In this document: piece by piece, positions 1 to 37,779 of the stretch
Numbering within the stretch: position 1 is the first letter of the stretch
Layout of the letters: every line of letters begins with the position of its first letter
The notes under the pieces: model-generated
Told to the model about the DNA's origin: nothing
Seen by the model: only the letters and a program-made list of their open reading frames with translations
Databases searched by the model: none
Assembly: GCA_934454745.1 (NCBI GenBank)
Contig: CAKSGP010000001.1
Location: 1 to 37,779 of the forward strand
Direction of reading: 5' to 3'
Length of the DNA: 37,779 nt
Origin: an uncultured Clostridia bacterium
GTDB taxonomy: Bacteria > Bacillota > Clostridia > UBA1381
Translations under genes and position numbers: made by a program

Positions 1-76
1 GCATAATAATAACCTCCAATTTGATATTTCTATTTTATACCATCTCGGAGGTTTACACAATATCTAAAGAAGACTC
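1..76 (-). mobile_element. Inward-facing terminus (terminal repeat, leader, RBS and ATG) of an IS256-family-like insertion sequence; its transposase gene runs leftwards out of the window
   Basis: Positions 1-76 are the exact reverse complement of 37703-37778, checked base by base. On the minus strand the region reads GAGTCTTCTTTAGATATTGTGTAAAC...TGGTATAAA...GGAGG-8nt-ATG, with the ATG being cat at 2-4. The innermost 26 nt align without gaps to the IS256 IRL as I remember it, matching GA at positions 1-2 and ATTGTGTAAA at positions 16-25. Only the first codon of the outward gene is inside the window. Confidence 0.6.
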
Positions 77-99
77 GATTGTATTGTCTATACAAAATT

Positions 100-348
100 T
101 TAATCACCGAATTTAGCTTTTATTTGTTCGTTAAGTCTCACATCAATTTTAGGAATAGGTTTCAAATCTTCCTCCTTAATGGCGATATCACCAATCGGAG
201 CTTGCTCACCTAATAAGTCAAAAAAAACATCCCAAGTTCCGTCAATTGATTCTTCTAACCAAATAACGCCCTGCATTCCTTTGTGTACTCCATATTTTGC
301 ATATTTTTCTTTTTCAACAATAACTTCGACACAATCAAGATATTTCAT
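100..348 (-). CDS. Small DUF4926-like protein; putative immunity/antitoxin partner of the upstream gene
   Basis: 82-aa ORF. The pattern D-x-V-x-V...YAKYGVHKGMQGVIWLEE...GTWDVFFD...DIAIKEEDL matches my memory of the DUF4926 SH3-like small-protein family. Its ATG at 348 lies 1 nt after the stop (350) of the upstream gene, which implies translational coupling. Confidence 0.6.
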   Translation of the reverse strand: MKYLDCVEVIVEKEKYAKYGVHKGMQGVIWLEESIDGTWDVFFDLLGEQAPIGDIAIKEEDLKPIPKIDVRLNEQIKAKFGD

Positions 349-349
349 A

Positions 350-907
350 TTATTTCCCTACAAACGGTGTATTTAATTGTATTAGTCCGTTGGGATTTAC
401 CATCCAACCTGTAATAAAAGAGACGGTGCCATCACCGTTTTTTCGCGGCAACTCAACCCTAATGCTTATTCTTTGTCCATATTCATTTAATAAACCTATT
501 GTGTAATTTCCGTTTTTATACTTTTCCAAACCTTGTTTTTCAATTTCTTCTTTCAAATAAGATGAATCGCGTACAGAGTATCCCCAACTTTCCAACATTG
601 CGCTTTTACCATGTTTATAAGAGTTTTCAGGATCGAATAAATATGGATCAAACTTTTCATACGGGCATTTGCACGAACATTTTGTTAAAACATCGTTATA
701 CGGAATATCTTCTAATAGACAATGACAAAATGGATGATGCGGCCATCTGGGAGCTTTCTCCTTTAAAAACCAACATTCATGCAATTTTAGACATTCCGGA
801 CAATGATTATCGCTTAAATTGCGATGTATCCATTTTTTCCATTGCGGTGCCGTCGGTGTTTTCTCTCCCCACACTCCGGCAGAAAACAATTCATGCAAAA
901 AGCTCAT
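350..907 (-). CDS. Toxin-like protein: MuF/SPP1-gp7-type zinc motif followed by a DUF6883-like C-terminal domain
   Basis: CPECLKLHECWF...PHHPFCHCLL reproduces the CxxC...P.HPxCxC motif at the end of phage MuF/gp7 head-morphogenesis domains. KFDPYLFDPENSYKHGKSAMLESWGY...YGQRISIRVEL...VSFITGWMV...LNTPF fits the DUF6883 pattern as I recall it. I prefer the start at M13 (cat 905-907) behind AAAGGAG. The ORF-track start at 943 has no RBS. Confidence 0.55.
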   Translation of the reverse strand: MSFLHELFSAGVWGEKTPTAPQWKKWIHRNLSDNHCPECLKLHECWFLKEKAPRWPHHPFCHCLLEDIPYNDVLTKCSCKCPYEKFDPYLFDPENSYKHGKSAMLESWGYSVRDSSYLKEEIEKQGLEKYKNGNYTIGLLNEYGQRISIRVELPRKNGDGTVSFITGWMVNPNGLIQLNTPFVGK

Positions 908-1194
908 TTTTATAATACTCCTTTTCTCAAGAGTATTATGCATGAAACAAAAACGACATTCACCGACATCTTTTTGAATTGTTATAATGTTTTAAATGAG
1001 TTGATATAAATAAATTCAAATATCAAGAAGTGAATAAAGAAACAACCATATTTGAAAATGAATTTTAAGCGGCGGTAAAATTACAGCCAAAAAATAAAAA
1101 ACGGCAAGACTACGGAAAAGATTTTTCACCGATTTTGCATATAACCCCAAACTTTCACTTTGGTTTCTCTTTGACAAATAAACTCTCGCTGTTT

Positions 1195-2190
1195 TCATAG
1201 ATTATTTTTTGCCGATTTATATTTCCAATATCCGTTTATACGGTATTTTTTGAGTACTCCCGCTTCTGTCAACCCTGCCAATATTCTGTTTGCTGTTGCT
1301 GCCGACACGCCGCATAACTCCCGCACATCGGCGTTCATAATGTATTCGTGAGTCTGCAAAAACTGCTCAATCTTCTGTAAACGCACGGTTTTTTTATCCG
1401 GTTTTTCACCGCTCATATCATCGCTCATTTTAGCCGCATCAACGAGTGATGCCTTGATAGCGGAAAGCATAAATTCAATAAATGCAGTTGACTCTCCTGT
1501 GTCATTGCTTATGTTGATAGCGTTGTAGTATTCCTGCTGGCGGTCATGGATAATGGACTCAACCGGCAGCCATGCAAATGTCGGATTCCATTTTGAGAGC
1601 AACAGCGTATGCCAAAGCCGACCGACGCGGCCGTTACCGTCTGCGAATGGATGTATCAATTCAAATTCATAATGGAACACACAGCTTTTAATCAGTATAT
1701 GCAAATCGCTGTGCTTTGTCCAATCCAAAAGTTCCACAACTAAATCCGGAACATACTGCGGCAATGTACCAAGATGCACAACCTGTCCATCCTGATTTAC
1801 AACACCAACGGGTCTTGTACGAAACATACCGGACTCAACCACCAGTCCGCGCGTCATAATTCCGTGCGCCGTCAGCAAATCATCCACGGAATAAGGGTCA
1901 AGCTCGTCCAAGCGCTCGTAAATCTCATAGGCGTTTTTGACCTCGGCAATATCCTTGGGCGGAGCTAAAACATGCTTGCCGTTCAGAACGGCTGTAACCT
2001 GTTCAAGGCTTAGGGTGTTTTGCTCAATAGCAAGTGAGCCGTAAATAGTACGAATGCGGTTGGTTCGGCGCAGATTAGGATTTACGGAAAGATGATTGTG
2101 AGCAGAAAGTCTGCCTATCTGTTCGGAAATTTCCGCGACATCATCAATGATTTTATTCGTAATTTGAAAAGGAGGCTGTTTATTTTTCAT
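1195..2190 (-). CDS. Fic/DOC family protein (class II, internal inhibitory helix) with a C-terminal winged-helix domain
   Basis: Canonical Fic motif HPFADGNGRVGRLW. N-terminal SLAIEQN is a variant of the inhibitory S/TxxxE(G/N) helix. The C-terminal ELCGVSAATANRILAGLTEAGVL looks like a wHTH. I prefer the start at MKNKQ (cat 2188-2190), which lies 5 nt after GAGG. The longer track start at 2223 overlaps the predicted -10 box. Confidence 0.9.
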   Translation of the reverse strand: MKNKQPPFQITNKIIDDVAEISEQIGRLSAHNHLSVNPNLRRTNRIRTIYGSLAIEQNTLSLEQVTAVLNGKHVLAPPKDIAEVKNAYEIYERLDELDPYSVDDLLTAHGIMTRGLVVESGMFRTRPVGVVNQDGQVVHLGTLPQYVPDLVVELLDWTKHSDLHILIKSCVFHYEFELIHPFADGNGRVGRLWHTLLLSKWNPTFAWLPVESIIHDRQQEYYNAINISNDTGESTAFIEFMLSAIKASLVDAAKMSDDMSGEKPDKKTVRLQKIEQFLQTHEYIMNADVRELCGVSAATANRILAGLTEAGVLKKYRINGYWKYKSAKNNL

Positions 2191-2221
2191 GTTTACCTCG
2201 CAGTATTGTTTTATTATCTGC

Positions 2222-2250
2222 ATTATACCATATTTTTAAAAGAATTTCCA
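2222..2250 (-). promoter_or_regulatory. Sigma-70-like promoter for the fic gene
   Basis: The minus strand reads TGGAAA-17nt-TGgTATAAT. The -35 is at 2245-2250, the -10 at 2222-2227 and the extended TG at 2229-2230. This would give a ~25-nt leader to the 2190 start. Confidence 0.4.
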
Positions 2251-2445
2251 CCGCATACTAAAATTATTTTGATACTCCCCCCATCTTCCTCAAACTTAAA
2301 AGATGAATACAAATAGACCATGGGGTTCAAAAAGGTTTTTTAAGTAATTCAACTTATGAATTTCGTGCATTTTCTGTTTTGAGTTCGAACGGTAAAAAGA
2401 AAATGTGGCATCGAAAAGTTGCATAAACGCTGGATTTTATAATAA

Positions 2446-2496
2446 AAAACACCATTGCTGTCCAACCACAATGGGTTCAGATTTCAATGGTGTTTT
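2446..2496 (-). terminator. Stem-loop followed by a U-tract; candidate intrinsic terminator ending transcription from the eamA remnant
   Basis: AAAACACCATTG (2446-2457) is the inverted repeat of CAATGGTGTTTT (2485-2496). An alternative 6-bp inner stem pairs CCATTG with CAATGG (2452-2457 / 2469-2474). On the minus strand the stem is followed by TTTTTTATTAT. Confidence 0.35.
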
Positions 2497-2580
2497 CACT
2501 TTATTCTGTGAACCAAAAAGAGAAATTTTTTCCTTAATGGCAACCTTTATATGTTCCACACTTTTATTTCGTGTTTCAAG

Positions 2581-3525
2581 ATATCGTCAGGATGGCATAT
2601 TATGCTAATACCGTATACATATCAGAGTCTCTCCTAATCATTTTCTTTGGTCTTGCTTAGAATAAATACCGCAAATAAAATCAGTATTATTCCGCAAACA
2701 TTAAGCACACTTAAATTTTCATTAAAAAATACTACGCTGAAAACGGTCGCAGACATCGGCTCTATTATTCCGAGAGAAGACGCTACACCGGCAGGTAATT
2801 CTTTTAAACCGAGAGTTTGTAGGAAATACGGTAAAACAGTTGGAAAAATCCCCAGACCTATAATGAGTAAAACTATTACCGGAGGATTTTGTAAAGTCAA
2901 TTTTGCCATATTGGGAATGTCTGCACAAATAAGAGCTAATATACACATTGTAATAAAGCAATATAATGTGATTGTAAGCGGGTTATAGTTATATTTCATT
3001 GCGATTTTTGTTATAATATTATAAAAAGCATATGCAACACCCGAAAGTAATCCTATAATAAGCCCTGCCGTATTAAACTTAAATCCGCCTATAACTCCGG
3101 ATACCAAGCAGCAGCCCAAAATAACCGAAATTACTGATATTGCCTTAATTTTTGTGAATTTTTCTTTTAAAAAAATTACTGAATAAAACATTACTATAAT
3201 AGGAGAAGTATACGTAAGCACAGACGCCGTAGAAGCCGATGTTTTTTCCATTGAAATTAAATAAAACGATGATGTAAAATATATGCCAATGCCGCAACAA
3301 ACCGCAAGCAAAATGCCTTTTAAATCTGTTTTATAAAGCTTTTTGTCATAAAAGAATACTGCGATTGCCATAACGACTGCCGCCACAGTACTTCCCATTG
3401 CAGTCATTTGCAATGGTGAAAAACCATACGGTGATAATAAATTTGCAAAAATGCAGGATGTTCCTAAAAAAATTCCAGCTAAAACGACACAGAAGAATGC
3501 CTTTTTTTCATAAGTATCAACCTAA
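2581..3525. repeat. Copy 1 of a ~0.95-kb diverged direct duplication (partner 7850-8796)
   Basis: The offset is 5270-5271. Positions 2604-2821 versus 7874-8091 are identical by eye, and the remainder shows scattered substitutions. The duplicated unit spans the first ~40 nt of the PIG-L gene, the intergenic RBS, the whole eamA-type gene and ~15 nt upstream. Homology ends at 2581/7850 and fades around 3525/8796. Confidence 0.85.
2634..3511 (-). pseudogene. EamA/DMT-family transporter, duplicated copy with a -1 frameshift directly after the start codon
   Basis: The span is 878 nt versus 879 nt for the intact paralog at 7904-8782. Copy 1 reads ATG-A7-GG (T7 at 3502-3508) where copy 2 reads ATG-A8-T (T8 at 8772-8779). 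From the ATG at 3509-3511, translation hits a stop after 10 codons. The only long ORF restarts at M 3413 and would lack the first transmembrane helix. Confidence 0.7.
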
Positions 3526-3558
3526 CCTAAGATTCCGTATTGTAAACTTAAATGAAAG

Positions 3559-3588
3559 TTGAGAACCTCTCATCCCTTTTGGTATAAT
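3559..3588 (+). promoter_or_regulatory. Strong sigma-70-like promoter with an extended -10
   Basis: TTGAGA (3559-3564), an 18-nt spacer, then TGgTATAAT with the -10 at 3583-3588. It is followed by a purine-rich leader and the ATG at 3642. GAGAACCT (3561-3568) and AGGTTCTC (3632-3639) form an inverted pair that brackets the leader. Confidence 0.45.
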
Positions 3589-3641
3589 GGTTTCACTACA
3601 AAACACATCTACTCCCAAAAGAAGGAAAGAAAGGTTCTCTG

Positions 3642-3770
3642 ATGCAATCATATCACATTAGATACCAGAAATGCAACAACAATCATTCATTTTATCGTTA
3701 CGGCAAAGATTCAAATGGTTATCAAAAGTATCTCTGCCGAAACCGCTGTCATAAATTTGCACCCAAACGA
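3642..3770 (+). pseudogene. Degenerate transposase N-terminal zinc-ribbon fragment (IS1 InsA / IS1595-type)
   Basis: IRYQKCNNNHSFYRYGKDSNGYQKYLCRNRCHKF aligns with the InsA-type motif CPxC...V.NGK...G.QRYLC..C...F, with the first Cys replaced. Beyond about aa 45 the 153-aa ORF simply runs antisense through the kinase remnant and the 3' end of the NagB-like gene. Confidence 0.35.
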
Positions 3771-3820
3771 CCGAGGCCGGAGGGGCAAATTGTCGGCAGA
3801 AACTTCCGCCGTACCTATAA

Positions 3821-4030
3821 TTATAGGGAACGCATTTCTTCGGCGGCAGCCATAACGTCTAAATCAGGGCATAACCTTTTAAGGTCTATGGCAACATTCG
3901 GCACACAGCCCCCGACGGCTCTTGATACCTTACAAATCCGGGTAAGTTCTCCCTCTTTCGGATACTTTGATACCGTATTTATAACATCTGCAAGTATACT
4001 GCCCGCAACCGCAATACCTTCATTTTTCAT
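3821..4030 (-). pseudogene. PfkB-family carbohydrate kinase, N-terminal 69-codon fragment
   Basis: [59 protein letters not shown] is a typical PfkB/ribokinase-like N-terminus, whereas full-length proteins are ~300+ aa. Its ATG overlaps the upstream stop as TGATG at 4026-4030. The frame ends at 3821, inside a 14-nt palindrome CCTATAATTATAGG (3814-3827), where homology is lost. Confidence 0.6.
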
Positions 4031-4965
4031 CAGTTGCACTCCGCAGTTAAAGGACCTGCAAGTTCTTTTAAGTAAAAGAGCCTGCCCGGTAATGTCGGAA
4101 TAAAGGTTGAGGTGATATGCATATCCGGTCCGTAATGGAGCGTTGTTAAAAAGCTCATTCCCTGCCAGCCCATTCCTCTGCCTAATGCACCGTCGGCACC
4201 GCCGATTGCGTAATCCGCCTGCAAAAACAAAGCGGGTCCTATTGTATTGGCACGACATGGCACAAGCGTTGTTCTGCTTTTAAAGCTTGTAATGGCGTTC
4301 TGCTCAATGGTGAGCGGGTGCAGCTTTGCACCAAGGCGGTAAGGAGCTTTTTTCCACTCGTCCTCATTTTTGTAATCCGCGGCAAAATGCGGCTCCCAAA
4401 AAGCAATATGGCACATACGCCCGATTCCGTAAACCAAAACAAGCTTTGCGCCCTCTGCCTTTAATGCCGCAATTTTCTCAGGGTATGTAGGAAGATTTGT
4501 TTTTGTTGCGAAATTGCGCTGATTTTCCGGCACGGTGCTGTTAAGCTTACCGAAAAACGCTTCCTTCATACTGTATTCAAAAGACGCCGGATTATCGCTT
4601 GAAAGGGTGTTTCCCTCACCGTCAGCCCATTCGTCCATATTGAAGGTGGTAACATGACCGCACGGTATTTTCCATTCATTAAGGAAATACGCCGCCCATT
4701 TATACATTCCCATAGGTCCTACGGGCAGTATAATTGCAAGCTTTCTGCCCTGTTCATATGTTTCCTTAACCTGCATAGCTATTTCGTGCCCCATAAACGT
4801 ATCAAAGTCGTTAATGCACGTACACTCGGTCGGGCTGAATTTTTCATTCCAGAACTTTTCGCGTTCAACACCCTTTTCGCAGCAGGCGTCAATCTTAGCC
4901 ATATCCCAGCCTGCGGGATAAAATCCCTCAAGTAAAGAACCCTTAACCGTGCTCATAAAATCCAT
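4030..4965 (-). CDS. Glucosamine-6-phosphate deaminase/isomerase-like protein (NagB / 6-phosphogluconolactonase superfamily)
   Basis: [13 protein letters not shown] and [15 protein letters not shown] resemble the NagB motifs (GIGxDGHIAFNEP). I prefer the ATG at 4965 (MDFMST) behind AAAGGAG; the track start at 4974 is a TTG. Confidence 0.7.
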
Positions 4966-4987
4966 AATTAACAATCTCCTTTAAATT

Positions 4988-5710
4988 TTAAGGCAAAAGC
5001 CTTTTTGTTGTACATTTTAAATAAACATTGCATTGGCGAAATCCTTCCGCGTATTCCGCTCCGCACTGATAGCCCCTGTATCTTGAACAGGTTTTAACCA
5101 TATCCGCAAAGTCTATACCGTAGTGCTTGCGCATCCAAACCAACTGGCTTTCGTGACATTCAAGCATTTTTATTTTCAAATTTATTTCTTCGGTGATGTC
5201 AACAAATTCAGTAGGATTAAAACCAACACCCGCAAGTGTATCCATATAATATATAGGCACTAATTTTGCTGGTGGATCATTTCTGTTACTGTAATATTTT
5301 GAATAATAATAATTAGGCAACGTAGCAGCAAACGACGCATCAAACACGAGCCTTGAAACTGCGGTATGGTCAGGCATATAATCCTTTGGATTATGTGTAA
5401 TTATAAGATCAGGCTGCGCATATCTTATTATATCAACTATCTTATCTCGTGCCCTCTTGTTACCGTCATAAATATCAAAGTCATTAAATTCAGCGGATAT
5501 AACCTCTATTCCCGCCAAACTACCGGCTTTTTTAACCTCATTCTCACGTATTTCGGTTAATTCATCCCGCGAGGTCGCACCATGCCCTAAATTTCCGTTT
5601 GACACATGACATACAATAACTTTATCGCCGCGTTTAACACATTTTGCCAATGTTCCGGAACACGCAATTTCAATATCGCCGGGATGGCATCCAATTGCTA
5701 ATATATTCAT
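4988..5710 (-). CDS. PIG-L/LmbE-family N-acetylglucosaminyl deacetylase (paralog 1)
   Basis: The N-terminal ILAIGCHPGDIEI is a variant of the AHPDDxE motif. ITHNPKDYMPDH and a conserved C-terminal half are shared with the paralog at 7183-7890 (CHESQ/CHRSQ; RLLP C-terminus). Confidence 0.85.
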   Translation of the reverse strand: MNILAIGCHPGDIEIACSGTLAKCVKRGDKVIVCHVSNGNLGHGATSRDELTEIRENEVKKAGSLAGIEVISAEFNDFDIYDGNKRARDKIVDIIRYAQPDLIITHNPKDYMPDHTAVSRLVFDASFAATLPNYYYSKYYSNRNDPPAKLVPIYYMDTLAGVGFNPTEFVDITEEINLKIKMLECHESQLVWMRKHYGIDFADMVKTCSRYRGYQCGAEYAEGFRQCNVYLKCTTKRLLP

Positions 5711-5764
5711 AACCTTACGCTCCTTTTGTTTTACATAGTTACACTAAAGTTATCTACCATAATC

Positions 5765-6094
5765 TCAGGCAATATAAATCGTAAGAGCCATAAATTCCAA
5801 AGAGACATCACCCATTTGAGCAATCGCATGACCCCCATTAGGTTGCATAGTACAAACATCACCCGCCTTTATTTTTTGTTGTGTTTTGTCACTGTTTGTA
5901 AAAACACCTGTACCCGAAAGGATGTAGTAATATTCTATCTCGTTTGTGTGAATATGCCATTTTACACTTCCACCCTTTTCAAGACGTACGTGTGCATACA
6001 TACTTCCCTTACCGAAAAACTCCTCATCGTTTATAATAGAGTTTATTTCAGCCCCATCTATTATCTTTGGTGCATAAGTGCTCCTTACCGACAT
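5765..6094 (-). CDS. Cupin-domain protein
   Basis: WHIHTNEIEYYYILSGTG...AGDVCTMQPNGGHA is a classical two-motif cupin signature. The protein is 109 aa. Confidence 0.8.
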   Translation of the reverse strand: MSVRSTYAPKIIDGAEINSIINDEEFFGKGSMYAHVRLEKGGSVKWHIHTNEIEYYYILSGTGVFTNSDKTQQKIKAGDVCTMQPNGGHAIAQMGDVSLEFMALTIYIA

Positions 6095-6105
6095 GGCTAC
6101 GCCCC

Positions 6106-7155
6106 CTAATCGTTTATTGCTATTGCAGACAATGTTTCAGATGATTTATATGCCGCTTCTACAACCCGCTGGGCATGTGCGGCACTTTTCATGGGAACCT
6201 CTACAGCGCAACCATTTAGAATTGAATTTGAAAAAGATGATATCTCCTTTTCGTAAAGATTACCGTTTTCAGGGCTATATTCTATTTTTTCAAGCGAGAT
6301 CCTTTTTTGAGCAGCATCATATTCACTTTGATTCGAGAATACGCATTTAAGTAAACCTATTTCCTCTTGACCTATAGTACCCTCTGCAATAAGACTGCCT
6401 TTTGTTCCGAATACTTCAAGTCTGCACGGGCAAGCATTATCGGGAATATTAAAATTGACATCCACATATGCTGTTGCGCCGTTGGACAATTTAAGAATAG
6501 TATTAGCGGAATCCTCAACATCATAAGAAAATGTTTTCGTTTCGCAAAGTGCGAATACCTGTGTGCAAACCGAATTTGTCAAATACTCCAATAGGTCTAT
6601 ACAGTGTATTCCCATATCAATAAGAGCCCCGCCGCCAGCCTTTGCCTTTTTCCCACTCCATCCGCCATCATTACCGGGATACCAACAATTCATTTGAGCT
6701 CTGCATGACACAATATCGCCTATCTTGCCGTCCTTTATAAACTGCTTTATTTTTCTATGTAAAGAATGATATCTCATCATAAAACCGGTTGCGGCAAAAA
6801 CATCGCGGCTATAACAGAACTGTGTTATCTCCTCCGAATCCTTTGAAGTAAGACAAAGCGGTTTTTCACAAAGAATGTGTTTGCCGGCCTTTGCCGCAGC
6901 TAACACCTGTTCTTTATGAAATATCACCGGAGAGGCGATATAAACTGCTTGAACATTCTTATCCGCAAGTAATTCCTCTACAGATGTATAATAAGCATTA
7001 ACACGGTATTTTTCAGCCAATGCTTTTGCTCTTTGTTTGTCTACCTCCATCAATGCCGCAGGATAAGCATTTTTGCACAGCATCATTCCAGGAAGAGTTC
7101 TTCTGTCTGCTATTCCGCCGGCGCCGATAATTCCCCAAGCTACTTTATTATCCAT
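6106..7155 (-). CDS. Gfo/Idh/MocA-family NAD(P)-dependent oxidoreductase
   Basis: N-terminal Rossmann motif WGIIGAGGIADR, the EKPL motif (CEKPLCL), and the typical ~350-aa length. Confidence 0.9.
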   Translation of the reverse strand: MDNKVAWGIIGAGGIADRRTLPGMMLCKNAYPAALMEVDKQRAKALAEKYRVNAYYTSVEELLADKNVQAVYIASPVIFHKEQVLAAAKAGKHILCEKPLCLTSKDSEEITQFCYSRDVFAATGFMMRYHSLHRKIKQFIKDGKIGDIVSCRAQMNCWYPGNDGGWSGKKAKAGGGALIDMGIHCIDLLEYLTNSVCTQVFALCETKTFSYDVEDSANTILKLSNGATAYVDVNFNIPDNACPCRLEVFGTKGSLIAEGTIGQEEIGLLKCVFSNQSEYDAAQKRISLEKIEYSPENGNLYEKEISSFSNSILNGCAVEVPMKSAAHAQRVVEAAYKSSETLSAIAIND

Positions 7156-7182
7156 AACTACTCCTTTTGTAAAAGCAACAAA

Positions 7183-7890
7183 TCAAGGCAACAATCTTTT
7201 TGTAATTAATTTCGGACTTGCCATACAAAGAGCAAAGCTCTCTGCAAATTCTACTCCGCATTGGTACCCATTATACTTGCTTACAACCCTGATTTCTTCG
7301 GTCATATCTATATTATCATGCTCTTCGAGCCATTCGTACTGTGACCTATGGCATTTTATCATCTTATATTTCAGCTCCATATACTCTGTAACATCAACAT
7401 AATCCGTCGGTGAAAATCCTATTCCGCCTTCGGGTTGCATATAATATATCGGCATAGGTCTGGCTTTTCCCTTTATTTCGGGCGCATACAAAGGGTTTGA
7501 AGCGGCATATGCAGCCTCTCTTGCAAGATTTGATGTTGCAATATGATCAGACATATAATCATTAGGATAATGAGTAATTATAAAATCAGGATTAACCTGC
7601 CGGATAATTCTTACAACCTTATTTCTTGATTCTCTATTATTCTCATAAATATCCAAATCGTCAAAGCCGCCGTAAATATGTTCAAATCCCCCTATATCGC
7701 AAGAGTCCTTTGCCTCCGAATCACGAATCAGAACCAATTCCTCGGGTTTTATAGTCATATGACCCAAATTACCGCTCGAAAGATTGCACACAACGATTCT
7801 GTCTCCTCTTGCTTTGCATTTCAAGAGGGTTCCGGCACAGTAAAACTCCATATCGTCGGGATGGCATATTATTGCTAATACCGTATACAT
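7183..7890 (-). CDS. PIG-L/LmbE-family deacetylase (paralog 2)
   Basis: VLAIICHPDDMEF (HPDD motif) and ITHYPNDYMSDH. I prefer the start at MYTVL (cat 7888-7890) behind AGGAGA. The 7 upstream codons in the ORF track lack an RBS. Confidence 0.85.
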   Translation of the reverse strand: MYTVLAIICHPDDMEFYCAGTLLKCKARGDRIVVCNLSSGNLGHMTIKPEELVLIRDSEAKDSCDIGGFEHIYGGFDDLDIYENNRESRNKVVRIIRQVNPDFIITHYPNDYMSDHIATSNLAREAAYAASNPLYAPEIKGKARPMPIYYMQPEGGIGFSPTDYVDVTEYMELKYKMIKCHRSQYEWLEEHDNIDMTEEIRVVSKYNGYQCGVEFAESFALCMASPKLITKRLLP

Positions 7891-8796
7891 ATCAGAGTCT
7901 CTCCTAATCATTTTCTTTGGTCTTGCTTAGAATAAATACCGCAAATAAAATCAGTATTATTCCGCAAACATTAAGCACACTTAAATTTTCATTAAAAAAT
8001 ACTACGCTGAAAACGGTCGCAGACATCGGCTCTATTATTCCGAGAGAAGACGCTACACCGGCAGGTAATTCTTTTAAACCGAGAGTTTGTAAGAAATACG
8101 GTAAAACAGATGTAAAAATACCTATACCTATAATGAGTAAAATTATTGCCGGAGGATTTTGTAAAGTCAATTTTGCCATACTGGGAATGTCTGCACAAAT
8201 AAGAGATAATATACACATTGTAATAAAGCCATATAACGTGATTGTAAGCGGATTATAGTTATATTTCATTGCGATTTTTGTCATAATATTATAAAAAGCA
8301 TATGCAACACCCGAAAGTAATCCTATAATAAGCCCTGTCGTATTAAACTTAAAGCCGCCTATAATTCCGGACACCAAGCAACAGCCCATAATAACCGAAA
8401 TTACCGCTATTGCCTTAATTTTTGTGAATTTTTCTTTTAAAAAAATTACTGAATAAAACATTACAATAATAGGAGCTGTATACATAAGCACGACCGCCGT
8501 AGAAACCGATGTTTTATCCATTGAAATATAATAAAGCGATGATGTAAAATATATACCAATGCCGCAAGAAACCGCGAGTAAAATACCCTTTAAGTCTGTT
8601 TGATAAAGCTTTTTATTATAAAAGAATACTGCGATTGCCGTAACAACTGCCGCCACAGTACCTCTCATTGCAATCATTTGCAATGGTGAAAATCCATATG
8701 GTGATAATAAATTTACAAAAATGCAGGATGCCCCGAAAAAAACTCCTGCCAAAACAACACAGAAGAATGCATTTTTTTTCATATGTATTACTTATA
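7850..8796. repeat. Copy 2 (intact) of the ~0.95-kb direct duplication (partner 2581-3525)
   Basis: See the copy 1 entry. This copy carries intact eamA-type and PIG-L genes. Confidence 0.85.
7904..8782 (-). CDS. EamA/DMT-family (drug/metabolite transporter) membrane protein
   Basis: 292 aa with ~10 hydrophobic helices arranged as two EamA-like halves. It is intact, unlike the copy at 2634-3511. Confidence 0.85.
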   Translation of the reverse strand: MKKNAFFCVVLAGVFFGASCIFVNLLSPYGFSPLQMIAMRGTVAAVVTAIAVFFYNKKLYQTDLKGILLAVSCGIGIYFTSSLYYISMDKTSVSTAVVLMYTAPIIVMFYSVIFLKEKFTKIKAIAVISVIMGCCLVSGIIGGFKFNTTGLIIGLLSGVAYAFYNIMTKIAMKYNYNPLTITLYGFITMCILSLICADIPSMAKLTLQNPPAIILLIIGIGIFTSVLPYFLQTLGLKELPAGVASSLGIIEPMSATVFSVVFFNENLSVLNVCGIILILFAVFILSKTKEND

Positions 8797-8815
8797 CCCT
8801 ATTATCAGTATTAAC

Positions 8816-9736
8816 TTAATCTAAAATTTTCTGTTCTCGCATCCAATTAACCGCTCTTTCCATTGCCTGTTCAGAGGTATATTTCGGCTTGTAACCGAGA
8901 AGCTGTCTTGCCTTTGTAATATCCGGACACATATCGGCATAAAAATGCCACCAAGCCCCTATATTGGGATTGATTTTTTTCAAATATTCGTCCCAAGGAA
9001 TATATTCAATCGGAATTTCAGTGTTATAAATTTTCGCATAGGTCTTTACAAATTGTGTCATAGTAAGAGCATAAGATGTGCCGCCGTTGAATATCTGTCC
9101 GGCTGCAGCTTTACGGTTATTTACTGCAAGAACAAAAAGCCTTGAAAGATCCTCTGCATCGCAGGGCATAATTAGCGCATCGGAACCGGACGGTAAATAA
9201 ACCTTTTCACCCCTCATATGAGCTTTGTGATTTTCAGCACTTCGATCCGCAAAACAGTCAAGCGGTATCTTACCGGGACCGCATATATTAGACGGAAGAA
9301 TAACAGTAAATTCTGCTTTATGGGCATATGACTCCGAGAGTATCTCTCTTATCTGCACAAAGCGCTTTTTTGCCCAATCAAAAGGACTTTCATTTTGGAA
9401 AATTTCAGGTGTAGGAATTACATTTGGTTTGCCGAGCATCCAAAATGATCCGCACGCAATTATATGCTCAGCACGGTCTTTAAAAACCTTCCATGTGTTG
9501 TATGCTGTACCGGGTATATCAATAACTACCTCAAAATTCTCGGCATTCGCAATTTTCGTAAGTTCGTTTTCGTCACCGGAATTGCAATATACAAATTTTG
9601 CGCCTGCAAACATTGCGGAATCCGGAGCCGGTGCTCCGGGCAAGTTTGCAACTACAACCTCATACCCCTCGGACACCAGCATAGGTACCATGTGCATACC
9701 CATATGCCCGGCTCCGCCTATCACTAAAATTTTCAT
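8816..9736 (-). CDS. NAD-dependent epimerase/dehydratase-type SDR
   Basis: KILVIGGAGHMGMHMV is a GxxGxxG Rossmann motif. The ~306-aa length fits the extended SDR class. I prefer the start at MKIL (9736) behind GGAGA. Confidence 0.8.
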   Translation of the reverse strand: MKILVIGGAGHMGMHMVPMLVSEGYEVVVANLPGAPAPDSAMFAGAKFVYCNSGDENELTKIANAENFEVVIDIPGTAYNTWKVFKDRAEHIIACGSFWMLGKPNVIPTPEIFQNESPFDWAKKRFVQIREILSESYAHKAEFTVILPSNICGPGKIPLDCFADRSAENHKAHMRGEKVYLPSGSDALIMPCDAEDLSRLFVLAVNNRKAAAGQIFNGGTSYALTMTQFVKTYAKIYNTEIPIEYIPWDEYLKKINPNIGAWWHFYADMCPDITKARQLLGYKPKYTSEQAMERAVNWMREQKILD

Positions 9737-9899
9737 AATATTCTCCATTCTGCCGCTAAAGTTTAAGTGCGCATAGAAATCAAAATCTCCGCCAGCGACT
9801 ACCGAAGATTAAATCACTGTGTATCCGCCATTTATAATAGATGAGCCTTATGCCATATTTTATTGTGTTCGGTACGATTTATCACACTAATAACCTTCT

Positions 9900-11597
9900 T
9901 TAAAAAATTTCCGGATTCTCGTAAACCATTGCAGCAAATAATGATGCCGACCAACCGTAATCCCTAATTGACTGATCAGTAATAATCAAATTGCCGGGTT
10001 CGACCGGATCACCTTTACGCCTTAACCGTTTTGGTGTTTTTTGCATATTGTTATCATAGTATTCGAAAAAAACTCCCTCGTTTTCGTACCAACGCACTAA
10101 TTCGTAAACAACTTTTTTAATAATATTCTTGGCAAGATTTTTATAACCGTATCGTATAAGCCCATTGCATATAAAATATACATAATTTATCCAAACCGGT
10201 CCGCGCCACATATCTGTTCCGAAGGTCGGATCGGTAATAGAAAGTGATGGGCATGGTAATGGGGTTCCAAAATCTTTTTCGTCATTTAATGATCTCACAA
10301 GATACTCTGCTTGTTCTTCAGTGCAAGCACCTGCAAAAAGAGGAATATACGAAGCTATGCTTTTTACTTTTGAAAATTCCTTTGTTGAGCATATTCTGTC
10401 ATAAAAGAAATTTTGCTTACTGTCCCAAAGCAATGTTTGCATTTTTTCTTTAAGTTGATTATATCTTGCAACCCAAATGGCCTTTTCTTTGTCGCGGCCG
10501 TAAATTTCACATAAAGAAATCATTGCCTCGTACTCATTAAGCATGAATCCTGTAAAATCAATATGATCCATTTCAACAATCACATCGAATCTTGAAGAAT
10601 TATCCATTCCGCTTTCAGCACAGGCGCAGTTTTCTCCTGTGTCTTCTATACACCAATGGAACATACCGTCCGGTGTGCTTCTTTCACGTATATCCCATTC
10701 AAGATAGGCCGATATTTTATCTAAACGGTCTTCAAACCACTCTTTTTTCCCAGTTTTTTTTATAAGACTCAAAACACCCCAAGCAATTACAGGTGGCTGT
10801 GTTATATTGGAACGTTTGTCAGGATCCGCTCTATGTGGAATAAAACCATTTTCAAGTTCGGAATCAAGTACAGAATAAATACTGTCTCTTGCAAGGGTAG
10901 GTTCAATATAAAAATTGCCTATACTGTGAAAAATAGAATCCCAAAGCCAAAGCGCCTTATGTGGCAGTCTATCGGGAGTTGTCCATCTTTGTTTAAACAT
11001 ACCCTGAGGTGAATAAACCTGCGATTTCATAATAGATAATGTTTTGGCAAGCGTACGCGCGACCCTTTGATTTTTAATTGCAGGCTTTTGAATATTATCA
11101 AAAAATGCTTTTTTTTCTAATATTGTTTTTTCAACATCCAATGCTGAAACATAATGTGACTTTTTATCATAGGAAAACATAAAATAATCATGCTCACCAT
11201 CAGAGTTAAGTACCAAATCAAAGCTATGTCCGTCAGTCATACAGGAATCGGTAACTTTCATTATCTTCTCCTCGCCGACAATGGCCCTAAAGGTACCTGC
11301 GGGGCATTTTCCGATAATAGAGTTGGATGAAACGAAGGAAAATACGATTTCTGCATTTTCTCCCTTTTCATTACTCATTTTACCGTAAATTATGTCCGAT
11401 GCAACAATTTGCCAAACAAGTTTGGTAAATTGTTCATATTTAAGTGATATGTATATTTCGGATGACGGTTCGGTATAAAATCGCACACCTATTCGGTCGC
11501 CCATCAATATTCCCGCAAGCTGGTTATGATAATCAACAACAAAATCCAATCCGGACGCTGCAAACAGTGCTCCGGCTCCCCATATATCAGGATACAT
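9900..11597 (-). CDS. (alpha/alpha)6-barrel glycoside hydrolase, GH63/GH37-like (trehalase / mannosylglycerate-hydrolase-like)
   Basis: LWLWDSIFH, GFIPH, TQPPVIAWG, ESGMDNSSRFD (compare ESGWDxSxRW in trehalases), WRGPVWINY and FFEYYD. I place the start at MYPDIWG (cat 11595-11597) behind GGGGGA. The 49 upstream codons of the track ORF overlap the GH4 gene and are rejected. Confidence 0.7.
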   Translation of the reverse strand: MYPDIWGAGALFAASGLDFVVDYHNQLAGILMGDRIGVRFYTEPSSEIYISLKYEQFTKLVWQIVASDIIYGKMSNEKGENAEIVFSFVSSNSIIGKCPAGTFRAIVGEEKIMKVTDSCMTDGHSFDLVLNSDGEHDYFMFSYDKKSHYVSALDVEKTILEKKAFFDNIQKPAIKNQRVARTLAKTLSIMKSQVYSPQGMFKQRWTTPDRLPHKALWLWDSIFHSIGNFYIEPTLARDSIYSVLDSELENGFIPHRADPDKRSNITQPPVIAWGVLSLIKKTGKKEWFEDRLDKISAYLEWDIRERSTPDGMFHWCIEDTGENCACAESGMDNSSRFDVIVEMDHIDFTGFMLNEYEAMISLCEIYGRDKEKAIWVARYNQLKEKMQTLLWDSKQNFFYDRICSTKEFSKVKSIASYIPLFAGACTEEQAEYLVRSLNDEKDFGTPLPCPSLSITDPTFGTDMWRGPVWINYVYFICNGLIRYGYKNLAKNIIKKVVYELVRWYENEGVFFEYYDNNMQKTPKRLRRKGDPVEPGNLIITDQSIRDYGWSASLFAAMVYENPEIF

Positions 11598-11616
11598 ATT
11601 TTTCCCCCTAAATTTT

Positions 11617-13002
11617 TTACGGTAGCTTATAACCGTCAAGATACTTTTTAGTATTGTTAACCATTTCATCAAACAACTCACGCGACTGCTTAATAGAAAG
11701 CGGCATATGGTTAGAGCATGAGAACGCTCTGAATGCAAGTTCAAGATCTTTATTTATTCCTGCTTCAACAAGCATCTCCTGCTCAGCAACAATGGGAGCT
11801 GTAAGGGCATACAACTCATCCGGTAATTTCCCTGCCATAACCGGGCGTACACTGTCGTTTCTGAATACGGCATTTGTTTCAACAACCGCATCCAACGGAA
11901 GATTGGGTATCTGTCCCATATTAGGAAGATTGACATTAGTAATCATATCCCCACAACCGAGAATGGCCTCTATTTGCTGTACTCCCTCTTCGCCCGACTC
12001 TTTAATTTTTAATTTTTCCTCACCGGTATACAGGCGTTTGCTTTTTTGGAGACGGAATTTAAGATTTTCTCTTCTCCAGCTTATAGGAGTTAACGCATAT
12101 CCGAAGTCCTCAACCTGCTGCTTATCTCTCATATACCATTCAATAGGACAAAACTCTGCCAAATGTCGGTCACCGGCTGCGGCAATTATGCCATAACGTT
12201 TAAAGAGATCCATTTTAACCATTTCGTGTGAATTAAATACAAGCTCACCTGCACCACAGTCAAAATAGCAATCATATTTGCCTTCTTCCACACCGCGAAT
12301 ATATTCTGCATATACAGGAAAAAGATCAATATCGTTATAACGTGCAGAATCAATCCAAGTAAAATGATTTATGCCGTAAACATTAGTTATGATCTCATGT
12401 CTGTCAACGTCCTTAATTCCCTTAACATCAGCAAGTGCCTGTGCAAGAAGGCGCTGTGTCGAGAAAACTTCGTGGCAGCAACCAAATGCCTTTATTTTCG
12501 GAAAGACTTTATAAAGAGTTCTTACACAAATAGACATCGGATTTGTATAATTGATTACCCATGCTTCCGGACAATTATCGCGAATTGCCTCCGCTATTGT
12601 TACATACATAGGTACTGTACGCAAGGCTCTGATTATTCCTCCGGGTCCTACAGTATCTCCGACCGATTGATAAATGCCGTATTTCTCCGGGGTATGCAAA
12701 TCCGATTCCATTTCATCGAAAGTTCCGGGAAGAATAGAAATAACTACTATATCCGCTCCGGTAAGTGCTTTATCAATAGTTTCCTCGGCTTTGTATTCCC
12801 ATTTTGCAGCCTGTGGATTATCATTACATATTCTGTTACCTATTATCTCATTATGCTTTGCAGCCTCAAAATCAATATCATAAAGAGCAACCTGACCCGA
12901 AATTTTTTTAGACAAGGCAAGATCATTCATAAGATCCCAAGCCCAATCACGCGATCCGCCTCCGATATATGCAATTTTAACGCTATTTAATTTTTTTTCC
13001 AT
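11617..13002 (-). CDS. Glycoside hydrolase family 4 (NAD+/Mn2+-dependent; LplD/AglA-type alpha-glycosidase)
   Basis: KIAYIGGGSRDWAWDLMNDL...VALYDIDFEAAKHNE, NYTNPMS and GCCHEV are GH4 hallmarks. The N-terminus resembles B. subtilis LplD as I remember it. Confidence 0.85.
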   Translation of the reverse strand: MEKKLNSVKIAYIGGGSRDWAWDLMNDLALSKKISGQVALYDIDFEAAKHNEIIGNRICNDNPQAAKWEYKAEETIDKALTGADIVVISILPGTFDEMESDLHTPEKYGIYQSVGDTVGPGGIIRALRTVPMYVTIAEAIRDNCPEAWVINYTNPMSICVRTLYKVFPKIKAFGCCHEVFSTQRLLAQALADVKGIKDVDRHEIITNVYGINHFTWIDSARYNDIDLFPVYAEYIRGVEEGKYDCYFDCGAGELVFNSHEMVKMDLFKRYGIIAAAGDRHLAEFCPIEWYMRDKQQVEDFGYALTPISWRRENLKFRLQKSKRLYTGEEKLKIKESGEEGVQQIEAILGCGDMITNVNLPNMGQIPNLPLDAVVETNAVFRNDSVRPVMAGKLPDELYALTAPIVAEQEMLVEAGINKDLELAFRAFSCSNHMPLSIKQSRELFDEMVNNTKKYLDGYKLP

Positions 13003-13021
13003 ATCTATACCGCCTTTTTAT

Positions 13022-13126
13022 TTATTTAATAATATCTGTTTTATTTAAAATTTCAAGTAATCTTATATCCTGTGTTACACCGTCATCATAACTGAATGTG
13101 ACCGCCTTAAGTTTTCCGTTAAACAT
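13022..13126 (-). pseudogene. 34-codon remnant of a CE4 polysaccharide deacetylase N-terminus
   Basis: GGAGTAGATAA-ATG, then MFNGKLKAVTFSYDDGVTQDIRLLEILNK followed by TDIIK-stop. The TFSYDDGVTQD...L..LNK string is the conserved start of the NodB/CE4 domain. It is too short for the ORF track and lies 19 nt upstream of the GH4 start. Confidence 0.5.
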
Positions 13127-13184
13127 TTATCTACTCCTGTAATTTCCTTTTAAGAAATTAAAGCCGCAATATATTTTCCTCTTA

Positions 13185-13214
13185 GTCTGCTGCAATAAGT
13201 TTATTGCAGCAGAC
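13185..13214 (-). other. Perfect 14-bp inverted repeat (hairpin) just downstream of the solute-binding-protein gene
   Basis: GTCTGCTGCAATAA (13185-13198) pairs with TTATTGCAGCAGAC (13201-13214). There is no U-tract on the minus strand, so this is more likely an intercistronic stabiliser or partial terminator than a full stop. Confidence 0.5.
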
Positions 13215-13242
13215 CTTGTTTTAACTGAAAGTCAATTGAATA

Positions 13243-14727
13243 TTAAGAAGCAACATTACCAACGCCAACAGTTTCCTTAAGACACTTTGAAATCTGCGAT
13301 TTTGCGCTATCAACAACTTGAGCCGGCTGTTTTCCATCCACAATTATGCTGCTCCAAAAGGCTTTAGAGAGGTTATTGCCTGAATACCAATTGCTTAAAG
13401 CATATATCTTATCATCAAGTATTTTTGCGCACTTGTTATTAACGAAGTCCTCGGCGATTTTTCTGTGTTCATCCGAAAATGCCACTTTTTCAAGCGGATC
13501 ATATCCTGCCGCTTTCTGTTCCTCTATTGATGCGTGACGCAGGAACAGGCGATCATAGTAACGGTAGGCAACAGCACCTATCGGGTTTTTGCCGTTTTTA
13601 AGGAAGAACGAAGCGTCAGAAACCGTATAAGCATAATATTTTCCGTCAGATGCCATAGGTAGCGGAACCATTCCTATTTCGTCATTCATAGTATTATATA
13701 AATCGTACTGCTTTATTGCGTTAGGAGCTCTTTCAATGTGCATAGCCAATTTACGATCCTTGAATCCCGCACCGCTTGCAACATAGGTGCCGTCCTTTGC
13801 AAGATCGCTTATAAGTTGAAGCCCCTTCATAGCATTCGGAGTATCAATTGTAACCTGCCACTTGTTATTAGAGGTTTCGCTAATACCGGTTGCACCGTTC
13901 ATGGCTAAAAATACGGAATAATCCCATGTGCCAACACCGTTTACCGCAACATCTTTACCGTTGGCAGCATATGTTTTACAAGCCTGCGCAACAGATTTAA
14001 ACTTTTCTACTGTCCACTGTCCCGCTTTATAAAGCTCATATGGATCTTCAACGCCCTTTTCCTTTAAGTAGGTTTTGTTGTACCATACAAAATACGTAGA
14101 ATCAATAAGTCCGCTCCAAGAAATGGCATAGGTTTTTCCGTTGAAAACGCACCCTGTAAATGCATCGCCGTTTTCCCAAACCGGATCTTCTTTAACTATA
14201 TGTTTATCAATAGAAACCGCAAGATTGGAATATACATATCGCATAAGGTTAGTACTTGCCGCATGCGCTACATCGGGCGGATTCCCGGAAGCTACGAGCG
14301 TTGCCACCATATTAGGTAACTGAGAGTTGGAATAAACTACCGTTTTAACATTTATACCCCATTTATTTTTAAGCTTATCAAATGCGTATTTTGTTTGGGG
14401 ATATTTATTTACATCCTCATCACTGCCAACAACAACAGTAAGAGTTGTGCCCTTTAGCTTTGCCTTTGAAAAATACTCTTCCTGCGGAGTTAATTTTTCG
14501 GAATTGATCAATCCCTGATCCTCCGTACTGTTTGTAAATTTTTTATCGCCTGTTTTACCCGAACTGGAGGTAATGGTGTCCTCTGAGTCGACGCTACTGT
14601 TATCAGTAATTTCTTGCCATTCCTCTGAATATATCCATTCGTCTTTGTCTTTTTTTCTGCAGGCGGCAATGGTAAATATCATAACAGCCGCAGTTATTAA
14701 AGACAAAATGCTTTTAAGTTTTTTCAT
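13243..14727 (-). CDS. ABC-transporter extracellular solute-binding lipoprotein (CUT1 sugar type)
   Basis: MKKLKSILSLITAAVMIFTIAAC provides a signal peptide plus lipobox. A Ser/Thr/Asp linker follows, then a ~430-aa body of SBP length and composition. I prefer the start at 14727 behind GGGAGA. Confidence 0.8.
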   Translation of the reverse strand: MKKLKSILSLITAAVMIFTIAACRKKDKDEWIYSEEWQEITDNSSVDSEDTITSSSGKTGDKKFTNSTEDQGLINSEKLTPQEEYFSKAKLKGTTLTVVVGSDEDVNKYPQTKYAFDKLKNKWGINVKTVVYSNSQLPNMVATLVASGNPPDVAHAASTNLMRYVYSNLAVSIDKHIVKEDPVWENGDAFTGCVFNGKTYAISWSGLIDSTYFVWYNKTYLKEKGVEDPYELYKAGQWTVEKFKSVAQACKTYAANGKDVAVNGVGTWDYSVFLAMNGATGISETSNNKWQVTIDTPNAMKGLQLISDLAKDGTYVASGAGFKDRKLAMHIERAPNAIKQYDLYNTMNDEIGMVPLPMASDGKYYAYTVSDASFFLKNGKNPIGAVAYRYYDRLFLRHASIEEQKAAGYDPLEKVAFSDEHRKIAEDFVNNKCAKILDDKIYALSNWYSGNNLSKAFWSSIIVDGKQPAQVVDSAKSQISKCLKETVGVGNVAS

Positions 14728-14752
14728 AAAACAATCTCCCTTCAATTTCTTT

Positions 14753-16528
14753 TTAATCAATTGTGAACATATGCAGAATATTATAACCGTCAGAATATTC
14801 TATCAGATTATCAAGTCGTGCAGTCTGTTCAAGCTTGTTGGTAATCAAAAGTGCTATTTTATAAGTTCCGGTTTTATTCGGAAGTGTCATGTTCGCATTC
14901 ACGTTATGCACAAGAAGCGTGCGGTCGGTATAATCGGCAGGATTTGTAGGATGCCAATCTTCCGGATTGCCTGCCTGCACCTTAGATATTACATTATTAT
15001 TTTCATCTAAAATTACAAAGTAGCTTGAAAGATTATGACCTGTAGCCATTCCGTAGTTTTGCAGGTACATATTTAATTTTATCTTTGATCCTGCCTTGGT
15101 TCCGCCGGTCACCGAAAGATTTTTGGCTGAAAACCTGTAACCGAGATGATCCCTTATGTACTCGAAAGCATTGCGTTGCACATTGCCGCCATCTTTATCT
15201 GTAAACCACGCATTACTGTAATGTACTCCTATATTATCAAGTATTTTAGGCGTAACTTCCTCACATTTCCAACCGTAAAGGATTGTTTGCTCAATAGGAA
15301 CGCCGTACATTGACATATCACCGTAAGAATGGTTGGCACTAAAAGTGGAAAGCCTTAACTCGGACATGGTTTCAATAGAACTGTAAGCATCAACATACGA
15401 ATTTGATTCATCTTTGAAATATCTTGAGGTGAAAAGCTCTGCATCCATTATGGCATACGGTGCTTCTTTCATACCGACATCCCAATATCCGCCGTAATTG
15501 CCCGGTCTCCAATAAGATTGACCCATATCTGCATCCGGATAAATTTTTCCAAAAAACGCATCACAGGCATAGCCCACACGATTATATCGGGGGTGGTCCT
15601 TGCTCAGAAGCATTGTTTTCCAATATGGTTGACGCATATTTATGTATAACGCTTTAGGAACCGTATCAAGTACTAATTCAACAACCTCTGTGAGACCTTC
15701 GTTGACTTGCTTTTGATATTCTTCCGCAGTCAAATCCGCTCTGCTCACTCCGTCATCCAAAGGCGTATCACCCAAAGATGTCCATTCTCCGTAATGTCCG
15801 AAAAGATTAACGCCTACACTGTAAATCGCCTCTTCCCATTTTTCCCAAATCTTACTGTAGTAGTTTTTTACGTGGTATATAATAGTGCTTTTTCTTGCAC
15901 CGCCTCTGATTGCTTCCGACACACCCGTATAATCTGTACTGTAGTGCATATAGTAAAAACCCAAATACATTTTTATGCCAAGATCCTTATATACCTTACA
16001 AACCGTATTTATGTATTCTATAGCCTCATCGGGAATGATTTTTTCATTCTTGTAATTGTACATTATAAAATATACGCGGGATACCGTTACACTCTCGCTA
16101 ACGGTATTGATGGATATATCGTTCTTTATACGTGAATAAAGCTTTTCATAGGTATAGTTTTGAGATTCGTTGCGAAGCTTACTGATATCGGGAACAACGT
16201 AATCTTCCTCAGAACGCCAGCCACGATCCGGATTACCGTTAAGCAAAACGCTGTTTTCTGCCGGAAGCGCAGTAAATGTAAGCTGTGCAGTAGCGGGGAC
16301 AGATATTTTCTCAGTTGTATTTTTTGTTTCAGAATAAGACAGCGAACTGTCAGATGAAGAATTGTCGGAAGAGGAATTATCCGACGAAGTGTCGTCAGCG
16401 GATGTCGTACTGCTGCTTGATGAATTATCAGGCTTTGGGTTGCTTGGCTTTTTGCTGTCACTGCATCCGGTAAAAAGACTAAGCATAAATACAAAACACA
16501 GTAAAACTGAAACTAATCTTTTATTCAT
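14753..16528 (-). CDS. Lipoprotein with a TIM-barrel glycosidase-like body (DUF4874/DUF4832-like)
   Basis: Lipobox LSLFTGC. A ~40-aa Ser/Asp-rich linker is encoded at ~16342-16459. The motifs NGNPDRGWR and LFGHYGEWT recall the DUF4874/DUF4832 putative hydrolase pair. The family assignment is from memory only. Confidence 0.55.
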   Translation of the reverse strand: MNKRLVSVLLCFVFMLSLFTGCSDSKKPSNPKPDNSSSSSTTSADDTSSDNSSSDNSSSDSSLSYSETKNTTEKISVPATAQLTFTALPAENSVLLNGNPDRGWRSEEDYVVPDISKLRNESQNYTYEKLYSRIKNDISINTVSESVTVSRVYFIMYNYKNEKIIPDEAIEYINTVCKVYKDLGIKMYLGFYYMHYSTDYTGVSEAIRGGARKSTIIYHVKNYYSKIWEKWEEAIYSVGVNLFGHYGEWTSLGDTPLDDGVSRADLTAEEYQKQVNEGLTEVVELVLDTVPKALYINMRQPYWKTMLLSKDHPRYNRVGYACDAFFGKIYPDADMGQSYWRPGNYGGYWDVGMKEAPYAIMDAELFTSRYFKDESNSYVDAYSSIETMSELRLSTFSANHSYGDMSMYGVPIEQTILYGWKCEEVTPKILDNIGVHYSNAWFTDKDGGNVQRNAFEYIRDHLGYRFSAKNLSVTGGTKAGSKIKLNMYLQNYGMATGHNLSSYFVILDENNNVISKVQAGNPEDWHPTNPADYTDRTLLVHNVNANMTLPNKTGTYKIALLITNKLEQTARLDNLIEYSDGYNILHMFTID

Positions 16529-19500
16529 CGCTTATTCCTCCCCCTAATGTATTTTCCCTGTCTTTACTGTCCGTAAGCAAGAGTACCTTTTTACGGCGTT
16601 TAAGCAATAAAATAACCGTTATCCCCGCGCCTGCCGTCACGACTGCCGAGATTACTATTATAGCAATAATCCAACCGGAAGACTCGTCTGTCGGCTTTCT
16701 TCTCTTTTTTATAATTCTTTTAATAAGTGTTTTTTTATCGCCCTTATTTTTATTCTGAGAACTGTCCGTTATATCAGATGAATAATCCTCTTCATTCCCT
16801 TTTGGTTCATTAAACCACGGATGTTTATAAATCTCATCCATATCATACAACATATCACCCACAAGCTGCGCCTGCGTGTAAATCGAAGTAGGGGGATATA
16901 TTGCTATTCCGCGGCCGTTTTTCAGAGGTACAAGAACAACAGTATAATAAGTATTCGTAGAAAGACCGTCCACCGAAGCCATATTAACATTATTGCCAAC
17001 AATAAGAGATTTCAAATATTTATACAATGTAACATTATAAAGATCCTTATCGGCAAAATTCTCATATACATCAATACGGTATCCGTCGGCTCCGGGAAAG
17101 AAATCCCACCCCACGCTAAAGGAATGTCCAGAAACCTCATCTTGAATCACAAAGTAATCGTTATTAGTAGTTTCCGGAAGCGAATCGTAAAACGATCCTG
17201 CATCACCGGGTACATCAAATGGGTTATATGCTATATCGTCGGCATTCATTATTTTGCCCGTAAACACATTTCTTGCCTTATCGGCTCCGTCTACAAAGGC
17301 TCCGTTATGAGATAAAACCCCATTTTTCGATAACCACATTCCTCCGAAGAAAGCTTTTTGGCTGTTAATAAGGCTGCCGTCGTCATTACTGCCGCCAAAC
17401 TCTCCAAATCCAAATACCACACGGTCTACCACCTCATATTCGGAAAGCACTTCATTTTTGCCCTTAGAATCCTTGTATGTTTCAAGCGCCGAAAGCGGTA
17501 CATAAACATATCCTTCAAATCCGCTTGGCAAGTTAATTCTCTGACCGACAACCGTAACATTTGACCAATTAGTTGCTCCGTCCTGTAAAGTTGCAATCAC
17601 GGCGGTGTATTTTACAGAATAATATTTACTTTCAGAGGTTCTTAACTGGAAGAAGAGCGCGCTCTTACCACCTTTCTTTGTTTCAGGAATGTTAAGGTAA
17701 AAGACAAGACCTTTAGAGCCTTCAAGTGAAAACGGCATTGATACCGAAAATCTTGGGAAATGATCGCCGTGTATCCAAACATACTCCGAGCTTGTAAATT
17801 CAAGACCCCGTGTTCCGAACGGCGCATCGTAATATCCGGTTTTTTGGTCGGTTGCTTCACCGTTTTCATCAAGAACCTCCGAAAGCGAGTCATTCTCATC
17901 CGGTATATCATTTATTACAGTTGCAGCAAATTTACTATTTGCTTCATTCTTATGATCCGATGAAATTGCGGTGCTAATACTAAAAGTCTCATTGATATCG
18001 TATGAGTCAAACGGAATTTTAACTGACTCCCAAACAGCAACATCGTCACGATCATATTTTTTCGGAACATTATTGCCGAAAAGATTTATCTCGCCCATAC
18101 CGTATAGCTTTAGCTTGTCGGCGTCTGCACTGTAATCAAGAAAAGCTATCGTTCCTATCTTCGGGCTACCGTAATTTCCGCCGACCTTACGCCAACTCAT
18201 AAACAATTTTGAAACAGCGCCCTTAAGTCCTGCACCGGCATATGTTGTAATAGAGTTATAATCTATTTTTACCCACCCCTTAAAACCGGCGGGAATCAAT
18301 ATTTCGTTACTTGAATTTGCGGCAACCGTAGTCCAATAAGCATCTCCGTTTTGTAACAGGCTATATACAGCGCCTTCGGAAAGTCTGCCGTAATCCTCTG
18401 CTTTTACCTGAAGGAAAAATCGGTTTCCGACATTTTCCGGCATTTCAATATACATCATAATTCCGCCCGCAGAGCTAAGCCTTGCCTGATAGTCTGTATC
18501 AATATCAAATACTGTTCTCGGCGCATAGGCGCTGCCTTGAAGGACTACAGGTTCTCCTGAGGCGGACACCTCATATGCATAGCCTTGATTTATAGACGGC
18601 GTCAAGATATTTCCTATATTATTTACCGTAAGTTTTCCATCCGCATCATCTGAGCGGCTCAAATTACCCTGTACCACAAAGCCTGCCGAATAATCGCAAG
18701 CAAGCAAGCTTTGAATAACCTGTGTGCCGCCGAAATATATATCTGAATAATCATACTTACCGTTATTGATAACTATAAAACTTCCGAAACGAATAGATGA
18801 ATTTACATATACCTTTTCAAATCCAAAAACAAATTTTTTCACATTTTCCGGTTGCTTTTTAAAGGAAGCTGCAGGAATTCTTATCCATCCTTCAAAACCG
18901 GCAGGCAGTTTAAGAATGTTACTGCTCTCAACAGTCTCTTTTTGCCACTCGGCGGAATTTCCCATTCCAAGCAAATAATATGCAGCATTTTTATTTAACT
19001 CAAGCTCATTGCCGATAATTACCGCATTTTCGCCACTGTTTTCAAGGTTAACGTAAAAAAGTATTGCTTCACTCTGTGAAAGGGTAATGCCGGTTGATAC
19101 CTCCGTTTCTACGGCATTTTTCATATTCATAACAATATCATTTTCTTTTGCCGTGACAGTATAATTAACATATTTTGAAAGCTGTGATTTTTTTGTCTGC
19201 TCAAATGTAACCGCTCTCGCATTTTCGCCCATAGGGTAAAAATCTCCGAAGGTGATCTGTGAACCCGTATATGCCTTAATTGAAGTAATCGGCACTTCCG
19301 CATTTTTATCAACACGCATAGTGACAAGCTCTTTTGACCCGTTATTTACTGCCATAAATGTTCCGATTTTCAAATTGCCGTACTTACCGCCAAGCTCATA
19401 AGGCAAAATATTTATCGCTGTAAAACTAATTGCCGAAGTTGCTTTTTCAAGGGTATCTGTATGTAAAAAGCTGGAATACGGTATTCTTATCCAACCGCTG

Positions 19501-22500
19501 AAACCTTGCTCTACGGTAATTCTGCCATCAATTCCGGCGTCTACGCCCTTCCAGTTCTGGCTGTTACAGTCATACATAAAGTATTTAGAACCGTTAGTCA
19601 ATCCCATACCGCTGTCCCCAAGATCAATTCTGAAGCTTGAAGCAACAATGCCCTGCTTTTCAACATAAAACATTAAGGCCTGACCATCGTTTATAACAGC
19701 CGTATTATTTGTTTTAATGGTTGTATATCCGGTGCCTGCAGGAGCCTCGGTAACATAATACTTTTCTCCGAGAAAATCGCCAACAGTAATTTTATATGAA
19801 TTGTTAATTACGGATTCATCACATATAGCCTGCTTATCCGCCGTTCCTTGCTTTATGTGGAATCTGTTATCTATTTCGTCAAGAAAAGTTATGGCACCCA
19901 ATACCAATGAACCGTATTTTCCGCCAATGGAATCGGGGTATACTCTGATTATAGTTTGATTGAAATCAGTCGTTTCAGTACTGTTACCGGATTTAAAAGA
20001 AGAGATCGGTATTCTTATCCAGCCTTTAAAGCCTGCAGGAATTTCCATAAATCCAAACGAATTTTTATCGGTTGTGGTAAGCGCTTCCCACTCTCCTTTT
20101 GTAGTATCAAAACGGTAATACGGCAAATTCCTGTGACTCAGACACCAACCGCTCTTAATACCCAAACAAAGATTTATCGGAGCGGTAGCGTCACTATGGT
20201 CAACATAAAACAGCAACGAACCGTTTACATTTACTTTTTTGCCAAGCCCGGCATTAACATATAACGCCGTTCTTGTGTTTCCGTTTGAAATTGCCGAATT
20301 AAGATTGGAGTACTCGCCTTCTGCCGAAAGCTTGAATCCGGCAACCTCCCCTATAGGAGAGCTGATCACAAAATTAGTTTTTGATTCGGTATTAAGCGGA
20401 AAATCATTTCCAAGCGGAATGTAATTGTTGCTTACAAACATACTGCTCTCAAAAGCAGAGGCATTAGAAGGATCAATGCTGTCAACAAGATAAAAATCAC
20501 CTATAACGAGGCTTCCGGCTGCGCCACCCAAATTGTAAACAGAAAATCTAAGATTTTTAAGCTCTGTTACATTTGTTCTTAAAGAATTTACAGGCAGCAT
20601 AACCCACCCTGTAAATTCTGCCGGTAATGTTAAATAACTGCTGTCTGATGATAAATTTTGTACTGAATTGTAACCGCTGGATGTGGTTTTCGATTTTTTC
20701 CACACAGCTTCCTTGGAATTATAGGTATAATATTCTTTATTTGTACCGATACTGTACCAATTAAAAAGAATATTAAACTTGATTTCTTCCGTTGCGTTTT
20801 TATGATCAACATAAAACAGTAAAGCCTTATCAGTTGAATCCTGTGTAAAACCATTAGAGGCAAACAAGGTATTACCGCTTATCATAGTCTGATAACCGCT
20901 GGCGCTGCTGAATTCAAAACAGTCTCTGCCCTCGCTCAATTTAGAAACTGAAATTGTATTTAAATTTGAGTTGGTAAAGCCCGTTATGGTAAACGGAGTT
21001 GCAGAAAGTCGTGCCTTGGGATAAGTAACTGTAAACGGAGGATTGTTTTCAAGACCTCCGTGTTTTACAGATTCTACCGCAGTTGCCGTATACGGCGGAA
21101 CCTCGCCGCGTTCTTCTTTATATGTGCCGTTAGCAGCAGCGCCAGCTGAAAACTCATAATAATAACCGTTATCTATACCGGGGCTGTAAGAAGCATCATT
21201 GTTTTTGCTGCTAACCTGATAATAATCTTTATCAGCAAGGGTATTTGTTGCCGCATCCTCGGTGTTTATAACCGAAGAATTATAATAAGCCTTCTTATAA
21301 AGGTTAATATAGTTTTTCTCGCCGTCTATACGAATATCGATAGCGTTGGTAACAGCAGTTTTTGAAAGCATTACGGTACCTAAATATACACCGTCATTAT
21401 CAGTTAAAGCCTTTAAGGACTCTATTTTCTTTCCCTTTGCGCCATCAAATGAAGATGTCGGCGCAAGAACATAACCTTCAAAACCGTCTTTAATATCCGC
21501 CTTTCCCTCTGCGTCAACCGAAACGGCTTGCCATTTGCGCTCTCCGCGATTTAAAAGATAAACGGGTTCTTCGCCTTTTAGTCCGTATTTATCGTTAAGT
21601 AATAACGAAAGCTTGTTATTTTCACCTAACGACTGTCTTACATAAAGAATTACCGCACCGCCGGTACTAAGCTTAGCAGAACTATCCTCAGTAAAGTTAA
21701 GCAAAGCGGATTTGCCTTTCGTAAAATAAGTATATCCGTTTGAAAGCGCGGTTTCATTTTCTACAGCTTCGGCAGAATTTACACTTTCCGTGTCTAAAAC
21801 CGTTACACTGTTATGAGCTCTTTCAATAACTAAGTCGGCAACGCGTTTATCGTTTTCACTTTCAGTTACAACAGCTTTAAGAAGATCCTTATTCCCATTA
21901 TCTACAAACATAAAGCTGCCGAAGGAAACTCCATCTGCAGTATAATCACCGCCAAGATTTTTGGGGCGGATATTTATACGGTAAACATAATTTGAAAGTC
22001 CGGCGTTGAAAAAGCTGCTATATGGTATACGCACCCAACCCTCAAAGCCTGCCGGAAAAACAATATGACCGAGTCTTCCGTCAATGTGAGACCTGTTTGT
22101 TTTTACCGTTTCCCACTCATCGTTTCCGCGAGCAAGCATCTGAACGGTCGAGCCGTTTTTAATTTGGATATAATCGTTAGCGCCCACTGCAGGATAGATT
22201 ACATCTTCTCCGCCGTCCTTGGTTTTTACCATTGACGCGCCCACCATTTGAAAAAGCCACTCGCACTCGGGAGCTTCTGATGGCATTTTTACATAAAATA
22301 AAACGGCTTCATCTTCCTTAAATTCCGTAAAATTCGGAGTAACATTATTCCGCTTACTTCCCTCGGTGATAATAAATTCACCTTGGTTGTAAATATTTCC
22401 GACTTCGGCGCCGCTGTTATCAAAAGCTTTACCGTTTTTTAATGTTCCGAGTATATTGCCCTGAGTATCCACATACTTACTAAAGGATACTTTAACAGAG

Positions 22501-22811
22501 CCCGCACTATATTCCAAGGTCTGATCAAAGCTTATATCGGCCATTGCATTTACTTCATATGAAGTGTTTGCCGCAAGAGCGGCAGTTGCCCAACCGTAAT
22601 TAACAGTAGTGCTTTTAATTCCGGAAAGGGTGTTATCATACCTTTTTGAAGTAACGCCGAATGCGGTATTTGTAGAGCTGGCTTTATAAAAATCAAGAAG
22701 AGTTGCATTATATGCCGTTGTGTTGTCTGCCGCGCTGAAAACCTCCGGAACAAGCATTGCCGACATAATAATAAGTAAAGTTAAATAAACCGATAGTATT
22801 TTTGCCTTCAT
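16521..22811 (-). CDS. Giant (2096 aa) secreted, C-terminally membrane-anchored surface protein with 8 copies of an unrecognised repeat module
   Basis: Signal peptide MKAKILSVYLTLLIIMSAMLVPEVFSA. Eight P-x-G-F-x-G-W/Y motifs are encoded at ~22030-22059, 21461-21520, 20581-20640, 20001-20050, 19471-19520, 18861-18915, 18255-18300 and 17485-17540. An FN3-like segment lies near the C-terminus. The TM helix GWIIAIIVISAVVTAGAGITVILLL (~16602-16676) is followed by KRRKK. The stop overlaps the next gene by 8 nt. Confidence 0.85.
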   Translation of the reverse strand: MKAKILSVYLTLLIIMSAMLVPEVFSAADNTTAYNATLLDFYKASSTNTAFGVTSKRYDNTLSGIKSTTVNYGWATAALAANTSYEVNAMADISFDQTLEYSAGSVKVSFSKYVDTQGNILGTLKNGKAFDNSGAEVGNIYNQGEFIITEGSKRNNVTPNFTEFKEDEAVLFYVKMPSEAPECEWLFQMVGASMVKTKDGGEDVIYPAVGANDYIQIKNGSTVQMLARGNDEWETVKTNRSHIDGRLGHIVFPAGFEGWVRIPYSSFFNAGLSNYVYRINIRPKNLGGDYTADGVSFGSFMFVDNGNKDLLKAVVTESENDKRVADLVIERAHNSVTVLDTESVNSAEAVENETALSNGYTYFTKGKSALLNFTEDSSAKLSTGGAVILYVRQSLGENNKLSLLLNDKYGLKGEEPVYLLNRGERKWQAVSVDAEGKADIKDGFEGYVLAPTSSFDGAKGKKIESLKALTDNDGVYLGTVMLSKTAVTNAIDIRIDGEKNYINLYKKAYYNSSVINTEDAATNTLADKDYYQVSSKNNDASYSPGIDNGYYYEFSAGAAANGTYKEERGEVPPYTATAVESVKHGGLENNPPFTVTYPKARLSATPFTITGFTNSNLNTISVSKLSEGRDCFEFSSASGYQTMISGNTLFASNGFTQDSTDKALLFYVDHKNATEEIKFNILFNWYSIGTNKEYYTYNSKEAVWKKSKTTSSGYNSVQNLSSDSSYLTLPAEFTGWVMLPVNSLRTNVTELKNLRFSVYNLGGAAGSLVIGDFYLVDSIDPSNASAFESSMFVSNNYIPLGNDFPLNTESKTNFVISSPIGEVAGFKLSAEGEYSNLNSAISNGNTRTALYVNAGLGKKVNVNGSLLFYVDHSDATAPINLCLGIKSGWCLSHRNLPYYRFDTTKGEWEALTTTDKNSFGFMEIPAGFKGWIRIPISSFKSGNSTETTDFNQTIIRVYPDSIGGKYGSLVLGAITFLDEIDNRFHIKQGTADKQAICDESVINNSYKITVGDFLGEKYYVTEAPAGTGYTTIKTNNTAVINDGQALMFYVEKQGIVASSFRIDLGDSGMGLTNGSKYFMYDCNSQNWKGVDAGIDGRITVEQGFSGWIRIPYSSFLHTDTLEKATSAISFTAINILPYELGGKYGNLKIGTFMAVNNGSKELVTMRVDKNAEVPITSIKAYTGSQITFGDFYPMGENARAVTFEQTKKSQLSKYVNYTVTAKENDIVMNMKNAVETEVSTGITLSQSEAILFYVNLENSGENAVIIGNELELNKNAAYYLLGMGNSAEWQKETVESSNILKLPAGFEGWIRIPAASFKKQPENVKKFVFGFEKVYVNSSIRFGSFIVINNGKYDYSDIYFGGTQVIQSLLACDYSAGFVVQGNLSRSDDADGKLTVNNIGNILTPSINQGYAYEVSASGEPVVLQGSAYAPRTVFDIDTDYQARLSSAGGIMMYIEMPENVGNRFFLQVKAEDYGRLSEGAVYSLLQNGDAYWTTVAANSSNEILIPAGFKGWVKIDYNSITTYAGAGLKGAVSKLFMSWRKVGGNYGSPKIGTIAFLDYSADADKLKLYGMGEINLFGNNVPKKYDRDDVAVWESVKIPFDSYDINETFSISTAISSDHKNEANSKFAATVINDIPDENDSLSEVLDENGEATDQKTGYYDAPFGTRGLEFTSSEYVWIHGDHFPRFSVSMPFSLEGSKGLVFYLNIPETKKGGKSALFFQLRTSESKYYSVKYTAVIATLQDGATNWSNVTVVGQRINLPSGFEGYVYVPLSALETYKDSKGKNEVLSEYEVVDRVVFGFGEFGGSNDDGSLINSQKAFFGGMWLSKNGVLSHNGAFVDGADKARNVFTGKIMNADDIAYNPFDVPGDAGSFYDSLPETTNNDYFVIQDEVSGHSFSVGWDFFPGADGYRIDVYENFADKDLYNVTLYKYLKSLIVGNNVNMASVDGLSTNTYYTVVLVPLKNGRGIAIYPPTSIYTQAQLVGDMLYDMDEIYKHPWFNEPKGNEEDYSSDITDSSQNKNKGDKKTLIKRIIKKRRKPTDESSGWIIAIIVISAVVTAGAGITVILLLKRRKKVLLLTDSKDRENTLGGGISDE
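20495..21008. repeat. ~514-bp near-identical segment shared with 24225-24738
   Basis: The offset is a constant 3730 nt with no indels. It encodes LSATPFTITGFTNSNLNTISVS...GSLVIGDF in both giant genes. Confidence 0.85.
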
Positions 22812-22829
22812 AAAAGCTCCTTTCGAAAG

Positions 22830-22856
22830 GGCAACACCCGGCTTGCGGGTGTTGCC
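22830..22856 (-). other. GC-rich 11-bp-stem hairpin between the two giant genes
   Basis: GGCAACACCCG (22830-22840) and CGGGTGTTGCC (22846-22856) flank a 5-nt loop. The adjacent palindrome CCTTTCGAAAGG (22819-22830) overlaps the AAAGGAG RBS of the 2096-aa gene. Confidence 0.55.
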
Positions 22857-22869
22857 GGTTTTGAACAGC

Positions 22870-25812
22870 TTACTGATTCAGAAGAAATCGTCTTAACAAT
22901 GCGTCCTGCGTACCCTCTCCGGTCAAGTCAATAACACTGTTCGACTGATCGGCATTCTCATTTAAATAAACAAGATCGCATATATTTATATTTTCGTCCT
23001 TATTAAAGTCTCCCTGCTTATAAAACAAAGCGGTTTTGCCCGTGAAATCTATGTTAATAATATCAAGATCATCGCTTGTATTTATCGACATAATATCTGA
23101 AACCGAAAGACCGTTTGCAAGTGAATTAAAGTAGAATTTAATTCTGCTGAAGGATAATGTTTTTGAAACCGGAATCTTTACCCATCCCTCAAAGTTTTCA
23201 GGCAAGCAAATCATTCCGTCAGTTGAAACGCCTATCCATCCCTGCCTGTTCGTTGCATACGCCTTAACGTTTGACATATCTCCTACCGAAAGGGTAAATT
23301 TGCACTCTCTTTCGGTTTTTATATAAAGCATTATGGCTCCGCCCTCGGCAACGGTTCCTTTTGCGTTAATAGTTGAGTAAACAACATTGTTTTCATTTGT
23401 AAATACACCGTTTGCCACGCTGACATTACCGGTCACCTTTTCTGTAACCGTAGGAATATTGCCGTTTACGCCCTCATAGGAAGCTCCGTTTATAAAATGG
23501 GTGGGTGCAACCGTTGTAGCCGCCGATATATCGGAAAAAGTAACTGTGCCGACATCCATAGCCGCAGTCAAAACAGTAAAGTCATTAAATTTTGTAAAGG
23601 CACCGTTCGTTGTACTGTCATTTAAACAACCCGTATCACTGTAAATTGATGTAAGCGGAATTGATACTAAGCCCTCAAAACCTTTCGGAATGGTTATGGG
23701 AGCAATTGTTCTTCCCCACAGCTTATATTCTGTGTTTCCCGTGGATTTTTCCATCCATTTATCGGCGCAGTTGTCTAATAAATAGTACGGTTTATTTGGG
23801 GCAGTCAAGAAAAGATTGCTGCCGGTAACAAACTTATAATCGTCCGCAGTATCATTCTTCACATAAAACATTATTGAGCCGTTTTTAGTTAAAGCCATTT
23901 CATTACTCTGAACATAATAGTGCTGTGTTTTTGTAGTGCCGTCATAACTAATCTCACCGGATGAATTTGCCTGCTCTGTTCTTTTCTGTGTTGCAGTAAG
24001 GGTTGCGGTTTTTCCGCTAACCGAAATTGCAATATTTGATTGATTAAGATTAGAAGTCTGATAAATACCGTAATCCGAGGTCCGCTCTGTCTTGACTGCA
24101 GCAACCGTATCCGCTGCGGCAAACGGAAAATCGCCGCCGAGTGCTATTGAATTTGTGCTTACAAACACACTGTTGTTTAATGCCTCAGTATTTACAGCCG
24201 GATCTATATCGTCTATTAAAGTGAAATCGCCTATAACGAGGCTTCCGGCTTTGTCGCCCAAATTGTAAACAGAAAATCTAAGATTTTTAAGCTCTGTTAC
24301 ATTTGTTCTTAAAGAATTTGCAGGCAGCATAACCCAACCGGTAAATTCTGCCGGCAATGTTAAATAACTGCTGTCTGATGATAAATTTTGTACTGAATTG
24401 TAACCGCTGACTGTGGTTACAGACTTTTTCCACACAGCTTCATTAGCATTATAAGTATAATATTCTTTATTTGTACCGATACTGTACCAATTAAAAAGAA
24501 TATTAAAGTTGATTTCTTCCGTTGCGTTTTTATGATTTACATAAAACAGCAAAGCCTTATCAGTTGAATCCTGTGTAAAACCATTAGAGGCAAACAAGGT
24601 ATTACCGCTCATCATGGTCTGATAACCGCTGGCGCTGCTGAATTCAAAGCGACCTCTGCCCTCGCTTAATTGAGAAACTGAAATTGTGTTTAAATTTGAG
24701 TTAGTAAAGCCTGTTATGGTAAACGGAGTTGCAGAAAGCTTGCTGCTTCCAAGTAATTCGGCAGACTTATCTTCACCTACTGTAACGCAGTAAGAGCTGT
24801 TGTTTCCTTTATAATATTGGGCAAGCTGTTCTTCTTTTCCGACAATATCATAAAAGCCGTCGTATGAGTTCGTAAAACCGTCAAAAGAAAGAGAATTTGC
24901 AAAATAGCAACGGTTTTCGGCAAAATTGTAAGTTGTTGAGTTTACCTTTATTCCCACAGAATTTTCCACAGTATTTATATCTGCCGAAACAGTCATTAAA
25001 TTTGAAATTTCAATTACATTTTCGGTTGTAATCTTATCAAAATACAAATTGACTCTGTGCATATAGTTGCAGTTTGCAATAGCGGTTTTATTAACAAGCG
25101 TATCGTTGGGTATATATACCCAACCCTCAAAGCCTGCCGGAATAGTTATTGCTTTAGATGTTGATTTAGGACCTACACCGAGAGTAACATCTTTGTCAGA
25201 CCTAAACCATTTATCAGTACCGTCGGTAAGGAAAAGTGCCGTACTGTCTGCCATGGCAACATAACCCTGCGCATAATTTTCGCCGTTAAGCTTGATATTA
25301 CCGTTTTCATCAAATCCTACTGTTTGAAGTTCTGTGTAAAGCTTCGTTTCCTCTGCTGTTTTTCCAAGCTTAATATAGAACATAAAACCAACATCTTGTT
25401 GACTCAAATCAACAAGACCATCTAAGCCACTAAAGGTTGAATTATTATTTACAGAAGCAGTATAAAAGCACCTATAAATTGCTTGGTTTTTATAGGCTTC
25501 CACCGCATAAGCGTCAGCTATACTGTTTCCGTATTGCGGATTCCATGTGTAGGTTAAACGGTCGGAGGGAAGCGACTTCACAAGCGGCTCCTGATCGTTA
25601 TCTGCTGTATAATGTTCACCGAGGGTGGCTTTACCAGCAGAGAACGATCCTGCCTGCGGAAGTTGTGAACTTGAATATGAGCCCGATACTATATTGATGT
25701 TTTTTCCTTGAACAACCGCAGGTTCATTCTCTGCCATGGCTCCGATAAATATTTGCGAAACTAAAAGGAGTAATGCTAATAAGATTGCCGTTGATTTTGT
25801 GGTTTTTTTCAT
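22870..25812 (-). CDS. 980-aa secreted protein with 4 copies of the same repeat module and a C-terminal dockerin-like segment
   Basis: Signal peptide MKKTTKSTAILLALLLLVSQIFIGAMA. Module motifs are encoded at ~25100-25150, 24311-24360, 23641-23700 and 23161-23215. The C-terminal GDFNKDENINICDLVYL fits the DxNxDxxIxxxD calcium loop of dockerins. The second loop, DLTGEGTQDALL, is degenerate. Confidence 0.8.
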   Translation of the reverse strand: MKKTTKSTAILLALLLLVSQIFIGAMAENEPAVVQGKNINIVSGSYSSSQLPQAGSFSAGKATLGEHYTADNDQEPLVKSLPSDRLTYTWNPQYGNSIADAYAVEAYKNQAIYRCFYTASVNNNSTFSGLDGLVDLSQQDVGFMFYIKLGKTAEETKLYTELQTVGFDENGNIKLNGENYAQGYVAMADSTALFLTDGTDKWFRSDKDVTLGVGPKSTSKAITIPAGFEGWVYIPNDTLVNKTAIANCNYMHRVNLYFDKITTENVIEISNLMTVSADINTVENSVGIKVNSTTYNFAENRCYFANSLSFDGFTNSYDGFYDIVGKEEQLAQYYKGNNSSYCVTVGEDKSAELLGSSKLSATPFTITGFTNSNLNTISVSQLSEGRGRFEFSSASGYQTMMSGNTLFASNGFTQDSTDKALLFYVNHKNATEEINFNILFNWYSIGTNKEYYTYNANEAVWKKSVTTVSGYNSVQNLSSDSSYLTLPAEFTGWVMLPANSLRTNVTELKNLRFSVYNLGDKAGSLVIGDFTLIDDIDPAVNTEALNNSVFVSTNSIALGGDFPFAAADTVAAVKTERTSDYGIYQTSNLNQSNIAISVSGKTATLTATQKRTEQANSSGEISYDGTTKTQHYYVQSNEMALTKNGSIMFYVKNDTADDYKFVTGSNLFLTAPNKPYYLLDNCADKWMEKSTGNTEYKLWGRTIAPITIPKGFEGLVSIPLTSIYSDTGCLNDSTTNGAFTKFNDFTVLTAAMDVGTVTFSDISAATTVAPTHFINGASYEGVNGNIPTVTEKVTGNVSVANGVFTNENNVVYSTINAKGTVAEGGAIMLYIKTERECKFTLSVGDMSNVKAYATNRQGWIGVSTDGMICLPENFEGWVKIPVSKTLSFSRIKFYFNSLANGLSVSDIMSINTSDDLDIINIDFTGKTALFYKQGDFNKDENINICDLVYLNENADQSNSVIDLTGEGTQDALLRRFLLNQ
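24225..24738. repeat. Partner of the 20495-21008 repeat
   Basis: See 20495-21008. Confidence 0.85.
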
Positions 25813-25837
25813 AAAAACACATTCCTTTCATAAAAAA

Positions 25838-28012
25838 TTATTTAAAGATTTTGTAATCTAAAGGCGCGATATTTTGATTTTCAAACTCAATTTCCTCATC
25901 ACTGTAGTTGCATACGATTCGCCAACCGTTTTCATATTCGGTAACACTCAGATCGCCGATATACTTATGGTCGGAAATTGCCTGATTTGCAAGCGTTGAG
26001 TGTATTTCCTTATAATCTGCGGTGTATGCAGTCATATTGTTTAAAAGAGAATCTACTTTTGAATTATAAAGGAAGTTTAAACGCGTATTTTTAAGTTCAT
26101 ACGGATCGCACCCCGTAACAGCATAGGTTGCGGACACGCCCTGTTCAAACGCCTTAAGTGCATACGCAGCTGTTTTGCTCTCGAAATTTACCGGCTCCGA
26201 TGAAAGCTTAATATACGAATGAAAAACCATGGCATAAAACGGAACGCTGTGGCTTTCTATTGAAAACCCGCTTGATTCAAGCGGTATGCCGTAAAGCTCG
26301 TCTGCCGCTCCCGCTATACAGGCATTCCCGGATTCAAGTGCAACGGAAATGTTACTCTTTTTTATATTTTCCATAGCTTTGATAATTGAATTTAGATAAG
26401 CTCCGCGGGTAACTCCCTTATCAGAGGAAAAGTCGCTTAATAGCTCTTCACCATAATGCTCAAGAACTATACCGGTGCCTTTCGGGATTTGCTTCAAAAG
26501 TCTTTTTAAAAGCTTTTGCTGATATTGTGCCGTATAAAAAGACCATGAGCCTTGATCTGCATTCCATTTTCCGTCTGACGACCTACGATAATGCTGCTTT
26601 ACTACGGTTTGATTAAGGCTGCTCATATAATCTTTAAATCTAAAGAAATCGAACGACCTGCCGTAAGAACGTTCGGTATTATATACCGTATAAACATTAT
26701 CGGCGCCTGCCAACCTTTTAAACGAGTTGTATCCCTTGTTTCCTCCGAGATTTGAAATATATTTCTCGCTTGTTATCGTTTTCGCTCCATAGCCGCCGCT
26801 CAAAAAACCGTAAAGAAAGAATGATGGGGCTGCTCCTCCGGATTCGGTAAGAGCCTTATACAACACGGTAAGGTCGTTAAAATCGGTAATTTTTTTAACC
26901 GAAGTAACGGGTATCCCCAAAACCACTTTTTTTTGCGGTACGGCGCCGAATGCCATAACAGACACCGCAGGAACGGCATCGTCTGTTTTATTTCCCAACA
27001 CCTTAGTTTCAGCAAGAAAATCTCTGTAGGTTCTTGCCATACCGCTGTAATTTGCATTTTCTCCGGAAAGCATATACAGTCTTACGGTAGGTTGAACGCC
27101 TATTGGTGCCGATTGAATTATATTAAGCGTGCGCTCGCCGCCGGAGCTGCTTTGAATGCCGGTCAAATCGTGTTCGCGGTAAACATACTTACTGCAAACG
27201 GTAAGCGCATTTTCAGCCATTTCGGCATTGATGTCGGCGTAAACATCTCCTGAGGTAATCACGGCAAAAAGCGCTGAATCATCTTTTACAGCACCGTAAA
27301 CCGGCAGCAAGGCTTTTTTGGCATCGGTTATAATAGGTGAAATAATATCCTGACAAGGGTCGCTACCGTAAACGTGTGCGGAATATGTGTCCTTTCGCGA
27401 AACCGAATCAGAGTAATTTATTACTGCTCCGCTGCCATCCGGAATAAATACATATCCATTCTGATCATTTGAACCGTACATTAAATTCGGCAACAATTCG
27501 ATATCAGTTATCTTGCTTTTTCCCTTTTCAGTCACTTCTGAGTAAACAATCGATATTTCTATGTAAGAATCTTTAAGTTTTACAGTAATAGGTACCGAAA
27601 ATCCGGTGCTTTCCGATTGAAACGAGAAGATAGTTTTTATTCCGTTTTTAATTTTTTTAATTTCAAAACCGGTTTCTCTGCTCGGTGCCTGAACAGTTGC
27701 TTCAATACCGTCATCCGCAGTATATGTTACACCTATTATTGAGGAAAACTTATCGGCGTCTGCAGTATTCACATTTTCCGGAAATGCTGTCCATCTATGC
27801 CCTGTTTGCTTATCAATAAGTATTATATTAGCGGTTTTAACATCAACGTAAAGTGCAGCCGAAGAATTATCCGCAATACCCATATATCCTGATAGGTCTA
27901 CCTGTAAGTCATATGGCTTTACTTGTTCCTTGCCATCTGCAGAAATATTTAAGATTGCCGAAGAGATTAATAACATTAATATACAAAGCAAGGATATAAG
28001 TTTAACTTTCAT
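25838..28012 (-). CDS. 724-aa secreted protein of unknown function (possibly DUF5696-type)
   Basis: Signal peptide MKVKLISLLCILMLLISSAILNISA. I recognise no catalytic motif. GYVFIPDGSGAVINY and the Yip1/ABC neighbourhood remind me of DUF5696 proteins, but this is unverified. Confidence 0.7.
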   Translation of the reverse strand: MKVKLISLLCILMLLISSAILNISADGKEQVKPYDLQVDLSGYMGIADNSSAALYVDVKTANIILIDKQTGHRWTAFPENVNTADADKFSSIIGVTYTADDGIEATVQAPSRETGFEIKKIKNGIKTIFSFQSESTGFSVPITVKLKDSYIEISIVYSEVTEKGKSKITDIELLPNLMYGSNDQNGYVFIPDGSGAVINYSDSVSRKDTYSAHVYGSDPCQDIISPIITDAKKALLPVYGAVKDDSALFAVITSGDVYADINAEMAENALTVCSKYVYREHDLTGIQSSSGGERTLNIIQSAPIGVQPTVRLYMLSGENANYSGMARTYRDFLAETKVLGNKTDDAVPAVSVMAFGAVPQKKVVLGIPVTSVKKITDFNDLTVLYKALTESGGAAPSFFLYGFLSGGYGAKTITSEKYISNLGGNKGYNSFKRLAGADNVYTVYNTERSYGRSFDFFRFKDYMSSLNQTVVKQHYRRSSDGKWNADQGSWSFYTAQYQQKLLKRLLKQIPKGTGIVLEHYGEELLSDFSSDKGVTRGAYLNSIIKAMENIKKSNISVALESGNACIAGAADELYGIPLESSGFSIESHSVPFYAMVFHSYIKLSSEPVNFESKTAAYALKAFEQGVSATYAVTGCDPYELKNTRLNFLYNSKVDSLLNNMTAYTADYKEIHSTLANQAISDHKYIGDLSVTEYENGWRIVCNYSDEEIEFENQNIAPLDYKIFK

Positions 28013-28031
28013 TTATCTACCACCCCCTTGC

Positions 28032-28736
28032 TTAAAGCCGGCGCACAATAATTTCACGGATTATATTCATAACAAAACTATATATTTGTTGGTAAATGCT
28101 TACAAATAAAAGAAGTAAAAATACAAAACAAACTATTATCAGTAAGGTCGCAAATACCGAAAATACTGTTTTTGTAACCGTATACTGATGAACCACCATC
28201 AATCCTAAAAATATAAGTATCACCGTCCATGCCAAACCGAAAAATGAAAAGAAGTTATAAAAGGTTGCCTCGGTTGTGGTAAATACATATGAAAGCACTA
28301 TATTCAAAGAAGTAAAAAGTATATACGGCAACAAAGAATACGTTAATGCAATCCAAATATCCCCCATACTTCCCTCACCGTCAACAAGGGTGCTTGTTGA
28401 CCAATTGCATATTGTGAAAATGAGCAGTGCGCCGATAGAAATTGCAAAAACGGTAAATAGGCTTACACCGTCATTGCCGCCGGGCATAAACAGATAGCCG
28501 GTTGCAGTTTGTTGCAAAAGTCTTACAATGAAAAAAAGTATTGCCATGGCATTAGCAATTATCATTGAGGATTTACCCTCATATTTCAAGTCGTTAAATG
28601 TCTCAATAGGATGAAAAAAAAGTTTGAAAGGATAAAGCAAAAACGACTTATGCCACCGAACAGGTGCTGTCTCTCTGCTGGTAATGCCCACAATTTTGTA
28701 TTTCAATGCTTTTATAAAAAGTTTTGTGTTTTTCAC
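28032..28736 (-). CDS. Yip1-domain integral membrane protein
   Basis: 234 aa. A cytoplasmic N-terminus (HPIETFNDLKYEGKSS) precedes five hydrophobic helices, which is the Yip1 topology. The start is a GTG at 28736, 9 nt after AAAGGAG. The nearby ATG at 28741-28743 is out of frame. Confidence 0.7.
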   Translation of the reverse strand: MKNTKLFIKALKYKIVGITSRETAPVRWHKSFLLYPFKLFFHPIETFNDLKYEGKSSMIIANAMAILFFIVRLLQQTATGYLFMPGGNDGVSLFTVFAISIGALLIFTICNWSTSTLVDGEGSMGDIWIALTYSLLPYILFTSLNIVLSYVFTTTEATFYNFFSFFGLAWTVILIFLGLMVVHQYTVTKTVFSVFATLLIIVCFVFLLLLFVSIYQQIYSFVMNIIREIIVRRL

Positions 28737-28752
28737 CGGACATTTCTCCTTT

Positions 28753-30216
28753 CTATTCAGATAGTTTCTTTCTGATCCACCTTATTATAAATATTATTAT
28801 AGCAAGTGCAGAAGCCCCACCGACAATTAAAACGACAAAATGATTTTGAACAAACTCTTTTCTGTATTCATTAAGTGCAAGTGAGTAAAAATATGTATCT
28901 CCGCCTTTTTCAAGATATTCCATTGCAAGTTTATATTCACCAAGATGATACTTTGATCTTCCCAAGCTGCAATATGCAAGAGGAAGGTTGCTATTGGCTT
29001 CTAACAACTCCTGCCATATCTGCTCAGACTCAATATATTCGCACCGTCTGTAATACTCCATTGCTTCAAGCAGCTTTTGCATATATTCGGTAGGAGAAAA
29101 CACCGTAATACTTCCTTTGATTTTGTCAAGAACAAGATAGCTTTCACCTATCTTTTCTATTGCGGAAATTTCCGAAAACTGCCCGTCACGGTCGCCCAAG
29201 CCGCCGAAAATCGCCATAAGGTTACATTCTTGGTCATAAAGAAACAGTCTGCCTGTTTGCCTATCGGCAACCAATATATTACCGTTAATATCGCAATTAA
29301 TATCTACAAATGTAGTGTTCTTATATGCCGACTGATAATCGCCGTATACTGTTTTACCGGAATTGGCAGAGGCAAACGTCAAAGTATTGGTTCCGGCAGA
29401 ATTAAGGCATTTTATATCCTGACCGGCCGCAACATTTTGTGAGGTGGCGTATATAAAGCTATCTTTGCCAAGACAAATATTACTATACGGAGCCGGCAAT
29501 TGCTTTGCAACGCCTTCTTTCTGTTCATCTGTAAAAAAACTTTTCAACAAAGAGAGCAGAAAGGTTTCAAATGTTGCCTCAACTTGATTGGGCGCAAAAA
29601 AATTCTTGAATTCATTATTCTCGTCAAACCGCAAAATACCCTGATAAATTGCAGACGAAGAAATCAGAATGTTATTGTTTTTATCAAGAATTATTTTTTC
29701 AGGCTGAAAAACAAAATTCTCATTTACCGAAACCATATTTGCGCCCGTGATATAACGAACAATTTCATTACCGGAATTCACAGAAATTGCACGGGCATTG
29801 CCCGTATCGCAAATATAGACCATTCCGTCCTCAGCATAAACCCCCATAGGATTTGAAAAGGTTTCAAGTCCATTTCCGCTTACTCTTTCAATTGTTCTGA
29901 TATGTTCAAATTTTTGATTTAAAACAACGATGCGGTTATTTCCCGTATCGGCAATATAAATTTGATTGCTCTTGTCAACAAATATATCTGACGGTGAATT
30001 TAATGCGCCTATTCCAAAATCTGTGCCGTAATAAACGGCAGCTGCGGTATACGTTTCAGGAGCAGGTATAGACTCGTTATTTTCGTCATATTGATAATTC
30101 AGCGGTGAAGGAAGTGCGCTTAAGGTTAAAGAACCTGTACAGATAATAACCGCTGCAATATAAGCGGTAATTTTCTTAAACAAATCAAATCTCCTCCTTT
30201 TGCTTTTTATAATCAT
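28753..30216 (-). CDS. NHL-repeat beta-propeller protein with a TPR-like segment and a C-terminal TM anchor
   Basis: N-terminal signal/anchor sequence. NHL signatures are IYIADTGNNRIVVLN, VYICDTGNARAISV, ILVADRQTGRLFLYD and others. A TPR-like region (AYCSLGRSKYHLGEYKLAMEYLEKG) follows, then the TM helix FVVLIVGGASALAIIIFIIRWI. Its start shares one nucleotide with the upstream stop (TAATG). Confidence 0.8.
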   Translation of the reverse strand: MIIKSKRRRFDLFKKITAYIAAVIICTGSLTLSALPSPLNYQYDENNESIPAPETYTAAAVYYGTDFGIGALNSPSDIFVDKSNQIYIADTGNNRIVVLNQKFEHIRTIERVSGNGLETFSNPMGVYAEDGMVYICDTGNARAISVNSGNEIVRYITGANMVSVNENFVFQPEKIILDKNNNILISSSAIYQGILRFDENNEFKNFFAPNQVEATFETFLLSLLKSFFTDEQKEGVAKQLPAPYSNICLGKDSFIYATSQNVAAGQDIKCLNSAGTNTLTFASANSGKTVYGDYQSAYKNTTFVDINCDINGNILVADRQTGRLFLYDQECNLMAIFGGLGDRDGQFSEISAIEKIGESYLVLDKIKGSITVFSPTEYMQKLLEAMEYYRRCEYIESEQIWQELLEANSNLPLAYCSLGRSKYHLGEYKLAMEYLEKGGDTYFYSLALNEYRKEFVQNHFVVLIVGGASALAIIIFIIRWIRKKLSE

Positions 30217-31064
30217 TATTCTTTAATACCTGAATATGCCATTGTTTCAACAACTTTACTTTGACTGAATATGAACGATATCATAGGCGGAAGCATCAAT
30301 ATCACCGAAATTGCAGCCGAAACACCCGCACGATCAATTCCGGCAGATGTTAATTGGCTCATCATTGTCGGTAAGGTTTTAAGTGATTCATCAAATATAA
30401 ACTGACTGCCCGTTGCATTCCACTGACTTATAAAGGTAAGAATAGCCAATGTAACCCATGCAGGCTTTACCGACGGAAAAACTATCTTAAAAAAGATACC
30501 CAATTCACCGCATCCATCTATTCTGGCAGCCTCTATAACATCGTTCGGGAATGAGCCGATAAATTGCATTACCAAGAACACTCCGAAAGATCCGCCGAGA
30601 GCCGGAAAAATCAGTGCCATATAGGTATTTATTATTCCGGTTTTCGCCATAAGGATATATTGCGGAAGCGCTGTTACCTGCGTACTGAAAAGAATGGCAA
30701 ATACAATAAGCTTATGTATTACATTTTTCATCGGAAACTCGTGTTTTGCAAGCGGGTATGCAGCCATAGACGCCAAAACAACATATAATGCCGTCGTTGC
30801 AATTGAGACAAATACCGTATTAAATATATACCTTTCCGTAGGTACCGTAGCCTGCGACTGCAATGAAATGATATCCACAAAGTTGTTGATCGTAGGATTA
30901 TAGACTATAAATCTTGGCGGAAACAGATATAACTCACTTAAGGGTTTAAAGGCGTTTATAATGGAAAAGTAAATAGGTAATGCGGTAAACAAACCCATTA
31001 TAAACAGCATCAATGAAACTGCTATATTACCTCCTAATGAACGGTTCAGGCGTTTTTTACTCAT
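30216..31064 (-). CDS. Carbohydrate ABC transporter permease (MalG-type, pair B)
   Basis: EAA-loop region EAARIDGCGELGIFFKIVFPSVKP, six TM helices, 282 aa. Confidence 0.9.
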   Translation of the reverse strand: MSKKRLNRSLGGNIAVSLMLFIMGLFTALPIYFSIINAFKPLSELYLFPPRFIVYNPTINNFVDIISLQSQATVPTERYIFNTVFVSIATTALYVVLASMAAYPLAKHEFPMKNVIHKLIVFAILFSTQVTALPQYILMAKTGIINTYMALIFPALGGSFGVFLVMQFIGSFPNDVIEAARIDGCGELGIFFKIVFPSVKPAWVTLAILTFISQWNATGSQFIFDESLKTLPTMMSQLTSAGIDRAGVSAAISVILMLPPMISFIFSQSKVVETMAYSGIKE

Positions 31065-31072
31065 TATCCCAC

Positions 31073-31969
31073 CTAATCCTTTCCCAAGCTTCTAAGCGCC
31101 CTGTTGATTACCGTCCAGGAAACCACCATTATAATAAACAGCACTACTGCCGTAGCAGAAGCATAACCAAGCTCAAGGCGAGTATTTCCATAGTCCTCAA
31201 TATGCAACAACAAAGTATGCGTCGAATAATCGGTACTTGGGTTTCCGGTAAGTGCTGCCGGCACAGAGCCTACTGCAAAAGAACTTGAAATTGTAAGAAC
31301 AGCACCTATAAGAAGCTGCGGAACCATCTGCGGAAGGGTTATATACCACAACTCTTGCCAACGATTGCGCAAACCGTCTATTGCCGCCGATTCAAACAAT
31401 GATTTATTAAGAGACTGAAAACCTGCGATAAAGGAAAGAAAGCTTGTTCCCATGCTCATCCAAAGAATAACCACTATTACAACATAAAAATTATAATTAG
31501 GGTCGGTAAGCCACTGTACAGGACTCTGCAATATTCCTGTACTCATAAATATGCTGTTCAAAAGACCATACGAGTCATCGCTGAATACATATGTCCACAT
31601 TACGTATATACTTCCTGCCAAAGAAGGTGAATAGAATAGAAAAGTAAGAATAGGTTTTGTAATCTTGCCGGTCTCATTTATAAACCAAGCCATAACGAAA
31701 CACAAAATATATCCTAAAGGTCCGGTAATAACCGCAAACAGCAGAGTATTCGCAAGTGATTTTACAAAAATTTCATCTGCAAGCAAAAGCCTGATGTAAT
31801 TATCAACACCCACAAACTGTGGTGTTTGAAGCATATTAAAATCTGTAAAGGATATCACTACCGATATTGCTATTGGAATAAGGGTAAAAAACACAAAGAA
31901 TACAAACCAGCATCCAAGCATTAAATAGCTTGCACCGTATTTGCGACCGAAATCGCCTATTTTTTTCAC
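31073..31969 (-). CDS. Sugar ABC transporter permease (MalF-type, pair B)
   Basis: ESAAIDGLRNRWQELWYITLPQMVP EAA loop, 298 aa. Its start overlaps the upstream stop as ATGA. Confidence 0.9.
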   Translation of the reverse strand: MKKIGDFGRKYGASYLMLGCWFVFFVFFTLIPIAISVVISFTDFNMLQTPQFVGVDNYIRLLLADEIFVKSLANTLLFAVITGPLGYILCFVMAWFINETGKITKPILTFLFYSPSLAGSIYVMWTYVFSDDSYGLLNSIFMSTGILQSPVQWLTDPNYNFYVVIVVILWMSMGTSFLSFIAGFQSLNKSLFESAAIDGLRNRWQELWYITLPQMVPQLLIGAVLTISSSFAVGSVPAALTGNPSTDYSTHTLLLHIEDYGNTRLELGYASATAVVLFIIMVVSWTVINRALRSLGKD

Positions 31970-34638
31970 TGATGTTTTTCCCCCAATCTAAGCTGCGAGT
32001 ATTTTCTTTCAAGCTCAGAATTTATTTCACGACTATATCTGTAAATAACATCACTTGGGTTTTCATACTGATAAACAACCCTTCTGAATGCATTATTTAA
32101 GTTTCTGCTTATGTAATAGTACGCCGGCGATAGTTTAATCTGTGTAACCTGACTCCACTGGGTCTCAAGGGCGTCAAGCTCTCCGGCAGACCACGATATC
32201 GTCTCCATAACCTTTTTATTAGCCGTATTCAATCTGGCTGAGATACCCACTCGTATTTCGGAATTGAAAGCATATTTTTCCTGAGTGTCATCGGAAGTCA
32301 CCCAATCGATAAACTTCATTGCAGTTTCATAGTTATCCGATTCATGTTTAATTATTACCGCACCGGTTACTGTACTGTTTACGCTGCGATTTAAACCGCT
32401 TTCGGTAACCGTTCCCGGTATAGGTGCCATTGCAAAGGAGTTTTGAATTTCCGGAGCACTTACCTTAAGGGTTTTATAGAAAGAGTAATCTGAAATTACA
32501 AAAGGCATCTGTCCTGTGCGGAAACGGTTAGTTGCATCATAAGACTTAGGTATTCCGTATTTTGTAAAAAGCTCAGTCCAATTTTTAAAAGCCTCAACTG
32601 CTTTCGAATCGGTAAGATTAGTAGCTGAAAGCTCCTCATTGTACATTGATACCCCGCTTTGCAAAAGCAATGAATAGAAAGTTTCTTCAGAAATCGAAAT
32701 ACCCATTTGCATACCATTGTTTTGCATTTTTGCAAGCAAGGCATAAAGCTCTTCCCAAGTGTTAGGTACCTTATATCCGTTTGCCTTAAACACATCGGTT
32801 CTATAAAAAATCATTTGAAACGACTGTGTCTGGGGCAGAGCATAAACTGCACCGTTATATGTAAAGCTTATCATTGACGACGGATAAAATCTTTCAAGTA
32901 CACTGTCAATATTATCCATTTCACTTATATCCACCAAAGCGTCACGATAATAAAGATCAGCTATATTTGTTGATGGCAGATTTAAAACTACATCCGGCGC
33001 TTTACCGGAAGCAATTGCCGTCATAATATTTGTTGTTACCAACGAAAGAATTACCGGCACACCGGTAGTTGAGGTGAAATTATCTGTTATAAGTTGGTTC
33101 ATAACTTGAGCCTGATCGCGTCCGAGAGAAATCCAAACGTTTAACGCCTCATCTGTGTTTATATTATTCATTGAACTGTAATCCGAAACAAAGGATCTTA
33201 AAAAAGCCTTGGTTCTAAAGCCGAGTACCGAAAAAAAGTTGAATTTTTTTACACTTGTTTCGGATTTTTCTGGTATCAATTCAAAATAATCAATTTCCAA
33301 AGGTTGCGTTTGCATTGCAGAAAGTACACTTGCAAGATCATATAGCTGACTTCGAAAATAATCAATTTGCTTGGCAATATCGTTTGGCTTTTCCGCCATT
33401 TTCAGAAGCAACCTTGCTGCTTCCTCAATTCTTGCAGATTGAGAGCCGCTGTTTTTACTATCAGCATTGACTTCGTCAATAATCTCATTTAGTGTTTCTG
33501 ATGCTTCTGTTAAGGTTGGTACCATTTCAGGAAGAGACGATTTAAAATCATAATCTCGGTTAAGATCCACGCCGTCTCCCACTATTACATTAATCTTGCT
33601 TGAAAGCTCATTCAGTTTTTCAAGTGTTGTTTTAAATTTATTTATAACATTCTGCAAAGAACCGAGTACAACCTCAAATCTTATTTCATGCTCGCCCTCG
33701 GAAAGATAAATATAGTAATCTCCGTTTTCGTCTCCGGGCACAAAGGATTTAAAATCGTTAGAAGCCGGAATAACAAGACAGTCAAACTCATCAAACGGAA
33801 CCTTGCCATCTACCGTTATTCTTCTCCGAACATCAATACCTGCTATTGCACGTTGACGGTATGAAAGATTAAGCTTGTATAATCCTGATTTTTCTACATT
33901 GACATTATAAGATACCCACTGCCCAACATGTGACCATGATGATCCTCCGAGAATATTGTAATAAATAAGCGAAGGGTCATTTGGATGAACATTCGGGGAT
34001 GAACGGTCATAATTTACAGCAACCTCTAAATGGCTTTTTTCATGAAGAAGTTCAGCTTCAATATATATTGTTTTCGCATCGGAATCTGTTGCAAATCGGC
34101 TTTTTTCTATATTCTTAACATACTCCGAATAAGTCGCCTTTTCGACAACCTTGTTTACAACGATTGACTTGATTTTCACGCCCTCCTGCAGCATCTGCAA
34201 ATTAAGAGTATGTTTGCCCTCGGTAAGCAAAAATCCTGTATGCCAATTCTCATCCTGCGGCATTATAACTACTGTATTTTCTTTTTCCGCTTCAGTTACG
34301 GTCGGACATAGTTCATTACCGTAATCATCCGTTTTGAAACGTTCCCTTTCGCGTGTGTCTACCCATGTGCGGGTAAGATCGTAAACCTGGTCTTCATTAC
34401 CGATATATGGTTCGTCCCATGAAACTGCCACCTGCGGGGAAACATTTCTGCCCTTTAAGGCAGTGTACGTAACATCCACACTGTAACCTGCGTTTTCCTC
34501 TATATTAAATATAAGGCTTGTTTTTTCATTTTCTCTCAAAGTAAATACTGTCTCGTTAGCAACTGCTTTTGCAGGCATTGCCGTAACAGACGAAATGCAT
34601 ACGACTATAACTATCATAAAAGAAATAATTTTTTTCAT
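31966..34638 (-). CDS. 890-aa extracellular solute-binding protein with a ~450-aa N-terminal extension (two CBM-like beta-sandwich regions plus a helical linker)
   Basis: Signal peptide present. IYIEAELL...GQWVSYNVNVEKSGLYKLNLSYRQ...GEHEIRFEVV resembles CBM6/35-type sugar-binding modules. From about aa 480, NVWISLGRDQAQVMNQLI...APDVVLNL...ALPQTQSFQMIFYR is a typical family-1 SBP. Confidence 0.75.
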   Translation of the reverse strand: MKKIISFMIVIVVCISSVTAMPAKAVANETVFTLRENEKTSLIFNIEENAGYSVDVTYTALKGRNVSPQVAVSWDEPYIGNEDQVYDLTRTWVDTRERERFKTDDYGNELCPTVTEAEKENTVVIMPQDENWHTGFLLTEGKHTLNLQMLQEGVKIKSIVVNKVVEKATYSEYVKNIEKSRFATDSDAKTIYIEAELLHEKSHLEVAVNYDRSSPNVHPNDPSLIYYNILGGSSWSHVGQWVSYNVNVEKSGLYKLNLSYRQRAIAGIDVRRRITVDGKVPFDEFDCLVIPASNDFKSFVPGDENGDYYIYLSEGEHEIRFEVVLGSLQNVINKFKTTLEKLNELSSKINVIVGDGVDLNRDYDFKSSLPEMVPTLTEASETLNEIIDEVNADSKNSGSQSARIEEAARLLLKMAEKPNDIAKQIDYFRSQLYDLASVLSAMQTQPLEIDYFELIPEKSETSVKKFNFFSVLGFRTKAFLRSFVSDYSSMNNINTDEALNVWISLGRDQAQVMNQLITDNFTSTTGVPVILSLVTTNIMTAIASGKAPDVVLNLPSTNIADLYYRDALVDISEMDNIDSVLERFYPSSMISFTYNGAVYALPQTQSFQMIFYRTDVFKANGYKVPNTWEELYALLAKMQNNGMQMGISISEETFYSLLLQSGVSMYNEELSATNLTDSKAVEAFKNWTELFTKYGIPKSYDATNRFRTGQMPFVISDYSFYKTLKVSAPEIQNSFAMAPIPGTVTESGLNRSVNSTVTGAVIIKHESDNYETAMKFIDWVTSDDTQEKYAFNSEIRVGISARLNTANKKVMETISWSAGELDALETQWSQVTQIKLSPAYYYISRNLNNAFRRVVYQYENPSDVIYRYSREINSELERKYSQLRLGEKHQ

Positions 34639-34665
34639 CGGTTACTCCTTTCAAAAGCACTGATT

Positions 34666-35643
34666 TTATCCGACAAGACCGGAATTTTCTATACTTCGGG
34701 AAAAAGATTTTTGAATTATTAAAAAGAATATTACCAACGGTAATATAAACAACAAACAAGCAGCCTGCTGCTTAGGAATCATATTATACATACTTGTATC
34801 GCTTACATAGGCCAGTGCGGTCCTAACTACTTCATGTATATTTTCTATCTGTAAGGCCATATTTTTGTTAGTCGGAAGATATGTAAGACTGTAAAAATAG
34901 TCTGTCCAATACCATACAATCGAAAATATTGCGCACAAGCAGAAAGTATTGGAAAGATTTGGTGCCATTATGCGTAAATACGTTTTGGTAAAACCGCAAC
35001 CGTCTATTAATGCTGCTTCTTCAAGTTCAACAGGTAACGAAGCATAAAATTGGCGGAATATCATTATCATTAAGCCCGATCTTATTCCTTGGCCTGTTAT
35101 TGCCGGCAATAAAAATGCCCAAATGCTGTCAAGTAAATTTATTGAAGAAGTATGCCCTGTTATTGCTTCAATCAACCCAAAAATGTCAAAATTCTTCATA
35201 AGAAGGTAATTTGACATATTAAGCATTTGCGGCGGCACCATAATTGTAAATACAACCAAAACAAAAAGAATATTACTTAATTTAAACTTAAATCTTGCAA
35301 AACCGTATCCTATCGTTGAACAAATGATCATCTCGGCAAGCGTACATAAAATCGTAATCACACCTGTTAAGAGCAACGGTTTTATTAAATTCAATTTCTC
35401 GAATATAAACTTAAAGTGTTCTACAGTAAATGTCTTTGGCACCCAAACGACCGTGACATCGTAAAAGTCTTGTGTTGCTCTAAATGACATACTTAACATA
35501 TAAAACAACGGATATAAAATCACATAGGCTATTGCAATAAGAAAAAGCCAACGAAGAAGGGCAGAAAACATTTTGCCGAGATAATAAACAGGAGATATTT
35601 CAAGGCTGTTATTGTTTCTGTTGAAACGGGTATTATCTGCCAT
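34666..35643 (-). CDS. Carbohydrate ABC transporter permease (MalG-type, pair A)
   Basis: EEAALIDGCGFTKTYLRIMAPNL EAA loop, 325 aa. It overlaps the upstream gene by 11 nt. Confidence 0.9.
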   Translation of the reverse strand: MADNTRFNRNNNSLEISPVYYLGKMFSALLRWLFLIAIAYVILYPLFYMLSMSFRATQDFYDVTVVWVPKTFTVEHFKFIFEKLNLIKPLLLTGVITILCTLAEMIICSTIGYGFARFKFKLSNILFVLVVFTIMVPPQMLNMSNYLLMKNFDIFGLIEAITGHTSSINLLDSIWAFLLPAITGQGIRSGLMIMIFRQFYASLPVELEEAALIDGCGFTKTYLRIMAPNLSNTFCLCAIFSIVWYWTDYFYSLTYLPTNKNMALQIENIHEVVRTALAYVSDTSMYNMIPKQQAACLLFILPLVIFFLIIQKSFSRSIENSGLVG

Positions 35644-36559
35644 TTTTCTTTATTCCTTTCTCTTTCACCGTTTCATTTTTTTTAAATATAAAGGGTCTGA
35701 ACACGAGAAAAACAATTAAGATTACAGCAATTATAAGCAAAAAATATATCCAACTCATTGCCGCCGCCTTTGAAAACTCTATTTTTGTGTTTGCCATGCT
35801 TACTATATACTGAAGAGCACTATTGTTAACATTTGTAAATGTATCAATAATCGTATATATTGTAAGTGCAAATACATACGGTGTGACCGTGGGAAATGTT
35901 ACTTTCCAAAAGGTTTCCCATGCCTTTGCCCCTTCTACCGTTGCTACCTCATAATACGATTGCGGAACACTCAGCAAAGCTATAAGAAATACAAGAATCT
36001 GCACCGCACTGTCCCATACCAAATCAGCCACCGAAGAAACAGTCGTGCTTATAACAGATATCAATCCATCCGGTAAACCGGCTAATGTTAATATTCTTGT
36101 TAGACCGCTTGAATCAAAAAGCGCAACTTCTTCCCCAGCTGTCATTACAACTTCACTTGAATTAAAATTAATAACATTCATAACAAGATCACAGCCGATA
36201 ACAACCGGCAGAAAGAATATTACTCTCATAAACGTTCTTCCGTGAAATTGTTGATTAAGCACAACCGCCGAAAACAAACTGAACAAAATTATAAACGGCA
36301 CCTCATACAAAAGGGTACCCATACTCGTAAGCAAGTGGGTTGTATAATAAGAGTCCTCAGAAATTGCATAATTAAAATTATCGGCAATTCCTTTAAGTGG
36401 GTTCAATACAAAACCGGTGTCCGCAATCTGCATATCCGTGAAAGCCAATTTAACCAACAGCGTAAGCGGCTGCACAAAAAAAATCAAAAAACCGACAATC
36501 CAAGGCAGTATATATATGTATCCCATCAAAGAACGACTTTTCTGATAGTTAAGCTTCAT
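35633..36559 (-). CDS. ABC transporter permease (MalF-type, pair A); first gene of the minus-strand gene train
   Basis: YEVATVEGAKAWETFWKVTFPTVTP EAA loop, 308 aa, RBS AGGGAGG 7 nt upstream of the ATG. Confidence 0.85.
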   Translation of the reverse strand: MKLNYQKSRSLMGYIYILPWIVGFLIFFVQPLTLLVKLAFTDMQIADTGFVLNPLKGIADNFNYAISEDSYYTTHLLTSMGTLLYEVPFIILFSLFSAVVLNQQFHGRTFMRVIFFLPVVIGCDLVMNVINFNSSEVVMTAGEEVALFDSSGLTRILTLAGLPDGLISVISTTVSSVADLVWDSAVQILVFLIALLSVPQSYYEVATVEGAKAWETFWKVTFPTVTPYVFALTIYTIIDTFTNVNNSALQYIVSMANTKIEFSKAAAMSWIYFLLIIAVILIVFLVFRPFIFKKNETVKEKGIKKNGR

Positions 36560-36771
36560 CCCTTATGCCTCCCTGTTATGTCTTTGATAATTATATTTTA
36601 ATACTATTTATAGATACTGAATAGATTAAATTTTTTAAAAACGCTCGGAAATACTATAATTTTTTAAGATTTTTGTTTTTTATATCATAAAGATATTTTA
36701 TATCAATAAAAAATTAGTCAATTTTGGCAATTGAAACTTCCTGTTTTCAATACTTTTATTGTAAATTCGGC

Positions 36772-36800
36772 TTGAATTTAATGCTTTTTTATGATATATT
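36772..36800 (+). promoter_or_regulatory. Candidate sigma-70 promoter of the AraC-family gene
   Basis: TTGAAT (36772-36777), a 17-nt spacer, then TATATT (36795-36800), in the 276-bp AT-rich divergent intergenic region. Confidence 0.35.
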
Positions 36801-36835
36801 AAAAAAGAGTTTAAAATTTTAAAATTGGTGACAAT

Positions 36836-37672
36836 ATGGATAAGAAAAACTTTGAAAAAAAAATAGCAATAGAAATAGAGCCTTCTATTTTTGACTACAC
36901 TCGTGAAATTGCAAGCAGCATGGATTATATTCATTTCCACAACACTTATGAAATTTATTTTCTTACCGAGGGGAAACGGCACTATCTTGTTGAACATCGG
37001 CTTTTTGAAGTGTCCGCAGGTGATCTTATCGTTATTCCTCCTCGCATAGTACACCGTGCTTTAAATACATTTGATACAACGCCAACCGATTATACCGCAA
37101 GATACCTTCTTTCACCGAAGGAAAGCTATATTCCTAACAATTTAAAAAAAGTCTTTGGAAAATATCATTATAAGCTTTCTGAGGAAGACAAAAAATTTGT
37201 GCTTGAAAACATGAAGGCTATAAAAAAAGAAATTGAAATTTACGATGAATTTTCTTTGCAACTTTATAAAAATCATTTATACTCAATACTTGTAATGCTT
37301 GCCAGAAACTATGCTGACCTTAACAATAAGGAAAACTTTGATAATAGCCGTAAAATAGGAACAGTAATTCAAAATATTATTGATTATATAAGCAAAAATA
37401 TTAAAAATGATATTTCCCTAAGTGAGCTTGCAGAAAGATACGGTTATACAAAAGAGTATTTATCGGCAGAGTTTAAAAAGATTGCCGGCTGCAGATATAA
37501 TGAGTTTTTAAACGCCACCAGAATTGCTACGAGCGCAAAGCTTCTTGTTACAACCGAATACCCCATAAAAACTATTGCGGATATGTGTGGATATAAAAAC
37601 ACTAATTACTTTGCAACGGTATTTAAAAAAGAAATGAACATGTCTCCATCGGAATATCGAAATCAGCTATGA
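36836..37672 (+). CDS. AraC-family transcriptional regulator (cupin-type sensor plus dual HTH)
   Basis: The N-terminal FHNTYEIYFLTEGKRHYLV...AGDLIVIPPRIVHR is an AraC-binding cupin. The C-terminal ISLSELAERYGYTKEYLSAEFKK...IADMCGYKNTNYFATVFKKEMNMSPSEYR is an HTH_18. It is divergent to the 32-kb gene train. Confidence 0.9.
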   Translation: MDKKNFEKKIAIEIEPSIFDYTREIASSMDYIHFHNTYEIYFLTEGKRHYLVEHRLFEVSAGDLIVIPPRIVHRALNTFDTTPTDYTARYLLSPKESYIPNNLKKVFGKYHYKLSEEDKKFVLENMKAIKKEIEIYDEFSLQLYKNHLYSILVMLARNYADLNNKENFDNSRKIGTVIQNIIDYISKNIKNDISLSELAERYGYTKEYLSAEFKKIAGCRYNEFLNATRIATSAKLLVTTEYPIKTIADMCGYKNTNYFATVFKKEMNMSPSEYRNQL

Positions 37673-37702
37673 GCTTAAGCGTCTATTAACTGTAGGATAG
37701 TA

Positions 37703-37779
37703 GAGTCTTCTTTAGATATTGTGTAAACCTCCGAGATGGTATAAAATAGAAATATCAAATTGGAGGTTATTATTATGCC
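37703..37779 (+). mobile_element. Inward-facing terminus of a second, inverted copy of the same IS256-family-like element; its transposase ATG at 37775-37777 reads out of the window
   Basis: 37703-37778 is the reverse complement of 1-76. It reads GAGTCTTCTTTAGATATTGTGTAAAC (terminal repeat), TGgTATAAA (-10-like, 37737-37745), GGAGG (37762-37766), 8 nt, then ATG. Confidence 0.6.

Follow-up and report, generated by a model that had tools for sequence, protein, structure and literature searches.

Two inverted copies of an ISCth4-like IS256-family insertion sequence at the ends of a gut Clostridia chromosomal segment

Introduction

How does a stretch of bacterial DNA come to begin and end with the same sequence in opposite orientation? 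This question is raised by the DNA analysed here, a stretch of 37,779 nt from an uncultured Clostridia bacterium (the window), whose two ends form a perfect inverted repeat. An earlier note, made from the sequence alone, read the arms as the left ends of two IS256-like elements flanking a cargo. Our analysis supports the first part of this reading and leads to a different view of the second: the window is very probably a piece of gut Clostridia chromosome bounded by two independent simple insertions of an IS256-family element in inverted orientation, and the segment between them is not the cargo of a composite element.

Results and Discussion

Extent and anatomy of the terminal repeat

Repeat search and direct reading of both ends showed that positions 1–76 and 37703–37778 are exact reverse complements (76 nt, 100% complementary), as the earlier note had stated, with position i pairing with position 37779-i. 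The right arm is 77 nt long and reaches the last base of the window. Base 37779 has no partner because the window begins one base too late, the partner being the base before its start; the repeat is therefore truncated by the window edge and has no natural end there. The features of the two arms are as follows.

37703–37779, plus strand: start of the right-hand IS copy (77 nt), a left end that reads out of the window; the same 77-mer heads full-length copies of about 1507 bp
37703–37728, plus strand: left terminal inverted repeat (IRL) of the right copy, GAGTCTTCTTTAGATATTGTGTAAAC, by direct reading
37737–37747, plus strand: possible extended -10 element, TGGTATAAA (37737–37745) / TAAAAT, a candidate only
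37762–37766, plus strand: GGAGG, separated by an 8-nt spacer from the ATG
37775–37777, plus strand: ATG of the transposase gene of the right copy; the gene leaves the window
1–76, minus strand: start of the left-hand IS copy (76 nt), again the left end and again directed out of the window
76–51, minus strand: IRL of the left copy, reverse complement of the right arm
4–2, minus strand: ATG of the left copy; the gene leaves the window

The inner limits of the arms (76/77 and 37702/37703) are the true terminus of the element, whereas the outer limit is only the edge of the window. The break falls on the same G of GAGTC in each of ten distinct upstream flanks, the two window ends counted in, and IS-free alleles cease to align exactly at 77 and 37702. 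The sharp stop of the match, to which the earlier note had drawn attention, is thus a real element boundary. The 26-nt block has only two sites in the window, and 100 shuffles gave no match with up to three mismatches allowed. The arrangement of GGAGG, 8 nt and ATG described previously was found at the positions listed. The transposase coding letters visible within the window are ATG CC only, and a scan with the sigma-70 consensus did not call the TGgTATAAA box proposed as a -10 element.

Full-length copies encode an IS256-family transposase

The first 45 nt of the arm had one hit among GTDB species representatives, in the uncultured Ruminococcaceae MAG UMGS538, and were also present in 10 human-gut metagenome contigs; in a scan of a viral contig collection, this 45-mer was absent. 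Two copies (L005 and L007) carry a 77-mer identical to that of the window. The element measures 1505–1508 bp from GAGTC to GAACC (L006, L007, L008 and L038), that is, about 1507 bp, and its right terminus reads ...TTTGAAGAAGAACC. In copies with enough downstream DNA, an open reading frame of 416 aa begins at offset 72 with MPRYKDSPEV.

The protein of L007 matched PF00872 (Transposase_mut) with 389 bits (cut-off 21) and NCBIfam NF033543 (IS256 family transposase) with 438 bits (cut-off 150). Its best annotated relatives in plasmid records are IS256-family transposases of 55–68% identity. In a BLASTP alignment, residues D182, D248 and E355 lie opposite the DDE residues D167, D233 and E341 of IS256. 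The left and right terminal repeats (IRL and IRR) are 26-nt imperfect repeats alike at 19 of 26 positions, and a TGTGTAAA core occupies positions 18–25 in five ends: the IRL and IRR of the new element, the IRL and IRR of IS256, and the R-TIR of ISCth4. The family features compared, namely a single Mutator-type DDE open reading frame, the DDE residues, imperfect terminal repeats of about 26–31 nt with subterminal TGTAAA, a target duplication of 8 (or 9) bp and a length of about 1.2–1.5 kb, are all present in the element.

These results indicate that the repeat of the window is the left end of an IS256-family insertion sequence of about 1507 bp with a single open reading frame for a DDE transposase. 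The assignment of the arms to such a left end, with IRL, leader and start codon, therefore stands, as does the inverted arrangement of the two copies with transposase genes reading outward. The window's own copies, of which 77 and 76 nt are visible, are presumably full length and equipped with transposase and right ends, judging from the other copies that carry the same 77-mer.

The earlier note had aligned the 26-nt block without gaps to a quoted IRL of IS256. The quoted sequence was exact: it matches the real IS256 of Enterococcus faecalis pTEF1 at 100% and is present, with at least 99% identity, in over 450 further plasmids. GA and ATTGTGTAAA do align as described, but the total is 12 of 26 positions, and the real signal is the TGTGTAAA core.

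The same note had also considered that the flanking DNA might encode no transposase, as if the repeat were the 5' end common to two copies of a housekeeping gene. Full-length copies headed by the same 77-mer encode the 416-aa Transposase_mut/IS256-family protein, so that the outward gene is a transposase gene and not a housekeeping gene. A foldback chimera arising in the library or the assembly would accord with the position of the repeat exactly at the window ends and with its length, which equals a common assembler k-mer. Against such an artefact, both junctions recur across independent samples and in the products of different assemblers (MEGAHIT, SPAdes and Logan), and the 8-bp duplication together with the empty sites described below proves transposition. 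We reject both readings on the independent junctions, the identity of the transposase and the duplication; their probability is practically negligible.

Empty and occupied alleles at the two insertion sites

Junction alleles were found by looking up the terminal genes of the window in other gut metagenomes. Identity between the empty-site DNA and the window was 98.6–100%, with alignments that ended exactly at 37702 at the right site and began exactly at 77 at the left site. The features used in this comparison are as follows.

77–37702, no strand: resident chromosomal segment of 37,626 bp, collinear with an IS-free contig and outside the mobile element
37695–37702, plus strand: target-site duplication GGATAGTA of the right insertion, inner copy, 8 bp; the outer copy lies in L048, L049, L053 and L055
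77–84, minus strand: predicted target duplication ATACAATC of the left insertion, 8 bp, of which the inner copy is seen; predicted from the right copy and from L038

On the right, most contigs carry the empty allele, in which ...ctgtaGGATAGTA runs on into ccctgtttg..., followed by genes for a class V aminotransferase, an aldose epimerase and a DUF4874 protein. The empty site reads ctgtaGGATAGTAccctgtttg, and another empty right site was present in the contig of the cluster representative of the flank aminotransferase. The right outer junction was recovered by way of a 77-aa flank gene in four contigs (L048, L049, L053 and L055), where it reads ...caaacagggTACTATCC joined to GGTTCTTCTTCAAATTATGTGTAAAG; in the orientation of the window, the IRR is followed by GGATAGTAccctgtttg. 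GGATAGTA is found on both sides of the right IS copy and once in the empty site. It therefore brackets the right IS alone, which is what a simple insertion would leave.

On the left, the empty allele reads ...gacaatacaatc joined to atatattataat..., followed by an island with HTH, 456-aa and methyltransferase genes; the site itself is ...gacaATACAATC joined to atatattataat. This junction is empty in L022–24 and L027–30 and occupied in L025, L026 and L031. Searches through the 73-aa HTH and 456-aa flank proteins, which belong to a widespread island, did not recover the outer junction of the left copy or its outer duplication among the places listed, near-identical ones being merged.

The occupied contigs L020, L025, L026 and L031 carry the IS junction of the window and end a few tens of bases into the IS. 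Sample ERZ27286954 has the IS at both junctions (L020 and L031), and in ERZ15610058 the left inner (L025) and right outer (L049) junctions are both present. Across the aligned inner DNA, two contigs (L019 and L021) match the window at 100% identity and are nevertheless empty; the insertions are therefore recent. Both lie in 3' intergenic DNA, the right one 30 nt downstream of the stop codon of AraC and the left one 23 nt beyond an 82-aa gene.

An IS-free contig of 74,991 nt (Hadza NODE_665_length_74991) contains both empty sites, 38,285 nt apart as against 37,626 in the window, and in it the segment lies between its two outer flanks in unchanged order. The segment is resident and collinear because the empty alleles keep their outer flanks and this contig holds both sites. 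What had been called cargo is thus chromosome into which each IS inserted on its own, as the empty sites, the collinear contig and the duplication at the right copy indicate.

This bears directly on whether a composite of the Tn4001 type, in which two inverted IS copies carried the 37.6-kb segment here as a unit, could account for the window. Inverted IS256-family copies around a DNA segment are the architecture of Tn4001, and both junctions are occupied in at least one other sample (L020 and L031), which would fit joint arrival. However, either IS may be missing on its own in alleles where the segment is still linked to unchanged outer genes, and the order of flank, segment and flank is unchanged in the 75-kb IS-free contig. 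A composite would also have its duplication only at the outer ends and would leave an empty site lacking the cargo; here GGATAGTA brackets the right IS alone, and the segment is present between the empty sites. We therefore reject a composite origin, which is highly improbable, and favor two simple insertions.

Under two simple insertions, each copy would have entered singly with its left end toward the segment, giving the inverted pair with outward transposase genes. By analogy with IS256 and ISCth4, insertion may have proceeded by copy-out/paste-in transposition, in which a circular intermediate would form and the target would be cut with an 8-bp stagger. Beyond the window, the right copy is expected to continue for an element of about 1.5 kb and then to be followed by GGATAGTACCCTGTTTG, while the left copy would be followed by ATACAATC plus ATATATTATAAT (ATACAATCATATATTATAAT after the IRR).

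Arm length as a probable product of contig assembly

The window is very likely a whole short-read contig, and we infer that it was assembled with k = 77, the length and perfection of the arms following from the assembly. In a de Bruijn graph, a unique contig would end at the first k-mer common to other copies, which lies k nt inside the repeat, or k-1 nt inside it if another copy happens to share the preceding base. An assembler that could not pass a many-copy repeat would accordingly stop 77 (k) or 76 (k-1) nt into each copy. The numbers of IS bases at contig ends were 77 and 76 in the window, 55 and 54 in SPAdes contigs that other samples gave for these junctions, and 29 in a Logan contig; at the left junction, where the IS is preceded by C, the value is k-1 in both the SPAdes contig and the window. 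Since the arm length fits an assembler k-mer, neither the length nor the perfect identity of the arms is biologically informative.

Other copies of the element

Two transposase clusters about 98% identical to the protein of L007 (P0002 and P0003) contain 944 and 415 member sequences; like most other close clusters, they occupy stand-alone contigs about 1.5 kb long. A collapsed repeat assembles in this way, and the IS is therefore multi-copy.

The related copy L038 is bracketed by a clean duplication of 8 bp, TTTGAATT. In contrast, no target duplication was found at four full-length metagenomic copies (L001, L006, L008 and L011), possibly because of chimeric assembly. Contigs crossing a 1.5-kb repeat are often chimeric, and these copies were for that reason not weighed against family membership. 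L006 and L008 have the right flank in common and different left flanks, which could result from chimeric assembly across the repeat or from recombination between copies.

Recombination would also allow a further possibility for the window, in which the same two simple insertions serve as a substrate for inversion of the 37.6-kb segment in some cells or strains. Inverted copies of about 1.5 kb are a classic substrate for homologous inversion, the two copies here are identical over the visible 76 nt, and the pattern of L006 and L008 would fit exchange between copies. That pattern is equally that of a chimeric assembly through the repeat, and an inversion would leave the junction k-mers unchanged, so that short-read contigs would not reveal it. 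We regard such inversion as unlikely. It is somewhat more doubtful still that the glycan-utilization segment, 37.6 kb in length, has now become invertible by IS–IS recombination or mobilizable as a very large Tn4001-like composite.

Several copies are themselves altered. The L010 copy is interrupted after about residue 140, and the L002 copy changes midway into a diverged IS256-family relative. In the UMGS538 contig, a 274-bp MITE-like element breaks the IS copy (L001, 1569–1842) and occurs a second time there (L003, 7826–8099); its terminal repeats read TAGACAATACAATCAGG, and its duplication is TA. In the window, 14 nt at 77–90 on the minus strand, TAGACAATACAATC, match the terminal repeat of this MITE and adjoin the left IS insertion point; in the empty left allele, the match is 15 nt long. 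That it marks a full element was rejected, as there is no partner repeat within 8 kb of flank, and the match may be a solitary remnant.

Relation to known systems

ISCth4 of Acetivibrio (Clostridium) thermocellum ATCC 27405, with transpososome structures 6XG8, 6XGW and 6XGX, is the closest solved relative. It is 1503 bp long, generates 8-bp duplications and transposes by copy-out/paste-in; its catalytic residues are D175, D241 and E348, and subterminal TGTAAA is a conserved feature of the IS256 family (Kosek et al., PMC7780238). The new element resembles it in length (about 1507 against 1503 bp), in having a single open reading frame (416 against 410 aa), in its 8-bp target duplication and in its Clostridia host. 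The transposases align end to end (ISCth4 TnpA, 6xg8; 464 bits) with about 50% identity, and the terminal repeats of both elements have TTGTGTAAAC at positions 17–26. The two elements differ in about half of the transposase residues, and the first 16 nt of their terminal repeats are unrelated. Moreover, a tip-proximal TTTACA / TAAAAT pair that could form a circle-junction promoter is not evident by eye in the new element.

IS256 itself, the family prototype from Staphylococcus and Enterococcus, shares with the new element the Pfam and NCBIfam families, an alignable DDE triad, 26-nt imperfect repeats with TGTGTAAA at 18–25 and GA at the IRL tip, and a transposase start about 70–100 nt inside the IRL. 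Its transposase is only 27% identical, its IRL agrees at 12 of 26 positions, and it is shorter (1324 against about 1507 bp). IS256 ends in TTGACT, which is used as the -35 of hybrid promoters; this end is absent from the new element. Tn4001 is comparable in that it, too, has DNA enclosed by two IS256-family copies in inverted orientation; in contrast, the enclosed DNA in the present case is resident chromosome 37.6 kb in length, a separate empty site exists for each IS, and the right copy has a duplication to itself. These comparisons suggest that uncultured gut Clostridia carry here an ISCth4-like IS256-family element that is new and probably still without a name.

The finding is ordinary mobile-element biology of a routine kind. 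It has little import beyond annotation of this ISCth4-like element of the IS256 family, which is abundant in uncultured Clostridia of the human gut and for which two insertion sites are supplied with empty alleles and dated by polymorphism. In addition, where the two ends of a sequence form a perfect inverted repeat whose length is k or k-1 nt, this is the signature of a contig lying between two copies of a collapsed repeat.

The segment and its surroundings

The left outer flank in IS-free strains (L022, 2560–10849; L056–L065) encodes the 73-aa HTH protein, the 456-aa protein, which is without a family, and two N6/N4 methyltransferases, and probably represents a mobile island for restriction-modification or defence. 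The 73-aa HTH protein occurs in exactly this form on 163 contigs; source labels in its cluster include Ruminococcaceae and Oscillospiraceae, with Coprobacter for a 71-aa variant. Many contigs break 700–1100 nt upstream of the 456-aa gene.

The segment between the insertions carries genes for Fic, DUF6883, EamA, PIG-L, GFO/IDH, GH63, GH4 and DUF4874/DUF4832 proteins, together with open reading frames of 2096 and 980 aa, DUF5696, two ABC permease pairs, an 890-aa binding protein and AraC. The surroundings of the 2096-aa and 980-aa frames resemble a glycan-use locus (GH4, GH63, DUF4874/DUF4832, DUF5696, ABC permease pairs and AraC), whose solute-binding protein is unusually long at 890 aa. The two EamA transporter genes and their neighboring PIG-L genes are 93–97% identical (2581–3517 and about 7850–8790). 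The 2096-aa and 980-aa frames (16521–25812, minus strand) are without a Pfam match; they share a 300-nt block that is 90% alike (20470–20769 and 24200–24499), and a 34-nt motif occurs eight times across 18262–25142.

Follow-up and report, generated by a model that had tools for sequence, protein, structure and literature searches.

A repeated, uncurated module with a predicted lectin/CBM-type beta-jelly-roll fold in two adjacent surface proteins of a Clostridia sugar-import locus

Two adjacent genes of the window, the 37,779-nucleotide stretch of DNA from a gut Clostridia bacterium analysed here, encode proteins that share twelve copies of a module assigned to none of the curated families searched (Pfam, NCBIfam and PDB sequence profiles). 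Protein A (2096 aa; 16521..22811, minus strand) comprises a signal peptide, eight modules, an FN3-like region and a C-terminal transmembrane anchor with a basic tail, while protein B (980 aa; 22870..25812, minus strand) comprises a signal peptide, four modules and a divergent dockerin-like tail. The chances appear evenly balanced that A and B serve in glycan capture as multivalent extracellular proteins without catalytic activity, built of undescribed CBM-like beta-jelly-roll modules of about 170 aa. The module itself looks like a candidate new carbohydrate-binding family rather than a new kind of machinery.

Copies, boundaries and anchors of the repeated module

The core motif F-[EKTS]-G-[WYL]-[VIM] occurs eight times in A (aa 256, 444, 733, 928, 1104, 1306, 1510 and 1765) and four times in B (aa 228, 490, 712 and 874). 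The copies were counted independently with an HMM built solely from 27 modules of other organisms, which recovered exactly twelve, eight in A and four in B, with domain E-values between 5e-10 and 6e-38, and gave no match in the other six-frame ORFs of the window or in 400 shuffled versions of the two proteins. These are the same twelve copies that an earlier note on this DNA had counted from the sequence, and the four landmarks it had described can be aligned, in unchanged order, in every copy. Its dimensions required revision. The module is a single compact domain of about 165-175 aa, lengthened by an insertion to about 190-200 aa in A1 and B1, and the 190-290 aa given before is the copy-to-copy spacing rather than the domain length. 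Similarly, the proteins had been called repeat "almost entirely", but the modules account for about two thirds of the residues, 65% in A and 69% in B; outside them lie the signal peptide, a region at the N-terminus, two large inserts, the FN3-like region, and a tail that is either the anchor or dockerin-like.

According to the HMM envelopes, all on the minus strand, protein A contains A1 at aa 123-309 (21885..22445), with its insertion after the FYV strand, A2 at aa 332-494 (21330..21818), A3 at aa 614-782 (20466..20972), A4 at aa 810-983 (19863..20384), A5 at aa 991-1161 (19329..19841), A6 at aa 1194-1354 (18750..19232), A7 at aa 1397-1564 (18120..18623) and A8 at aa 1651-1820 (17352..17861). 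Protein B contains B1 at aa 108-282 (24967..25491), B2 at aa 371-539 (24196..24702), B3 at aa 595-766 (23515..24030) and B4 at aa 764-919 (23056..23523). Pairwise identity among the twelve copies is 14-32%, with the exception of A3 and B2, which are near-identical, at 93% nucleotide identity across 515 nt. In other species, the proteins contain a separate ortholog for every module position, at an overall identity of 31-44%, which indicates old copies that have been kept separately rather than homogenised spacers.

Across 52 aligned modules, only Y, W, F and G residues are present in at least about 90%, with P at 79-87%, and no acidic, basic, His, Ser or Cys residue is invariant or nearly so. 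This absence of an invariant D, E, H, C, S or K speaks against catalysis. The strongly conserved residues, namely those of the PAGFxGW hairpin turn, the glycine-rich loop and the core aromatics, could all be structural; in A7 numbering the conserved residues include Y63, W102, F119, G121, W122 and Y156.

Hydropathy along A peaks only at aa 3-25 and at aa 2047-2071 (WIIAIIVISAVVTAGAGITVILLL; 16599..16673, minus strand), with a maximum of 2.59 for the latter at aa 2051, and KRRKK follows; the helix and the basic tail are kept in orthologs. With its signal segment judged by hydropathy, A is a predicted type I membrane-anchored surface protein. The putative FN3-like region of A (aa ~1885-1975; 16887..17159, minus strand) is suggested by the sequence together with a faint PF00041 match on the ortholog P0003, while protein A itself has no Pfam match to FN3.

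Type I dockerins consist of two calcium-binding repeats of about 22 residues. The tail of B (aa ~931-980, GDFNKDENINICDL ... DLTGEGTQDALLRRFLL; 22873..23022, minus strand) scores 10.5 bits (E 0.73) against Pfam Dockerin_1 (PF00404), compared with a family threshold of 22.9 bits; its first loop, D-F-N-K-D-E-N-I-N-I-C-D, matches the dockerin pattern, and its second loop is shortened. The B ortholog P0158, at 93% identity, carries a canonical two-repeat dockerin with a PF00404 match at exactly the same position. No cohesin partner was identified, no catalytic domain was found in A or B, and neither an Rfam family nor a tRNA was detected in the window. The membrane anchor with its basic tail, the dockerin-like tail and the lack of a catalytic domain agree with what the earlier note had read from the sequence.

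Predicted fold and database recognition

Neither Pfam nor NCBIfam recognises the module, whether whole proteins (E<=1) or single modules (Pfam to E<=10) are searched. Ig-like, FN3, cadherin, SLH and cell-wall-binding repeats gave no Pfam or NCBIfam match to the module at E<=1, and an Ig or FN3 identity was rejected; the FN3 and cadherin-like domains found in relatives are separate domains outside the module. CBM11, CBM22, CBM6 and CBM35 were likewise without a Pfam match (E<=1 for whole proteins, E<=10 for single modules), and PDB profile searches returned no CBM. The only non-spurious PDB profile match was 8SMQ, a domain of unknown function, and it was marginal.

AlphaFold2, supplied with 52 sequences, models the whole 175 aa of A7 as one compact 12-strand beta-sandwich (pLDDT 95.9, pTM 0.90). 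An earlier model of A4, made with 38 sequences, was less well bounded (pLDDT 82); its N-terminal 38 residues were disordered and its superpositions were poor. The module is thus predicted to fold as a lectin/CBM-type sandwich with a beta-jelly-roll. Besides 8SMQ, the folds closest to it in Foldseek are all carbohydrate binders, namely CBM11, CBM22, CBM6, concanavalin-type lectins and the Fbs1 sugar-binding domain, and since no PDB structure reaches a TM of 0.5 in Foldseek, the likeness to CBMs holds at the general fold level only.

Consequently, the earlier idea of a new fold is given up in favour of a lectin/CBM-type jelly-roll with a probable distant solved relative, whereas the statement that the module matches no known repeat is borne out: no described family claims it, and no characterised CBM superposes well. 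Taken together, the uncurated module, the anchors and the locus setting survive from that first interpretation, while the new fold, the module size and the near-complete repeat coverage do not.

Gene neighbourhood and distribution of the family

As had been proposed, the setting is one of glycan import, an AraC-controlled locus for sugar import and glycosidases that contains two ABC importers, a GH4, a GH63-like enzyme, PIG-L deacetylases, a Gfo/Idh/MocA oxidoreductase and an 890-aa solute-binding protein. A and B are flanked by a 591-aa DUF4874/DUF4832 lipoprotein (14753..16528, minus strand), whose start overlaps the stop of A by 8 nt and whose domain pair is fused to modules in relatives, and by a 724-aa DUF5696 protein (25838..28012, minus strand), a conserved neighbour directly upstream of B. 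The whole locus is conserved in metagenome-assembled Acutalibacteraceae genomes. One related locus (L001) keeps the order solute-binding protein, permeases, NHL, Yip1, DUF5696, B-like, A-like, DUF4874/DUF4832, solute-binding protein and GH4. Another (L002) keeps this order but has no separate B-like gene; it has instead a following gene for a 1765-aa protein with a dockerin, five modules and DUF4874/DUF4832.

Searches of PDB by sequence and profile found no solved relative of the DUF4874/DUF4832 and DUF5696 neighbours, and the literature yielded no functional study of DUF4832, DUF4874 or DUF5696, only a CASP15 note for CD630_25440. Because these neighbouring "enzymes" are DUFs without a solved relative, the extracellular partners can be given only a presumed glycan-degrading role.

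The family is visible only through exhaustive profile search, which found at least 756 representatives (50% identity clusters, E<=1e-3); its named members belong to Clostridia, mostly of the gut and rumen. A word-indexed database search returned no match for the module alignment and only 9 relatives each for the full proteins A and B. Similarly, a genome scan by protein A alone found no match, while a scan by the ortholog alignment worked. Among the top 147 of the 756 members, a signal-like N-terminus is seen in 135 and a TM-like segment at the C-terminus in 54, and each protein has 1-10 copies. A Pfam scan of 80 members identified dockerins in 14, DUF4874/DUF4832 in 8, a metallophosphoesterase in 6, a GDSL esterase in 2, and GH127 and sialidase/BNR domains in 1 each. 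All 8 DUF4874/DUF4832 fusions come from the first set of 36 members, and Pfam found no enzyme domain in the second set of 44. In the relative P0010, three modules are fused to DUF4874/DUF4832. A CBM is by definition a discrete, non-catalytic module that folds by itself and belongs to a carbohydrate-active protein; the module here has a discrete predicted fold and is fused to GH127 and sialidase/BNR domains, while most of its partners are DUFs or there are none. An enzyme domain is missing from most members scanned, so the argument that the module is accessory to enzymes draws on a minority of the family.

The same composition bears on the strongest alternative, in which the beta-sandwich modules have a structural or adhesive role, forming a stalk, a surface coat or a protein- or cell-binding adhesin, and A and B mainly space or present other components without any glycan specificity. 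In most relatives the modules are accompanied by nothing but a dockerin or a TM anchor, the conserved glycine, aromatic and proline residues are typical of a structural core, and 8SMQ, the solved structure closest to the module, belongs to a surface protein and forms oligomers by exchanging strands. However, the individual conservation of module positions between species, together with the strong divergence of paralogs, would be unusual for pure spacers; the module is fused to secreted hydrolase-like domains in relatives; and sugar ABC importers adjoin both the A/B-type loci and the one single-module locus examined, a LacI and ABC sugar-transport locus of a Gallimonas relative (L009). This alternative is considered rather unlikely.

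A far less probable reading takes the modules as divergent cohesins and A as a membrane-anchored scaffoldin that docks B and dockerin-tagged DUF4874/DUF4832 enzymes. A jelly-roll sandwich of about 150-170 aa, repeated 8-10 times in an anchored protein, does resemble a scaffoldin, and dockerins are present in B orthologs and neighbouring enzymes. Nevertheless, no cohesin appears in Pfam at E<=1, among PDB profile matches at E<=10 or among the top 50 Foldseek matches of either the A4 or the A7 model. The module also shares a polypeptide with dockerins in the 14 relatives counted above and adjoins enzyme domains, and thereby behaves as an enzyme-borne accessory module rather than as a cohesin. 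Most improbable of all is that the module is a small enzyme, such as an esterase or lyase with a jelly-roll or cupin-like scaffold, which would make A and B poly-catalytic: cupins and similar enzymes do occur among the weak Foldseek matches, but the cupins align at TM 0.16-0.31, the 52 modules lack the near-invariant polar residues of a catalyst, and relatives carry the module attached to bona fide catalytic domains.

Proposed role and relation to known systems

In the preferred glycan-capture reading, which the locus setting and the gene fusions make plausible, A would project eight different modules from the cell surface as a type I membrane protein, and B, contributing four more, would be attached to that surface through its dockerin-type tail and a partner that bears a cohesin. 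The modules may bind a ligand, which we infer to be a glycan, and would thus hold polysaccharide at the cell surface, where the co-transcribed extracellular DUF4874/DUF4832 lipoprotein and the DUF5696 protein would cut it. The fragments would then be taken up by the two ABC importers, and the cytoplasmic GH4, GH63-like enzyme, PIG-L deacetylases and Gfo/Idh/MocA oxidoreductase would complete the breakdown.

A conserved polar residue, which a shared sugar site might require, is lacking in the module, an observation that counts against glycan binding.

A more ambitious version is possible but tentative: the modules would constitute a new carbohydrate-binding family whose eight or four position-specific, separately kept copies read different features of one complex glycan, and A and B, with DUF4874/DUF4832, DUF5696, NHL, Yip1 and the 890-aa solute-binding protein, would form an undescribed Gram-positive surface apparatus for glycan capture and import. 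Equally tentatively, every extracellular component of this proposed apparatus would at present count as a domain of unknown function. If the module does bind glycan, it would define a new CBM family, help to interpret at least 756 protein clusters whose present label is "hypothetical" and point to the substrate of three widespread, module-associated families, DUF4874, DUF4832 and DUF5696. The practical gain would be better annotation of Gram-positive polysaccharide-utilisation loci in gut metagenomes rather than a new biological principle.

The closest solved structure, 8SMQ, is the N-terminal domain of CD630_25440, a Clostridioides difficile surface protein and CASP15 target T1176. It is the best Foldseek match of the A7 model (E 1.9e-3, probability 1.00), yet its TM is 0.38-0.46, which the strand swap in the crystal lowers. 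The module profile matches it marginally in hmmsearch (E 0.015 and 0.085), and hhalign, for residues 12-136 of 8SMQ only, gives 83% probability (P 8.8e-6, 71 columns); the alignment spans the FY-strand and the P-G-x-F-E-G motif. Both are all-beta domains of about 170 aa in surface proteins of Clostridia species, whereas 8SMQ crystallised as a strand-swapped dimer or octamer and occurs as one copy in a 358-aa protein. On this marginal sequence support and TM, 8SMQ is probably a distant solved relative of the module; being of unknown function, it provides no mechanism.

The next-best Foldseek matches, CBM11 (6R3M), CBM22 (2WYS/1DYO) and CBM6 (1GMM), are two-sheet jelly-rolls of 130-175 aa like the module, and are likewise used as non-catalytic modules in secreted, often dockerin-bearing, multi-modular proteins of Clostridia. 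In contrast, they have no sequence-profile relationship to it, 6R3M, 2WYS and 1GMM superpose at TM 0.35-0.46 with an rmsd of about 10 A or more, and the motifs FYV, Yx2Lx6W, PAGFEGWVRIP and GGxYG are foreign to them, as judged by the missing profile matches.

Gram-positive glycan-utilisation loci and the cellulosome and amylosome systems employ secreted proteins with tandem binding modules, held by a membrane or wall anchor or a dockerin and encoded beside ABC sugar importers and glycosidases. A differs from such multi-CBM proteins in being tethered by a C-terminal TM helix rather than a sortase or SLH anchor, and, unlike in those systems, both the repeated module and its extracellular partners (DUF5696, DUF4874/DUF4832, NHL and Yip1) are uncharacterised. 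In overall design, A and B nevertheless resemble the multi-CBM surface proteins of Gram-positive bacteria, with tandem modules that are tethered and adjoin ABC sugar importers and glycosidases.

Twelve diverged copies of one module

Two open reading frames of a long minus-strand gene run encode protein A (2096 aa; 16521-22811, minus strand) and protein B (980 aa; 22870-25812, minus strand). A search for the core motif, written as the regular expression F-[EKTS]-G-[WYL]-[VIM], located eight sites in A (modules A1-A8) and four in B (B1-B4), each in surroundings matching the earlier note's description. When the modules were aligned as 100 residues on either side of each core site, four landmarks fell in register across 12/12 copies: [AGS]-x-[ML]-F-Y-V, Y-x-x-L-x-x-G-x-x-x-W, P-A-G-F-E-G-W-V-R-I-P-x-x-S and G-G-x-Y-G-x4-G. 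Because pairwise identity among the copies is only 14-32% (A3/B2 pair excepted), an independent HMM was built from 27 modules, all from other organisms. This HMM recovered exactly these 12 domains in A and B, with E-values of 5e-10 to 6e-38, and matched neither the other six-frame ORFs of the window nor 400 shuffles of A and B. The 12 copies reported in the earlier note are thus real by motif scan, landmark alignment and independent HMM, while two of its descriptions needed correction: the 190-290 aa given as module size is the copy-to-copy spacing, the domain itself spanning ~165-175 aa (exceeded in A1 and B1 owing to an insertion), and the share of sequence lying in modules is 65% for A and 69% for B rather than almost the whole.

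The modules belong to a genuine family of considerable size that has not been curated. Neither Pfam-A nor NCBIfam yielded a credible match for A, B, their tails or single modules, in agreement with the initial failure to assign the repeat to any known family. Searched exhaustively with HMMER, 1.84 billion representatives yielded 756 proteins at E<=1e-3, of which 372 also passed E<=1e-10 and 116 passed E<=1e-30. The best 147 of these 756 carry 1-10 copies each, with a signal-like N-terminus in 135/147, a C-terminal TM-like segment in 54/147, and a median module share of 61% of protein length. In Pfam scans of 80 of the best 147, no family covered the module; co-occurring domains were Dockerin (14/80 proteins), FN3 (10/80), DUF4874 + DUF4832 (8/80), Metallophosphoesterase (6/80), Laminin_G_3 (3/80), GDSL esterase (2/80), GH127 (1/80) and Sialidase/BNR (1/80). 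Source names, where given, read 'hypothetical protein [Clostridia bacterium]'. A-type giants with 8-10 modules were found in Acutalibacteraceae genomes assembled from metagenomes, and shorter relatives in Ruminococcaceae, Gallimonas and other Clostridia. Proteins of ~700 aa with one C-terminal module occur in MAGs of Gallimonas and other Clostridia (loci L009-L015, match at ~8200-10450 in each); their ~490-aa N-terminal region has no Pfam match, and the L009 locus also contains LacI, ABC permeases and a nucleoside-hydrolase-like protein.

Predicted fold of the module

An AlphaFold2 model of A4, based on 38 aligned modules, was a beta-sandwich with pLDDT 82 and a poorly defined N-terminus. The model of A7 (aa 1392-1566), based on 52 modules with better boundaries, reached pLDDT 95.9 and pTM 0.90 and placed 175/175 residues in a single compact 12-strand domain. 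Foldseek searches of the PDB with the A7 model returned nothing at E<=1e-3; the best match was the N-terminal domain of CD630_25440 from C. difficile (8SMQ; E 1.9e-3, probability 1.00, TM 0.38-0.46), alongside CBM11 (6R3M, TM 0.41), the CBM22 of Xyn10B (2WYS, TM 0.42), CBM6, concanavalin-type lectins and the Fbs1 sugar-binding domain. With the A4 model, 2WYS ranked first (E 2.9e-4). These matches place the modelled module, which has no close solved relative, among lectin/CBM-type beta-jelly-rolls, so the proposal of a new fold is not upheld.

Among all PDB chains, 8SMQ was also the sole non-spurious match of the module sequence profile (E 0.015 and 0.085), and hhalign paired the two with 83% probability from the FY-strand to P-G-x-F-E-G. 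According to its depositors, CD630_25440 carries no functional annotation and assembles into a strand-exchanged beta-barrel oligomer (PMC10792529); the probable closest solved relative of the family has no known function.

Architecture and history of A and B

Hydrophobic peaks in A are confined to aa 3-25 and aa 2047-2071, the latter followed by KRRKK, an arrangement kept in orthologs. This bears out the membrane anchor with basic tail first proposed for one of the proteins, and A is predicted to have type I membrane topology with its bulk extracellular. The tail of B scores only 10.5 bits against Pfam Dockerin_1; P0158, a B ortholog 93% identical, has a canonical two-repeat dockerin (GDFNNDGSVNILDL...DLDGDDLIDAKDIAALRKHLLG) at exactly this position, as does the more distant, B-like P0024. 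The B tail is therefore a probable divergent dockerin, in line with the dockerin-like end suggested originally.

A modules 1, 2 and 4-8 and B modules 1, 2 and 4 have their own positional orthologs in other species, with alignment scores 2-5x those of paralogs, which points to an old array whose copies are maintained individually. A3 alone among the A modules lacks a clear positional ortholog. It shares 93% nucleotide identity with B2 over 515 nt (20494-21008 and 24224-24738, both minus strand); of the codon differences, 15 are synonymous and 13 non-synonymous. This suggests that A and B underwent gene conversion or exchanged a copy recently. The 61-nt B-A spacer (dG -25.9 kcal/mol, z -3.8 vs shuffles) holds a GC-rich hairpin whose stem is 11 bp long (GGCAACACCCG / CGGGTGTTGCC; ~22826-22856, minus strand), located after the stop of B and before the start of A. 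Next come a short CUUUC and, for A, a GGAG ribosome-binding site. The hairpin may terminate transcription partially or stabilise the mRNA, thereby setting the B:A ratio.

Locus context and proposed function

Read along the minus strand, the locus comprises an AraC regulator (plus strand), two ABC permeases, an 890-aa solute-binding protein (31966-34638, minus), two more permeases, a trio of NHL-repeat (487 aa), Yip1-domain membrane (234 aa) and DUF5696 (724 aa) proteins (25838-30216, minus), B, A, a DUF4874/DUF4832 protein (14753-16528, minus) whose start overlaps the A stop by 8 nt, a 505-aa protein with a solute-binding ortholog, GH4, a GH63/MGH1-like hydrolase, an epimerase, an EamA transporter, and finally two PIG-L deacetylases and a Gfo/Idh/MocA oxidoreductase. 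Core gene order is identical in one relative's locus (L001); another (L002) keeps it minus a separate B-like gene and encodes, after the standalone DUF4874/DUF4832 gene, a 1765-aa protein combining a weak dockerin match, five modules and DUF4874/DUF4832. In a further relative, P0010, three modules are fused to DUF4874/DUF4832. Judged from this fusion and the conserved adjacency, the module appears functionally tied to the enzyme-like DUF4874/DUF4832 protein. No solved relative of DUF4874/DUF4832 or DUF5696 was found in the PDB by sequence or profile, nor any functional study of them in the literature. DUF4832 genes have been recorded alongside Pel loci of Gram-positive bacteria (bioRxiv 10.1101/768473), and a DUF4874-DUF4832-dockerin protein was detected in a Ruminococcus cellulosome proteome (PMC7480376).

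Several neighbours have features of their own. The N-terminus of the DUF4874/DUF4832 protein shows a lipoprotein-like signal (…LF-x-G-C) and then a Ser/Asp-rich linker. In the 890-aa solute-binding protein, the SBP domain spans only aa ~513-790 and the ~500 N-terminal residues have no Pfam match; this long form is kept in L001 and L002, as is the NHL/Yip1/DUF5696 trio between permeases and B. A Fic/DOC protein with a DeoR-type HTH (1195-2223, minus) lies at the far window end, outside the sugar locus.

The best-supported reading, with about an even chance, is that A and B capture glycans multivalently, without catalytic function, and are made of an undescribed CBM-like module; both glycan binding by the modules and the identity of the ligand are inferred. 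A, held by its membrane anchor, and B, held by its probable dockerin, would supply the neighbouring putative extracellular DUF enzymes and the ABC importers. Conservation across 52 modules (A7 numbering) is highest at F119 and G121 (52/52), followed by Y63 and W102 (49/52), P126 (45/52), G118 (44/52), G162 (43/52), P116 (41/52) and G153 (40/52). These residues could be purely structural, and modules that are structural or adhesive, without glycan specificity, form a less probable yet serious alternative. Divergent cohesins are improbable, since the module co-occurs with dockerins and enzymes and gives no cohesin match in Pfam (E<=1), in the PDB profile search (E<=10) or among the top 50 Foldseek hits of either model. 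Catalysis by the modules is contradicted by the conservation pattern, which lacks any conserved acidic, basic, His, Ser or Cys position across the 52 modules, and is very hard to credit.

As putative glycan-capture units, the modules offer a well-founded starting point for defining a candidate new CBM family and for tracing which substrates three DUF families (DUF4874, DUF4832 and DUF5696) act on. These bacteria commonly carry unknown 'X modules', and A and B share a familiar kind of organisation: tandem beta-sandwich accessory modules on anchored or dockerin-bearing surface proteins, encoded within a Clostridia sugar-utilisation locus.

Follow-up and report, generated by a model that had tools for sequence, protein, structure and literature searches.

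The locus examined here raises the question of why genes for an NHL/TPR protein, a Yip1-family membrane protein and a large secreted DUF5696 protein should lie in one run with two pairs of ABC importer permeases and a long solute-binding protein (SBP), and what such a set of proteins might do together. The window, i.e. the whole 37,779-nucleotide stretch of DNA analysed, comes from an uncultured gut Clostridia bacterium whose nearest genome relative is an Acutalibacteraceae MAG.

Gene organisation and importer components

All eight ORFs of the original prediction were found on the minus strand at the positions collected in Table 1. They are tightly packed, with successive junctions of -11, +27, -4, +8, -1, +16 and +19 nt that agree with the overlaps or gaps of 8-27 nt first described; the genes of permeases A1 and A2 overlap by 11 nt, and that of permease B1 starts with GTG in a 4-nt overlap with the stop of the long SBP gene. 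The packed run extends four genes past position 25838, down to 13243 (gaps of 25, 58, -8 and -8 nt, the first separating the DUF5696 gene from that of a 980-aa protein), and the first real gap, of 240 nt, lies beyond the p505 gene. The proposed eight-gene unit held as a conserved cassette, while the unit in the window proved larger and includes a second, lipoprotein SBP (p505).

Table 1 Features of the locus, with positions in the window
Feature	Position	Strand	Length	Description
p505	13243-14760	minus		divergent lipoprotein SBP, second SBP of the system
DUF4874 + DUF4832 lipoprotein	14753-16528	minus	591 aa	clade-specific
Secreted protein, unassigned family	16521-22811	minus	2096 aa	C-terminal TM; clade-specific
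Secreted protein, unassigned family	22870-25812	minus	980 aa	clade-specific, outside conserved cassette
DUF5696 protein	25838-28012	minus	724 aa	signal peptide, GH129-related (beta/alpha)8 glycosidase fold
Yip1-family membrane protein	28032-28736	minus	234 aa	5 TM
NHL/TPR protein	28753-30216	minus	487 aa	NHL beta-propeller + TPR ectodomain, TM at each end
Permease B2	30216-31064	minus	282 aa	MalG/UgpE/GlcU type
Permease B1	31073-31969	minus	298 aa	MalF/UgpA/GlcT type
Long SBP	31966-34638	minus	890 aa	CBM-like modules + helical bundle + oligosaccharide-type SBP domain
Permease A2	34666-35643	minus	325 aa	MalG/UgpE-type ABC importer membrane subunit
Permease A1	35633-36559	minus	308 aa	divergent MalF/UgpA-type ABC importer membrane subunit
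Intergenic region	36560-36835	minus	276 nt	AT-rich, 5' of permease A1 gene
AraC-family regulator	36836-37672	plus		cupin sensor domain; transcribed divergently from cassette

No terminator-like match was found outside the ORFs on the minus strand of the region scanned, and the total of such matches (21) was not above that of shuffled sequences (15.1 +/- 4.1). The intergenic region presumably holds the promoter and operator of the run headed by the permease A1 gene; promoter-like hexamers occur in it, such matches being no more frequent than in shuffles over the scanned region. The divergent AraC-family gene (Pfam HTH_18, HTH_AraC, Cupin_2 and AraC_binding) likely encodes a local regulator. It lies outside the conserved cassette: a homolog flanks only 14 of 80 related loci, and GntR/LacI regulators or histidine kinases are found at others. 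Neither the 980-aa protein, which has an N-terminal signal-like segment and a homolog only in one related locus (L001), nor the 2096-aa protein, whose residues 2051-2069 form a C-terminal TM helix and which has homologs in seven related loci, matched Pfam or PDB sequences. The 591-aa lipoprotein carries DUF4874 (1.3e-13) and DUF4832 (5.8e-19) behind a lipobox-like motif, FTGC, and has homologs in four related loci.

Profile searches bore out the families originally assigned to the permeases, the SBP and the NHL, Yip1 and DUF5696 proteins. Pfam BPD_transp_1 was matched in all four permeases. The match of permease A1, which has six hydrophobic segments, is right at the cut-off (26.4 bits) and its UgpA match is weak, while permease A2 also matches UgpE (4.7e-15), permease B1 (BPD_transp_1 1.2e-13) GlcT and UgpA, and permease B2 (1.5e-11) GlcU (2e-24). 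EAA-type loops were located in each: EVATVEG...P at residue 204 of A1, EEAALIDG at 208 of A2, ESAAIDG at 193 of B1 and EAARIDG at 178 of B2. The four proteins are confirmed as CUT1-type permeases. As had been claimed, no ATPase is encoded: all frames of the window lack Walker A and LSGGQ motifs. In P. cellulosilyticus and at locus L027, a gene for a ugpC-type ATPase directly adjoins the cassette. The permeases with their EAA loops, the two SBPs and the ATPase genes of these relatives together argue that the cassette is an importer.

In the long SBP, SBP_bac_1/SBP_bac_8 matched only residues 513-790 of 890. The protein begins with a signal peptide or anchor; residues of about 30-165 and 190-325 form two CBM-like beta-sandwiches, residues 328-443 a helical bundle and residues 447-885 an SBP domain of oligosaccharide type. 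The AF2 model (pLDDT 89.3, pTM 0.85) places both beta-sandwiches and the bundle before the SBP fold, and its best Foldseek matches were oligosaccharide SBPs (E ~1e-19); Lin1841 (5ysb) was matched at 8e-21. The CBM extension that had been predicted is also seen in relatives: among 52 homologs Golvesin_C was found in 20, CBM_35 in seven and CBM_6 in three. The protein has no lipobox in the window, and its homologs mostly lack one.

The second SBP, p505, matches the arabino-oligosaccharide SBP 6rjy (PDB sequence search, 2e-6) and also 5ysb. Translation more likely starts at the internal ATG of residue 12, ahead of a lipobox (IAAC). The cassette has a p505 homolog at its flank in 32 of 51 complete loci; most of the homologs are lipoproteins (34/51), and the equivalent genes in loci L084-L086 carry SBP_bac_1/8. 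In most other genomes the homolog sits beside the cassette; three clade-specific genes separate the two in the window.

Co-conservation of the cassette across genomes

The recurrence of this neighbourhood in Clostridia and Paenibacillus, mentioned in the original prediction, could be quantified. All seven partners were present in 49 of the 51 related genome loci with enough flanking sequence (permease A1 in 50, A2 in all 51), so the accessory genes are indeed co-conserved with the ABC genes. In the reciprocal search DUF5696 followed every NHL/TPR ortholog with downstream sequence (37/37), and NHL/TPR proteins of this type were found only within the cassette. By comparison, none of some 30 generic NHL loci had DUF5696, Yip1 or a long SBP nearby, the sole stray label being one marginal 28-bit permease match. 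Co-occurrence is therefore near-obligate in both directions. These counts, the clean control, the correlated distance matrices of the components (r 0.73-0.91) and the two paralogous cassettes of some genomes (e.g. L005 and L023, L012 and L047) support treating the cassette as a unit. Co-occurrence and co-divergence would also be expected of genes that are inherited and regulated together and whose products do not interact.

A cassette of the same content recurs in hundreds of genomes of monoderm (single-membrane) bacteria. The order is mostly SBP-B1-B2-NHL-(Yip1)-DUF5696-A1-A2, with permease B1 always directly 3' of the long SBP; the order of the window, which begins with pair A, occurs in a minority of loci (5/51). 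The importer is not 'double' at every locus: L078, L091 and L126 lack the long SBP and pair B in the sequence examined. It is hardly credible that the adjacency is an accident of the genome or an artefact of ORF calling. Beyond the purely mechanical origin of the ORF lists nothing favours this, and it is refuted by the significant family match of every ORF, by the same gene calls arising independently on other contigs and by the hundreds of genomes with the same content.

The genes flanking the cassette are variable and carbohydrate-related (GH38, GH43, GH4, GH63-like, GFO/IDH/MocA, RbsD/FucU). That the flanking enzymes differ between genomes was counted against our preferred explanation, set out below. 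At locus L087 the cassette stands among housekeeping genes (ribosomal proteins, LuxS, M23 peptidase) with no other glycoside hydrolase nearby. This locus, along with the restriction to monoderm lineages, would suit a role in recycling or remodelling glycopolymers of the cell's own envelope (capsular or teichoic-acid-linked glycans, secondary cell-wall polysaccharide) and not in foraging for external nutrients. We consider this quite improbable, however, as catabolic enzymes and regulators (AraC, GntR/LacI, histidine kinase) adjoin the cassette at most loci, two divergent cassettes in several genomes are typical of substrate-specialised nutrient loci, and SBP modules of CBM_35/CBM_6 type suggest capture of an external polymer.

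Relationship of the DUF5696 protein to GH129

The 724-aa protein, in which no catalytic motif had originally been recognised, has one N-terminal hydrophobic segment and matches DUF5696 over residues 118-720 (3.5e-129), i.e. full-length. Its AF2 model (pLDDT 92, pTM 0.91) consists of an N-terminal beta-domain, a (beta/alpha)8 domain and a C-terminal beta-sandwich, for which Foldseek returned ZgGH129 (8.5e-30), NagBb (~5e-24), GH101 (~1e-19) and GH36 (~1e-13). The DUF5696 profile found the GH129 structure 5opq among PDB sequences (2.2e-13), and profile-profile alignment to GH129 with hhalign gave 99.5% (E 2.3e-23). ZgGH129, a characterised enzyme, itself carries Pfam DUF5696 (PF18952). DUF5696 is homologous to GH129, and these matches of sequence, profile and fold, with the Pfam membership of ZgGH129, make the cassette protein a probable glycosidase. 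We infer that its activity and anomeric specificity are most likely those of a retaining alpha-glycosidase.

In the hhalign alignment E560 falls on E500 of the ZgGH129 construct, and D527 and E560 are candidate catalytic residues. The spacing of this acidic pair (33) is comparable to those of D469/E500 in ZgGH129 (31) and D764/E796 in SpGH101 (32). Among 116 cassette-linked DUF5696 proteins only 47% have an acidic residue opposite the GH129 acid/base and 11% have Asn in place of D527, and the alignment register is ambiguous around the nucleophile. Catalysis may therefore depend on other residues, or hydrolysis be lacking, in some members or in the subfamily as a whole. The original prediction had allowed for a known enzyme family with an independent role: the protein does map to GH129, and its obligate linkage to the cassette argues against independence.

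The NHL/TPR and Yip1 proteins and a proposed role

The NHL/TPR protein matches NHL above the Pfam cut-off (7e-12) and TPR_2/TPR_8 weakly; residues 70-204 match NHL propellers (to 5e-24) and residues 387-438 consensus TPR (to 9e-12) among PDB sequences. It is anchored at both ends, as predicted, by TM helices 12-30 and 460-478, whose cytoplasmic flanks are basic; in an independent gene call the start lies 11 codons further on and the protein has 476 aa. The Yip1 protein, with five hydrophobic segments, matches Pfam Yip1 at 1.5e-14 (54.7 bits, cut-off 28.6). Yip1 is encoded on its own in 47 loci, whereas in 31 genome loci it is joined to the C-terminus of NHL/TPR; the fusion also occurs in about 21 metagenome loci. 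The two make up a single polypeptide in about 40% of loci. Pfam finds NHL and Yip1 in one chain at locus L044, and a 719-aa RefSeq 'YIP1 family protein' occupies the NHL/TPR-Yip1 position in P. cellulosilyticus. The topology is compatible, the C-terminal TM of NHL/TPR ending in the cytoplasm where the Yip1 N-terminus lies. Fusion and topology together suggest that the two proteins act as one part of a machine.

In the best explanation the eight-gene region forms the central part of an operon for carbohydrate utilisation, with a conserved, self-contained cassette. We propose, at a probability of about 50%, that this is a monoderm unit, organised by an NHL-TPR-Yip1 scaffold, for capturing, trimming and importing glycans at the cell surface. 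The long SBP would capture an extracellular glycan through its CBM-like modules and oligosaccharide-binding domain, and the secreted GH129-related enzyme would trim it. Products would be taken up by two distinct CUT1 (type-I) ABC importers, in which the long SBP probably serves pair B and the lipoprotein SBP pair A, with an ATPase encoded elsewhere powering both. The NHL/TPR and Yip1 proteins would form one membrane-embedded unit, a scaffold or assembly factor holding enzyme, long SBP and permeases at the cell surface; we infer a physical complex of the cassette proteins. The glycan context is drawn from the oligosaccharide-binder matches of the domain of the long SBP, the CBM_35 and CBM_6 modules of relatives and the carbohydrate-related flanking genes. 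Long SBPs would need a tether, a lipobox being missing from most of them, while SBPs of the p505 type are lipoproteins.

The propeller could instead have an enzymatic or sensory function. Catalysis is known for beta-propeller folds, and the locus has the enzyme, transporter and regulator that define a gpPUL, with flanking catabolic genes that vary as in normal PULs. It is conceivable, though on balance unlikely, that this is an ordinary co-regulated Gram-positive PUL without a supercomplex, whose parts act sequentially and independently and whose NHL-TPR-Yip1 part has its own job as, for instance, a beta-propeller lyase, lactonase, esterase or membrane sensor. However, the propeller alignment conserves only structural NHL-motif positions, with no obvious metal-binding or catalytic constellation, and a soluble enzyme needs no TM helix at both ends, no TPR and no five-TM Yip1 module. 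It would also be unusual, were the functions independent, for NHL-Yip1-DUF5696 to stay fixed between the permease pairs in sequences only about 25-35% identical.

Bacterial Yip1 proteins, thought essentially unstudied in the original prediction, include YknW of B. subtilis, an accessory subunit modulating how the YknXYZ ABC transporter is assembled (PMC4887032). It is doubtful, but in keeping with YknW, that NHL-TPR-Yip1 is a gate or regulator in which propeller and TPR sense extracellular glycan and switch on one or both importers, or determine which permease pair gains access to the shared ATPase. With the ATPase encoded elsewhere, competition for it between the two permease pairs is to be expected, and an ectodomain on a polytopic membrane domain is a sensor-like layout; against this, there is neither a cytoplasmic signalling domain nor a conserved cassette-linked regulator gene. 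Sequence data alone do not separate gate from scaffold.

No study of the cassette was found in the searchable literature. On the preferred scaffold reading, for which YknW, a Yip1-family protein acting in ABC transporter assembly, provides a precedent, it looks like an undescribed way for cells to couple the binding, cleavage and import of sugars at their surface.

Gene organisation and carbohydrate-catabolic setting

The window carries eight consecutive minus-strand ORFs encoding proteins of 308, 325, 890, 298, 282, 487, 234 and 724 aa, separated by junctions of -11, +27, -4, +8, -1, +16 and +19 nt. The coordinates, lengths and packing of the original prediction were borne out, and Pfam analyses confirmed every family call that it had made (Yip1, DUF5696, NHL, permease and SBP). 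No terminator-like site was found between the genes of this run, all such matches lying inside ORFs in numbers not above those of shuffled sequences. The proposed eight-gene unit held as a conserved core (see below), but the packed run in the window is longer: it goes on past position 25838, with downstream gaps of 25, 58, -8 and -8 nt, and reaches 13243, the first real gap (240 nt) being found only after the 505-aa ORF of p505, a lipoprotein SBP.

Features of the window and their positions
Feature	Position (nt)	Strand	Remarks
AraC/cupin regulator	36836-37672	divergent	upstream of the cassette
Eight-gene cassette: permease pair A (A1, A2), long SBP, permease pair B (B1, B2), NHL/TPR, Yip1, DUF5696	25838-36559	minus	conserved core
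980-aa secreted protein	within 16521-25812	minus	same packed run, downstream of the DUF5696 protein
2096-aa secreted protein	within 16521-25812	minus	same packed run; C-terminal TM helix 2051-2069
DUF4874/DUF4832 lipoprotein		minus	same packed run; downstream of the 2096-aa gene
p505, lipoprotein SBP	13243-14760		second SBP of the system
GH4 protein	11617-13002
GH63/MGH1-like protein	9900-11744		TTG start
EamA transporter	7904-8782
PIG-L-family deacetylase	7183-7911
PIG-L-family deacetylase	4988-5710
EamA transporter	2634-3413
Fic/DOC-family protein	1195-2223		DeoR-type HTH
DUF6883 protein	350-943

Neither the 980-aa nor the 2096-aa secreted protein gave a Pfam or PDB sequence match. Homologues of the former were found in one related locus and of the latter in seven, so that both appear to be clade-specific additions, which may be adhesins or novel polysaccharide-active enzymes. 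Further downstream lie genes for GH4 and GH63/MGH1-like proteins, two PIG-L deacetylases, a GFO/IDH/MocA oxidoreductase, an epimerase and EamA transporters; the setting of the window is carbohydrate catabolism. As called mechanically, the GH4 and GH63/MGH1-like ORFs share 128 nt (11617-11744), and since the Pfam domain of the latter begins only at residue 265, its true start is probably further downstream. The two PIG-L-family deacetylases are 47% identical. Identity between the two EamA transporters reaches 89% over 259 aa, the shorter copy either lacking the first ~33 residues or having a miscalled TTG start, and points to a recent local gene duplication inside a sugar-modifying gene set. 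The genes for the Fic/DOC-family and DUF6883 proteins, near the window's left end, have no connection with those for carbohydrate use.

All four permeases contain a BPD_transp_1 domain (Pfam) and have kept the EAA-type coupling loop, and these two pairs together with two SBPs define the system as a type-I (CUT1-like) importer. A role in export or biosynthesis was ruled out, since all four permeases are of the SBP-dependent importer type with EAA loops; a role in anti-phage defence was likewise ruled out, the accessory proteins having no PADLOC match. As had been predicted, no ATP-binding subunit is encoded, neither a Walker A nor an LSGGQ motif being found in any frame of the window. An ATPase-like ORF occurs in only 4 of 80 related loci, and a ugpC gene adjoins the cassette in Paenibacillus cellulosilyticus. 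Use of a shared orphan ATPase is common for this class of transporters, and the missing dedicated ATPase is therefore no argument against function.

The AF2 model of the 890-aa long SBP (pLDDT 89.3, pTM 0.85) comprises an N-terminal helix, two beta-sandwiches (residues ~30-165 and 190-325), a helical bundle (328-443) and a full SBP fold (447-885), with the SBP_bac_1/8 Pfam matches confined to residues 513-790. Its SBP domain resembles binders of sophoro-oligosaccharides, cycloisomalto-oligosaccharides, cycloalternan and maltodextrins. As the top 50 matches of the fold search all fell on this C-terminal domain, the N-terminal domains were tallied by Pfam over 52 homologues, which returned Golvesin_C in 20, CBM_35 in seven (best E 2e-7) and CBM_6 in three. 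This tally supports the predicted CBM-extended SBP at the family level; in the window protein, CBM_35 reaches no more than a sub-threshold score. Most long SBPs lack a lipobox, unlike SBPs of the p505 type. A lipobox is present in p505, a divergent sugar SBP (6rjy at 2e-6 in a PDB sequence search). Mechanical ORF calling sets its start at a TTG (14760); when read from the ATG that lies eleven codons further in (window 14727-14760), the protein begins with a canonical lipoprotein signal peptide, MKKLKSILSLITAAVMIFTIAAC, and this internal ATG is the likelier true start.

Conservation of the cassette and fusion of its membrane proteins

Related loci were collected by searching the DUF5696 alignment against one genome per species. 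The search pattern was derived from a closer 23-sequence subset, the 106-sequence alignment being too divergent, and at least 544 matching stretches were obtained, from which 80 loci were fetched. These belong to Acutalibacteraceae, Oscillospiraceae, Ruminococcaceae, Lachnospiraceae, Paenibacillus, Cohnella, Gracilibacillus, Lederbergia and one Chloroflexota MAG, and their ORFs were annotated by iterated profiles built from the window proteins. Completeness was assessed over the 51 loci with at least 7.5 kb of upstream and at least 2.3 kb of downstream sequence: the long SBP, both permease pairs, NHL/TPR and Yip1 were found beside DUF5696 in 49 of them, and one of the two exceptions is a mere permease label swap. 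For the reciprocal test, the NHL/TPR alignment was searched against metagenome contigs. The full-length orthologues (~47 metagenome loci) were all located in a cassette, with DUF5696 directly after NHL(-Yip1) in every one of the 37 that had downstream sequence. About 30 generic NHL loci from the same scan, which served as an internal negative control, contained no DUF5696, Yip1 or long SBP, and one stray marginal permease match (28 bits). The accessory genes are thus co-conserved with the ABC genes, as the original prediction had anticipated, and completeness together with the reciprocal test rules out chance adjacency. The neighbourhood described for Clostridia and Paenibacillus annotations in the original prediction was also recovered, with matching RefSeq names in Butyrivibrio fibrisolvens D1 (pNP243) and P. 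cellulosilyticus KACC 14175. The probability that the whole cassette is an artefact is practically negligible.

The dominant gene order is SBP-B1-B2-NHL-(Yip1)-DUF5696-A1-A2, the order of the window with A1-A2 in front being found in five loci, and 32 of the 51 loci have a p505-type lipoprotein SBP beside the cassette. Some MAGs contain two divergent cassettes (for example L005/L023 and L012/L047). The flanking genes vary by genome and encode GH38, GH43, FG-GAP, GFO/IDH/MocA, RbsD/FucU or LLM oxidoreductase proteins, or are plain housekeeping genes, which identifies the eight-gene set as the conserved core. A reduced form made of a lipoprotein SBP (upstream in L078 and L091, downstream in L126), an NHL-Yip1 fusion, DUF5696 and A1-A2 is present in three loci, and the long SBP and pair B were not found in the examined DNA of these. 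The reduced form suggests that, of all partners, pair A has the closest tie to the trio of NHL, Yip1 and DUF5696, and the highest distance correlation with DUF5696, that of A1 (r 0.91), is consistent with such a tie. Overall, the component distance matrices correlated with r of 0.73-0.91, and no value from 500 Mantel permutations was as high as that observed; as a shared species phylogeny can yield such a correlation, this mirror-tree result was given little weight.

The 487-aa protein is an NHL-repeat beta-propeller, as judged by its Pfam match (E 7e-12, 45.2 bits against a cut-off of 20) and by four to six stretches matching Pizza designs and the NHL domains of TRIM71 and PknD (E to 5e-24). 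Pfam scored TPR_2 and TPR_8 at 18.2 and 16.5 bits, below cut-off; a match to consensus-TPR structures (9e-12) covers residues 387-438, and TPR_12 is on record for the orthologue in L088. A simple hydropathy scan placed one TM helix at each end of this protein, with basic cytoplasmic flanks, and five hydrophobic segments in the 234-aa Yip1 protein, in agreement with the topologies predicted for both. Membership of the latter in the Yip1 family is given by these segments and a match to PF04893 above the gathering score (E 1.5e-14, 54.7 bits against a cut-off of 28.6, profile positions 2-172 of 173).

In loci without a separate Yip1 gene, the NHL ORF always extends up to DUF5696 and is 670-915 aa long. 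The last ~200 residues of these long ORFs match the Yip1 profile at 1e-46 to 1e-80 and add five or six TM segments. Among the genome loci 31 are fused and 47 separate, and ~21 further fusions were found among the metagenome loci; Pfam places NHL and Yip1 in one chain in L044 and L084, and RefSeq lists a 719-aa 'YIP1 family protein' at the NHL-Yip1 position in P. cellulosilyticus. Judged by this fusion pattern, which is the strongest evidence for joint action, NHL/TPR and Yip1 are one functional unit. In one metagenome locus (L092, 12090-14388), ~2.3 kb are inserted between Yip1 and DUF5696, and their simple frame translation contains stop codons.

Relationship of the DUF5696 protein to family GH129

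The 724-aa protein, which has a single N-terminal signal-like segment (hydropathy scan), matches DUF5696 (PF18952) over the full length of the profile (E 3.5e-129, 432.5 bits against a cut-off of 25.6, positions 4-612 of 612). Its AF2 model (pLDDT 92, pTM 0.91) was compared with known structures using Foldseek. The best matches were ZgGH129, a DagA-type alpha-1,3-(3,6-anhydro)-D-galactosidase from Zobellia galactanivorans (E 8.5e-30), and NagBb, an alpha-N-acetylgalactosaminidase from Bifidobacterium bifidum (~5e-24), followed by members of the neighbouring family GH101 and of GH36 and GH31. TM scores to 5opq and 5wzn were 0.65 when normalised to the query and 0.71-0.73 when normalised to the target, over ~750 columns, and the model has the three-domain layout of GH129: an N-terminal beta-domain, a (beta/alpha)8 barrel and a C-terminal beta-sandwich. 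The DUF5696 family profile likewise retrieved 5opq (2.2e-13) and 5wzn (2.9e-8) from the PDB sequences, and hhalign against a GH129 alignment gave 99.5% (E 2.3e-23) over 592 columns. Moreover, the precomputed membership of PF18952 includes ZgGH129 and its Bacteroidota relatives, so that a characterised enzyme already lies inside 'DUF5696'.

The link was seen only via the family profile and the fold search. A single-sequence search against the PDB sequences returned nothing and the Pfam GH129 model PF11308 did not match the window protein, which argues for a distant relationship, nearer the subfamily or sister-family level. Identity to the GH129 enzymes is only ~13-16%, and the top motif of the cassette subfamily, G-Y-x-F-x-P-D-G-S-G, differs from the P-Q-K-Q-G found there in ZgGH129. 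On profile, alignment and model evidence we conclude that the DUF5696 protein is homologous to GH129, contrary to the initial view of a protein without a recognisable catalytic relationship.

Numbering of the ZgGH129 construct equals the native numbering minus 17, so native D486, which is mutated in PDB entry 8rzk, is the invariant D469. The likewise invariant E500, which we take to be the acid/base residue, sits in the 'GTEHG' motif of ZgGH129, and E560 of the window protein is aligned with it in both alignments. The nucleophile D469 lies 3-13 alignment positions away from D527, which alone among the acids of this gapped and poorly aligned stretch is well conserved; re-alignment of the catalytic sub-region alone was insignificant (E 0.24), which makes the D527 assignment tentative. 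The spacing of D527 and E560 (33 residues) compares with 31 in ZgGH129 and 32 in SpGH101 (D764 and E796, from PDB entry titles). In 116 cassette-linked proteins, the position of D527 holds Asp in 83% and Asn in 11% of cases, and an acidic residue occupies position 560 in only 47%; conservation is better at D218, D192, E623, R536, N563 and N609. We therefore put forward D527 and E560 tentatively as a candidate catalytic pair. Glycosidase activity of the window protein is probable, and since all characterised fold matches (GH129, GH101, GH36 and GH31) cleave alpha-glycosidic bonds, an alpha-glycosidic substrate is by analogy our best guess. Recycling of envelope glycans by the cassette seems very unlikely to us.

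Against 1.84 billion representatives, the DUF5696 profile matched 6,444 clusters (50% identity) at E <= 1e-3 and 3,818 at E <= 1e-30. Longer cassette-linked members are encoded in L114 (12132-17924, 1930 aa) and L133 (8667-11864, 1065 aa), their extra regions being without Pfam match, and in many Paenibacillus members (~860 aa) an insertion breaks the profile match into two parts. Some DUF5696 genes are not cassette-bound: L088 encodes a paralogue outside the cassette (21146-22223) with faint GH129, weak GH101 and DUF6259 matches, and L007 a second copy in tandem after the first (3393-5270).

Proposed function and comparison with known systems

In our working model, to which we assign a probability of about 0.5, the long SBP would capture a glycan, the GH129-like DUF5696 protein would trim it and the two ABC importers would take up the products with an ATPase encoded elsewhere, while the NHL-TPR-Yip1 unit would organise these parts as a scaffold; the scaffold, the mechanism and the substrate are the parts that we infer. 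The scaffold idea draws on the NHL-Yip1 fusion, on the exclusive occurrence of NHL-TPR-Yip1 with the cassette, on the nature of TPR and propeller domains, which are protein-interaction domains, and on the anchor-less SBP taken together with the precedent of YknW (PMC4887032). A stricter form of the model, a 'Gram-positive utilisome', can be considered doubtful at present: a Yip1-anchored NHL/TPR scaffold would dock the GH129-like enzyme and the CBM-bearing, anchor-less SBP onto two ABC translocators, so that capture, cleavage and uptake would be mechanically coupled. Independent functions of the same components, exerted in sequence, are rather unlikely, and it is quite unlikely that NHL-TPR-Yip1 acts as a gate or regulator.

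Among the major degraders of glycans in guts and soils are Clostridia and Paenibacillaceae, yet little is understood of how monoderms couple surface glycan capture and trimming to ABC import when set against the Sus paradigm of Bacteroidota. Sharply delimited and found in many genomes, the cassette lends itself to experiment and holds a conserved membrane module. It suggests what a large number of bacterial Yip1 and NHL/TPR membrane proteins may do, exposes a large unexplored subfamily of GH129-related, probable glycosidases and would allow one to ask whether ABC importers can be built into surface machines of higher order. Genetic tests could be carried out in cultured carriers such as B. fibrisolvens D1, P. 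cellulosilyticus, P. guangzhouensis and P. tarimensis. Should the utilisome reading hold, the SusCD complexes of Bacteroidota would have a functional counterpart without homology to them, and a large class of bacterial Yip1 proteins would be assigned a role for the first time.

CUT1-like importers, the gpPUL class, GH129 and YknW as a bacterial Yip1 protein are already known. In open-access PMC and bioRxiv, no relevant paper turned up on DUF5696 or PF18952, or on YIP1, NHL and ABC in combination, and the near-invariant combination and order of two permease pairs, a CBM-bearing long SBP, NHL-TPR-Yip1 and a GH129-like enzyme has no described counterpart there. We know of no link between GH129 enzymes and NHL/Yip1 proteins or double ABC importers; ZgGH129 itself belongs to a carrageenan PUL of Bacteroidota (PMC6923384).

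The window falls within the gpPUL definition of Sheridan et al. 2016 (PMC5320581), in that GH129-like, GH4 and GH63-like proteins, whose action on polysaccharides is presumed, are encoded with ABC importers and an AraC regulator. As in gpPULs, enzyme, ABC transport system and regulator are co-located, the ATPase is usually elsewhere, the cassette is flanked by variable, substrate-specific catabolic genes and paralogous copies exist in some genomes. A typical gpPUL, however, has one SBP, one permease pair and no fixed accessory membrane protein, whereas the cassette has near-invariantly two permease pairs, an anchor-less CBM-bearing SBP of ~900-1000 aa and NHL-TPR-Yip1, in an order fixed across orders and classes of Bacillota.

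Yip1 proteins had been thought essentially unstudied in bacteria, but one analogue has been studied: YknW, a Yip1-family accessory subunit of an ABC transporter, is reported to modulate assembly of the complex (PMC4887032). At the family level, the YknWXYZ system of Bacillus subtilis/amyloliquefaciens resembles the cassette in having a polytopic Yip1 protein genetically tied to an ABC transporter in Bacillota. YknYZ, in contrast, is an exporter of the MacB type that has a membrane fusion protein and protects against the SDP toxin, whereas the cassette encodes type-I importer permeases and SBPs; its Yip1, unlike YknW, is linked to an NHL/TPR ectodomain, often as a fusion, and the set includes a probable glycosidase. 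No YknWXYZ-type partner (MacB-type FtsX permease, ATPase or membrane fusion protein) was found in the cassette, which by this comparison is an analogue only. In P. tarimensis (L085, CP166298), genes for a YknX-like MFP and a MacB/FtsX-type permease directly follow the cassette (14234-18330), which may be coincidence.

The Sus systems of Bacteroidota, found in diderms, comprise SusC/D, outer-membrane TonB-dependent transporters, with surface glycan-binding proteins and glycoside hydrolases. Their likeness to the cassette is one of functional analogy only: in both, surface capture, trimming and import are encoded together and may form one machine, but the cassette shares no homology with them and relies on cytoplasmic-membrane ABC importers in monoderms.
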